A stretch of 64,000 nucleotides of DNA from contig JANJGN010000026.1 in the NCBI GenBank assembly GCA_026770705.1, positions 36,394,001-36,458,000 of the forward strand, in the 5' to 3' direction. This DNA comes from Isurus oxyrinchus (taxonomy: Eukaryota). This document shows positions 1 to 64,000 of the stretch, piece after piece (the stretch's first letter is position 1; each line of letters starts with the position of its first letter). A model generated the notes under the pieces. The model saw only the letters and a program-made list of their open reading frames with translations, had not been told where the DNA came from and made no database searches. The position numbers were made by a program, and so were the translations under genes.

Positions 1-199
1 ATCAGTGCCACTAGGACAATTGCTGCTTCAGAGTTCAGCACGGACAGGACCAGCAGAAAGGTATCCTTCTGTGCTGTAAGAATTCAACGATTCTATCATT
101 AATATCAGAAGCAGCAATTGAAATCCACATTTTCACAGCATCAACAGTAGCAGAGTCTGTCCAGTGGATGGCAGTGAAACAGTGAAGACTGACACGATA

Positions 200-2520
200 T
201 GAGCCACGCACACTGTCTCAGTCATTTCTGTTAAACCTGACCCTCTGTCTGTATATATTACACAAAGTCATGTCTCTGATCATTTTACAACAGGTTGTGT
301 CTCAGTTGTTTCTGTAATAGGCCCAATCTCAGTTGTTAATGTACTGGACAAAGGCCATATTACACTAGACATTAGAGTCATAGAGGTCTACAGTACAGAA
401 AAAGGCCCTTCGGCCCAAGAAGTCTGCACCGGTCAGACAAGTACCTAACTATTCTAATCCCATATTCCAGCACTAGGCCCAGAGACATGTATGCCACGGC
501 ATCGCAAGCGCACATCCAAATGCTTCTTAAATGTTATGAGGGTTTCTGCCTCTACCACCCTTTCAGGCAGTGAGTTCCAGATTCCCACCACCCTCTGGGC
601 AAAAGAAATATTCCTCGCATCTCCTCTAAGCCTCCTGCCCCTTAACTTAAATCTATGCCCCCAGGTTATTGATTCCTCCACCAAAGGGAAAAGTTCCTTC
701 CTGCTGACCCTATCTATGCCCCTCATAATTTTATACACCGCAGTCTTGTCCCCCCTCAATCTCCTCTGCCTCAGGGAAAATAACCCCAGTTTATCCAGCC
801 CTTCCTCACAACTAAAACTCTCCAGCCCAGGCAACACCCTGGTAAATCTCCTCTGCACTGTCTCTTGTGCAATCACACCCTTCCTATCATTCGGATTCCA
901 GAACTGCACGCAATATTCTAACTGTGAACTAACTAGCGTTTCATACAGTTCCAGCATAAGCTCCCTGCTCTCACATTCTATGCCTTGGCTAATAAAGGCA
1001 AGTGTCCCATGTGCCTTTTTATAAATATACATTCTCTCAGTTATTATGTTCATTAAAGCATGCCTTGGCTACTATAGTAATAGTCTATGTTTCAGTTGTT
1101 ACTGCGCTAGTATTTGACTCTGCTTAATAGAAACCAGAACATTTTCTTGTTTGCACGGCATGAGGCTCTTTCTCAGTTATTACACTACTAAACCCTGCCA
1201 CGTTTATACTAAGCTAGGGGATGTCTCGGCCAATGCTGCACCAGTCCATGTCTCTGTTTAGATCATACGATGCCCTGTCACTGTTATTATTGCACAATAC
1301 TGTGTGTCTCTCTATTATTGCTGCACTTGCCCATATCTCTGTTTATATTAATCCAGGCCCTGTGTTTGTAATTACTGTGACAGGCTCTTTCTCCGTTTAT
1401 ATTGGACAAGGTCCTGTATCAGATAAAACTGCAGTAGACCCCGTGACAGTTTCCTTTCACTAGATCCTGCCTCAGTTATTACTGAACTAGATCAAGTCAC
1501 AGTTCATACTACACAAAGTCCTATTTCAATTATTAGTGCACTCGGCACTGCCCCAATTTCTATTCCATTAGATTATGTCCCTGTTTATATGGCACTAAAT
1601 CGCATCTTTGCTGATATTCTGTTCGACCCTATCTCAGTTTATATTATACTGGACGCTGTCTCAGTTTTATATTGCGTTAGATCTGGTCTCAGTTTATATT
1701 ACACTGCAGCCCGTCTCTGTTAATATTACACTAGACCCTGTCTCAGTTTATATTACATTAGACCTTGTCTCAGTGTATATTACACTATACCCTGTCTCAG
1801 TTTATGTTACACTAGACATTATCTCTGCTGATGTTAAAATAGACACTGTCTTTGTTATTTCTGTGTAGACCATGTCTCTGCTTATATTACACAAGACAAA
1901 GTCTGTTATTACTGCACTAAAGGCTGGCTCAGTAACTGCTGATACTAGGCCCAGTCTTGGTTTATATTACTGTAGGTGCTGCATCAATAATTGGTGCACA
2001 CGGCCCTGTCTCAGTATTACTGCATCAGACTCTGACTTTGTTTCTATTGAAATAGATTCTGTCTGTGATAATATTACACCAGTTCCTGCCTCAGTTATTT
2101 CAGTGCTCGGTATTGTCTCAGCTGTTTTCGAATTCGGCCGTGGCTCTGGTTGTATTACATACAGTAAAGTCTCAGTTATTACTGCTCTGAACCCAGTGTC
2201 CGCATATGCAACGTTAAATCCTGTATTAGTTGTTGTTGCACCAGTCCATACATCTTATATTACACTCGCCTTGTCTCTGTTTTTACTTCAACTAGATCAT
2301 GTCTTTTGTTTATCTTACATTGGAGGCAACCTCAGTTATAATTGCACCAGACCCTGTCTAGGGTATTATCAATCCATGTGCCAGATCAATCATTACTGTT
2401 CTAGCCCCGAGAGAGGATTGATATTAATTGATATTAACCCAGGTCCTTATTCAATGATCACTGCACTAACCCTGCCTCAGTTATTACCACACTAGGCAAT
2501 GCCTCTATTATTGCTGCAAG
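200..2520 (-). repeat. Degenerate 27-bp minisatellite (CTAGACCCTGTCTCAGTTTATATTACA-like), opposite orientation to the main array; interrupted by a CR1 fragment
   Basis: Near-perfect 27-bp monomers at ~1620-1880, giving a 9-aa periodic pseudo-ORF (LDPVSVYIT); decayed copies on both sides. Confidence 0.85.
372..1020 (-). mobile_element. CR1-type LINE 3' fragment
   Basis: ORF 454-1053 reads LEYCVQFW..VQRRFTR..LGLFSL..RLRGD..HRFK..QRVVGIWNSLP, the C-terminus of CR1 ORF2; short tandem 3' tail. Confidence 0.9.
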
Positions 2521-2993
2521 GGTCTATGTCTCTGTGAGTTGGAGACATAATGTTACACACAAAGATGTTGAGGTGGGAATTTTTCTCTGGCATTGTCCAA
2601 AAACGGGAGGTATTTGATGGCCCGTTCCTTGCAACACCTGACAGTTAGTTTCATTTAGTTTCTGTCAAATAAATTATATATCCGATATTGTCAGTTATGT
2701 GTGTTGTGTGCAAAAAAAACATGCCTCTTGCCTATGCCGCCATTTCTCAAAGATGAATAATGATCTTCACCAGAATGTTTCAGTATTTATTTTGATTTTA
2801 CTCAAACTGTAACTGCGGATGATTTAATACTGCAAATATTTATTGATAACATCTTTCGTTGTGTACTTGTGTTTAGAACGTGATGTCATATTCACCATTT
2901 CGTTATCAAGACAAACATGTCTATCAGCAAAATCATTGAATGTCTCTTATCTCTTTGTCTGAGGCAGAGCCTAACTCACTGAACGTCTTCCCT

Positions 2994-3080
2994 TTATCTC
3001 TCTCTCTCTCCACCCACCATCTTAACTCCGTCCCTCACACCCTCTCTCTTTCTCTCTCTCTCTCTCTCTGTCTCTGAGAG
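2994..3080. repeat. (CT)n-rich microsatellite
   Basis: Direct reading. Confidence 0.9.
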
Positions 3081-3329
3081 TTCCTTATTTATTATGAATC
3101 TCCTATTATATAATAACACTATTTGGAGAAAATATATTTTTAGTAATTCCCCTTCATTTCTCCCAATGATAACCTTCAACCCATTCACGCCTTCAGTGAT
3201 TACGTTCAAATCCAAAACTATGCATTTACTTTAATTGTAAATTGTTTAACAACGTAACTATTTATTGATAACCAATTTTTTGTATGTATTTGTTTATAAA
3301 ATGATGTCAGACTGACTATTTCGTTCCTA

Positions 3330-3662
3330 AGGTGGCTTATCTAAGGTGATGATCAGCTGGAAAGCGAATGATCTCACATTGAGAATAACCTGCAGTTTAT
3401 TAACAAATGAGCATCTCAACATCTCACAGAAGCTCATGATAATCTAGAATGTGTGATGATTTGTGCAAGTGATGGCAAAAAATAAAACTTGACCAATACC
3501 TGCACATGTAATTCTCCGATGTGTTACCCCTGTTGATGGGAAGGATTGAAACTCCTGCTGCTCTCCAGAGAACTTTCACTATTTCTGTTTCCCCTTTTTT
3601 AACTTTTACCTTCACAAACTCCACCACAGCCATTCGAATTAATTTTGGACTGACTGGTTTAT
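3330..3662 (-). pseudogene. Possible decayed Ig-superfamily exon
   Basis: CTACAG acceptor at 3663-3664, phase-1 read DKPVSPKLI...SILPINRGNTSENYMCRYW with a Y-x-C motif; B-strand Cys not found. Confidence 0.25.
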
Positions 3663-3867
3663 CTGTAGGTTGTATATTCAATGTAATCTTATCGAAAATA
3701 AACCAGGATCTAGTGGACCATAAGCAGACACCGGACCTGGTAATAGAAGCAGATATATTGGTTGATGCAGTAATAACAGAGAGAAGATCTGGTGTTATAT
3801 GGTGGGGTATGGGCAGGTGCCATAACAACAGTTACATGGTCTGGTGTAATAAAATCAGAGAAAGAAG

Positions 3868-5550
3868 CATAGAAACAGAGAAACATAGAAACTAGGAGCA
3901 GGAGTAGGCCATTCGACCCTTCGAGCCTGCTCCGCCATTCATTATGATCATGGCTCATCATTCAACTCAATAGCCTGCTCCCACTTTCTCCCCATACCCT
4001 TTCATCCCTTTCGCCCAAGAGCTTTATCTAACTCCATCTTGAAAACATGCAATGCTTTGGTCTCAACTACTTTCTGTGATAACGAATTCCACTGGCTCAC
4101 CACTCTCTGTGTGAAGGAATTTCTCCTCATCTGAGTCCTAAATGGTCTACCCCATATCCCCGGACTGTGACACCTGGTTCTGGACTCCCCCACCATCAGG
4201 GTCTTCCTTCCTGCATCTACCCTGTCTAGTCCTGTTAGAATTTTATAGGTTTCTAACAGATCCCCCCTCATTCTTCTGAACTCCAGCGAATATAATCCTA
4301 ATCGACTCAACCTCTCCTCATATGTCAGTCCTGCCATCCCAGGAATTAGTCGGGTAAACATTCGCTGCACTCCCTCGATAGCAAGAATATCTTTCCTCAG
4401 ATAAGGAGACCAAAAACTGCACACAATATTCCAGGTGTGGTCTCACCAAGGCCCTGTACAATTGCAGCACGACATCCACATTCCTTTACACGAATCCTCT
4501 GGCTATGAAGGTAAACATACCATTTGCCTTCTTAACCACCTGCTGCATCTGCATGCTTACCTTCAGCGACTGGTGTACAAGGACACCCAGGTCTCGTTGC
4601 ACATTCCCCTCTCTCAATTTATAGCCATTCAGATAATAATCTGCCTTCTTGTTTTTGCTACCAAAATGGATAACCTCACATTTATCGACATTATACTACA
4701 TCTGCCATGCATTTGCCCACTCACTCAGCTTGTCCAAATCACACTGAAGCATCTCTGCATCCTCCTCACAGCTGACCCTCCCAAACAGCTTTGTGTCATC
4801 TGCAAAGTTGGAGATGTTACATTTAATTCCCTCACCTAAATCATTAGTATATATTGTGAATAACTGGGGTCCTAGCACCGATCACTGCGGTACCCCAGTA
4901 GTCACTGCTCGCCATTCGGGATAAGACCCGTTTATTCCTACAATTTGTTTCCTGTCTGCCAACCAGTTTTCTATCCATCTCAATACACTACCCCCAATCC
5001 AATGCGCTTTCATTTTACATGCTTACTCTGATGTGGGACTTCGTCGAAAGCCTGCTAAAAGTCCAAATAAACCACATCCACTGGCTCTGCCTCATCAACT
5101 CTACTAGTTACATCCTCGAAAAATTCCAGTAGATTCGTCAAGCATTGTTTCCCTTTCATAAATCCATGCTGACTCTGTCCGATTCGTCCACTGTTTTCCA
5201 CGTGCTCAGCTACTAAATCTTTTATAATGGACTCTAGAATTTTCCCCACTACCGACGTCAGGCTAACTGGTCCATAATTCGCTGTTTTCTCCCTGCCTCC
5301 TTTTTTAAATAGTGGGGTTACATTAGCTAAGCTCCAATCTGTAGGAACTGTTCCAGAGTCGATAGAATATTGGAAGCTGAACACCAATACATCCATTATT
5401 TCTGGGGCCATTTCCTTAAGTACTCTGGGATATAGATTATCAGGCGCCGGGGATTTATCGGCCTTCAATTTCTCCAACATCATTTCCCTACCAATATTGA
5501 TTTCTTTCAGTTCCTCCCGCTCACTAAACCCCGTGTTCCCCAATATTTCT
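3868..5550 (-). mobile_element. CR1-type LINE, ~1.7-kb 5'-truncated, frameshifted
   Basis: Consecutive ORFs with ANVTPLFKKG, SQHGF, VDVVYLDF, LGPQLF..FADDTKL and C-terminal CR1 motifs; CATAGAAA-type tail. Confidence 0.93.
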
Positions 5551-6269
5551 GCATGATATGGGCTAGTGTAGTGATAACAGGCACAATACCTAGTCCAATA
5601 CAAACAGGGATATGCGCTACTGCAGTGATAACACAAATTGACCCAAGGAGTAATATAAGCAGAGAAATGCGTTATTTCTGGAATATAAGAGAGGGAGGTC
5701 TCGCTATAACATTGAATGAACTGGCATTTGTGTGATCATAATAACAAAACTGCTTTGTATAAAATAACAACTGAAAAAGGTCAAAGTGAAACACTAACAG
5801 AAACAGGGTCACCGTTAACAATATCAGAAACAGATTCCTATTGAAAACTGATAGGCACAAGGCTTTCAGAAATAATGAGAGAGGTTTGCATTAGAATTTG
5901 AATGACAGACAAGCTCTGAGCGCAACTGTTACAGAGGCAGCATTTTATACAACGAGTTTGGAGACACAGGTCAGGTTAAAAACCGGAAAGTTGTGTGTAA
6001 AAAAATACAATGTTTGATGAAAGCGAGGGTCAGCATGTTGCAGCGCATCACTGAATACTCACTGGATCCAGTGTGATGACGGCACAGTCAGGATCTAGTC
6101 CACCCAAATCGAAGTTGGGTCTGATATAATAGTGTGTGTGAGACAGCGCCAATTGATACAATAGCAAATGCTTTACCTAATGTCTAATAATAGTCAAGCA
6201 CCACTGCAATATGAATGGGATGGAGTTGGTGTAATAACACTGACACGGTATAGTGTTATAGCAAATAAA

Positions 6270-6680
6270 ACATAACATTCTGGAATTACTCTGCAGGTCG
6301 GCAGAATCTGTGGTGATAAACAGAGTGAACGTTTCATGGCGATGACCCTTCAGCGGAACCGGGGCCATCGATTTAAATCTGCTTCTCTCCACAGCCACTG
6401 CACTCCCGAGTGCTACAGTTGGTCGCACTTCTGCTTTTGAGCTGCAAGACTTGGTTTTAAATTCCACCCCAGGCTCCGTTGACCACGGGAAGAGTGCTCG
6501 TCTGACAGGGCGCCGGTTTTTAATCAACCTCCAAAATCCTCCCGCCTCTCCACACTTTTCCCAAGGCTGCAAAGTATATGACGATCCGGAAAACAGACTC
6601 GACACCTGCTGTCTGACCTGTGGTGGATTTCCAGCACATTCGGTTTCTGGTTTCGATTTCTAGCATCTGTAATATGTTGC
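6270..6680. mobile_element. Two short, oppositely oriented Penelope-tail-derived fragments
   Basis: Resemble the 3' terminus of the 20-23 kb Penelope element (ACCTGCTG..TTCCAGCA..TTCTG..GATTTC-AGCATC). Confidence 0.55.
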
Positions 6681-9319
6681 CGTTGTAGTAATGTAATGGG
6701 AACTGGGAATATATCAAGTCAACATTGACGAATTAACGGCACTCTCATCCCTCAAGGTTTTGGGTTTAAGCCTCAGTCCGGACAGTTGACCACTTAATAT
6801 CGGCCAAGGCTCACGGTGATAGTTCATATGGACGTTTTTCTGTTCTTTTATCCATTAGTTTCTTAGACTCAGCAAGAGTGAGAGAGAAACTGCGCAGTTC
6901 CTCCATGCAGCGAAGGGCGGGTTCCTAGAACATTGTTGCTGATTTGACTTTCCCGCCTTCTCATACGAAACAAACAACTTCTCTATTCTTGGATTTGCGA
7001 AGGGAGTTCTGACTGCGGGGCACGGGCCAGACTGGGGCTGGTCTAATAATCACAGAGGCCGGTTCCAGTTTTTCAGTAACAGAGGCTGCTGGTAATCTTA
7101 CATAAAGGGGGGCAGGGGGCGAATGAACATCTGATTGTAATGTAATGGAGTGAACGTGTAAGGAAGTAATGATGTTTAAGGGCCTTAGCGCAGGCTGTGT
7201 TATGGTGAGTGACACAGGGATTTGTGTGGTAAAAACGGAGTCTAAACATCATGACAGAGGCCCGTGTGACTGACTCCACCTGACTAAGAGCCGTTATACC
7301 CGAGGGGACGACAATCATGGCGGTCTCCAGAGATTTCTGATACCTGCATCTCTCAGAGAAACAAAAAATAACCTGCTCCTTCTCATTCTTACCGACAGTT
7401 CTCTATTTACACAGACACGCAAGGGCCGGACCCGGCAGCTTGTAGAAACCAATGTTTAAATCCTCAGCTTGAGGCCGATGATGGCTGAAAATATTAAACA
7501 CCAAAACTTCCCCAGACTCAATGCCACAAATGTTAAGGGTAATCGTGCTTTTTACTAAACAAGTTCCATCCAGTGTAATTTTGCTCAATATAATGATTTG
7601 TAAATAGTAATGAACTTCTGAGGGATGCCTCGTAATTATCGACACACACTGTGGCGCTGTCAAAACACAGGATTAGCACAAGACGAAAGCTGCATAATTA
7701 ATGCATTTTATTCGGTCTCATGCAAGGACAGAGGAAGATACAGAAAAGGTGCTGGGGCAATTATATCGATGAATGATCCAGTTGATCTCTTCAAGTATTT
7801 ATCTGATTCACTTTACAAACTTACTATTAATTCGATTCCATCACGCTTTCAAGCTGTGCATTCCAGTTCATAACAACTCGCCGTATAAAAAAATAAACAT
7901 TTATCCTCCTGCCTTCCTGTTCAATAAAGTAAATCTGTCGCCTCCTGCCAGTTGAAATATTTTCTCTTTATTTACTCTATTAATGCATTTCAATACTTTT
8001 ATTTAATAGACTCACAGAGAGGTGGATAGAGATACACAGAGAGATAAACAGAGATAAAACTGAGCGAAGAAGACTTCAAATGGAAAAGAGAGACGGAGTG
8101 TTGCAGAGAAACAGGGGAAACAAGCTTCGAGAGAGAGTGCATGCCCAGGGAGTGTGTGTGTGAGTGGCGGGTAAGAGTGGGGGTGTGGGGGTGTGTGGAG
8201 GGGGGCTTTAGAGTGGGGAGCGGGTGATGGAGCATGATAACGAAAAATGAAAGGTAGCAAGCTCTCATTTCCCCGCTTCAGGGACCCGGGGAACCTCAGT
8301 GATTGATCCATTGACCACTCAGTTATCTCCTGGAAGCTCGAAACAGATCAGGAGAGGCTCATTTGTAAATGTCACCGCAATGTGATCTGTGTGACTCTGC
8401 CCTGACTCTGTGGCCAGATATAAGCCGCTTTGACACATGTTCTCACCAGATTGTGGCCCCTGGATTTATTTTCTGCTCAGAAGTGAGATGTGCGGTTTGG
8501 AACCGGCAGCAGAGAAACAGGAAGTTGTGTTACCTGAGAATGAAACAGCAGGAGTCGGTTTCATGTTATCACCGTGAACAGTCTTCCTGCCTGTGAGGGT
8601 GAACTCACTCTGACAGCATCAAGAACAATCACACAGATTGCTGCCGGTCTCAGCATTGCATTCAGCTCCATTTCCAATTTAAAGAATTAAATAAATGAGA
8701 TTGTTTTGGTTATAGCATATTAACTGAAGGGGGGATGAACTAAACGTAATCACTGGGAGAAAAGAGCAGAAATTCAAACAATAATTTCTCTCACAGAGGG
8801 TTATTGTAAAATAGAAAGTTTTAAGAGGGTTTGGTGTTTTCTGAGAGAAAGAGAGGGAAGAGGTGAAGTGGGTGAGCTGGTGTCTTTCTGGCGCTGAATT
8901 TTCCTTTGATGAGGTTTTGGCCCTTATCGTTTCAGTGATAATGTGCCTCAAGCAAAAGATTTAAACGTTGGTTCCTCGTAGCTGCCAGATCTGGCCCTTG
9001 TGAGTCTGTGTTAGTGAGTTAAGTGAAGTCTGAGAGAAAGGAGAGGTTAACTGATTTAGCTGTAGTCTGAGACAGAGGAAGAGAGGGAAGAAGTTCAGTG
9101 AGTCATTTGAACAATGTATTTGCCGTGACAATGGAATTTCCAGCTTGACACTACTTTATGGATCACGCATGACAATACATTGCTGATAAATATTAACAGT
9201 AGCATAGGATCTGTAAGTATATTCTCAATAAGCTATCATAACGTGCTGAAAAATAATTGTAATGTATTTTGCAAGCAATGGAAAATTATGTGTGCCAGAT
9301 GTACCCGCCTCCACAGCCA

Positions 9320-9369
9320 TACATACAGCTGCAAACACCCATATACACACCCACACACCGACAGACACA

Positions 9370-9408
<39 letters not shown>

Positions 9409-9565
9409 TCACATACACAGGCACACAGACACCGACTGACAGGCACACACACTGACACACACCGACAGACACACACGCAGCCACACACACACAGAGAGAC
9501 CGACACACACCGACACACACACACACACACTGACACACACACACACACAGCCCCTGACACACAGG
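9320..9565. repeat. (CA)n compound microsatellite
   Basis: Direct reading. Confidence 0.95.
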
Positions 9566-10179
9566 AACATGGGTCATTTGGACGCTACAGCCACCCATTC
9601 GCCTGATGATACGGTTTCAGACTCTGCCTCTCACAATCGGTGGCCACGCCAAAAGCAAACAGAAAGTCCTATTGGAAAAGTGGGAAAAAAAACTTAAAAT
9701 GAAAGATAACTGTGAGCAGTTACCACAGATCAACTCAAGCATGAATTAGTCATCTCGAACACAATGCAGTGTGTGACTAAGTTGTGCAATGTGCAGTCCA
9801 ATGTTGTTCACCTTTATTTCTGTTCCTCAATCTCATTGATGAAGGGAATGTTACAAGATTCATCCCAACCTTTCAACACAAACATTACACACATTACACC
9901 AGAGCAATTAGAAATTGCACCCAACGCCTAATAGTTATTAACAAGACTAAACGTATTCTTTCAATCACTTATCACCAACAGGGTATTATAACATTCTTAA
10001 AGTTAATACCCACCTATCCATGTGGCTCGCTCTCTCCATCTCTAGTCAGCAGAAACCTTTTATAATGCAGTAAGAACTGAGACTTGGTCCAGTTTATCAA
10101 TAAATGAGATAGGACCTCTACAATATAAGGTGAGACATAGGAGAGCACAGTAATGAATGAAGCTGTCTAATACAGTAAT

Positions 10180-11332
10180 ATCACAGAATCAACAAATCTT
10201 AATGGCACAGATGGGGGCCATTCGGCCCATCGTGCATGCACCGGCTCTCCAAATGAGCTTTATGACCTAGCGCCATTGCCCTGTCATTTCCCCATATCCT
10301 TGCACGTTGGTTCTATTCAAAAACTCATTTAATTCCGTCTTGAATGCTTCAGTTGAACCTGCCTCCACTGCACTTCCAAGCAGTGCATTCCAGACTCGAA
10401 CCACTCGTTGTGTGAAAAAGCTTTTTCTCACGTCACATTTGTTTCTTTAGCAAATCACTTCAAATCGGTGTCCTCTTGCTTTTGATCCTTTTACGAATGA
10501 GAACAGTTTCTCCTTATCTGCTTTGTCCAGCCCCCTCATGATTTTGAAAACTTCAGCAAGTCTCCTCTCAGCCTTCTCCTCTCCATGGAAATAGTCACAA
10601 CTTCTCGAATCTATCCTCATAGCTGAAGTTCCTCATCCCTGGGAGTATTCTTGTAAACATCTTCTGCACTCTCTTCAATATCTTCACATCCTTCCTATAA
10701 TATGGTACCCAGGGCGGTGCACAATATTCCAGTTGAGGTCGAAGGAGGGTCTTATATAAATTCAGCATAACCTCCCTGCTCTTGCACTCTATGCCCTTAT
10801 TAACAGAGCCCAGGATACTATATGCATTATTAACTGCCATCTCCAGCTGTCCGACCACCTTCATTGGTCTATGCACAAATACATCCAAGTATTTCTGCTC
10901 CTGCACACCTTCAAAATTCCAGCCCTTATTTTATATTGTCTGTCCATGTTCTCCCTTCCAAAATGCATCACCTCACATTTCTCTGCGTTGAACTTCATCT
11001 GCCATCTAACTGCCCACTCCACTAACTTGTCTGTGTCCTCTTAAAGTTCCACACCATTCTCATGTCAGTTCACAACACTCCCAAGCTTCGTATCAATCGC
11101 AAACTTCGAAATTGTCCCCTGCACACCAAGATCTACATCGTTAATATATATCAGGAAAAGCAAGGGCCCCAATGCCGACCCCTGGGGAACTCCACTACAA
11201 ATCTTCCTCCAGCCCAAAAAGCATCGATTGACCATTACTCCCTGCTTCCTATTTTTCAGCCAGTTTTGTATCCATACTGCTACTGTCCCTTTTATTCCAT
11301 GAGCAATAACTTTTTTCACAAGTTGGTTGTGA
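10180..11332 (-). mobile_element. CR1-type LINE 3' fragment
   Basis: SGVPQGSALGPLLFLIYIND..FAIDTKL and RPQLEYC..VQKMFTR motifs in minus-strand ORFs. Confidence 0.92.
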
Positions 11333-11584
11333 GATAAATCCTAATATAATACCAAAAGAGATTTTGTGCAATGCAACAGCAGCTCAGGAATTGTCACTTG
11401 CAGTATATCTGGAGGCACGGCTATGTGCATTAATAAATGAAGCGGTATATAATGTAACATAAACAGAGTCATAGTCCCGTGCAGTAATAACTGATAAAGA
11501 GTCAATTGTAGTGTATATTGAGGCATGGTCCAGTGCATTAATAAATTAAACTGCAGATAGCGTTATATACACAGATGCATTGCT

Positions 11585-12260
11585 GAGAGGAAGATAAAAG
11601 GAGAAATGGTAAGCAATTGGGAAAGCTAATCGAATGTTCTCTTTTCTTGTGAGGGGAACAGTAGAGAAGTTCTGCTTCAGTTGTACCAGGCACTAGTGAG
11701 ATGACGTTTGGAGTACTGTGTGCAGCATTGGTCACCTTATTTAAGGAAGGACATGAATGCGTGAGAAGCAGTTCAGAGAAGGATACTAGACTAATACCTG
11801 GAATGTTTGGGTTGCTTAATGAGATTGGACAGGCTAGACTTGTATCTGCTGGAGTTTAGAAGAGTAAGAGGCGACTTGACTGAAACATATACGATCCTGA
11901 GGGGCCTTGACAGGGTGGATGTGGAGAGGAAGCCTTCACTTGTGGGAGAATCTAGAACTAGGGGTCACTGTTTAAAATAAGGGATCGCCCATGTAAAACG
12001 GAGCTGAGGTGAATTTTTTTCACTCTCAGGTTCGTGAGTCTTTGGGACTCTTCCTAAAAAGGCAGTGGAAGCAGAGCCTTTGGATATTTTTAAGGCAGAG
12101 GTGGATAGATTCTTGGTAAACAAGGGGGTGATAGGTTATTGGTGGTAGGTAGGGTCCAAGATTTCAGGTTACTATCAGATCAACTATGATTTTATTAAAA
12201 GGCCGAACAGCTCCGGGGGGCTGAAAGGCCTACTCCTGCTCTTTGTTCGTATGCTCGTAT
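11585..12260 (+). mobile_element. CR1-type LINE 3' fragment
   Basis: Decayed LEYCVQ..W.PYLRKD / RVRGDL / RGHCLK-type coding and CR1 3' UTR (GGCCTACTCCTGCTC). Confidence 0.85.
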
Positions 12261-12269
12261 GTCCATCTG

Positions 12270-12810
12270 GTCTAGTACAGTTATAACTGAGACAAGGTCA
12301 TCAGGCCAAGGGTAGTGATAACTGAAGCATGGTGCAGTGTAAAATAATGAAACACAAGGTGCAGCGAAATATAAGTTCAGACATGGTTGTACTACAGTAC
12401 AAACTGAAAAAGGGTAATTGAAGTGTCCACAGAAGCATGGCATAATATAGTAACAACTGACACAAGATCTAATAATATAAACTTCGGCAGGGTCAGATGC
12501 AGTGATAACTGGGAAAGGACCAGTTACAGCACAAGTAGAAATATGGACGACTGCAGTAATAGATAAGATAGGACCCAGTGGACTATTGTTCAACAACAAT
12601 AACTAAAGCAGAGTGTAGTATAGCATTTACAGCTGCAGGTGAGGTGCGAAATAAATTGAACCAGGGATGTATGGGGATTACTAAAACGGGGCCTTGATTG
12701 ACATAAACTGAGACAAGACTTAGTGCAGTGATTACTGATACAGGGCCTGGATTATTATCAACCGAGACAGGGTCTAATGCAATGTTTACTGATACAGGGT
12801 CTAGATTAAT
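12270..12810 (+). repeat. 27/54-bp minisatellite segment
   Basis: ACTGAGACAGGGTCTA..GCAGTGATTACTGATACAGGG units, continuous with the main array across the Penelope insertion. Confidence 0.8.
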
Positions 12811-12811
12811 A

Positions 12812-14195
12812 TAAAAACAGAAAATTCTGGAAAAACGCCATCCCATCCTCTCAGTTGCTTTGTCACCCTCACATCTGGTCCGATGATGCCACTTTCCAAA
12901 ACACTGCTTCTGACATGTCTTCCTTCTTCCTAAACTGAGGTTTCCCCTCCACCACCCCCCACCCCCACCGCCCCCCACCCCCCCCCCCCCCCCTCCCCCC
13001 CAACCTGTGGTTGACAGGGCCGTTAATTGTGTGTGACCCATCTTCCGAGCCTCTGTTCACACTTTCCCCTCCCACCCAGAGCCATGATAGGATCCTCCTT
13101 GTCCTCACATTTCACCCCACAGCGTCCACATTCAAATGGCCATCCTCCGCCATTTCTACTAACTCCAGCATGATGCCACCACCAAACAAATCTTGTCCTC
13201 ACCACCCCAACCCCTTCGACTACTATCAGTGTTCTGTAGTGGCCATTCCCTTCAGGACACCCTGGCCTACTCCTCCATCAACCCCAATACCTCATTCACT
13301 TCCCATGGCACCTTCCTATGCAATCACAGAAGATGCCACATCTGCCTCTTTACCTCCTCCTTCTTCACCATCCAAGGGCCCAAACATTCCTTTCAGCTGA
13401 AGCACCACTTCATTGCACCTCCTTAAATTTGGCCCACTGCATTCGCTGCTCCCAATGCTGTCTCCTCTAGACTGGGGACACTAATCACAGACTGGGTGAG
13501 TGCTTTGTGGAACACCTTTGGTTTGTCTGCAAGCATGATCAAGGCCTTCTTGTCGCTTGCTATTTCAACACACCACCCTGCTCTCATGCCCACATGTCCA
13601 TCATTGGCCTGCTGTAATGTTCCAGTGAAGCCCAACACAAACTGGAAGAACAGCACCTCATCTTCTGATGATGCACTTTAAAGCCTTATTCATTTATTAA
13701 TTGTTTCAGCCCCATTTTACCCTCTTTTCTTGTTCTTTTTCATATAGTTTTTCCCCAACCACCGCCCCCTCCACCAACCACACCTCCCAAAAGGCCCATC
13801 TGTTACTTGTTCCATGTTGTTCTTTCACAGTGTGTTGACTCTGGTTCTGCTATTAACACATTCTGCTTTCTTACCTTTATGCCACTATCAGCACCTTGTT
13901 TAGCCTTACCACTACCATTAACTCTCCCTTAGCCTTTTTGCCCATGATATGTTTGTCAGCATCACCTTACCCCCAACTATCGCCTGCCTTCTATCCAGCC
14001 TCACCTGATCCACCCCGCTTAAATAGTATTAATGTTGTCATATTTCCATTGTTCTTTAGCTCTGAGGAAGAGTCATAGGGTCTTTAAATGTTAACTCTGC
14101 TTCTCTCCCCACAGGTGCTGTCAGACGTGCTGAGTTTTGCCATCATTTTGTGTTTTCCTTTCAGACTTCCAGCATCTGCAGTATTTTGCTTTTAT
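12812..14195 (+). mobile_element. Older, decayed Penelope-like element (GIY-YIG region and 3' tail)
   Basis: Colinear similarity to 21610-22920, with many indels and stops. Confidence 0.88.
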
Positions 14196-17100
14196 CCCTT
14201 TTGATATAAATTAAGAAAATGCCTTTTGCAGTGATTACTGATACAGGGTCTAGGGTAATATAAACTAAGACAGGGGCAAGTGCAGTGTTTACTCATACAG
14301 GTCTAGATTGATATAAACTGAGGCAGGGCGAAGTGCAGTGTTTACTGATATAGGGTCTAGATTGATACAAACTGAGGCAGGGCATAGTGCAGTGATCGCT
14401 GATACAGGACTGAGATGAATATAAATCAGGACAAGTGATGAGGCAGTGATTCCTGAAACAAGATGTAGAGCATATAAGCTGAGACAGTGTCCATTGCTGT
14501 GAAAACTGTTACAGGGTCTATATCAATATGAGCTGAGATAGTGTCTAGTGTAGTGATTGCTGATACAAGGTCTGGATTAAGATAAACTGAGACAAGGCCT
14601 AATACAGTGATTACTGATACAATGTCTAGATTAAAATAAACTGAGACAGGGTCAAGTGCAGTGATAACTGATAGAGGGTATAGGTTGATATAATCTGAGG
14701 CAGGCCATAGTACAGTGATTACTGATACAGGGTGTCAATCAATAAAAACTGAGACAGTGTCCATTGCAGTGATTACTGATACAGCATCTAGACCAATTTA
14801 ACCTGAGGCAAGGTATAGTGCAGTGTTTACTGGTACACGATTAGCAATAATATAAACTGAGACAACATCTAGTGCAGTGATTACTGATACAGGGCCTATA
14901 TCAATTTACACTGAGATGGAGTCTAATGCACTGATTATTGATACAGGGTCAAAATTAATATAATTGAGACAGGGTCTTGTGCAGTGATTACTGATACAGG
15001 ATCTAGATCAATATAAACAGAGAGAGTCAAGTGCAGAAATTATTAATATAGGGTCTCAATTGATATAAACTGACACAGAGCATTTAGCGTTAATTACTGA
15101 TACAGGGCCTAGATTAATATAAACTGAGAGAGCGTCTAGTGCAGTGATTACTGATACAGAGTCTTTAATAATATAAACTGAGTCAGTCTCTCATGCTGTC
15201 ATTCCTGGAACAGGGTCTGGACTAATAAAAGCTGAGACGGGGCCCAGCGCAGTGATTACTGTTGAAGGGTCGAGGCTAATATGAACGGAGGCAGGGCCAA
15301 CTGCAGTGATTACTGATAAAGAGTTTAGATTAATATAAATTGATTCAGCACCTAGTGAAGTGATTTCTGACACAGACTCTAGATTAGTATGAAGTGAGAC
15401 AGGCTCTTCTGCAGCGATTATCGCTACCAGCTCTAGATTGATAAAAATTGAGGCAGGGCCAAGTGCAGTGATTACTGGTACAGGCTGTAGATTAATACAA
15501 CTGATACAAGGTCTAGTGCAGTGATAACACATACAGGAGAGAGACCAATATAAACCAAGTTAAGGTGTAGTGCAGTGATTACTGATACAGTGGCTAAATC
15601 AATATAAACTGAGACAGGGCCACGTACAGTGATTACTGATGCAGTGTCTAGGTTGATATAATCTGAGGCAGTCCATACTGCAGTAATTACTGATACAGGA
15701 TCTATATCAAAATAAGCTGAGTTAGGTCTAAAGCAGTGTTTACTGATACAGGGTCTTGATAAATATAAAAGGATAGAGGGTCTACCTCACTGATTACTGA
15801 TACAGGGCCCAGACAAATATAAAATAAGACAGGGGCTAATGCAGTGATGACTGATACATGATTGAACTTAACATAAAATGAGACAGGGTCCATTGCAGTG
15901 ATTATTGAAACCCGGTCTAAATTAATACAAAATTAAATAGGGTCTATTGCTATGGTTAATGATACAGGGTCTAGATCAATTTAAACTGAGACAGGGTCTA
16001 GTGCACTGATTACTGATACAGGGTCAAAATTAACATAAGTGAGATAGGGTCTAGTGTGGTGATTACTGATAGTGTCTAGATTAACATAAACTGAGGCAGG
16101 TTCTAGTGCAGTAATTAGTGATACAAGGACTAGATTAATATAAACTGAGACAGGCTCTGGTACAGAGATAAATGATACAGGGTCATGATCAACATTAACC
16201 GAGACAGGGTCTAGTGCACTGATTACTGATACAGGGTCTAGATTGATTTAAAACCAATAACTGAGGCAGGATCTAGTGCAGTGATTACTGATACAGGATC
16301 TAGATCAATGCAAACTGATACAGTGTCTATTGCAGTGATTACTGATACAGGATCTAGATCAATGCAAACTGATACAGTGTCTATTGCAGTGATTACTGAT
16401 ACATGGTCTAGGTTGATATAAATGAGGCAGGGCCTACTGCCATGATTACTGATACAAGATCTAGACTAATATAAACTGAGACAGGCTTGAGTGAAGAGAT
16501 AACTGATACAGGACCTAGATCAATATTAACTGAGATAGGGTCTCGTGGACTGAATACTCATGCAGGGTTTAAGCTAATATGAACTGAGACAGGGCATTGT
16601 ACAGTGATTACTGATAGTGGGCCTGTATAAATACAAACTAGAACAGGGCTAGTGCAGTGATTACTGATACAGGGTCTGGACTAATATAAACTGAGATGGG
16701 GCCCAAAGCAATGATTACTGATACAGGCTCTAAATTAATATAAACTGAGGCAGGGCCTAGTGCAGTGATTACTAATACAGGGGCTAGATCAATATAAACT
16801 GAGATAGTGTCTTGTGCAGTTCTTACTTACACAGGGCCCAGATAAATATAAGCCAGGACAGGGGCTAGTGCAGTGATTACTGATACAGGGGCTAAATCAA
16901 TATAAACTGAGACAGGGCCTAGATCAATGATTATTATACAGGGTCTTGATTAATATAAAATGAAAGACGGTCTTCTGCAGTGATTACTGATACAGGGTCT
17001 AGATTGAAATAAACTAAGGCAGGCAATAGTGAAGTGGTTACTGATTCAGGGCCCAGATAAATATACACTAGGACATGGGCTAGCGTGGTAATTACTGATA

Positions 17101-20100
17101 CAGGGTCTAGATCAACATAAACTGAGACAGTATCCATTGCTGTGATTATTTTTACAGGGCCTAGATCAATGCAAACTGATACAGTGTCTATTGCAGTGAT
17201 TACTGATACAGGGTCTAGATTAATATAAACTGAGACAGGCCCTAGTGCCGTATTTAATGATACAGGATCTAGACGAATATAAACTAAGACAGGCTCAAGT
17301 GAAGAGATAACTGATATAGAGCCTAGATCAATATTAACTGAGACAGGGCCTAATGCACCAATTACTGATATAAGGTCTAGATTAACATAAACTGAGAGAG
17401 GTACTGGTGCAGTGATTGCTAACATAGGGCCTAGATTGATATAAACTGATATAGAGCATAGAGCAGTGATTACTGATAAAGGCTCTAGATTAATAGAAAC
17501 TGAGACAGGGCCTGGTGCAGTGATTACTAAGACAGTGTGTTCATTAATATAAACTGAGACAGGCTCTATTTCAATGATTACTGATACAGGTCATGTCCAG
17601 TGCAGTTCTTACTGACACAGGGTCTAGATCAAAATAAACTGAGACAGTATCCAGTGAAATGATTCCTGATGCAGGATGTAGATGATAAAAACTGAGGCAG
17701 GGCATAGTGCAATGATTACTGATACAGGGTCTAGATTTCTATAGACCGGGGCAGGTCATAGCGCAGTGAATACTGATTCATACAAACTGGGACAGGATCT
17801 GGGGCAGTGATTACTGATACAGGGACTAGATAAAAATAAACTGACACTGTGTCCAGGGCGGTGATTACTGATACACGACCTGAACTAATATAAAATAAGA
17901 CAGGGCCAAGTGCAGTGATTATTGATACATGGTCTTGACTAATACAAACTGAGATGGGGCCTGGTGCAGTGATTACTGATGTAGGGTGTAGGTTAATATG
18001 AACTGAGAACTGAGACAGAGTATATTGCAGAGCTTACTGATGCATGGTGTGGACTACTATAAACTGAGTCTGGGTCTAGTGCGGAGAAATATGATGCAGC
18101 TGATGTCAATATTAACCGAAACAGGGTCCAGTGCAATGGTTACTGATAATGTACTTTGATTAATATAAACTGAAACTGTGTCCAGTGCAGTGATTAGTGA
18201 CACAGGTTCTAGGTTAATGTAAACTGAGTCAGGGCCTAGTGCAGTGATTACCGATACAGGGTCTGGATTAATATAAACTGAGACAGGGTCTAGTGCAGTG
18301 TTTACTGATACAGGGTCTAGATTAATAGAAAATGAGACAGGGCCAAGTTCAGTGATTACTGATACAGGGTCTAGGTTAAGATAACCAGGGACAGGGCCTC
18401 AGGCAGTGATTACTGATACAGGGCCTTCAGTAATATAAACTGAGACAGGTTCTATTGCAGAGATAACTGATACAGGGTCTAGAACAACATTAACTGAGAC
18501 TGGGTCTAGTGCAGTGATTACTGATACAGTCTAGATTACGGTAATCTGAGTCAGGACCTAGAGCAGTGATTACTTATACAGGGTCTTGATTAATGTAAAA
18601 CGAAAGAGGGTCTCCTGCAGTGATTAATGATACAGGGTCTAGTTTGAAATAAACTGAGGCAGGCCATTGTGCAGTAATTACTGACACAGGATCTCGATTA
18701 ATATAAACTGAGGTAGGGCCAAGCGCAGCGATTATCAATCCAGGGTCTAGATTAATAGAAACTGAGGCAAATGCAGTGACTACTGATAAAGGGTCTAGAT
18801 TTATATAAACTGGGGCAGGGCATAGCACAGTGAATACTGATACAGGGATGAGATTAATACAAACTGAGACAGGATCTGGGGTAATGATTACTGATACAGG
18901 GACTAGATCACAATAAACTGACACCATGTCAAGGGCGGTGATTACTAATAAATGGCCTGAACTAGTGTAAACTGAGACAGGGCCAAGTGCAGTGACTACT
19001 GATACAGGGTCTTGTCTAATACAAACTGAGACAGGTCCTAGTGCAGTGATTACCGATTCAGGGCCTAGATTAATATGAACTGAGAACTGAGACAAAGTAT
19101 ATTGCAGAGATTACTGATGCATGATGTGGACTACTATAAACTGAGTCTGGGTCTAGTGCAGAGAAATATGATGCAGGGCCGACGTCAACATTAACTGAGA
19201 CAGGGTCCAGTGCAGATGTTACTGATACAGGGCCTTGATCAATATACACTGAGACAGTGTCCAGTGCAGTGATTAGAGACTTAGGACCTAGATTAATATA
19301 AACGGAGTCAGGGCCTCATGCAATCATTACTGATATAGGGTCTAGATTGATATAAACTGCAGGAGGGCATTGTGCAGTGATTATGGAGACAGGGCCTGGA
19401 TTAATATAAACTGAGACAGGGTCTAGTGCAGTGATGACTGATACAGTCTTGAGATTGATATAAACTGAGGTAGTGCATTCTGCAGTGATTACTGACACTG
19501 GCTTTAGATTAAGATAGATATAAATCAATATAAATGGAGACAGTCTCTACTGCAGTGATTACTGATACAGAGTCTAGATTGATATAAACAGTAACAGGGT
19601 GTAGTATAGTGATTACTGATACAGGGCCAAGATTAATATAAGCTGAGACAGGATCTAGTGAGTTATTACTGATAAAGGGACTATATTATTTTTTAATGAG
19701 AAAGGGTCTAGTCTCTGATTACTAATGCAGCATCTAGATTTTTATAAGCTGAGACAGGATCCAGTGCAGTGATTATTGACATAGGGCTTAGATTAATATA
19801 AACTAAGGCAGTGCATATTGCAGTGCTTACTGATACAAGGTTGAGATTAATAGAAACTGAGAAAGGGCCAAGTGCAATGATTACTGATACAGGCTCTAGG
19901 TTAAGATAAACAGAGACAGGGCCTAAGGCAGTGATTACTGATACAGGGCCTTCACTAATAGAAACTGAGACAGGTTCTATCGCAGAGATGGAAATAGGTG
20001 GGAAAAGAAAAATCTATATAATTTATAGGGAAAAGAAAGGGAAAAAGGGGGAAACAGAAAGGGGGTGGGGATGGGGGAGGGAGCTCACGACCTAAAGTTG

Positions 20101-20612
20101 TTGAACTCAATATTCAGACCAGAAGGCTGTAAGGTGCCTAGTCGGAAGATGAGGTGTTGTTCCTCCAGTTTGCGTTGGGCTTCACTGGAACAATGCAGCA
20201 AGCCAAGGACAGACATGTGGGCAAGAGAGCAGGGTGGAGTGTTAAAATGGCAAGCGACAGGGAGGTTTGGATCATTCTTGCGGACAGACCGCAGGTGTTC
20301 TGCAAAGCAGTCGCCCAGTTTACGTTTGGTCTCTCCAATGTAGAAGAGACCACATTGGGAGCAACGAATGCAGTAGACTAAGTTGGGGGAAATGCAAGTG
20401 AAATGCTGCTTCACTTGAAAGGAATGTTTGGGCCCTTGGACGGTGAGGAGAGAGGAAGTGAAGGGGCAGGTGTTACATCTTTTGCGTGGGCATGGGGTGG
20501 TGCCATAGGAGGGGGTTGAGGAGTAGGGGGTGATGGAGGAGTGGACCAGGGTGTCCCGGAGGGAGCGATCCCTACGGAATGCCGATAAGGGGGGTGAAGG
20601 GGGATAAGGGGG

Positions 20613-22403
20613 GTGAAGGGTGAAGGTTTTGTCTGGCGCACTGACCTCTACCTCGTGGAGGCTGAGCGTCAACTCGCAGACACTTCCTCCTACCTCTCCC
20701 TGGACCATGACCCCACCACTGAACATCAAGCCATTGTTTCCAGGACTGTCACTGACCTCATCTCCTCTGGGGATCTCCCTCCCACAGCTTCCAACCTGAT
20801 AGTCGCCCAACCTCGGACGGCCCGCATCTATCTCCTACCCAAAATCCACAAACAGAACTGCCCCGGTAGACCGATCGTCTCAGCTTGCTCCTGCCCCACA
20901 GAACTCATCTCTCGTTATCTTGACTCCCTTCTCTCTCCCCTTGTCCAGTCCCTTCCCACCTACATCCGTGATTCCTCTGACACCTTACGTCACATCAACA
21001 ATTTCCAGTTCCCTGGCTCCAACCGCTTCCTCTTCACCATGGACGTCCAATCCCTCTACACCTCCATCCCCCACCAGGATGGTCTGAGGGCCCTTAGCTT
21101 CTTCCTCGAACAGAGGCCCGAACAATCCCCATCCACCACTACTCTCCTCCGTCTGGCTGAACTTGTTCTCATGTTGAACAATTTCTCCTTCAACTCCTCT
21201 CACTTTCTCCAAATAAAAGGTGTGGCTATGGGTACCCGCATGGGCCCCAGCTATGCCTGTCTCTTTATGGGGTATGTGGAACATTCCTTGTTGCAGTCCT
21301 ACTCCGGCCCCCTTCCACAACTTTTTCTCCGGTACATCGATGATTACTTCGGTGCCGCTTCATGCTCTCGTCGGGACTTGGAAAAATTTATTAATTTTGC
21401 TTCCAATCTCCACCCCTCCATCATTTTCACGTGGTCCATCTCTGACACTTCCCTTCCCTTCCTTGACCTCTCTGTCTCAATCTCTGGTGATAGACTGTCC
21501 ACCAATATCCATTACAAACCCACCGACTCCCACAGCTACCTCGACTACAGCTCCTCACACCCCGCTTCCTGTAAGGACTCCATCCCATTCTCCCAGTTCC
21601 TTTGCCTTCGTCGCATCTGTTCCGATGATGCTACCTTCAAAAACGGTTCCTCTGACATGTCCTCCTTCTTCCTTAACCGAGGTTTTCCACCCACGGTCGT
21701 TGACAGGGCCCTCAACCGTGTCCGGCCCATCTCCCGCGCATCCGCCCTCACGCCTCCTCCTCCCTCCCAGAAACATGATAGGGTCCCCCTTGTCCTCACT
21801 TATCACCCCACCAGCCTCCGCATTCAAAGGATCATCTTCCGCCATTTCCGCCAACTCCAGCATGATGCCACCACCAAACACATCTTCCCTTCACCCCCCT
21901 TATCGGCATTCCGTAGGGATCGCTCCCTCCGGGACACCCTGGTCCACTCCTCCATCACCCCCTACTCCTCAATCCCCTCCTATGGCACCACCCCATGCCC
22001 ACGCAAAAGATGTAACACCTGCCCCTTCACTTCCTCTCTCCTCACCGTCCAAGGGCCCAAACATTCCTCTCAAGTGAAGCAGCATTTCACTTGCATTTCC
22101 CCCAACTTAGTCTACTGCATTCGTTGCTCCCAATGTGGTCTCCTCTACATTGGAGAGACCAAACGTAAACTGGGCGACTGCTTTGCAGAACACCTGCGGT
22201 CTGTCCGCAAGAATGATCCAAACCTCCATGTCGCTTGCCATTTTAACACTCCACCCTGCTCTCTTGCCCACATGTCTGTCCTTGGCTTGCTGCATTGTTC
22301 CAGCGAAGCCCAACGCAAACTGGAGGAACAACACCTCATCTTCCGACTAGGCACCTTACAGCCTTCCGGTCTGAATATTGAGTTCAACAACTTTAGGTCA
22401 TGA
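20613..22403 (+). CDS. Penelope-like reverse transcriptase + GIY-YIG endonuclease ORF (N-terminally truncated, 596 codons open)
   Basis: YLLPKIHK..GRPIVS, MDVQSLYTSI, GVAMGT, RYIDD, LPFLD; Cys linker CPRKRCNTC; VYCIRC..YIGET..EH..H..E..GLN. Confidence 0.93.
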   Translation: MKGEGFVWRTDLYLVEAERQLADTSSYLSLDHDPTTEHQAIVSRTVTDLISSGDLPPTASNLIVAQPRTARIYLLPKIHKQNCPGRPIVSACSCPTELISRYLDSLLSPLVQSLPTYIRDSSDTLRHINNFQFPGSNRFLFTMDVQSLYTSIPHQDGLRALSFFLEQRPEQSPSTTTLLRLAELVLMLNNFSFNSSHFLQIKGVAMGTRMGPSYACLFMGYVEHSLLQSYSGPLPQLFLRYIDDYFGAASCSRRDLEKFINFASNLHPSIIFTWSISDTSLPFLDLSVSISGDRLSTNIHYKPTDSHSYLDYSSSHPASCKDSIPFSQFLCLRRICSDDATFKNGSSDMSSFFLNRGFPPTVVDRALNRVRPISRASALTPPPPSQKHDRVPLVLTYHPTSLRIQRIIFRHFRQLQHDATTKHIFPSPPLSAFRRDRSLRDTLVHSSITPYSSIPSYGTTPCPRKRCNTCPFTSSLLTVQGPKHSSQVKQHFTCISPNLVYCIRCSQCGLLYIGETKRKLGDCFAEHLRSVRKNDPNLHVACHFNTPPCSLAHMSVLGLLHCSSEAQRKLEEQHLIFRLGTLQPSGLNIEFNNFRS

Positions 22404-22785
22404 GCTCCCTCCCCCATCCCCACCCCCTTTCTGTTTCCCCCTTTTTCCTTTTTTTTTCCCTATAAATTATATAGATTTTTCTTTTCCCACCTATTTCCAT
22501 TATTTTTAAATATTTTAAAATCTTTTATGCTCCCCCCACCCCCACTAGAGCTGTACCTTGAGTGCCCTACCATCCATTCTTAATTAGCACATTCGTTTAG
22601 ATAATATCACCAACTTTAACTTTAACACCTATGTGTTCTTTTGTACCATTGTCACTGACATCTTTTGATGATCTGCTTCCAACACGGCTTGTTTGTCTAC
22701 ACAACCACCTCTCTCTCTCCCTATCTCTCCGCCCTACACACACACCTTAAACCAGCTTATATTTCAACTCTTGGACTCGAAATCA

Positions 22786-22824
22786 AGTTCTGTCGAAGGG
22801 TCATGAGGACTCGAAACGTCAACT
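22786..22824 (+). ncRNA. Minimal type-I hammerhead-ribozyme-like motif in Penelope 3' region (variant core)
   Basis: Stem I AGTT/AACT, core CTGTCGA, stem II GGGTC-ATGAG-GACTC, GAAA, palindromic ACGT, GTC cleavage triplet; one core base differs from CUGANGA. Confidence 0.6.
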
Positions 22825-25504
22825 CTTTTCTTCTCCGCCGATGCTGCCAGACCTGCTGAGTTTTTCCAGGTAATTCTGTTTTTGTTTTGGATTTCCAGCA
22901 TCCGCAGTTTTGTTTTGTTTTTATCTATCGCAGAGATAACTGATACAGTGTCTAGATCAACATTAACTGATATGGGGCCTAGTGCAGTGATTACTGATAC
23001 CAGCCTAGATTAATATAAACTGAGACAGGGCCTAGAGCAGTGGTTAATTACACAGGGTCTTGATTAATATAAAATGAAAGAGGGTCTTCTGCAGTGATTA
23101 ATGATACAGGGTCTAGGTTGAAATAAACTGAGGCAAGCCATTGTGCAGTGGTTACTGATGCAAGACCCATATAAATGTATTCTAGAACATGGGCTAGTGC
23201 AGTGATTACTGACACAGGATCTAGATCAATATAAACTGACACAGTGTCCATTGCAGTGATTATTGATACAGGGTCTCAATCAATGCAAACTGATACATTG
23301 TCTATTGCAGTGATTACTGATACATAGCCTTGATTAATGGAAACTGAGACAGGTTCCAGTGCCGTATTTAGTGATAGAGGATCTAGACTAATATAAACTG
23401 AGACAGGCTCAATTTCAGAGATAACTGATGCAGGGCCTAGATAAATATTACCGGAAACAGGACCTACTACACTGATTATTTATCCAGAGCCTGGGTTAAT
23501 ATTAACTGAGACAGGGCCTAGTGCAGTGATTACTAATACAGAGTCTAGATTGATAAATATTGAGACAGAGCATAGTACAATGATTACTGATACAGCATCT
23601 AGATTAATAAAAACTGAAAGAGGACCAGGTCCATTGATTACTGATACAGGGTCTCGAGATATTAACTGAGACAAGGTCTAGTGCAGTGATTACTTACACA
23701 GGATCTAGATTAATATAATCTGATATAGGGCCAAGTGCAGCAATTACCGAAACAGGATCTGGATTAATAGAAACTGCAGCAGGGCATTGTACAATGATTA
23801 CTGATACAGAGTCTAGATTAATAGAACCTGAGACAAAGTTCAGTGCTGTGTTTACTGATACATGGTCCTGATCAATATAAACTCAGACAATGACCAGTGG
23901 AGTGATGACTGATACAGGGTCTAAATTGATATAAACTGAGGCAGTACATAGTGCAGTGATTACTGATACAGGTCTAGGTTAGTATAACCTGGACAGGCTC
24001 TACTGCAGTGATTACTGATATAGGGCCAAAATTAATATAAACTAACAGGATCTAGTGAGTTATTACTGATGAAGGGACTATATTAATTTTTAATGAGAAA
24101 GGGTCTAGTGCACTCATTACTAATGCAACATCTAGATTTTTATCAGCTGAGACAGGATCCAATGCAGTGATTACTGATATAGTGTTTAGATTAATAGAAA
24201 CTAATAAAAATAGAAAAGGGCCAAGTGCATTGATTACTGATACAGGCTCTAGGTTAAGATAAGCTGAGACAGGGTGTGGTGCAGTGATTACTGATCAATT
24301 ATCTGGACTAATATAAAGTGAGACAGGGCCAAGTGCAAGATTTATTTCATCGGTGGCGCCCATATCCCAAGAATGAATTAAAGTGATGCAAAATACTGTA
24401 GATTCTGGAAATCTAAAGCAAAACAAAAAAAAAACACACTTAGCAGGCCTGTGAGCATCAGTTCGGAGAGAAACAGATCAAATTTTCAGGTCGATGGCAG
24501 GTGCAAAATCTCCTTTGGTACCATCCTTGAGAGCAGAACTGTTCGCCCCACTATCCCATACCAATATTCATTCTTTAAGTAAAATCAAATATTATCTGGT
24601 CATTTTTCACAGCTCTATTCGTGGGATCTTGCTGTGTACAGATCACCCGATGCGTTTCCAACATTACAGCTGTGTATAAACTACTACAAAACTACGTTGA
24701 CAAGTTTTAAGGGTCGTGAGCATCATTCTATAAATGCACATTATTTCTAAATGTTAACATTTTAAAATGATACCTGCAATATGTTGAAAACCCAGAGATT
24801 AATATGATTGTAGGGCAGTCCTCTGGCTGCCGTTTTAACTTGTCCAGTTTAAAGGGGTTAAATCTTCAATCAAATTGACATTCAATGGAATCCCAACCTG
24901 TTCAAAGATTGTGATAGTAGATCTTTTGGAATTAAATCCTTAATTTAAATGTATTTTTATTTATTTGAAATAAATAACATGTGTTCTTATGGATGTTAAA
25001 GAAGTTTCCATTCATTTTGTACCAACTGTCAATATTCTTAAAATAAAACCTTGTTTTGAGTTAAAACCAATCAATAAGTGTCTGTGTATTTCTGGTTTTG
25101 CTGCAATGAACACTTCATTGAAACCAGTGAGGCGTTTATGTAAATAAACACAGAAATAGAAGTCCCAGATTAGATTCTGGAGGGACAAAAACACAACAAA
25201 TATTTCCCCACCAACACAGAAATAGAGCCAAACATGCAAATACATCAACCGATTGCAGTAGCAATTTTTTTGGGCAATTTTTAAAATTAGTTATATGAGC
25301 ATTATGTCACGATGATATCTATGTTCAGAATTAAGATAGACTCCCACTTATCATGAAATATAATGGCATGGCAAATGTGTTTGTAGAGATTTCCTGTACC
25401 CTCTCCCTCTCTGTCTCTTTCTCTTATTTGGTTCTTTGTTTTGTCTCTCCACCATGGGTCACCAGTAGCGAGGATTTGATGCCGCAATGAAATGCCGAAG
25501 GATC

Positions 25505-25850
25505 TTTCCCTGTATCTAACCTGTGCTGTCTCGGCCTTTGGAGTATTTGATGGGACAGTGTAGACTGGGACAATTTTACTCTGAATCTAACCCGTGCTAT
25601 ACCTGCCTTACGAGTTTTCCATGTGGCAATGTAGAGGGAGCTTTATATTATTAATGTAGTCCCATGCTACACCTGACCTGGGAGTGTTTGATGAAGCTGC
25701 AGGCCCTGTCTCTGCATTACACTAGACCGGTTCTAACCGCATATAACCAGTGCTGGGAGTATTTAATGCGGCAATGTAGAGGGAGCTTTAAATTCTGTGC
25801 CTCGCCCCATGCTGCACCTGCCCTGGGAGTGTTTGATGGGACTGTAGGCC
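25505..25850 (+). repeat. ~65-70-bp tandem repeat (GTAGAGGGAGCTTTACTCTGTATCTAACCCGTGCTGTACCTGCCCTGGGAGTGTTTGATGGGACA-like)
   Basis: About four diverged units; related solo units near 41180-41290, 51170-51225 and 55190-55270. Confidence 0.8.
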
Positions 25851-25859
25851 CGGTGTCAA

Positions 25860-26295
25860 TATTGCACTCGACCGTGACCCTGCCCATGTTAATATTACAC
25901 TAGACCCCGTCAGTGTTTGCATTACACTAGACCCTGTCTCAGTTTATATCAAACTCATATGTTTCTGTTTATATTATACTTGACATATCTCTGTTTATAT
26001 TATACTCGATATGTCTCTGTTTATATTGCACTCGATGCTGTCTCTGTTTATAATACACTAGACGCTGCCTCTGTTTATATTACATTGGACCCTGCTTCTG
26101 TTTATATTACTCTAGATCCTGTTTTTGCTTCTATTAAACAAGGCCTTGTCTCTTTATATTACATTTGACATGTCTCTGTATATATTCATCTAGACCTGTC
26201 TCTGTATTGAAATATGCATTGTCTCAGTTCTGCGCTAGATCATGTTTGCAGTAATTCCATTAGAACCGGCCTCAGCTATTACTGCACTGCACAAG
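25860..26295 (-). repeat. 27-bp minisatellite, inverted relative to main array
   Basis: CTAGACCCTGTCTCTGTTTATATTACA monomers. Confidence 0.88.
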
Positions 26296-26399
26296 TCCAA
26301 TAATGTGGACATTGGTTGAGATGGAAATGGTGATGATCAGACATCAAGATGGTGGGAACGTTAATGATGCAAAAAAATCTTTCGAAAACAATTATCATG

Positions 26400-27205
26400 G
26401 GTGCCTATTTAGACGTCGTGACTTGCACTTTGTTGGAAGAATAGGGGCAAAGAGTATTTTCTAAATGGGAAGATAATTCAGAAACCTGGAGTGCAATGGG
26501 ACTTTGGAGTCCTAGTCCAGGATTCTCTTAAGGTTAACTTGCAGGTTGAGTTGGTAGTTAGGAAGGCAAATGCAATGTTGGAATTTATTTCGAGAGGACT
26601 AGAATATAAAAGCAGGGATGTGCTGCTGAGGCTTTATAAGCTCTGGTCAGACCACATTTAGATTATTGTGAGCAATTTTGGGCCCCGTATCTCAGGAAGG
26701 ATGTACTGGCCCTGGAGAGGGTCCAGAGGAGGTTCACGAGAATGATCCCAAGAATGAAAGGCTTAACATATGAGGAAGGTTTGAGGACTCCGGGTCTATA
26801 CTCGATGGAGTTTAGAAGGATGAGGGGGATCTGATTGAAACTTACAGAATATTGAAAGACCTGGATAGAGTGGACGTGGGGAAGATGTTTCCTTTCGTAG
26901 GTGAGACTAGGCACAGCCTCAGAGTAAAAGGAAGGCCTTTTAGAACAGAGTTGAGGAGAAACGTTTTTAGCCAGAGAATGATGAATCTATGGAACTCATT
27001 GCCACAGAAGGCTGTGGAGGCCAGGTGATTGAGTGTTTTTGAGGCCGAGGTAGATAGGTTTTTGATTGGTAAGGGGATCAAAGGTTACAGGGAGAAGGTG
27101 GGAGAATGGGGTTGAGAAACTTATCAGCCATGATTGAACGGTGGAGCAGATTCGATGGGCTGAATGGCCTAAGTTCTGCTCCTATGTCTTATGGTCTTAT
27201 GGTCT
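26400..27205 (+). mobile_element. CR1-type LINE 3' fragment
   Basis: Coding remnants (RPHLDYCEQFWAPYLRKD..LERVQRRFTR) and (CTTATGGT)n tail. Confidence 0.92.
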
Positions 27206-27614
27206 TGTTCTCCCGCATCCCAGATTTGTGTTCATAAGCCACAGATCTCTCCTTTCTTGCAGCTGTTTAAATTAAAGCATTTAACGCCTATTTCCAAGGT
27301 CTACAGCAATAAAGCAAGGGAATGCACTAATATAACATAAACAAAGGACAATAACATAAATAACAGACAGGGTCTAGTGTTACAGAAACATGGACCAAAG
27401 CAGGAATAATGAGACAGGCACAGTGTAATATGATCAGAGACATGGTGGGGTGCAGCAATATTGACTCCAGATGACCTGAAGCTGCACAGCACCAGATAAG
27501 ATAGGAGTGGAGATATCTCCTGGTCATTAACACCTATTGCCCTCCTTCAGCTGATAATTGCATTCAATCACAACCTGTAATCTCATGGACTAGAATATAT
27601 CCCTCACTGACTCC

Positions 27615-28025
27615 TTGGTGTGCACATCCACGGAGCCTGAAAGTAGCAGAACAAGTAGATGACGTGGTTAAGAAGGCATATTGGACACATAGAATGCAGG
27701 AGCAAGGAGGTTATGCTGGAACTGTATAAAACGTTGGTTAGGCCAAAACTGGAGCACTGCATGCAGTTCTGGTCACCACATTATAAGAAGGATGTGAATA
27801 CACTGAAGAGAGTGCAAAGGAGATATACCAGAATGCTGCCGGGCTGGAGGGCCTGAGCCATGATGAAAGATTGGATAGGCTGGGGCTGTTTTCCTTGGAG
27901 CAATGAAGGCTGAGAGGGGACGTGATAGAGGCGTAAAAGATTATGAGGGGCATAGATAGAGTGGATAGGAAGGCACTTTTTGACCGGCGCGGAAACGGTG
28001 GGCCGAATGGCCTCCTTCTATGTTG
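27615..28025 (+). mobile_element. CR1-type LINE fragment
   Basis: LYKTLVRPKLEHCMQFWSPHYKKDV. Confidence 0.88.
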
Positions 28026-28429
28026 TAAACGTCCATGAGTCTAACATTCAGCCCTGGGACAATGAGGAATGTAGAACCGCAGGTCAAAAACAACGCCTTC
28101 CATACCTGTGACCTCCACCTCCCAGAATAACAAGGGCAATAAGCACACGGGAACACAATGCCCTGCATCCTCCTACACATACATCTCTATAGGGGAGAAA
28201 TTGGCCTTGGGCGCTTGCAAAGAAGAAGCGATATCTGAAATCTCATTCTGCTGACTGCGCTGAAGGTGAATATCAAGTGCTGCGTAGCACGTACGGCCGT
28301 TACTATACCACCCGTTTCAGGCTACTGCCAGATGCCAATGTCCAGGCCAAGATCTTTATTTTTAATATTATCTCTCCTTCTCATAGACACATGGGGTAAT
28401 GCAGCTATAATTTAAACGCAGGCATAGAT

Positions 28430-28561
28430 TAAAGCAAAGCACTGCTGATGCTGGAAATCTCAATTAAAAACAAAAAATGCTGGAAAAACGCAGCAGGTCT
28501 GACAGCATCTGTGGGGAGAAAAACAGAGCTAATGTTTCGAGTCCGAATGACTCTTCTTCAG
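28430..28561 (-). mobile_element. Penelope 3'-tail fragment with canonical hammerhead core
   Basis: Minus strand CTGAAGA-A-GAGTC-ATTCG-GACTC-GAAA followed by the Penelope terminal sequence. Confidence 0.75.
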
Positions 28562-28839
28562 TGGCATTGTAGTTACAATGACCAGGTCTGGTATAATATA
28601 GACATAGTCAAAATCGAATATAATATAAACAGAGACAGGGTCTATTTTAATATAAACAGTGACAGGGCCTAATGTAACATAAATGGAGACAGGGTCCAGT
28701 GCAATGCAAACTGAGATGGCTTCCATTGGAACATTAAGGAGATAGGGTCTATTTTAATACAAACAGAGGCCTGATCCAGCATAATAGAAATAAAGCAGTT
28801 CCCAGGACATTAATAATCGAACCAGGATCCTGTATAACA

Positions 28840-29740
28840 TGGGAGGGACGATCGTGCAGTGGGAACGTCACTTGGTTAGTAAGCAGAGATCCAGGCCTTT
28901 TCCCTGGGAATAGAGATTTGAATCCCATTATGGCAGCATGAAGAATCGAAATTCAATTAATAAATCTGGAATTGAAAGCTCATCTCAATAATGGTGACCA
29001 TGAAACTATAATCGATTATCATAAGCATCCGGTCTGTCAGCATCGGCGGAGAAGAAAAGAGTTGACGTTTCGAGTCCTCATGACCCTTCAGCAGAACTGG
29101 GTAAATCCAAGGAGAAAGATGCAAAACTTTAGATCTTGACCTCCCTCCTCCATTCCCACCCTCTTTCTGTTTCTTCCCCCTTCCTTTTGTTTTTTTCCAA
29201 TAATTTATATAGATTTTTCTTTTCCCACCTATTTCCATTATTTTTCCATCTTTTATGCCCCCCACCCCCACTAGAGCTGTACCTTGAGTGCCCTACCATC
29301 CATTCTTAATTAGCACATTCGTTTAGATAATATCACCAACTTTAACACCTATGTGTTCTATTGTTCTTTTGTCTGTGACATCTTTTGATTATCTGCTCCT
29401 TTCACTGCTTGCTTGTCCCTACAACCGCACCACCTCCCTCCACTTCTCTCCCCCCACCCCCACCCGCCCCCCACCCCTCCCCACCCCACCTTAAACCAGC
29501 TTATATTTCACCCCTCTCCTTGGATTCACCCAGTTCTGCTGAAGGGTCATGAGGACTCGAAACATCAACTCTTTTCATCTCCGCCGATGCTGCCAGACCT
29601 GCTGAGTTTTTCCAGATAATTCTGTTTTTGTTTTGGATTTCCATCATCCGCAGTTTTTTGTTTTTATCATAAACATCCATCTGGTTCACCGATGCCCTTT
29701 AGAGAAGGAAATCTGCTGTCCTTACCAAGTCTGGCCTACA
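28840..29740 (+). mobile_element. tRNA-derived SINE split by a Penelope-derived insertion
   Basis: Halves 28840-29030 and 29679-29740 rejoin colinearly with the intact copy at 33655-34025. Confidence 0.85.
29031..29663 (+). mobile_element. Short non-autonomous Penelope 3' copy with inverted 5' segment and 15-bp TSD
   Basis: TTATCATAAGCATCC 29016-29030 / TTATCATAAACATCC 29664-29678; ~29031-29112 is inverted relative to ~29518-29600. Confidence 0.9.
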
Positions 29741-29744
29741 TTTA

Positions 29745-30040
29745 TTTTCTTCATTCATGGAAATGTGAGTGGCACTGGCTTGGCCAGCATTTATTGCCCA
29801 TCCCTAATTGCCCTTGAGAACAGTGTGGCTTATTAGGCTATTTATTGCTGTGGGTCTGCAGTCACATGCAGTCCAGACCAGGTGGCATTAGTGTGAACCA
29901 CATGGTTTTTACGACAATGGTTTCATGGTCATCATTAGATTTTTGAATTCAAATTTCATCATCTGCCGTGGGGGGATTCAAACACAGATCCCAAGCGAAT
30001 TACGAGCCAGGTGAGAATACCATTACACCACCGCCTCTCA
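29745..30040 (-). mobile_element. tRNA-derived SINE, same family, nested in opposite orientation
   Basis: Reverse-complement similarity to 33655-34025. Confidence 0.8.
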
Positions 30041-30839
30041 TACATATAGCTCCAGACCCACAATTTTGTGCAGCCCCATTCTCTGGCTATTTGATTAATT
30101 GCCCACCACCATTAATGACTGGATGTGACAGGACTTCAGAGGTAAAATCCAATCCGTTTGATGTGGGATCTTCCAGACAATGTGACTATGTGATATAAAT
30201 ATTGGTATTGACTGGTGCAGTATTAATTAAAACAGGGTACAGTGACATATAAACAGAAACAGTGTTTGGTCTAACATAATAATAGATGAAGTCCAACTTA
30301 AAAAGTCAGAGACAGGGACAAGTGCAGCGTTAATTTAGACAATGCGTGCTTCGTAGAATGGATCCTTCAAGATTTCAAATCCATCTGCTGGCCAAACTTC
30401 GCAATTGCAGCTCCTGTGAAAATGTCGCTGTTCGGTTCGATCTTTGACATTATTGTGTCAAGAGTCCACTTCCTCAGATGTGATAACACATCACCTTCTG
30501 CGGGAGGTGTCAAAATTTAACACAATTCAACTAATTGCAGATGAACGTGGTTGATTAGCGCACGTTAAAGTCAGCACCAGAGTAAAGCGGCCCAATTCCT
30601 GGTAATGTAACTTTGTTCATCTTGATTATAGGGAGGGATGTTGACCAGGGAGCTCTATTGAGATCATGGGAACTTTAATGTCCACCTCAACAAACATAGT
30701 GTTGGGGAGAGTTATTGGTTCATGATACCACCTGATAGTTAGGGTAATTTTCTTCAATAGCTAGTGCTCCGGAGCCTCCCAGGAAGTCAAGGTGCTATCT
30801 TAATTTGAAGCAGAAGATGCCATTTTGGTTTGTGTGTGA

Positions 30840-32175
30840 GGGAGAGAGGCGGAGACGCACATCAAATTGTTTGCAACTGAATTTCACGAAGATCGTGGAC
30901 AACCTTCCATCGATGAAAGGTCACAGACACACAATGGAAACAAACCCATTTCAGATGTGCTGATGGCTGAGGAGGCCAATTGTGAGGCAGGTTCTGCTGG
31001 AAGTGCTGCACATGAAGCTACAAATGTCGTTGTGGGGTTTTTTTTCCGGTGATGACCTCGATTGCCAAGCTGCTGTAGCCACTGGTCATTGTGCTGGTTC
31101 ACGCCAACTCACAGGAGGTGTCGCCATTTTCCTCATTCATCAGTTTGTTACACTCAGTTGTGATAATCGATATTTAGGGCCTTCACTTCAAGCATCCTTG
31201 AAGTGGAGCTTTGGGTGTCCCACTGGTTGTCTGCCTCCGGCTACCTCACCATACGGAAAGTCCTTGTGCATGTGACCATCTTCCATCCTATGTACGTTGC
31301 CAAGCCACCAGCACCATCTCTGTTGCATGAGCTCTACCATCTTAGGAGCTCCGCCTTTGAGAGTACTACTGCATTTGTGACTTTATCCTGCCAGTACATA
31401 ACCATAATGCGCATCAGGTAGTGAAAATGGAAATTGTAGAGCTTCTTTTCTTGATAACTGTGAGTGGTCCATGTTTCACAGCCATAAAGCAAGGTGCTGA
31501 GAGCACAGGCCTTATAAACCATCAGCTTGGCCCTAAGGGTCAGTTTGATGTTATTCCAGGGGCATTTCAGAGTCAGCCATGAATAGCAGCTGCTTTCCCC
31601 ATGCGGGTATCAAGTTCTGCAGCAAGAAACAGGCTTCCTGTCACCGTGGAACCCAGTGAGCAGAATTTACTTCCATCTGAGTGGTAATTAGTGTGATCAA
31701 TGGCGTAAATGCAAAACCTTGTCCCATGACCAGGGTTTCCTTCATGCTTATAGTCAGGGAGAACAAGTTACAGACATGGGAGAGTCAGTTCATCAGACTT
31801 TGTGGAGTTTCCTTTTTGATGACCAAGTTATCAGCTTCGAGCAATTCTTTGATCAGGATTCAATGTGTTTTTGTCTTTGCTTTCAGTCTTCTAGATTGTG
31901 GGGCTTGCAGTCTGACTGGGTGTGTGAGTAGACTCCTTGTATATCTACAAGGAAGGCAAAGATCAGCAGCGTGGAGAAGAAGATGCTAAACAGAATGGGG
32001 GCTAGGACACAGGCCTGTTTCATTCCATTCTTCACTCCGAATCTGTCAGAAGTGGAATCCTTAATCTGCACAGTGCAATGCATGTTGTCATGGAAGGAGT
32101 GAATGAGACTGAGGAGCTTTGGATGGCAGCCAATTTTCCACAAAATCTTGTAGGGTCCTGTTCTGCTGGTGGTGT
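30840..32175 (-). mobile_element. RTE-clade LINE fragment, decayed
   Basis: KIGCHPKLLSLIHSFHDNM..GMKQACVLAPILF and VYKACALSTLLYGCETWT. Confidence 0.88.
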
Positions 32176-32444
32176 CGAGCGTATGGAGCAGATCATTTCC
32201 AGGGTATACCTTCCGACACAAACACTACACTGTGCTTCGGCCTACACGTAGATGAAGTCTTTAAAGTCTGATCCGAGCAAAGGCCTTCCCCGTGACTCAA
32301 TGAGTGAGATATTCCTGTAGTTGTTGCAGTCTCACCTGTTGGTTTTGTTTTCAGATAGTGCAATGATTATGATGTTCTTCATCTCCTTCAGAACGGATCT
32401 TAACTTTCAGCAGAGGAGGAGAAGGTCGTAAAGGCTGAGAAACA

Positions 32445-32790
32445 TACATAATTATATATACCAATTATTATCAATTCACGAAGGTAAATAATTATATTGA
32501 CGAATTACCATCAATTCACAAAGATAAATAATTATATTCACCAATTGGCATCAATTCACAAAGATAAATAATTATATTCACCAATTATTATCCATGCACA
32601 AAAATAAATAATTATATTCAACAACTATCATCAATTCACAAAGATAAATAGTTACATTCACCAATTATCATCAACTCACAAAGATAAATAGTTACATTCA
32701 CCAATTATCATCAACTCACAAAGATAAATAATTATATTCATCAATTATCATCCATTCACAAAAATAAATAATTGCATTAACCAATTATTT
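32445..32790. repeat. AT-rich 40-bp tandem repeat, ~8.5 copies
   Basis: TAAATAATTATATTCACCAATTATCATCAATTCACAAAGA at 40-bp period. Confidence 0.95.
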
Positions 32791-33654
32791 TCAGTATTTT
32801 ATTTCATATAAAATGTAATTGCAGTTCATGTAATATCATTGACATTGATTGAGATCACATTGACCATTCTGTCAGCATGGAATCACATCTCTCCCAGAAT
32901 TCAGTGAGAAATGAAATTAAATCAGACTGAGGATAATGAGCAGCTACTCAGCAGCCTCTGTGCTTTATTGACAAGTAATCACCTCATCATCACACAGAAA
33001 CTCCTGATATATAACTGGAGTGTGTGAGCATTTGGAAAGTGATGGTATGAAAAAGGCTACCTGGTCCTGACGTTAGTTGATAAATATTTAAATCCAGATT
33101 TGTCATTTCCCTCGTCTGGAAGGTAAGGAAACATTTGCGGCACTCCATTGCGTTTCACACTATTTCTCTTTCCACAGTAATAGTGTTTAGTTTGTTACAT
33201 TCATTAATTTGGGTGAGGATATGTTGAATGTTTTGTTGTACATGAAAGGACCACATGTTGCAAATATTACAATCCTCCACCCTAATCCATATCATGTACC
33301 CACTTTCTGTGTTAAAGATGATGATTGCCCATCAGCAGGGAAGAATCACCAGTGCCACAGGGACGTCTCCAGCCTTCTCTTGGTGACGTTCAGCTCGTTA
33401 GTTCCCGATAGGCAGGGGATGGAATTCATCCAGAAAATCTGAAAGGACTGAAGATATTAGACTGACACAAATTAAATACAAGACCAGCTTCAAGATATGA
33501 AGTGGTCAAGCACAAAGATGAGAAAGTAGGACAACATCTTTCAGGTGCATCTATGGATACATCGATCAATTCACTCACTGATTCCTTCATGAAAATATTC
33601 AGGCATCCAACCACCATTCATTCCTGCACACTGCAGTCATCCCTCTATTTTTGG

Positions 33655-34025
33655 TAGACGGTTGTGTTGCATTAACGTCACTGGACTCGTAACCCAGACC
33701 CAAGCTATTCACGAATTCAAATCCCATTATGGCAGCTGGTGGAATTTAAATTCAGTTAGAAATCTGGGATTGAAAACTGGTCCCAGAGAAGGGCACCATG
33801 AAACTATCATCGATTGTGGAAAAAAGTCATCTGATTCACTAATGTCCTTTAGGAAAGGAAATCTGCCACTGTACCTAATCTGGCCTAAATGCGAGTCCAG
33901 ATCCACAGCAATTTGGTGGACTCTAGCTGCCCTCTGAAATGGTTTCGCAAGACACTAAGCTCAAGAGCAATTAGGGAAAGGCAACAAATGCTGGCCTTGC
34001 CAGTGACTCTCCCATCCCGTGAAAG
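33655..34025 (+). mobile_element. tRNA-derived SINE, near full length
   Basis: Degenerate A/B boxes (TTCAAATCCC), conserved body, LINE-derived 3' end GCAATTAGGGA..GGCAACAAATGCTGGCCTTGCCAG. Confidence 0.85.
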
Positions 34026-35779
34026 GGTAAAAGGGCAAAAAAAATCACACAAACACACCTAATTTTCTATTTCCAAATGTTTCATCTCTCTGAGTCCTAT
34101 CTGATAGTCCGCCTGTAATTCTTTCTATCTATCCATCCATCCATCACAATATTATGATGTGTTGGAGAGGTCCTCCAATAAGCTTTTAATGCTAACAGGG
34201 TGTCAGAGAAGCTGGATAAGTTTTCTTTCCTAGGAGATGGAATAGTTCACATAGGTTCACAACTTAAAAAAATAAAACTGACTTCAGTGCTGTTGCTGGG
34301 TAGATTTGTTATAAATAGGCCTTATTGACAATGTTAAGTGCTTGCAGTTGGCTTGCAACCAAGCGGTCAGTACTGAGGAAACAGATCTTTCATTGACTGC
34401 ACAAACCCCCCAGATGCTTCCTGTAAATAACATTGGACATTCGAGCCTCCCTGACTGCAGCCGACTGGCTTGCTGCCAAATACTCTGTGGGGCAGATTAG
34501 CCTGGATATGAATCAACAAAATGGGATTTAGCAATTCAAATAATATTGCTTTCAGTCACACACGGAATACACATTTTAACTGGCATTTCATCCAAGGAAA
34601 TATTTTAATGAATGCCGTGTTCACTGAGATGAAACGCAATCAAAAAATATTAAATTGACCATATACTAATTAATTTATATTATTTCGAAGTAAAGGGCAT
34701 TCCAGTTATTAAAGCATGTTCATTAAGAACTTCGTGAAGTGCGAGAGGGCGATGTTGATGGTCACAATGTCCCAGTCCAATGAGACAAGAGCAATAGCAA
34801 AAATTAAAAAGAAAGTAAATTAAAAGAAAATTGCTGAATTGCCTTAAAGCCGCAGGAATTCCTTGAATATTCTCAGAGTTGTGCGCCTCATTTTATCTGA
34901 GGCGCCTCTTATTCCTGATTAGCACCGTGTACTGTACAGTTTAATTTGTGCTGATTTCTATTATTTAACAGTGCCTCTCATAGCTGCCAATGAATGGAGA
35001 AATGACCAGTTCATGACCCGCTTCAGTGGAAGATAAAACATTTATTCTTGTGATATTGTGTAATATGCCGCAAAGTCCTAATATCCTGTGTTCCCCATAC
35101 CAGTGAATGATAGACAGCCGGTGGCCAATAGAATTACCTATAATGATTTGGATGCTGATCAGATTTGCTGATCTCCGTGTCCATTCTATTCATTAGCTTC
35201 TCTGTCAAAAGTTGATGTAAATTTTATGTTTCTCTGTAAACGTACTGTTTAAATATCAGGGTGGCGGTCTTCTTTTTCCGCTAATTTTCACAGGGCTATC
35301 TTAGGTCAGGGGTTATTCGAGGAATGTAAGGAAAGACATTGCGTAATATGAGCAGATTCGTCTTATCTCTGGACCCAAACTGTATGGCGATAGCCACCCA
35401 TTTTGAAAATAATATCACTTTGTTCATCCCCCGCATTTAGCTACATAAATCAATAATAATTCCTCTGACTAATGATACTTTATTACTGTAATGAGACAGA
35501 GACCCGGAGTTGCTGCAAAACAGACTGACAGCCCTGATAATATAACTTATTTTTTTAGATTCAACCCGCTGTGAAGTAGTGTAGAAATAAATGGGCTTAT
35601 TTTACATTTGAATTAGTCATTTTTATGAACTGATTCTAAGCTACAATTCCACCATTAGAGCCAATGGAGACATTACAATAAATCCATTCAGTCAAATATC
35701 CCGATACAGATAAAATGTCCACTTTTAACAATAATCTATTGTAAATATCTGAGTCCATTCTGTTGGGGATGTGGAAGGT

Positions 35780-35865
35780 GGGGCGTGGATCCAGTCGCCG
35801 CCTCCACCAGGGAATCAACAGGCGGCGCCTGGAAACCCGCCCCCTTCTGCCGGGTATTTAAATCC
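35780..35865 (+). promoter_or_regulatory. VH promoter: GC boxes and TATA-like element
   Basis: GGGGCGTGG 35780-35788, CCCGCCCCC 35836-35844, TATTTAAAT 35855-35863, ~80-90 nt before the leader ATG; no perfect octamer seen. Confidence 0.75.
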
Positions 35866-35952
35866 GCTCACTGGGGCCAGAATTCAACAATCCGGGAGTT
35901 GGTTTGTTCACTGAGTTCTGGACAGAACCATTTTCACCAAATGACCAGAAGG

Positions 35953-35998
35953 ATGAGGTCGGCGATTTCTCTCAGTTTGTTGCTGACTTTCTTATCCG
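35953..35998 (+). CDS. IGHV: IgH leader exon (MRSAISLSLLLTFLS-G); in-frame upstream ATG at 35941
   Basis: Hydrophobic signal peptide, phase-1 donor G|GTGAGT. Confidence 0.96.
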
Positions 35999-36126
35999 GT
36001 GAGTAGTTTTTATTGTCCAAGTCTCTCACTGTTACTGTCTCAGTGTTAGTCTCTCTCTGGAATGTTACAGAGTCAAGAATTATTTCACCAGAATTAACCC
36101 TCGGGGTTTTTGATATATTTTTACAG

Positions 36127-36431
36127 GTGTCCAGTCGGAGATTGTGTTGACTCAGCCAGAGGCAGAGACCGGGCGTCCCGGAGGCACCCTGACACTGACC
36201 TGTAAAACCAGCGGCTTCGATCTTGGCAGCTACTACATGTACTGGGTCCGACAGGTTCCTGGACAGGGGCTGGAATGGCTCCTTGAGTACTATAGTTCAT
36301 CCAACAACAACTACGCCCCAGGAATTAAGAATCGATTTACTGCGTCCAAAGACACTTCAAGGAGCATCTTCTCCTTGGACATGACGAGCCTGAAGACTGA
36401 AGACACCGCCATCTATTACTGTGCAAGAAAC
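36127..36431 (+). CDS. IGHV: IgM heavy-chain V exon (germline, unrearranged)
   Basis: TTACAG acceptor; [39 protein letters not shown], no stops. Confidence 0.98.
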
Positions 36432-36470
36432 CACAGCGAGAGGAACCAGGGCTGGACCCGAACAAAAACA
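36432..36470 (+). other. VH 23-RSS
   Basis: CACAGCG + 23 nt + ACAAAAACA. Confidence 0.97.
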
Positions 36471-36838
36471 GATCGAGAGGGATTCAACAACTTCCATCGT
36501 AACCTGACGGTCAGTACTTGTTTTAAATGTAATATTAACTGTAATGATCAGAACCAGACAACAAGCCGCTTCTGACAAAAATAAAACAGCAAATTTAACA
36601 GTAAAACATAACAAACCAATTGATATAATGGGCTGAGCTTTTGCTGTGTTTATATTTACTGTTAACAGTTTCCACAATTACAGTCCTGGATATAATGTTC
36701 ATTTTAATATGTCTGATACTTGGAGGAGGGTCTCTGTTCATTGAGTTTTGTAAATTGCTGCATGAATTCTAAAGAAGATCAGAAGTAAACGTCTATTTGA
36801 AGTGAATATTAAGAAGCAGCATTGAACAGAGTGGGTGC

Positions 36839-36918
36839 AGTTTTTGTGCGGGTGTATTTCACTGTGATACTACAGTGGGTCACAGTGCTGTGCATAGCGA
36901 CATCCTCATACAAAAACC
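36839..36918 (+). other. IGHD: D1 segment (core ATACTACAGTGGGT, 36867-36880) with 5' 12-RSS and 3' 22-RSS
   Basis: AGTTTTTGT-12-CACTGTG [D] CACAGTG-22-ACAAAAACC. Confidence 0.97.
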
Positions 36919-37211
36919 TCAGAGAAGGAGTTTGTTTAAATTCGTGATCTCTAACACAGCAGGAACGACAAAGAAAATGATAGTTAAATAACATAATGGG
37001 TCGAGGTTTGCAAAAAGGTATTCCACTTTGTTCGTAGTGACGGACATGCTAAATCTGCAGAGATTTTGAAAGTATTCCAATCACATTTATAAATATAATG
37101 ACCAGCACAGGCTGGAATATCTCACTGATTCATTCTTAAGCGAGTCGGAATCGGGTTTTTGAGAAGGCAGTGAACTTAAATCTCTATATTTTACAGTGAA
37201 CAGTCTGCCGC

Positions 37212-37280
37212 AGAATTTGACATGGTGTGTCTCACTGTGATATACTGGATGGCACAGCAGTTACTGTCAATACAAAAACA
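37212..37280 (+). other. IGHD: D2 segment (core ATATACTGGATGG, 37240-37252) with 12/12 RSS
   Basis: AGAATTTGA-12-CACTGTG [D] CACAGCA-12-ACAAAAACA. Confidence 0.95.
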
Positions 37281-37610
37281 CCTCAGCACTAATTGAGTCT
37301 GCCTGGATCAGTGCTCGCTTTTACAATCCAACTATATTTACAATGAAGTATTATTTTTGTTCAGCATTGACCAAAGCAACGTGATTTAAGATGGAAAAGT
37401 TGTGATAATTATCCATTCATCAGTTGGTGATTTCAATAACATCTTCATGTGCTACTCTGTGAATTATAAAAAATGAGGGTCATTGATGAATAGCGAAAGA
37501 TATCCACAAACGCAAATATAATTTTGTGAGGATTCATCGTGATCTTCCTTTGCATCTGACTTATGAATATTTAGAATAATGGTGGATTTCTGTATTTTTC
37601 GTGCAGGGAC

Positions 37611-37649
37611 GGTTATTGTATGTCACAGCCCAGGGAATGTAACACTGTG
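37611..37649 (-). other. JH 23-RSS
   Basis: GGTTATTGT + 23 nt + CACTGTG on the top strand. Confidence 0.96.
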
Positions 37650-37697
37650 ACGCTATGGACTACTGGGGACAAGGGACCATGGTGACGGTGACTGCAG
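37650..37697 (+). CDS. IGHJ: JH segment (AMDYWGQGTMVTVTA)
   Basis: WGxG motif, phase-1 donor G|GTAAGA. Confidence 0.98.
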
Positions 37698-40684
37698 GTA
37701 AGAACCATGCACTTATTAAAAACTGTACTATTTAAGTCTTTGCTTTACATTTTTGTCTATTTTAATAATTCACTCGTTGACTGAAATGTGGGTTTGGTGG
37801 ATTCTGTGTGCAGATTTTTTTACAATGCTTCATGCGATTCTGCTGAAATTGAGTTATATAATTCCGCTGTGTCTTGACAAAAAAGTGTTACTGAGGGATT
37901 GAGTCCCTGGTTGTTGTGATTTGGTGTTTATCTGCTGAGGATACTGTGTGACCGGGCTACTTGAAATGTCTAACGTTTGTTAAAACAGTTTGACGTTTCT
38001 GCAATGTTTAATATCGGTGACATCTAATGGCTGCGGGTTTTACCATCTGTTACACAGGGTTTAAATATGTCTGAAATCAATCCTAATTTAAACAAAATGT
38101 GCTTAAGTTTCAATGTTAATTTATTGAACATGTTCCGCCTACTCACAATGCTGGTGCCATTATTCCATATTTCTGTTTAGTTTAATTATTCATTCATTTG
38201 GTGACGATCGAGTTGTCTGGATTCGTTGTTGAGTTTTTCTTGCAATGTGACATTGAATTCTGTTGGAAGTATTTGTTCAATTGAGCTGCTTCTCCATGAA
38301 ACAGGTTTCAGCCCCTCAGTGATGTGATTCTGGTGTATTTTCTGCTGAGGAGATTGTGTGTCTGGGTGACTTTGAATTAGTAGAATTTGTGAAACGGTTT
38401 GGCGGTTCTGCATTGTTTCTGCTTTGTTTAAACTCGGTGACATTGAGCGGTTACACGTTTTGTGGTTGAATGGAAACAGTCTACGCGTTTGTATCTGCTT
38501 GAAGCGCGATTGTAGGCAGAAAACAGGTTTCAGAAATGGGGAAAAAGCGTTTAACGATGCCTTAGAACATTTTGTTTTTATTTTAAGTGATAATTGCAAA
38601 TTAAACTAAATCATGGATAATGACGCTCATTCAGAACATAACTCGGTACTGCAATCAGAAACTATATAATTAACAAGTTTTCAAATTGTAAAGTAAAATG
38701 AATATAATTCAAACAATTATAATATGGTAATATTTCTCCATATTGACGGAACAACTTTCATATTAACATAATTGCTCATTAATCGTCTTTCACAATTCTG
38801 CTGTGCGCTGCGCACTATTAAGATGATAGGAAAAGTTTTTAGGCTGGAAACATTTTGTGATTATGTATTAAAAAAATCAATAAGAATATACTGACTCTAC
38901 AGAATTGTTCAGATTCACAAGAGATTTTGAATTATTTTTTTTAGATCCCTGATAACCTTTATCTTAAAATCTTAAAACCTTATCTTAAAGACTTAAAGAG
39001 GAGTTTGACATTGCAGTTTGGCAATATGTGTATCCGTTTATTACAACCTTTCTGTGCAACCAGAGACGCATTATTCCTTCAATGTCATTGGGATTTGGAT
39101 AGCGAGATAATTGTCACTAGTTTAATCTTAAACAGTTTTTTGGGGGTAGAATTTGCTGGCAGTAAATGAATTGTTCTTACATTTTCTTGAAATGTAGGAA
39201 GGTGCAGACTGCATATGAATAGAGATTGACAAGTAAAAGCTTGAAATTCGAACAGATTAATTTAATTGCAAACATTAATATTAGTTTTGAGCTTAATAAC
39301 AATACCTCCCATAGTTGTGCTGGACACAGAATAGAATTATAGGGGAAGAACAGATTATATCTGAGATTCATGCTTAATTCTTATTAAATGTTAAATTGAA
39401 GAACAAAATCTCGAATCCTTTTGCTGGTTATATTTCAGTGGCGCAGATGATCTGAATGAATTGTTCTCATCAAGTTTTATACTGATCAATTTGGATCTTC
39501 TTTCAATGAACAACATATTTAACCATTAAATTATAGGGATTGTTATCTAGGAAGCACTTTTATTGTTAAGTAACTGCTAGGAACATTTTTTACATATAGC
39601 TTGGAATTAAGACAAGTTTGCTTTAACCAACAGATGGTGTTACAGCCCATCGACAGTTAATGTGATGTGACCCCCGGCCATATTTGAAAATATTTAAAAT
39701 ATTCCACTCATAAAGTCATCGTGTGAATTACTCGATGAGAATAGATGGAATTTATGATTTCTCAATGCGTTCAGAAACACGCATAGTTTACAATTTTGTA
39801 CGTTAAAACAGAGCAGTGGAAGTAAAAGTAAAATAGTAAATAATGATTAGATTTAAGTAAAATTGATATACTTCTCTGAATGTTACCATCTGGTAATTTC
39901 AAGTTTATTGTTCAACATTGTTTCAGTGTCAGGTTGATTTAAATAAACCCCAATTATTTCACAAAGTACCAGGGAGAAACAAGTTTTCAATTATTGAAAA
40001 CCATTTTTAATATTATAGAGTAGAAATCAGCTAACAAGAAAATGAATTGACAATAACAAGATAATTAACTTACAAGATAATATTAGTGAAAATTAATTCA
40101 ACATAAATAAACTCCAACAATTAAGTAGTCATTATAATGAATGCAAAATCTCAAAGGGTGGAGAGAATTTTTAATTGTATCCAAAATGAATTTAGAAAAG
40201 AATACTTCCTTACTCAGCTGTGCTCAGCTCGATAAGGTGTTTCGCCTTGATGATTTTCTTGATTATATTTATATCTACAATCACATCAAATCAGTGGGTA
40301 ATCGATTTTCAATATGACTATTTCCTGATTTGTTTAATTCTTACCTTGTCATTGAGTTTCTGTTACGGACATGAAATTACCCTGAATCTGTCATATTTAA
40401 TGTGCTCATTTTCAGGGTAACTTAAATCTTACATTGTTTGGAGATTTGAGGCAGACAGGGAGAATTAAATGGAGTTCAAAGGGAGTTTTAAAATGAAAAT
40501 CAGATTAATTTCAAAGAAGTTATAGAATAATTGTAGTAAATTGACCATTGATCAATTAGAATCAAACAGCTTGAATAAAATGGACAGATTGAACAGATCT
40601 ATCTGCTGGGAACTCACTTGTTGCATCATTTATGTCTGTTCTGTGCCTGTGCGCGTGGTCACTATGCTGGGACCAGGATTCTGA

Positions 40685-41140
40685 CATATTGACAGTGAAG
40701 GAACGGCGATATAATTCCAAGTCAGAATAGTGGGTGCCTTGGAGGGGAACGTACAGGTGACAGTGTTTCCAAGCACCTGCTGCCCTTGTCCTTCTAGTTA
40801 GCAGAGATTGTGGGTTTTAAGGGTGCTCCTGAAGGAGCCTTGGCGAGTTGCTGCAGTGCATCTTGTATATGGTACACACTGCTGTCACTGCGCATCGGTG
40901 GGGGAGGGAGTAAATGTTTAAGGTGTTGGATGGGGTACCAATTCTGTGGGCTGCTTTGTCCCGGATAGTATCGAGTTTCTTGGGGTTTTTTGAAGTTTCA
41001 CTCATTGAGGCAAGTGGAAACTATTCAATCCCAGTCCTGACTTGTGCCTTGTAGATGGTCAGTTGTCTTTGGGCAATAGGAGTTGAATTGCTCGCCACAG
41101 AATTCCCAGCCTCTGACCGGCTCTTGCAGCCACAGCATTT
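40685..41140 (-). mobile_element. LINE 3' fragment (the family whose tail is shared with the SINE)
   Basis: KKLDTIRDKAAHRIG..VCTIYKMHCSNSPRLL; overlaps in sequence with 50280-50485. Confidence 0.8.
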
Positions 41141-41904
41141 ATATCAAAACTGGATTGAACCCTCTCGTGGGCATATTTGATGGAACAATGTAGAGAGAGT
41201 TTTATTTTATGTCAAACCAGTGCTGTACCTGACCCGGAGTGTTTGACAGTTCAGTGGAGAATTGGCTTTCTGTTGAATCCCATCCTTGCAGCTGATGACA
41301 GGAGTGTAGCGGAGGAGGAGTGGGGGCTTTAATCCATGTCTTAACTTGTCCTGTTCCTGACTTGAGAGCCTTTTCCCTGCAGAGGTCAAACAAACTGAAT
41401 CAGCATCGAACTAACTGGCTGTGAGTCCTAGACCAGATCTGTGAAAATAAATAGTTCCATTGCTCGGTTGAAATGACGCACATTAATTGTTTTTAACAAT
41501 ATTTCTGGAGAGAACATGTATGCATTTTAAATGAATTAATTATGTTTAAGCATTTTGAGTATCAGAAAATCATTGAATGTGAGTGACCTGAACTTGAGCA
41601 CAATTTCAGAACAAACAGAATCAGGGAGTAACAGTGAGGCTCCAGAGAGCAGCACCTGTTCTGATCTGATCAGAGGCTGCAAGTTATTTAAATGATTGAA
41701 ATGGACAATGACCATCCTCCCGCTCCAAATAACCAGTCGTGGGGAATTTGGGGAAAAGAAGCCGCCATCAAAGACTGAGTTATTGAATTGCCGCCTGCAG
41801 GGGGAGGAATGAATGACAGAAATAAGAGCATGAGGAGGATGTTCGGCCCTTCGATCCTGCCCTCCATTCAGTCAGATCATGGTTCATCTACCTCGACACT
41901 CAGT

Positions 41905-42385
41905 CTCTTTACCACACACCCTCACTCGCTCACTCTCTCTGTCACACACGCTCTCTCTCTCACACACACGTTCACTCTCTCTCTCTCTCTCACGCATTTT
42001 CTCTGACAGACACACACTGTCTCTTTCTCTCTCTGTCTCACACACACACACAAACATACTCTCACATTCTCTCTTTCACACACACAAACTCTCTTTAACA
42101 CGCCCACACTCTGTCTCACACATTGTCTCTCTCTTTCACACACACTCTCAAACATACTATCTCAACTACACACACTCTCACGCACGTGCACACTGTCTCT
42201 CCAACACACACATGCACTATTTCTCACACATGCACTCTCACACACTCATTCTCTCTCACACACACACACACACTTTCTGTCTCTGTCTCTCTCTCTTTCC
42301 CTCTCAAAAACACACATACACTTGCATGCACTCTCTCTCTCTCTCTCTTTCTCACGCACACACACACATTCTCACATACATATGT
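41905..42385. repeat. Mixed (CT)n/(CA)n low-complexity tract
   Basis: Direct reading. Confidence 0.93.
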
Positions 42386-42959
42386 GGGCTGAAAATACTA
42401 ATTTCAGAATGAAAATCCGTTAAACTGCAGGCATGTTCATTGTTCCATTTCTGAAGTCCTTTTGTGTAAAATGCAATTACACAGGTGACATCACTATATA
42501 TGTGGAGAATTTCCAAGTGTTGAACTAAACACAAAGAAACAAGAAAATGGGAGGGATGTGATGGAGACCACGGCCGCCTTGATCCCCAATACTGGTGCAC
42601 ACTTGGTGCAAGATACCTGCACGGCCCATCCTGGTTTTGCTGTAACCTTCCCCTCCAGCCCCTCAGTCTGCCTATTCGCACACTGACACGGGTTTCTTAA
42701 AGAAAGGCATCAGCATTAAAGCAGCTGGCCAGTGCTCTACACTGCTGCCTGACTTTACACAGCCGGTGTTACTGAAAGCTGATCAATCTGGAGAATCGGG
42801 ACAGGGTCGATGGAGAGGAAGAGGAGGAGGTGGAGCTGGTGGAGCTGAATGGAGGAGGCCCCAGCTCGGCAACAGGCAATGGAAAGCTGAGCCAGAGCAG
42901 AAAATCATCTGGAGAAACATCACCTTGATGAGCCTGCAGCACCTGGGCACCGTCACTAC

Positions 42960-43770
42960 CCACAATCATCACCCTCATTCTCTCACTCATCCTCACTACC
43001 CATAATCACTCATCCTCACTCAATCTCACTCACTCACCCTCACTCACTCGCCATCACTCATCCTCACTCCCTCACCCACCCTCACTCACTCACCCTCGCT
43101 CACTCGCCCTCACTCCCTCTATCACTCATCCGCCCTCCCTCACCCACCCATGCTCACTCACCCTCACTCACTCACACTCACTCACCCATCACTCACGCAC
43201 CCTCACTCACTCTCTCTCACTCACCCTCACTCACCCATTTTCATTCTCACTCAATTACTCACCCTAACTCACTCACTCTCACTCACCCTCACTCACCTTT
43301 CCCTACCGAGCCTCATTCTCACTCAATTACCCACCCTAACTCACTCACTCTCACTCACCCACAGTCACTCACCCAGCCTCATTCACAGTCATTCACCCAC
43401 CCTCACTTATCCACCCTTACTCATCCACCCTCACTCATCCTTACTCAAACTCACTCATCCACCCATCCTTATTCACCTACCTGCACTCAGTCAATAACTC
43501 ATCCTCCCCACCCTCACACACTCAATCACCCTCACTTACATATCCACCCTCACACACCCAGCAACTCTCACTCACCCACTCATCCACCCTCAGTCAATCA
43601 CCCACCCTCACTCACTCATCCATTCTCACTCACCCACATTCAGGCACCCACCCACGCTCACTCATCACTCACCCACGCACCCTCACTCACTCAGCCACCT
43701 GCCCTCGCTCTGTCACTCAGCCACCCTCACTTTGTCAACCTTGCACAGGCTCACTCACTCGATCACTTTT
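42960..43770. repeat. C-rich (TCAC)n/CACCCTCACT tandem repeat (G-rich on bottom strand)
   Basis: Direct reading; almost no G on the top strand. Confidence 0.93.
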
Positions 43771-43889
43771 CCTAAATCGGCGTGTGGGAGGGCGGGAACT
43801 GCGGGAACGAGAGACCTGGAAGCGAGGCCTGAGGCCTAGCAGTGCCAAAAAGTGGAGGATGGCCGAAGGGAGCGATGAGTGTCGGTCGA

Positions 43890-45500
43890 AAGGGCAGAGA
43901 GGCGAGGAGAAAGTGCAGAGAGCCTGGGGGAAAAGGCAGAGAGCCGAGGAGGTTGGGGTGGAAGGGCAAAGAGCCGGGGGGTTTGGGGGGAAGGGAAGAG
44001 AGTCGGGGAAAAGGGCAGGGATCCAGCAAAAAGTGCATAGAGATTGGGCAAGGGTCAGCGAGCCCGGGAACGGTCAGCGATCCAGTGGAAAAGGTCAGAG
44101 AGCCGAGCGAAAGCGCAGAGACCCATGGAGTAAGTGCAGAGAGCTGGGGGAGAAAGCACAGAGAGGCGGGGGGTGGGGTGAAGTGCAGAGAGGCAGGAGG
44201 GGGAAAGGGCAAAGAGGCGGCGGGGGAAAGGGAAACGGCAGAGAGGTGGGGTGGAGGGTTGAGAGGCGGGGGGGCAGTGTGGAAAGGGCAATAAAGCGGG
44301 GGGCAAAGGGCAGAGAGGCGGGAGGGGGAAAGGGCAGAGAGGCAGGAGGGAAAAAGGACAGAGAGGCAGGAAGGAGAAAGGGCAGAGAGGCAGGAGGGGG
44401 AAAGGGCAGAGAGGCAGGAGGGGGAAAGGGCAGAGAGGCTGGAGGGAAAAAGGACAGAGAGGAGAGGAGGAAAGGGCAGGGAGGCCGGAGGAGGAAAGGG
44501 CAGAGAGGCCGGAGGGAAAAAGGGCAGAGAGGCGGGAGGGGAAAAGGGCAGAGAGGTGGGAGGGGAAATGGGCAGAGAGGAGAGGAGGAAAGGGCAGAGA
44601 GGCAGGAGGGGAAATGGGCAGAGAGGAGAGGAGGAAAGGGTAGAGAGGCGGGAGGGGGCAAAGGGCAGAGAGGTGGGAGGGTGAAGGGCAGGGAGGCGGG
44701 AGGGGGAAAGGGCAGAGAGGCCAGAGGGAAAAAGGGCAGAGAGGCAGAAGGGTGAAAGGGCAGAGAGGCTGGCGAGAAAGGGAAGAGAGGCGAGGGGTAA
44801 AGGGCAATGAGGCAGGAGGGGCAAAGGGCAGAGAGGCGGGTGGGGCAAAGGGCAGAGAGGCGGGTGAGGGGAAAGGGCAGAGAGGCGGGAGGGCAAAGGG
44901 TAGAAGGGCCAGAGGGGGAACGGGCAGAGAGACGGGAGGGGGAAAGGGCAGAGAGACGGGAGGGGGAAAGGGCAGAGAGACAGGAAGGGGAAAGGGCAGA
45001 GAGACGAGAGGGGGAAAGGGCAGAGAGACGGGAGGGGGAAAGAGCAGAGAGGTGGGAGGAGGAAAGGGCAGAGAGGCGGAGGGAGGAAAGGGCAGAGAGG
45101 CAGGAGGGGGAAAGGGCAGAGAGGCGGGAGGGGGCAAGTGCAGAGAGGAGGGTGGGGGTAAAGGGCAGAGAGGTGGAGGGAGGAAAGGGCGGAGAGGCAG
45201 GAGGGGGCAAGTGCAGAGAGGCGGGAGGGGGAAAGGGCAGAGAGGCAGAGGGAGGAAAGGGCAGAGAGGCAGGAGGGGGGAAGTGCAGACAGGAGGGTGG
45301 GGGTAAAGGGCAGAGAGGCTGCAAGGGAAAGGGCAGAGAGGCAGGAGCAGGCAAGAGCAGAGAGGTGGGGGGGAAGGGCATAGAGGCGGAGGGAGGAAAG
45401 GGCAAAGAGGCGGAGGGAAAGGGCAGCGAAGCGGGCAGGGGGGAAGGGCTGAGAGGTGGGGGAATGGGGAAGGGCAGCAAGGTGGGCAAAAGTGCAGAGA
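43890..45500 (+). repeat. G-rich polypurine 24-bp tandem repeat (AAAGGGCAGAGAGGCRGGAGGGGG), roughly 55-65 copies
   Basis: 24-bp period, e.g. 44401-44424; extreme G/A skew on the sense strand of IgH. Confidence 0.96.
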
Positions 45501-45974
45501 GCCGGAATACAGTGGGGACATCCGGGCGAAAGCATTTGTGAGCCGAGGCTCCAGGCACCCTGGGCCCCATTCTCTCTCACTCTCTCTCTCTCCCTCATTG
45601 CATCTCCTCCTCCTGAAATCCTTTCCTTTCCTGGGGAAAGGTGATAAGTGCCTAGGAGAGAAAGGAGACAATGTCTCAGTGCGCTCCCCCCCCCTCACCC
45701 CGGCCCCACCGGCTTCCTACACCTTCCTCCAGTGGGTGTTCACTGCCCCTCCAATCACAACCTGTTTGTCTCCCACTTTTCCTGCTGATAGGCCCACTAG
45801 TCAGGCTATCAGCAGCTAACGGGGTAGGGGGTGCGCCTGAGATTGGGGGAGCATCTCCTTGCAGATATCTTCAACTCCACTTACCTGCCTTACTAGCATT
45901 TTGAACAACGGCTCCGGGGGCCAGACAGAGGGGCTTCGGGGGCCACAATCCAGTGAAGGGACATGGATTGGACA

Positions 45975-47580
45975 AGCCCATAATAAAGGAAAATAAGGAA
46001 ATGGGCAGAGAAGTTGGCCAAATACTTTGGCCTTAACGAGATGGTTACTAAAATGGCAGAGGCATTGGTTTTAATTTTCCAAACTTCCCGAGATTCTGAA
46101 ACAGTCTAATCAGGTTGGAAAATAGAGAATGAGGCTTTCTCTTAAATAAAGGAGGGAAAGGGAAAGCAAGAAACTACAGGCCAGTTAGCTTAACATCTGT
46201 CAGAGCGAAAATGTTTTAATCTTTTCTTAAAGAGTATATCATGAGTCACCAAGAAAATCCAAATGCAAATATGGAGATCCATCATAGTTTTGTGAAAGGG
46301 AAATCAATCACGTTTGGCTGATTTATTTGAGGCCTTTGAAGTAAGAAGGAACATGAATAAAGGAGAACCTGTGGGTGTGCTATACTTGGACTTCAAGAAG
46401 GCATTTGACAAAGTGGCACGTCAAGGTTATTACACAAAATAGTGGTGTCAGCAGTAACATTTCAGCATGGATAGAAGTTTGGTTAGCTAACAGGAAACAG
46501 AGAGCAGGGATAAATTGGTTATTTTAGATTGGCAAGATGTGACAAGTGGAGTGCCACAGGGATCAATGCTGCGGCCTCAACTATTTACAATTTATAACAA
46601 TGACTTGAATTAAAGGACTGAATGAATTTGCTAAATTTGCTGATAACACAAAATAGATAGTAAAGTAAATGGTGAAGAGAGGTTAAAGATCAGCAAAGGG
46701 ATATCGATAGGTTAAGTGAGTGGGCAAAGAAAATGACAGATGGAGTATAATCTGGGAAAATATAAACTTGTCCACTTTGGCAGGAAGAATACAAAAGCAG
46801 CGTATTATTGAAAGGGAGAGAGATGGCAGAACCCTGAGGTACAAAGGGATGTGGATCCCTTGGTGTATGAATCACAAAAAGTTATAATGCAGGAACAGCA
46901 AGTGATGAGGAAGGCAAAGGGAATGTTGGCATTTATCACAAGGGGAACAGAATATAATGGAAGGATATTTTGCTACAGTTTAACGGGGTGGCGATGAGAC
47001 CTCGTCTGAATTACTGTGTACAGATTTGGTCTCGTTTAAGAAAGGATATAAAAGCATTAGAAGCTGTTCAGAGAATGTTCATTCAAATGATACTGGGAGG
47101 TGTCGTCGGTTATCTTCTGAGGAAAGTTTGGATAGGCTGGGCCTGTATCCATCGGAGTTTAGAAGAATAAGAGCTCATTTTATTCAAACATATAATATCC
47201 TGAGGGGAATTAACAGGGTGGATGCTGAAAGGATGTTTCCCCTTGTGAGAGAGACTAACGATAGGGAACACGGTTTAAAAATAAGAGGTCTCCCATTTCA
47301 GACAGAAATGAGGGGATTTTATTTTTTCTTTCAATGACTCGTGAAACTTTGGAACTCTCTTCCCCAGAGAGCGATGGAGGAGGAGTCATTAATATTTCAA
47401 GGCAGAGGTAGAGAGATTCTTCATTGACAAGGGAGTCAAAGGTTAGCGGAGATTAGGCGGGAATGTGGAGTTCACGCCACAATCGGATCAGCTATGATCG
47501 GTAGTGAATGGTGGAGGAGGCCCCAGAGGCCGAATGGCCTACTCCTGCTACTGATCCGCACGTTCACATGTACATACGAT
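45975..47580 (+). mobile_element. CR1-type LINE fragment, decayed
   Basis: Remnants of NYRPVSLTS, YLDFKKAFDKV, SGVPQGSML, FADNTK, RPRLNYCVQIW and CR1 3' UTR. Confidence 0.9.
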
Positions 47581-48126
47581 TGGAAAATATCGTACTAACA
47601 GTCACTGGTATTCAGTTTAGGGTTCTATGGTCATTATATAGGTACCATTACAAAGGTACTTTCGAAGTGTTATTGCTGTTCTTTGTTTTGGGGGGGATGT
47701 GGAGAGGGGAGGGGCATCAGGAAATTTGAACAGAGCCCATTTTCAAAGCTGCAATGATATAAATGATGAGACAAATTCTCTATCACCACGTGCTGTTGAT
47801 TGAGAAATAAATGGTGCCAAAATAATGGGGAAGATGCTCTGCTCTTCCATTTTAATCCACTGAAAGGTACGTCATTCAGATGACATCAAAATGTTCTCTT
47901 TTAGTAATGGGATAGAGGCGGAAAAAGAGGTGTGGGTTTCTAAAGAGGGAACCGACAAGTGAGGGTCACCAAATGATGGAAATAATAAATGATCAAATGT
48001 GGATGTGGGCTTTAGTTGGAATATATTTGGATATGTTTATAGTTCTAGTCTAATGTCGAGTTGTTTGGTTACTTAATGATCACAAATCACAGAGTCTAAC
48101 TTGTTCGATCGGCCATTCTTTCCTAG

Positions 48127-48426
48127 CGACACCGTCTTCGCCCACTCTCTACAGCCTGGTCTCCTCCTGTCAGCAACACAACCCCGATGGCTCCGTCACC
48201 TACGGCTGTTTGGCGATGGACTACTCCCCAGAAATCACCAGCCTGACCTGGAAGAAAGATGGGCAGCAGATTACCACTGGATTTAAGACTTACCCGTCAG
48301 TGAGAAACCAGAAGGGAACTTTCACCCTGAGCAGCCAGTTAACCATCACAGAGTCAGATGGAGAATGCAGCAAAATCAAGTGTGAGGTTCGATACAGCGG
48401 CTCAGACAAGAGCATTGAAATGCACT
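48127..48426 (+). CDS. IGHM: IgM constant exon Cmu1
   Basis: TCCTAG acceptor; (A)[40 protein letters not shown]; donor T|GTAAGT. Confidence 0.97.
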
Positions 48427-48640
48427 GTAAGTATTGGGGAACCTGTGAGAAACAGAAAGACTGTGATTGACCTGTATAGGGCTTTGGCTGTAACGCATTT
48501 ATAGTGCTCTGCATAGTTCTGATCCCTGGAAATTCCAAGTTCGTGTCCATCGACCGCAAAGAGCCTGTTAAAATATAAGAACTTATTGTATCTGTTATCA
48601 ATTTCTTCTGCAAGAAATGGCTAACCTTTGTTTTTTGAAG

Positions 48641-48955
48641 GTCCTCGTCCTGACTTACCTCCAACTGTTCTCCTCACCGTGAGTTCCAGAGATGAAATCA
48701 CAACCAAAAAATTTGCAATCGCCGTCTGTTCAATCATCGATTTCCGTCCGAAGCCATTCACCGTGAAGTGGCTGAAAAATGGACAATCCATAAATTCAGG
48801 AATTGTCACCTCTCCCGCCTTTGGAATGAACGGGAACTTCTCGGCGACCAGTCGGCTGCAAGTCTCCGCTGGGGAATGGTTCAGCGACGCAGTCTATACC
48901 TGTCAGGTCACTCACCAAGGGGTCACCCAAAGTCGAAACGCCACCAAGTGTGAGG
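48641..48955 (+). CDS. IGHM: IgM constant exon Cmu2
   Basis: [31 protein letters not shown]; donor G|GTAAGA. Confidence 0.97.
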
Positions 48956-49289
48956 GTAAGAAATACAAACCGTGGAAGCAATAGATCATTCTCCACTCCG
49001 GTGTTAATCAAATCAGGAATTTATTGGAGTTAGTAGAAAGCACGAAACAACATCTAATTTACTATCATATAGTTGGTGTTTCATTCCGATGTAAGGGCTG
49101 CATTCGGATTATTCACCATTCAGGATTTGATCACATCACGTCTCTGCACTGACGTCATAGAGTATGTGAGGTGGACTTGATATCAGCTTTACCTTGAGTC
49201 AGCTGATCATATTTGGAGAGGCAGAAGGTATCTGGAACCCTTCACTGGTAACAGCTTCGAGACAGAGTGTTGGAAAGTGCACCCACCCT

Positions 49290-49505
49290 TTTTATAAAAC
49301 ATATTTCAGTCCTGTATTCCAGGGCCCAGGAATGATACATTTGTATTGGGACTGGGGCAACGCAGATTTATGAGAATGTTACCGGGGCTGAACGACTTAA
49401 ATTATGAGAACAATTTACACAGACCAAGCTGGTTTTCCATTGTGTAAAGAAGATTAAAAACGATAGTTAGAGGTTGATATGTCCCAGGTGATTTATTCTC
49501 CTTCA
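49290..49505 (+). mobile_element. Short decayed CR1 fragment
   Basis: QRRFMRMLPGL..LNYE-type remnant. Confidence 0.55.
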
Positions 49506-49579
49506 GGGAGAGAAGACTGAACACTGCTGTCCTGCTTCTGAAGGTGAAACTTTGGTTGATTTTCATTTCTGTCTCACAG

Positions 49580-49891
49580 GCGATCACCAATGCCTCAACG
49601 ATCCCACAATTACTCTATTGCCACCTCCAATAGAACAAGTCTTACTGGAGGCGACCGTGACCTTAACCTGCATCGTTTCTAATGCTCCTTTTGGAGTCCT
49701 CGTGTCCTGGACACAAGAGAAGAAGCCTTTGAAATCAGAGATCGCCGTCCAACCGGGAGAGGATCCCGACAGCGTGGTCAGCAACGTAAACATCTCGACA
49801 CAAGCCTGGCTGAGTGGGGCTGAGTTCTACTGCGTGGTGAGCCATCAGGATCTGCCGACTCCTTTAAGAAGTTCCATCCACAAGGAACCAG
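49580..49891 (+). CDS. IGHM: IgM constant exon Cmu3
   Basis: TCACAG acceptor; [32 protein letters not shown]; donor G|GTGAGC. Confidence 0.97.
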
Positions 49892-50279
49892 GTGAGCGGT
49901 GAGATTGAAGCAATAAGTTGTTCAATGTGTCTATTTCCAGTGTAAATGTAAGGATCAATATTTACTATTCAGTGTATTCATGGTCTACTCTGATTAGCAA
50001 TTTCGCCAACGAAACGCCCTGGGCCTGTGGACTTTCAGGAGGAAATTGATAAGTAGATGAATGAACAATGAATTGAAGGCTGTGCCATTGGGTTTAGATG
50101 AAGCAAGATGGGAGGAGCCTGGTGCGAAGCTGAAACACCAACATGGACCAGTTGGGCAGAATGGCCTGTTTCTATGCTGTAAACTTTGAGAAACTTTCTC
50201 GTCCAACCCTATAAGTTCTCAAGGAAAAGGATTGTGCCACCTCTGCTCCGAGCTGGAAAGCCGGACAGATCCCAAACTA

Positions 50280-50485
50280 TTTTATTTATTAATTCATGGG
50301 ATGTGGGCGTCGCTGGCTGGGCCAGAGTTATTGCCCATCCCTAATTGCCCTTGACAAGGTGTTGGTGAGCTGCCTTCTTGAACTGCTGCAGTCCATGTGG
50401 TGTAGATACACCCACAGTGCTGTTAGGAAGGGAGTTCCAGAATTTTGATTCAGCTATAGTGAAGGATCGGTGATATATTTCCAAG
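50280..50485 (-). mobile_element. LINE 3' terminus
   Basis: Reverse complement of AAGGGCAATTAGGGATGGGCAATAA..GCCAGCGACGCCCACATCCCATGAAT. Confidence 0.85.
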
Positions 50486-50605
50486 AAGTGGATAATGAAA
50501 AACCTTAATATTCATCACAAAACACGTTACTCTCACATCTAACCAGTGGTTTCATTGTCTATGAATGTATCCAGTTTATTAACATTTATTGTACATTTTC
50601 TGCAG

Positions 50606-50997
50606 TTAAAGACCCGCGGGAACCGTCCGTGTCTGTCCTCCTGCCCTCGGCAGAACATGTCTCCGCTCAGGGATTCGTCTCCCTCAGCTGCTTAGTGACA
50701 GGTTTCTCCCCGCGAGAGATTTTCGTCAAGTGGACTGTCAATGACAAGCCGGTGAATCCCGGAAACTACAAGAACACCGAGGTAGTGGCGGAGAACGGCA
50801 ATCGCTCCTTCTTCATGTACAGCCTGTTATCCATTGCAGCGGAGGAGTGGGCCAGCGGCGCTTCTTACTCCTGTGTGGTGGGACATGAAGCGATCCCCTT
50901 GAAGATCATCAACAGAACTGTTGATAAATCCAGCGGTAAACCGAGTTTTGTGAACATTTCCCTTGCACTGATGGACACCGTTAATTCATGTCAATGA
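50606..50997 (+). CDS. IGHM: IgM constant exon Cmu4 plus secretory tailpiece; internal donor for the membrane form after 50935
   Basis: [33 protein letters not shown]|[20 protein letters not shown]; penultimate Cys, NIS sequon; G|GTAAAC at 50935/50936. Confidence 0.98.
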
Positions 50998-51024
50998 GAA
51001 TCTCTCGGTTACATTTCAAACTTC

Positions 51025-51040
51025 AATAAAAAATAATAAA
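51025..51040 (+). terminator. Secretory-form polyadenylation signals
   Basis: AATAAA at 51025 and 51035, followed by a GT/T-rich tract. Confidence 0.85.
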
Positions 51041-51439
51041 GTCCTTTTCTCCAATCGTGATTTAAATACACAGTCGTTTAAGTAATGTTGTTTTCCAATT
51101 TTGCTAATTTTAGACGTGTTTTGTTAAAATCGGATACTCACAGGGCTCAGACCCAAGTCTTGTACATCCAGTGCTCCCAGCTCAGATACACCCTGGGTTA
51201 GAGACAGAGTAAAGCTCATTCATTACAGGATTCTGCAAAATAGCTTCACCAGCTCTCCTCCAGCTGAGGAGAAATCTGACAATTTCTCATTTCCAATAAA
51301 CAAACACAGCACATTTAGATCTCGGTGTTCCTGCTTCTCTTGTCTTCCATCCCTTTAAAGTGGATGTCAGCTTTAAGCTTCTGCACCACACCCACGGGGA
51401 ACTGAAGTGAGGGTCACGCAGAAATATGTCCCAACAATC

Positions 51440-51960
51440 CCCCATCAGAGAGAGGGGGAAGGGAAATTGTTACCCCATTGCACCTCCACCTCCCCAACAG
51501 AGAGAGGGGGAGCGGAAATTGCTAACCCACTGTACCCCGACTTCTCCAACAGAGAAAGGGGAGGGGAAATTGTTAACCCAATGTACCCCCACTTCCCCAG
51601 AGAGAGTGGAAGGGGACATTGTTAAACCACTGCACCTTCACTTCCACAACAGCAGGTGGTGGTGGGGGGGAATTGTTTAACCACTGTACCCCCACTTTCC
51701 CAACAGAGAGAGGGGAAGGCAAACTGGTAAACCACTGTACCTCCACTTACCTGAGATAGAAAACTGAAAGGAAAATTTTAAGCCAATTTTATCTCCACTT
51801 GCTAAACAAAAAGACAAGGAAGGCCATTGGTTAACCCGGTGTGTTTCCACCTTCTCAGCAGAGAGAACCGAAAGGGAAATTGCTTAGACAACCAGACAGA
51901 GCAAAACTATTAACTCACTGGACCCTCAGTCCCCTAGTAGAGAATCTGGAAGGGAATGGG
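51440..51960. repeat. ~52-bp tandem repeat, ~10 progressively decayed copies
   Basis: ACAGAGAGAGGGGRAGGGAAATTGTTAACCCACTGTACCCCCACTTCCCCA-like units. Confidence 0.88.
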
Positions 51961-52359
51961 TCTCTACTATAAGGACTCAGTTAACAACAGTCGAAGTCAG
52001 CTTCTAGCTTACTGGCCACAGATTTTAAACTCCCATCATGCTTAGGATGTTGTAAAAACGTCTACTTGTGCAACATAACTTGAAGATGTTTTAACACTCT
52101 TGCCCTGTTAAGCTTATGCTAAGATTGATTTCCCATCATCCAAATCTAAACTGGTGACTGAATCCTCCCTGGGTTGTTCAAGGTTCTGTCCCTGAATTTT
52201 TATGAGGCACATGGTTGATTCTTTGCATTCGTTCATCTGATATCACCTTGCATCTCACAGAAAACATGTTTATACACAGAACTTTGAAAATATTCACCGG
52301 ATTTTTCACCGTCAAGGTCAGACTCGATCATTGGTATCTGGTGAACTTTGAAAAAATAG

Positions 52360-53470
52360 TAAAAATACACACAGCTGACACAAATTGACAAACAAAAAAC
52401 ACGTCTACACACACACATAGGCACAGACACACTGACACAAACGCACACAGGTACAAGCAGACACATGTACACCAACACATGTGGAACCACACAAAGACAG
52501 ACAGACACACATAGACAAATATACACACACGTGCACACACACGCAGACACACACGCACACAATCACAAACACATGGACACAGATGCACAAACATACACAG
52601 ACACACACGTACACACATAAACAAATACACACGCACAATCACACACATTCATAAACACACACACAATCACACACATACAGAAATACACACACTGACACAC
52701 TCGCTCACACACATATACACAATCACAAACACACACAAACAGATAAAACCAGACAAGCAGACTCATACAAGGATACAAAGCACAAATGTAACTTTTAGCA
52801 TATGCATTATCACACGTTCACAATGAAAGAAATACAGACAGAAAGACACACACGATCGTACACATTAAAACAATGCATGGACATACATTAACACATGCAC
52901 ACACATGAGCAGACAACACCCAGATACAAAAACACAGAGAAACCGACTAACACATTCACAGACACCCATGTGGACACAAACATGAACATACTCATACACA
53001 CTAGAACACAAAAAACACATGTTGGTACATATGAAAACATAAACACGCATTGATACATAGTTCTAAATATCGATCAACACACAAATGCACACATTAAAAA
53101 CCCTATTTCTCTCTCGCTGTGTCATACACACAGACGCTGTGACACAGACATTAATATGCTGACACACAGTGGAACACATTAACACTCATATTAGCAGGCA
53201 GGAACTCGTAAACACACATTAACTCAGATAGTAATAAGTCAACATAGACAACAATACACAAACACGCACAATAACACACTCATACATACACATCAGCAGA
53301 AAAACCAAATATACATACAGACGCAGACACAAAAATACACAAATCAGCACTCATTAGCACATGAACACACATATTAACACACATGCACACCTATGGACAC
53401 ACAAACAACCAGTAATGCAAAGTGCGAGATACTCATGCAGATACACACAAAAGCTAAAGCACAACACAGA
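52360..53470. repeat. Long degenerate (CA)-rich tract
   Basis: Direct reading. Confidence 0.9.
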
Positions 53471-54006
53471 GGCCAGGCTATTGAAGAAAGTATAATTCAA
53501 ATGTACTTTTCTAACGGGCATATCCTCCAGCAATTGTCTCTATTACATAATAACCCGATAAACACACTGAAACAATGCTCTTACTGAGAAACTGATTTAA
53601 ATTAATGATGCACCAAATATTCCCATCACAAATAGACAAACAAGATGGGAACTCATATCCGAGATTTTAAAAAGCAACGTCCACAGTTTCCAAATAAGTA
53701 GCTCAGTGAATCTCTCCCGATACCCATCATAATATTCTCCAATAATAGATCATACAAAATTGTTCGAAAATAACCTGATACTGGAGAAAATTTGCCATAT
53801 TTTCTGACATGGACTGTACAAAGATTGTAAAGGGAGAACAGCTGTGGAGATAGTTACAGAGATGGGTTACTGAGTGTCACTTAATAGTACATATACATTG
53901 AACATTCAATACATTAATAACTTATGAAAGAGTAAAGGAAATATTTTTCAAATGATATCCTAGATTAATAAACAATCTAATTATATTTCCTCATATATCC
54001 CCGTAG

Positions 54007-54134
54007 ATTCCACAGACCGCATTTGGATTGAAGACTCTGAGGATGATAACGGCAACATCTGGACAACCGCTTCCACATTCATCATCCTGTTCTTCCTGAG
54101 CATTTTCTACAGCACTGCCGTCACTCTGGCAAAG
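54007..54134 (+). CDS. IGHM: IgM transmembrane exon TM1
   Basis: (D)[46 protein letters not shown] motif; CCGTAG acceptor, AAG|GTGAGA donor. Confidence 0.97.
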
Positions 54135-54272
54135 GTGAGAAGATTCAATCCACTCACACTTCAAACTGACAGAAGTGGTTTGAAATATCTCTCAATGTTT
54201 CATTGATTAGAACTCTAACATAATAATCCCAGATTATAAACATCTGCTTCATTATTTCATCCTCTTTTACAG

Positions 54273-54281
54273 ATCAAGTGA
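54273..54281 (+). CDS. IGHM: IgM TM2 exon coding part (IK*)
   Basis: TTTTACAG|ATC AAG TGA, giving cytoplasmic tail K-I-K. Confidence 0.93.
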   Translation: MK

Positions 54282-54374
54282 CCGGTTGAATTTTGGACAC
54301 CGTAGATTTTCCTCAGCTCTTTATTGAGATCTCTGTATTCTGAATTTAAAATATATCCTCTCGGTGACTGTAAA

Positions 54375-54380
54375 AATAAA
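54375..54380 (+). terminator. Candidate membrane-form polyA signal (alternative at 54692)
   Basis: AATAAA. Confidence 0.55.
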
Positions 54381-54854
54381 ATACCTTCAGTTTATGTTTC
54401 CCAATTTGTAACTGAGACAATCATGAACAGTATTTCCGTTTCTCTGTTTCAAATGTGCGAGATAATTGTGAATCATTGTAACAGCAGCTTATAATTTCCC
54501 ACTAGTTTGAATTCCCTGTGTAAATAAGTAACTTTTCTCATTCCTCATTCCCAATTAATCCCTTCCCTTTATATTGAGCTCCTGTTTTCTCTTTCTGGTG
54601 TCTGTTACAGTTGTACACACAGTTGGCAGCTCAGAGTGAATGTGCTCTGTTCTCAATGTGACCCTCAGTCATTATATTCAGTTAACTTTAAAATAAACTT
54701 TTCTGTAAAATGTTCCCTGAAATTGTTAATAAATCATGAATGTGAAACGAACTGACTTTGCTGAACTCCTTTCTCTCAGACCCATCGACATCGCTCCATT
54801 TTCCCTATTACACTGCTTCCCCCCCTTCTCCCAAGCAGGCATTTTTAACCAGTC

Positions 54855-54970
54855 TTGTCTGGGATCTGAAACAAAAACAGAAAATGTTGGAAAAACTCAG
54901 CAGGTCTCAGCATGTGTGGAGACAGAAAACGGAGTTAACGTTTCGAGTCCTCATGACTTCTTCAGAGCTC
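54855..54970 (-). mobile_element. Penelope 3'-tail fragment with hammerhead core
   Basis: Minus strand CTGAAGA-AGTC-ATGAG-GACT-C-GAAACGTTA. Confidence 0.75.
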
Positions 54971-55284
54971 AAGATCCTTCAGTGAAAGAGTCACCGCGCC
55001 ACCAAGCGACCCATCGGTGTTAATACACCTTTACCTCTGCCTTTTTATGGCAAATTCCAGAGGCAAAATGATTGCACAGCGAGGAGAATCTCGGTGATTT
55101 CACTCATACTCAGGCTTGTCACAGTCACATGTCAGGTAATTGTAAACAGCAGGGGTCTGCTTAATCAGAGGTCCATATAGGACAGTATATGGAGGATGAA
55201 AGTTTCCTTTACACTGTCCCATTAATCACTCCCAGCGTCGGTGCAGCAGGGTTTCGATAGAGAGAAAAAGTTTTTTTCCCCTCT

Positions 55285-55735
55285 TTATCCTTTCATGAGA
55301 TATGGTGTCGCTGGCAAGGCTGCTCTGAACAGTCCGCCTTCAGAGGCCATTTCAGAGGGCAGTTAACTGTCAACCGCATTGCTGTGGACCTGGAATCACA
55401 TGTCGGCCAGGCCAGATGAAGATGACAGATTTCCTCCCCGAAAGGACTTGAGTGCAGCAGATGGGTTTTTACGACAATCGGTGATAGTTGTCATGGTCAC
55501 CATCACTGAGGCCAGTTTTCAATTCCAGATTTTATTAATTGAACTCACATTCCAGCAGCTGCCATGTTGGGATTTGAAGCCCAGCCCCCAGAGCATTCGC
55601 CTGGACTCTCTCTACCTTGTCCGATTAAACACTCACAAGGCAGAGTCGTCACAGGCCACCTTCTCAAGTCTATTAGGGATGGGCAAAAAATGCTGGCCCA
55701 GACAGACACGCCCACATCGCATAAACGAATAACAA
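55285..55735. mobile_element. tRNA-derived SINE (minus) followed by a plus-strand tail fragment
   Basis: Similarity to 33655-34025. Confidence 0.78.
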
Positions 55736-55914
55736 AAAATACGTATATACCACACACAGTACAGTTGATACAAACCATTGGATGATTCCTAGAGACTAGG
55801 GCCGATCGAAGAGCAATTCTGCAAATTATTACCACAGTTTGGGGCTTATCAGGGACACCAGGGAGCACAAATCTTGGAAATTCCCAGGCACTGCGGCCTG
55901 CCTGATGCAACAAA

Positions 55915-56282
55915 CAACTGAACTCACTAAGCATCTCCCCAGGGATCCTCTCTTCCTGTTCCATTCCGTCTGATACCATCCTCCTGAATTCACTGAGCAT
56001 CACCCCAGGGGTCCTCTCTCCCTGCTCCATTCCCTCTGATACCATACTCCTGAACATCACCCCAGGGGTCCTCTAACCCTGCTCCATTCCCTCTGACACC
56101 ATCCTCCTGAACATCACTCCAGAGATCCTCTCTTCCTCCTCCATTACCATCCTCCTGAACTCACTGAGCATCACCCCAGAGATTCTCTCTCCCGGCTCCA
56201 TTCCCTCTGATACCATCCTCCTGAACTCATTGAACATCACCCCAGGGATCCTCCCTTCCTGCTCCATTCCCTCTGATACCAG
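55915..56282. repeat. 54-66-bp C-rich tandem repeat, ~6 copies
   Basis: CATCACCCCAGGGRTCCTCTCT..CTGCTCCATTCCCTCTGATACCATCCTCCTGAA units with an optional 12-bp insert. Confidence 0.92.
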
Positions 56283-56405
56283 CTCAAATGGGAAGCTTCA
56301 ACTCTCACTCCACTGATTCTGGCAGAGGCTGTTAAGCGTTTTCAGTTTTAAACCAATAATAAGAACTCTCTGTTTAAGCAGTGTGACATGAGCAAAGAAC
56401 CCTCA

Positions 56406-56477
56406 TTCCCAAACCAGAAATTTAATCCGGGCTGCGGCGTTGAAAGGGCCAAATTCTAACCACATGGCCACCAGGGA
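56406..56477 (-). pseudogene. tRNA-Glu(TTC) pseudogene
   Basis: TCCCTGGTGGCCATGTGGTTAGAATTTGGCCCTTTCAACGCCGCAGCCCGGATTAAATTTCTGGTTTGGGAA; 72 nt colinear with vertebrate tRNA-Glu, T-loop destroyed. Confidence 0.85.
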
Positions 56478-56909
56478 TGTTATCCTTGTGTTTTGATAAA
56501 TGATACTTTTGCCATTTTTTTCATTTCAAGCTGCTTTATCCAGAGACAAAATGACCTATTTAGCCAACTCAACAACCATTGCCATTGGCTGGAACATGAA
56601 ATTGACAGTGTGGTGAAATAGTACCAAAAGCTGTGAATTGCAAATTCAATTTCCAAAACCCACCAATCTAATCACTGCAGCTCCTGTGCAACTTGCAAGG
56701 CAACACACGACAGACATTCATCATCGAAAGTAATTGACCGACATAAAATTCTTCCACTCTCATGTTACATCTTCTAACTCCTAACCTCCACCTCAGTCAT
56801 TTCCAGTTCAATTTAATACCCATTTGGAACTTCAACTCTGCTCCTCATTCCACGGATTTTGGCCGACTTGCTATGCATTTTATATTATAATAAAGCCATG
56901 AATTTGTGC

Positions 56910-57800
56910 TCTAATAAAAACAGGGGTGCTGAAGTTCCCAGCAGGTCTGGCAGCATCTGTGGAGACAGAAACAGGTTGAATGTTTTCAGGCCATATGGCA
57001 CTTCTTCAGACCTGAAAGGAGATAGAAATGTGATGGGATTTATGCTGCTGACGGGGCGGAGGGTTGGGGGGGCGATTAAGAAAATGGAGCAAAAACGTTC
57101 AGGGATAGGTTGGAGGTCAGGAGAGATTAAATGACAAAGATATCATGGAACACAAGTCAAAGGCAAAGGAAATTATATTATTAATTATGAAAGTAGGTAT
57201 TAATATCTAGACAAAGGTCAGCACTGACTGGAAGCAAAATAGCAGAATGTGTTAATTGCGGAAAAAGGGTCGGCGCTGTCTGAAAGCAAACATGAGAACA
57301 AGATGCAGGCTGGCACTTGGGGGGTGGGAGGCTGCAGGGAAATTAAAATGGAGGATGGAGTTGATGGTGTGAATCTGTTGACCTCAATGTTGAGTCCAGA
57401 AGGCTGTAGAGTGCCTATTGAGAAGATGAGGTGCTGTTCCTTCAGTTCGCATTGAGCTTCACTGGAACATTGTAGAAGGCCGAGGACAGAAATGTGAGTG
57501 TGAGCGAGATGGTGACAGGCAGGTCTGGGTTATGCTTGTGGACTGAGTGAAAGTGTTCCACAAAGCGCACAGTCAGTCTGTGTTTACTCTCCCCATTGTA
57601 GAGGAGACCACATTGAGGGCAATGAATGCAACAGCCTGAATTGCATGAAGTGCAAATAAATCTCTGCTTCATCTGGAAGGAGCGTTTGAAACCTTGGAGG
57701 GAGGTGGGAGGAGGTAAAGGGGCAGGTGTTACACCTCCTGCAATTGCATGGGAAGGTGCCATGGGAAGGGGATGAGATGTTGGGGGTGATAGTGTTTTTT
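56910..57800 (-). mobile_element. Decayed Penelope-like element (GIY-YIG region and tail)
   Basis: GTFPCNCRRCNTCPFT, CIHCPQCGLLYNGESK..RFVEH. Confidence 0.88.
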
Positions 57801-57839
57801 GAATCAGAAATTGGTTTCTGGTTGTGATATTTTGCACTA

Positions 57840-57905
57840 CAGCGAGACCGGGAATCAAACCTGGGCGATGAGAACACCAGATCATAACCACTAGGTCACC
57901 AGGGT
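57840..57905 (-). pseudogene. tRNA-Glu(CTC) pseudogene
   Basis: ACCCTGGTGACCTAGTGGTTATGATCTGGTGTTCTCATCGCCCAGGTTTGATTCCCGGTC; internal deletion, acceptor stem broken. Confidence 0.75.
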
Positions 57906-58469
57906 GCTTGTGAATCATCCTGTTTAGAGAATTCAGCTGTCAACCAGAGCATTGGTGGTTTGACACCATCTAGGGCCAGTAGAATCTCTCTATTCCTGCT
58001 TCTAATTATATTACAGACACAGTTCTGCTTTGAGTCCTTTGGTTACAAGGAAATGTTGCCCTAACTTTGCCAGCCCTGCTGTTATCCAGTAGGTTCCCAG
58101 GCAAATAGTTATATGAATTTTTATTTCAAAGAAATGAGATAAATTAGAGCAAACATGTGCATAACATCCAACTCGTTGGGTTCAAAGCATCAAATAGAAA
58201 TTGATATAGAAACAAAAATAGCTGGAAAAGCTCAGCAGGTCTGACAGCATCTGCAGAGAGGAACACAATTGATGTTTCGAGTCTGTATGACTCTTTGAAT
58301 AGACTCTCAAACAGAAATTGATTCTGTGATTGCACATATAGAACTGGAACACACCATCGCACCGAGTGAATCCGTTGTCTGTTTACATGTTGCTCAGTGA
58401 AAATTTCAATCATCCTTGACTTTGTGGCATTCGGGTACTGAATCGGTAAGCAGTCTGTACTCAAAGGGC

Positions 58470-59080
58470 ATGTGAACATACGAATTAGGAGCAGGACTGG
58501 GCCACTCGGCCCTTCAAGCCTGTTCCACCATTTTATAAGATCATGGCTAACCTTTCAGCTCCTTGTTATATCTACCTATCTCTGCCTTAAAAGGATTCAA
58601 AGACTCTGCTTCCACTGCCTTTTGAAGGAGAGAGTTACAAATACTCACGATGCTCTGAGAGAAAAAGAATTCTCTCATCTCTGTCTTAAATGAGCGAACT
58701 CCTATTTTTAAACAGTGACACCTAGTTCCAGATTCTCCCACAAGAGGAAAGATCCTCTTCACACCCACCCTGTCAAAACTCCTCAGGATCTGAAAGATTC
58801 CGATCAAGTCGCCTCTTAGCTTTCTAAACTCCAGCAGATACAGGCCTAGCTTGTCCACCCTTTCCTCATAAGACAGCCCGCAGATCTGTGATATTAGTCC
58901 AGTAAGCCTTCCCTGAACGACTTCTCATGCATTTACATCTTTCCTTAAATAAGGAGGCCAACACTCTCCACAGTACTCCAGATATGGTCACACCGGTGTC
59001 CTGTACAACTGAACTATAACCTCCTTACTTCAATTCCCCTCACAGTGAATGATAACGTTCAATCCTAATTACTTGTTGTG
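58470..59080 (-). mobile_element. CR1-type LINE 3' fragment
   Basis: KLGLYLLEFRKLRGDLI..HCLKI..FFSQ. Confidence 0.9.
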
Positions 59081-59273
59081 TGCCTAAATAGTTCTGCTTT
59101 TTTATCAATTTCTTTCAGACCTCCTGAATAGCTTTGCACATCTGGAAACTATTCTCTCATGTTCCAGCCCTGTTACTCTGACGTGTCTAAATCTCTTCAC
59201 AGCCGATTTACTCCTCTGTATCCTCCTCACAGCTTATCTTTCCACCGTTTACATCAGCTAAGTTTTGTCTACA

Positions 59274-59340
59274 TGCGCCAGCGAGGGTCGAACTCAGCAC
59301 CTGGTTTGGTAAGTCCACTGTTTTAACCACTGGGTTGCCC
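59274..59340 (-). pseudogene. Highly degenerate tRNA-like sequence (isotype unclear)
   Basis: AGTGGTTA D-loop and GAGTTCGACCCTC T-arm at tRNA-like spacing. Confidence 0.4.
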
Positions 59341-59987
59341 CAAGGAGGTAAATGTCCTCTTGCAACTTTTAAAACTACTATTATTCTCTGTACCATTTAC
59401 CATGAAGATACATAACTAAAGTGAGTAAAGTTTACGATGGTAAAAATGCGTTTACACCCCCTCAGGGAACTAAACTACATTGACACATGCAGAGGAACAT
59501 ACACAGACATGGACACCGATAGTGACAGCTGCCTAAGGAAAGAAAGATATCCAGAAAGCAAGGATGTCACCAGATTGGCTCCGTTTTTGTTCCATTTCCA
59601 ACTGCAAATTTGGTGAATGCCTGCGGATGAACGGAAATGAAAAATACCGGGAAGCGTTTGAATTTTTTTTAATAGATAATTAATTCTGTGACTCATTCTT
59701 AAAGCAGGAACAATGAGAAATGTAAACTACTAAAGGTAGTTTGCAGGTTCAATATGTAGGATTTGAAACTGTATCAGGAAACATAAAATGGTTTCAAGCC
59801 CATTACATAAGCAACTCAGCTCCGTCCATTGCTGCCATCTACCTTTTAATGCGACAAAGTGGTTACAGCTGAGAATGAAGACATGTAGCCCCATCTATTC
59901 CTGGCTGCCCTGCAATTTCTGCTGTCTCTCCTCGATCTTTCCTCCAGAATGGAGCACTGCACACCGAACGCGCACAGGAACACACAT

Positions 59988-60365
59988 GTGATTGAGGTGT
60001 ATAAAATTATATGGGGTATAGGTAGGGTAGACAGGAAGGAACTTTTCCCCTTAGTGGAGGGATCAATAACCAGGGGGCATAGATTTAAGATAAGGGGTGT
60101 AAGGTTTAGAGGGGATGCGAGGAAGAATGTTTTCACCCAGAGGGTCGTGGGAATCTGGAACTCACTGTCTGAAAGGGTGGTAGAGGCAGAAACCCTCATA
60201 ACGTTAAAGAAGTATTTGGATGTACACTTGCGATGCCATGGTATAGGAGGCAATGGGCCTAGTGCTGGAAAATGGGTTTAGAATAGTTAGGCACTTGTTT
60301 GATGGGTGCAGACTCGATGGGCCGAAGGGCCTTTTTCTGTGCTATGGGACTCTATGACTCTATAA
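59988..60365 (+). mobile_element. CR1-type LINE 3' end, same subfamily as 372-740
   Basis: Near-identical peptide (RKELFPLVE.SIT.GHRFK..QRVVGIWNSL.ERVVEAETLIT); (CTCTATGA)n tail. Confidence 0.92.
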
Positions 60366-60413
60366 CTGAAGGGTTTGGCAAAATTGATTGAAAATATGAA
60401 CAGTCTGAAGCCC

Positions 60414-60495
60414 TGACAATGGAGGGATTTGAACCCACGCTTCCACAAAAACTGGAACCTAACTCCAGCGTCTTGGACCACTCAGCAACGCAACC
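60414..60495 (-). pseudogene. tRNA-Leu(TAG) probable pseudogene
   Basis: 82 nt GGTTGCGTTGCTGAGTGGTCCAAGACGCTGGAGTTAGGTTCCAG...GCGTGGGTTCAAATCCCTCCATTGTCA; long variable arm; stem mismatches. Confidence 0.85.
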
Positions 60496-62268
60496 ACTAT
60501 AGTGGCAAAAATTGTCCTTGCCAAGACTGAAATTTTCAATCACTCTCCATGTTGTAACATTCAGTAACTGAACGGTCTCCACTGAAAAAACATACAGAAA
60601 GAAACATTCTTCTCTTGCATCTTTCCAACCTGCTTTTTCTTTCTGAGCCTTTTTAATGTGAAGCTACACAACTAATGTGAGTGAAGTTTGCGATGGTAAA
60701 AATGGGTCCATCCCCTCGTGGAACCGAACCGCTTTGATACATTCCTTATCCGAACCACTCGCCGTGCAACATAGAAGCCCCTTTAAAACTGTAACTATTA
60801 TTTTCAGTTTCCTCTCCTCTCCGACCAAAATGAATCACTTCACACTTCCAGACATTAAATTTCAGCTGCCACTTGTCCATCCAAATGGATTTGTTGAAGG
60901 GGCAGAAAGGAGAACCGACTCAAACTGGGAATGAAAGAGTGAGAATGAAAGAAGAGACGTGACGGGTGTTGTCGATCCCAGGGGAAAGAGACTCTGTTCA
61001 TTGTGACAGTTCACACAGCAACAAGGAAACAATATTCCCTGATGAGGGCCAACTGCGAGCGGCAGGAGCGGGAGTGCCGAATAACAGCCTGTTTAGTTAA
61101 AACATAGAAGGCTTCTTCAGCCAATAACAGCATCGAGTGCGCTCGACATGAACATGAAGTGAACAGTGAGGGGAAATAGTGCCACAAGCTGCGGATGTAC
61201 AACGTTCAATTTCCAAATCCACCAACAGAATCAATGCGGCTCCTCTGAAACTTTCAAGGCAAATATTGATCCTTTATCAGATGCCGTTCCCAGAACTATA
61301 CACAGTCCTCCAGGTGTGACCTAACCAGGGCTTTGTATGGCTGCAGCAAACCTTTCCCTCTTTTCTATAACAGTCTCTGTAACAGGTTGTACAACAAGAG
61401 AAATTAGATTGTATAAGTCGACTGAGAAAAACGAGGACATGCTTGATCTGAATCAATCTCTTTGGAAAGTTTGGTATGAAATCAGCTGCATAATACATTT
61501 ATGGTTCAAAAAATATATCGGAATCTAAAGTCCAACTCCTGATGTCATTGGGTCAGGGAAACTTTGTTAATGATCACACAGTGTGCTGGGCACTGCAGAA
61601 ACTCCTGCACCTCTTTAATATTGTTCCATAACTTTCATAAGCTCCATGAAATCTCTGTTTAACCTCCTTTGTTCTAAAAAGAACAATCGCGGCCTCAATA
61701 ATCTCTCCACAAAGCTGAATTTCGTCATCTATAGACATGACACAAGGTGGAAAATTGCAATGAGATTTTAGAAAATATTGCCAGCTGGCAGTTGGGAAGA
61801 TGGAAAAGGAACCAAAGCAGAAAGTCCAGTCTCCAGCTTTGCGAATCTTTCCAAATTCTTTGGGAACCGGGATCAGAGGAGAATGAAGGGTGAACTGTCC
61901 GACTGACCGTTCAAGGTACCGTTCCCTTCTTTAAGGTACTAGAACATTGACTCTGATGTTATTATTGAAATTAACTGATCTGAGACATGGAAAGGATTCT
62001 CCTCACTGCACATCAGCAATTCAAGCCGAATATTGGTTTCGGGACAATCAGAACACTTGGTGACAGACAAGGCACCAAAAGGATCGAAGGGAGACTGTAG
62101 GAGAGCTGGTTCCAAGTGACACAGATGTGTCTGCAGTAGGTGGGATCAGACTGTTTCCATGTATCTAAATCAATGCCTTACATTTTATTTTGGAAAAGTA
62201 AAACTCGTAGAGAACAATGATCATTCTGATAGTGGCAATCTGAAGCTTTAAGTACATATCTTGCGACT

Positions 62269-62342
62269 TTTTCTGTGGTGCAATTGGTCAGCATGTTCGG
62301 CTGTTAACTGGAAGGTTGGTAGTTCGAGACCACCTGGAGACG
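62269..62342 (+). pseudogene. tRNA-Asn(GTT) probable pseudogene
   Basis: 74 nt TTTTCTGTGGTGCAATTGGTCAGCATGTTCGGCTGTTAACTGGAAGGTTGGTAGTTCGAGACCACCTGGAGACG; CpG-type decay, acceptor mismatches. Confidence 0.87.
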
Positions 62343-63247
62343 AAGCTTTCACTGTTTATCAGCCCATCACATTCATCACCCCACAGCTCTGGGTTGTTAA
62401 GGTGCATATTGTTTTCAAGCAAATAATCCACATTTCTGTTATTCAGTGACCCACACAAACGGTTGCTTTCTTATGAATATTTCAAATGTAAAGAGAAAAT
62501 TATTAGGCCCACCATGTACCAATATCTAACCCATTGGAAAGATATGAAGTTATATGATTCAAACAAACCCATCAGTGATTCTCTCTTCCTCAGCTCCACA
62601 GTGAGTGGGACAGGGAAGAGCGGAGAAGCGGCAATATTCCAGCCCCACACTCTCCAATCACCCGCTGCCAGCAGAAAGCGGCGTCAGCAGCTTCATTCAG
62701 CGGGTTACTGTCCATCCCTGGGATGCAAGATACTCCAACACGGGCTAAACCTCCCAATACACAGAGCAGTCTCAGGCAAACATGGGTAGATTATATCCCG
62801 GCCACTAAACCTCCGAGCAGCATTAACAGAATACCCGAGAGAGGGAGTCACAAATAAAAACGATGACAACTTTGTAAATCTTTTCACTGTGAAATTCTAT
62901 CTTTTTATTTAAAAACTGACAGTTGTGAATCTGAAAATGAGCACCATGGGATTTGTGTTACCGACTGACTTGTTTTCCATTGTTTGTCCGACAGGTTTGC
63001 AACTCAATTTGTGTTGGAGATTGAAGCGAATCTGATTTCAAAATGGTTATAAAACAGATAAACATTAAATCCAGGAACAAATCCTGAGGAAATGGATCAC
63101 AATGTTTGAAAGGAGGTGCAGCTGAGAAGCAGAAGCTGTGAATGATGTTATTGATGATTGATGGGAAAGCATTGGACCCTTGGGCTTCAGGTGGTCAATT
63201 TCCTTCTCTCCCATTGCATTCAGACAGTTATCTCACTGTGATGTTTT

Positions 63248-63670
63248 CCATTCCCACATTCGGAGCAGGTTAATGGCCTCTCCACAGTGTGAACTTGCTG
63301 GTGTCTCAGCCGATGGATGTATGAGTGAATCCCTTCCCACACATGGAGCAGGTTAATAACTTCCCACCAGTGTGACTGCATTAGTGAATTTCCAGCTAAG
63401 ATGGGTGACTCAATCCTTCCTCACATTCCCCACATTTTACAGATTCTCATCAGTGTAACCATGCTTGTATTTCAACAGGCCAGATGATGCCTTGAATCCT
63501 CGTCCACACACAGGACACGTGTACAGTTTCTCCCCACTGTGAACGGTGCTTTTTCCTTCCATGTTCAAACTCTGATGATATTCAGGCTACGATAAACTGG
63601 GCGACTCAGCCAGATCCTAGTGTGATGTTGGTTTGAGTTTCCTGACTGCAAACCTTCCCCTCCTAATACC
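63248..63670 (-). pseudogene. C2H2 zinc-finger pseudogene exon (~4 fingers)
   Basis: Acceptor TTTTCACAG at 63671; from ATG 63562 [23 protein letters not shown]..., KCGEC, HTGGKLLTCSMCGKGFT, HQQVHTVERPLTCSECG, with stops and frameshifts. Confidence 0.9.
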
Positions 63671-63894
63671 CTGTGAAAATGATTTAAAGCAGAAAAACTG
63701 GAGAGAGGGAGAACCCACAAAAACACAAAGGCAGGTTGTGAAATTGAACTGAAAATTTGGAAATTTGTGGGACAGACACTAGGGCAAAATGACATTCAAA
63801 GCTGTTGGATTGTCAAAACAATTCAACTGGTTGACTAATGTTCATCAGAGAAGGGAACCTTACACTCAGTCTGGGCCTACACAAGACCTCTATA

Positions 63895-64000
63895 GGAGGA
63901 GAGAGGCGGAGACAAAGAGGGAGATAGAGAGAGAAAATGAGGGAGAAATGCAAAAGGAGAGATAGAGAGTGACATAAGAGGGTAAGGTTCAGAGGGAGAG
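63895..64000. repeat. (GA)-rich low-complexity tract
   Basis: Direct reading. Confidence 0.8.

What the first reader, a model, noticed from the sequence alone, without database searches (positions are those of the whole stretch)
43890..45500. Switch-region-like G-rich tandem repeat in the JH-Cmu intron of a shark IgM minilocus
Seen: ~1.6 kb of a 24-bp repeat (AAAGGGCAGAGAGGCRGGAGGGGG), almost purely purine and G-rich on the non-template strand. It ends ~2.6 kb before Cmu1 (~1 kb without the intervening CR1). Each unit has clustered G runs and one or two GGCA (RGYW) motifs. Nothing comparable occurs elsewhere in the window. Established: mammalian S regions sit at this position, are G-rich on the non-template strand and form R-loops/G4 that expose AID targets. 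Sharks are generally described as lacking classical S regions, although AID-linked switching between clusters has been reported. Inference: this may be a primordial or convergent S-like element promoting recombination between miniloci. Caveat: palindromic AGCT/WGCW hotspots are nearly absent, so the hotspot cytosines are mostly on the template strand.
Basis: partly seen in the sequence, partly recalled or inferred. Interest (0 to 1): 0.8.

Follow-up and report, generated by a model that had tools for sequence, protein, structure and literature searches.

The report
G-rich minisatellite in shark IgM intron
A 1.6-kb stretch of about 60 G-rich 24-letter repeats sits in the long intron before the constant exons of a shark IgM antibody gene; it has the position, strand bias and R-loop-prone composition of a mammalian antibody switch region but lacks that region's enzyme target motifs and nearby promoter, so it is most likely an inherited repeat array whose role in shark antibody switching is still untested.

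Summary
A 24-bp unit (consensus AAAGGGCAGAGAGGCGGGAGGGGG) repeats about 56 times at 44132-45462, with degenerate copies from 43888. It lies on the coding strand of a complete IgM minilocus, inside the 10,429-bp JH-Cmu1 intron and 2,627 bp before Cmu1.

The core is 56% G and 88% purine and meets R-loop sequence criteria almost uniquely in the 64-kb window. It fails other defining switch-region features:
- AGCT (0.8/kb) and WGCW (8.3/kb) are below background.
- Only 11-13% of its cytosines are WRC hot spots, against 25% window-wide.
- No promoter motifs, CpG island or intronic exon lie upstream.
- It begins 6.2 kb past JH.
- An RNA run shows only the JH-to-Cmu1 splice.

Laid contigs show it is not a genome-wide repeat. 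Its flank is multi-copy, and a sister organism carries it with unit-number differences. This scan already found the same kind of array in at least ten other IgM clusters of this genome (unchecked notes; two follow-ups called them ordinary minisatellites).

Best reading (0.6): a G-rich minisatellite inherited with cluster duplication. An S-like role in inter-cluster switching remains possible (about 0.17) and testable.

The parts
43888..44131 (+). Degenerate 5' part of the G-rich array. Units are 20-60 bp of the type AAAGKGCAGAGAGCC...; 45% G, 76% purine.
   Evidence: TRF rows for 43888-44113; unit parsing; composition.
44132..45462 (+). Core G-rich minisatellite: 24-bp unit AAAGGGCAGAGAGGCGGGAGGGGG, about 56 copies, 56% G, 88% purine. 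It shows local variant blocks and 48/72-bp higher-order periodicity. The last degenerate units run to about 45500.
42974..43731 (+). C-rich array (CTCACTCACCCACC)n of opposite polarity directly upstream (GC skew -0.9). It is a generic high-copy low-complexity repeat and not part of the G array.
   Evidence: summed contig depth of 81,000-154,000 at 43101-43300, against 8-600 on the G array.
37698..48126 (+). JH-Cmu1 intron (10,429 bp) that contains the array. GT donor at 37698, AG acceptor at 48125-48126.
   Evidence: An RNA contig joins the JH end (ATGGTGACGGTGACTGC) to Cmu1 at 48125/48127 (table 7).
35941..35998 (+). Leader exon of the IgM minilocus.
36127..36431 (+). VH exon (V-set domain), followed by a 23-bp-spacer RSS at 36432-36470.
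   Evidence: Pfam PF07686, E = 2.4e-19.
36867..36880 (+). D1 segment flanked by heptamers at 36860-36866 and 36881-36887.
37240..37252 (+). D2 segment flanked by heptamers at 37233-37239 and 37253-37259.
37650..37697 (+). JH segment (AMDYWGQGTMVTVTA), with its heptamer at 37643-37649.
46000..47560 (+). Decayed LINE fragment (RT motifs plus a CR1-type C-terminal tail) between the array and Cmu1. It is highly repeated genome-wide.
   Evidence: summed depth of 12,000-310,000.
48127..48426 (+). Cmu1 exon.
   Evidence: Pfam C1-set, E = 1.9e-10.
48641..48955 (+). Cmu2 exon.
   Evidence: Pfam C1-set, E = 8.7e-17.
49580..49891 (+). Cmu3 exon.
   Evidence: Pfam C1-set, E = 1.5e-8.
50606..50997 (+). Cmu4 exon with secretory tail.
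   Evidence: Pfam C1-set, E = 3.1e-21. 82% identity to Chiloscyllium punctatum and 90% to a sandbar shark Cmu4 fragment.
54007..54134 (+). TM1 membrane exon (...[27 protein letters not shown]).

Best explanation
This is a G-rich minisatellite. It arose by slippage and unequal exchange in the JH-Cmu intron of an ancestral IgM cluster of this shark lineage, and it has been copied along with every later cluster duplication.

It is transcribed only as part of the mu pre-mRNA and removed with the intron. Because the G-rich strand is the non-template strand, it is predicted to be prone to co-transcriptional R-loops and G4 structures. It has no dedicated switch-region machinery: no AID hot-spot enrichment and no promoter or I exon of its own.

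Shown here: the array, its position and strand, its composition, its minisatellite-type internal structure, its low genome-wide copy number, multi-copy flanks, and its presence with unit-number differences in a sister organism. Inferred: its origin in an ancestral cluster, and the absence of a selected function.
For: - **Minisatellite anatomy.** 32 of 59 unit spacings are exactly 24 bp. Variants sit in local blocks: GAGAC in five adjacent units at 44919-45038, a 22-bp variant at 44449/44567/44613, and a roughly 72-bp higher-order repeat at 45135-45304. Neighbouring units are slightly more alike than distant ones (0.869 against 0.833). The 5' edge is degenerate and less purine-rich.
- **Unit-number variation.** Joints inside the array (44691>45182, 45180>45439, 44481>44965) appear in contigs of organism B.
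- **Not built as an AID target.** AGCT is 0.8/kb against 3.1 and WGCW 8.3/kb against 18.2. WRC summed over both strands is 75/kb against 105/kb background. 60% of template-strand C are SYC cold spots, and 90 of 119 non-template C are GGC.
- **G4 propensity is compositional.** Mononucleotide shuffles fold into G4 equally well (-32 +/- 11 kcal/mol against -20 to -49), and only 2 canonical short-loop G4 motifs occur.
- **No promoter or I exon seen.** There is no octamer/TATA pair, NF-kB site or CpG island upstream (CpG o/e 0.3-0.5). RNA contigs cover only Cmu1 and the LINE, with JH spliced directly to Cmu1.
- **Distance.** The array lies 6.2 kb from JH and about 8 kb from the V leader.
- **Earlier follow-ups.** Two on paralogous arrays reached the same verdict (not independent evidence).
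Against: - The array appears in every IgM cluster so far noted (at least ten others, 1.3-2.5 kb each, per unchecked notes). It is not a dispersed repeat. A purely neutral 1.6-kb R-loop-prone array in a very highly transcribed gene might be expected to be lost in some copies.
- G density (56%) and G clustering exceed the values shown experimentally to drive R-loops and CSR in mouse (46% against 29%, PMC4245955).
- Nurse sharks do switch between clusters through an unknown target (reviews PMC4279169 and PMC8201067).
- AID can be recruited by G4 RNA from spliced S-introns rather than by hot spots (PMC9921937).
Confidence: 0.6

Rival explanations
1. S-region analogue. Transcription through the array in activated B cells forms R-loops and G4 structures, and the spliced intron RNA folds into G4. 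These recruit AID by structure or make the DNA break-prone. The array would then serve as the preferred donor and acceptor zone for recombination between IgM (and IgW) clusters.
For: - It has the correct position and strand, with 56% G.
- 24 of the 26 RIZ+REZ R-loop-forming hits on the window's + strand lie in the array.
- 1055 of 1561 G4Hunter windows scoring at least 1.2 lie in the array.
- It is specific to IgM introns and is not genome-wide.
- Template-strand WRC (63/kb) and RGYW (58.6/kb) are at or above background.
- Cluster switching exists in nurse shark.
- Lariat-derived G4 RNA guides AID in mouse.
Against: - AGCT and WGCW are depleted, and total WRC is below background.
- No upstream promoter or I exon was seen.
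- It lies beyond the 4-5-kb promoter-linked CSR domain of mouse, and greater promoter distance lowers R-loops and CSR.
- Paralogue conservation is explained by duplication.
- Reviews describe shark switching as concomitant with SHM and as lacking S regions.
Confidence: 0.17
2. Cis-acting RNA or transcription element. The dense intronic G-runs act as binding sites for hnRNP F/H-type factors or as a Pol II pause zone. This would aid processing of the 10-kb intron or tune mu expression, without any role in recombination.
For: - There are about 40-50 runs of three or more G per 500 bp, on the sense strand only.
- The RNA is otherwise unstructured (-1.4 to -7.4 kcal/mol per 120-140 nt without G4).
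- G-rich homopurine tracts on the non-template strand are known to block or slow transcription (PMC5499740, abstract seen).
- The array is retained in many clusters.
Against: - There is no direct evidence.
- The array is 2.6 kb from the acceptor and 6.2 kb from the donor, which is far for splice-site-proximal G-run enhancers (my own knowledge).
- The edges decay freely.
Confidence: 0.1
3. Part of a transposable element or dispersed satellite that happened to land in the intron.
For: The array is flanked by repeats: a C-rich microsatellite upstream and a LINE fragment downstream.
Against: - Summed contig depth on the array (8-600) is at or below that of its own flanks (about 400) and 100-1000 times below the LINE and the C-rich repeat.
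- The unit occurs nowhere else in the 64 kb.
- The LINE is separated from the array by 0.5 kb of low-copy sequence.
Confidence: 0.03

Closest known systems
Mammalian (G-rich) immunoglobulin switch regions such as S-mu, S-gamma and S-alpha
   Same: Both are intronic and sit upstream of the first constant exon. Both are tandem repeats on a kilobase scale. Both are strongly G-rich with G clusters on the non-template strand, and both are predicted R-loop and G4 formers.
   Different: The shark array lacks the dense AGCT/WGCW palindromic AID hot spots: 0.8 and 8.3/kb here, against 4 AGCT per 80-bp repeat in functional synthetic S regions (PMC4245955). No I promoter or I exon lies a few hundred bp upstream. 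It sits 6-8 kb from the only known promoter. It is short (1.6 kb), and no junction data exist.
Xenopus S-mu (AT-rich, AGCT-rich switch region)
   Same: It holds the same intronic position, and it is the earliest accepted S region in phylogeny (PMC10450919, PMC8201067).
   Different: The Xenopus region is AT-rich and works through AGCT motifs. The shark array is 65% G+C and AGCT-poor, which is the opposite solution.
G-rich hypervariable minisatellites of vertebrates (Jeffreys-type, core GGGCAGGAXG; recalled from memory, a lead only)
   Same: Both have a 10-60-bp G-rich unit with strand asymmetry, unit-number variation between copies, local variant blocks and degenerate edges. There are 14 one-mismatch matches to the core motif in the array, against 5 on the + strand of the rest of the window.
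   Different: There is no exact core match. This array is fixed at one intronic position of a multigene family rather than being a single polymorphic locus.
Shark inter-cluster isotype switching (Zhu et al. 2012, as described in reviews)
   Same: It involves the same gene system, and the J-C intron is where exchange must occur.
   Different: The reviews say sharks lack S regions and that switching accompanies SHM. The primary paper was not held, so I could not check whether junctions avoid or hit such repeats. That work was done in nurse shark, not this species.

Membership tests
Mammalian-type Ig switch region | Lies in the intron between the J (or I) exon and the first CH exon, on the transcribed gene strand | tested here: met
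   The array at 43888-45500 lies inside the JH-Cmu1 intron 37698-48126, on the + (coding) strand. The splice is confirmed by an RNA contig.
Mammalian-type Ig switch region | Kilobase-scale tandem repeats | tested here: met
   A 24-bp unit in about 56 copies plus degenerate units, 1.6 kb in total. This is the low end of the 1-12-kb range.
Mammalian-type Ig switch region | High G density (about 46%) and G clusters on the non-template strand (RIZ/REZ), giving R-loops | tested here: met
   56% G; 32-51 runs of three or more G per 500 bp; 24 of 26 RIZ+REZ hits of the window's + strand lie in the array; mean G4Hunter score 1.36. The thresholds come from PMC4245955. Actual R-loop formation is not testable here.
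Mammalian-type Ig switch region | Dense AID hot spots, especially palindromic AGCT/WGCW | tested here: not met
   AGCT is 0.8/kb (window 3.1) and WGCW 8.3/kb (window 18.2). WRC makes up 13% of top-strand C and 11% of bottom-strand C, against 25% window-wide. 60% of bottom-strand C are SYC cold spots.
Mammalian-type Ig switch region | Own promoter and I exon a few hundred bp upstream, giving spliced germline transcripts | tested here: inconclusive
   There is no octamer/TATA pair, NF-kB site or CpG island in 40000-43900. The one likely RNA run (98 Mb, contigs only) has zero depth over 43501-45900 and shows only the JH-Cmu1 joint. Sensitivity is low.
Mammalian-type Ig switch region | Recombination junctions and AID-dependent mutations map to it in B cells | not testable with these tools
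   This needs long-read DNA from shark B cells. Logan contigs cannot show rare somatic joints.
Xenopus-type Ig switch region | AT-rich repeats carrying a high density of AGCT | tested here: not met
   The array is 65% G+C and contains one AGCT in 1.33 kb.
G-rich minisatellite | Tandem 10-60-bp units with strand-asymmetric G content | tested here: met
G-rich minisatellite | Evolution by unequal exchange: local variant blocks, higher-order periods, degenerate edges, unit-number differences between copies | tested here: met
   Variant blocks and 48/72-bp periods; identity falls with distance; internal joints in other copies.
Dispersed satellite / TE-borne repeat | High copy number genome-wide, in both orientations | tested here: not met
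   Summed contig depth is 8-600 on the array, against 12,000-310,000 on the LINE and 81,000-154,000 on the C-rich repeat. No other copy occurs in the 64 kb. Caveat: tandem arrays assemble poorly in short-read contigs.

The most novel reading that the evidence does not exclude
G-rich, R-loop-forming switch-like elements are not an amniote invention. In this shark lineage every IgM cluster would carry one in its J-Cmu intron. It would work through structure (R-loop, G4 DNA and G4 intron RNA that binds AID) rather than through AGCT hot spots. It would be the preferred site of the cluster-to-cluster 'isotype switching' described in sharks, as either a primordial or a convergent S region.
Probability: 0.15. 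Interest if true: 0.8.

Novelty: new member of a known kind. Interest (0 to 1): 0.42.

Why it matters
Textbooks and reviews state that cartilaginous fish lack switch regions and that G-rich, R-loop-type S regions appeared late, because Xenopus S-mu is AT-rich. Sharks nevertheless exchange VDJ regions between clusters by an unknown targeting mechanism.

This array gives a concrete, cheap-to-test candidate target. It is IgM-intron-specific, strongly G-skewed and R-loop-prone, and it sits at the S position in what appears to be every IgM cluster of a shark. If junctions or R-loops map to it, the origin of S-region logic moves back to the base of jawed vertebrates, or is shown to be convergent. 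If they do not, it is a clean natural example that G-richness and position alone do not make a switch region.

Tried and rejected
- **The look-up of encoding contigs was closed.** I wanted it to fetch the 115-kb Chiloscyllium punctatum contig that carries a Cmu4-like gene (P0008) and a Logan contig (P0002), to look at J-C introns in other species.
- **Metagenome collection.** An exact 39-mer spanning two units gave 0 hits. The Cmu4 exon as a protein gave no confirmed relative. No shark DNA is reachable that way.
- **Primary papers not held.** Zhu 2012 (DOI and PMC3360817), Zhang 2013 (PMC3839419), Zhu 2011 (PMC3190574), Quinlan 2017 (PMC5615186) and Kokubu 1988 (PMC454470). I therefore could not check whether nurse or horn shark introns carry such repeats, where junctions fall, or what shark AID prefers. 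Full-text searches found no paper describing a G-rich array in a shark J-C intron.
- **Canonical G4 motif (loops up to 7 nt).** Only 2 occur in the array, because the loops are 9-13 nt. G4 folding is no better than in shuffles. I rejected 'designed G4 array'.
- **AGCT mini-patch at 42723-42885.** Six AGCT in 200 bp is not significant; shuffles reach this in 6% of trials. I rejected it as an S-like core.
- **Long ORFs across the array (up to 608 aa on the - strand).** These are low-complexity artefacts, not genes.
- **Rfam over 35-58 kb.** No family matched.
- **Exon-by-exon rule.** Full-length IgM chains were therefore outside the length range of the word search.

Full report
**Observation.** The repeat is real and sits where stated. 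Tandem Repeats Finder reports a 24-bp period with 55.8 copies at 44132-45462. Rows at 48 and 72 bp score higher (1354 and 1363), and degenerate 19-29-bp copies run from 43888. None of 100 dinucleotide-preserving shuffles gave a match. The core is 56% G, 9% C, 3% T and 88% purine; the degenerate 5' part is 76% purine. GC skew is +0.62 to +0.72.

**Context.** The window holds a complete, unrearranged IgM minilocus on the + strand:
- leader 35941-35998
- VH 36127-36431 (Pfam V-set, E = 2.4e-19), followed by a 23-bp-spacer RSS
- D1 36867-36880
- D2 37240-37252
- JH 37650-37697
- Cmu1 48127-48426
- Cmu2 48641-48955
- Cmu3 49580-49891
- Cmu4 with secretory tail 50606-50997
- TM1 54007-54134

The JH-Cmu1 intron is 10,429 bp. 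An RNA contig carrying the end of JH joined to Cmu1 confirms the splice (table 7). The array starts 6.2 kb after JH and ends 2,627 bp before Cmu1. About 1.55 kb of that gap is a decayed LINE with RT motifs and a CR1-type tail.

Cmu4 is 82% identical to Chiloscyllium punctatum and 90% identical to a sandbar shark fragment. An earlier follow-up of this scan calls the genome a catshark; I did not test that. The cluster lies about 15 kb from NAR-TCR/TCR-delta elements, which fits the published IgH-TCR alpha/delta linkage in elasmobranchs (PMC12227049).

**What is S-like.** G density (56%) exceeds the 46% that supports R-loops and CSR in engineered mouse S regions, where 29% does not (PMC4245955). 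Runs of three or more G number 32-51 per 500 bp, against 17 or fewer elsewhere. By QmRLFS-type rules, 24 of the 26 initiation-plus-elongation hits on the window's + strand lie in the array. Mean G4Hunter score is 1.36, and 1055 of the window's 1561 positions scoring at least 1.2 lie in the array.

**What is not S-like.**
- AGCT is 0.8/kb (window 3.1) and WGCW is 8.3/kb (window 18.2). Functional synthetic S repeats carry 4 AGCT per 80 bp.
- On the strand that an R-loop would displace there are 119 C. Ninety are GGC and only 16 are WRC.
- On the template strand, 84 of 740 C are WRC and 442 are SYC cold spots.
- Summed over both strands, WRC is 75/kb, against 105/kb in the window.
- The only enrichment is RGYW (58.6/kb), which is the GGCA present once or twice per unit.
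- Canonical short-loop G4 motifs number only two, because the loops are 9-13 nt. With G4 folding enabled the RNA forms mostly two-layer quadruplexes, but composition-matched shuffles do equally well. G4 propensity is therefore a by-product of composition.
- Upstream of the array I found no octamer/TATA pair, NF-kB site or CpG island (CpG o/e 0.3-0.5).
- The mouse CSR-accessible domain reaches 4-5 kb from the promoter (PMC2212040), and added promoter distance lowers R-loops and CSR. Here the only known promoter is about 8 kb away in germline configuration, or roughly 6.8 kb after VDJ joining.

**Internal structure.** The array looks like an ordinary minisatellite evolving by unequal exchange:
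- The first 13 positions of the unit are 88-100% conserved; the 3' half is 47-97% conserved.
- Variants sit in local blocks: GAGAC in five adjacent units at 44919-45038, a 22-bp variant recurring at 44449/44567/44613, and a roughly 72-bp higher-order repeat at 45135-45304.
- Neighbouring units are slightly more alike than distant ones (0.869 against 0.833).
- The 5' edge is degenerate and richer in pyrimidines.

**Reads.** Two coded organisms hold the stretch: A (0.5 of the sampled words, probably the source species) and B (about 0.32 in ten runs from five studies, roughly 3-4% divergence). All runs laid were Logan contigs, so depths are summed word depths and are not copy numbers. Four results stand:
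- Depth on the array (8-600) is no higher than on its own flanks (about 400). It is 100-1000 times lower than on the LINE (up to 310,000) and on the C-rich array at 43101-43300 (81,000-154,000). The G array is therefore not a dispersed high-copy repeat, whereas its C-rich neighbour is.
- Up to 8-13 distinct contigs cover single positions just 5' of the array (43808, 43848), so that junction exists in many paralogous copies.
- Organism B has contigs over 43828-44213, 44385-44536, 44693-44852 and 45182-45564 at about 95-98% identity. Its internal joints (44691>45182, 45180>45439, 44481>44965) indicate different unit numbers.
- The probable RNA run has no contig over 43501-45900 and no intron-to-Cmu1 joint other than JH-Cmu1. 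This is weak evidence, because the run holds only 98 Mb.

**Earlier findings of this scan.** The same kind of array was already noted in at least ten other IgM clusters of this genome, on the same piece and on others, with lengths of 1.3-2.5 kb. One is also described as 2.6 kb upstream of CH1. Two were followed up and judged ordinary or inherited minisatellites. These are unchecked AI notes. My multi-copy-flank result is consistent with them, but I could not read those loci. Among the notes returned, none places such an array outside an IgM intron.

**Interpretation.** However, conservation of position and orientation among paralogues follows from duplication and carries little weight. Every mechanistic hallmark I could test beyond composition is absent or unseen: hot spots, promoter or I exon, and distance from the promoter.

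My odds are:
- 0.60: inherited G-rich minisatellite without dedicated function
- 0.17: structure-driven S-like or break-prone zone used in inter-cluster switching
- 0.10: RNA-processing or transcription-pausing element
- 0.03: TE or satellite origin
- 0.10: other explanations

**Limits.**
- The metagenome collection holds no shark DNA.
- The primary shark papers (Zhu 2012, Zhang 2013, Zhu 2011, Kokubu 1988) and the AID biochemistry paper (Quinlan 2017) were not held. Prior description of such repeats in other sharks, and the location of published junctions, remain unchecked.
- Accessible reviews state that sharks lack S regions (PMC4279169 and PMC8201067). Six full-text searches found no description of this array.

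Noticed in passing
window 42974-43731 (also 41900-42380): C-rich arrays (CTCACTCACCCACC)n and CT/CA-rich tracts lie directly upstream of the G array, so GC skew flips from -0.9 to +0.7 within 200 bp. Laid contigs show this C-rich repeat is extremely abundant genome-wide (summed depth 81,000-154,000), unlike the G array.
   Followed up: partly
window 42723-42885: A small patch holds 6 AGCT (GAGCT-type) motifs in 200 bp, about 1 kb upstream of the G array. It ties with a patch at about 51211 (just 3' of Cmu4) as the densest in the window. It is not significant, since block shuffles reach 6 in 6% of trials. Contigs from both organisms show a 34-bp tandem duplication here (joint 42844>42811).
   Followed up: yes
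window 45642-46176: Contigs from organisms A and B join 45641 to 46177/46180 with 10-13 other letters between. Other copies of this intron therefore lack this 535-bp segment between the array and the LINE.
   Followed up: no
window 14227-19979, 22923-24337; reverse-oriented copies at 1625-1897 and 25887-26205; also 12676-12815 and 28621-28768: A large 27/54/108-bp AT-rich satellite (unit TGCAGTGATTACTGATACAGGGTCTAGATTAATATAAACTGAGACAGGGTCTAG) fills more than 7 kb upstream of the IgM cluster and occurs in both orientations.
   Followed up: no
window 51440-51748: A 51-bp tandem repeat in 6 copies (CCCCAACAGAGAGAGGGGGAGGGGAAATTGTTAACCCACTGTACCCCCACTT) lies 0.45 kb downstream of the Cmu4 stop, between the secretory and membrane exons.
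   Followed up: no
window 35941-54134 and beyond the window end: This complete IgM minilocus lies about 15-17 kb from NAR-TCR/TCR-delta V elements noted by the scan. That matches the published close linkage of IgH clusters to TCR alpha/delta in elasmobranchs (PMC12227049).
   Followed up: partly
window 36432-36438 and 37253-37259: The VH RSS heptamer is CACAGCG and the 3' heptamer of D2 is CACAGCA. Each differs from the CACAGTG consensus, whereas D1 and JH carry canonical heptamers.
   Followed up: no
window 58547-58858 (-), 59949-60281 (+), 47026-47337 (+): Three ORF fragments encode the conserved C-terminal tail of CR1-type LINE ORF2. Pfam has no model matching them.
   Followed up: no
window 32440-32788: A 40-bp AT-rich tandem repeat in 8.7 copies at 86% identity lies 3 kb upstream of the VH leader.
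   Followed up: no
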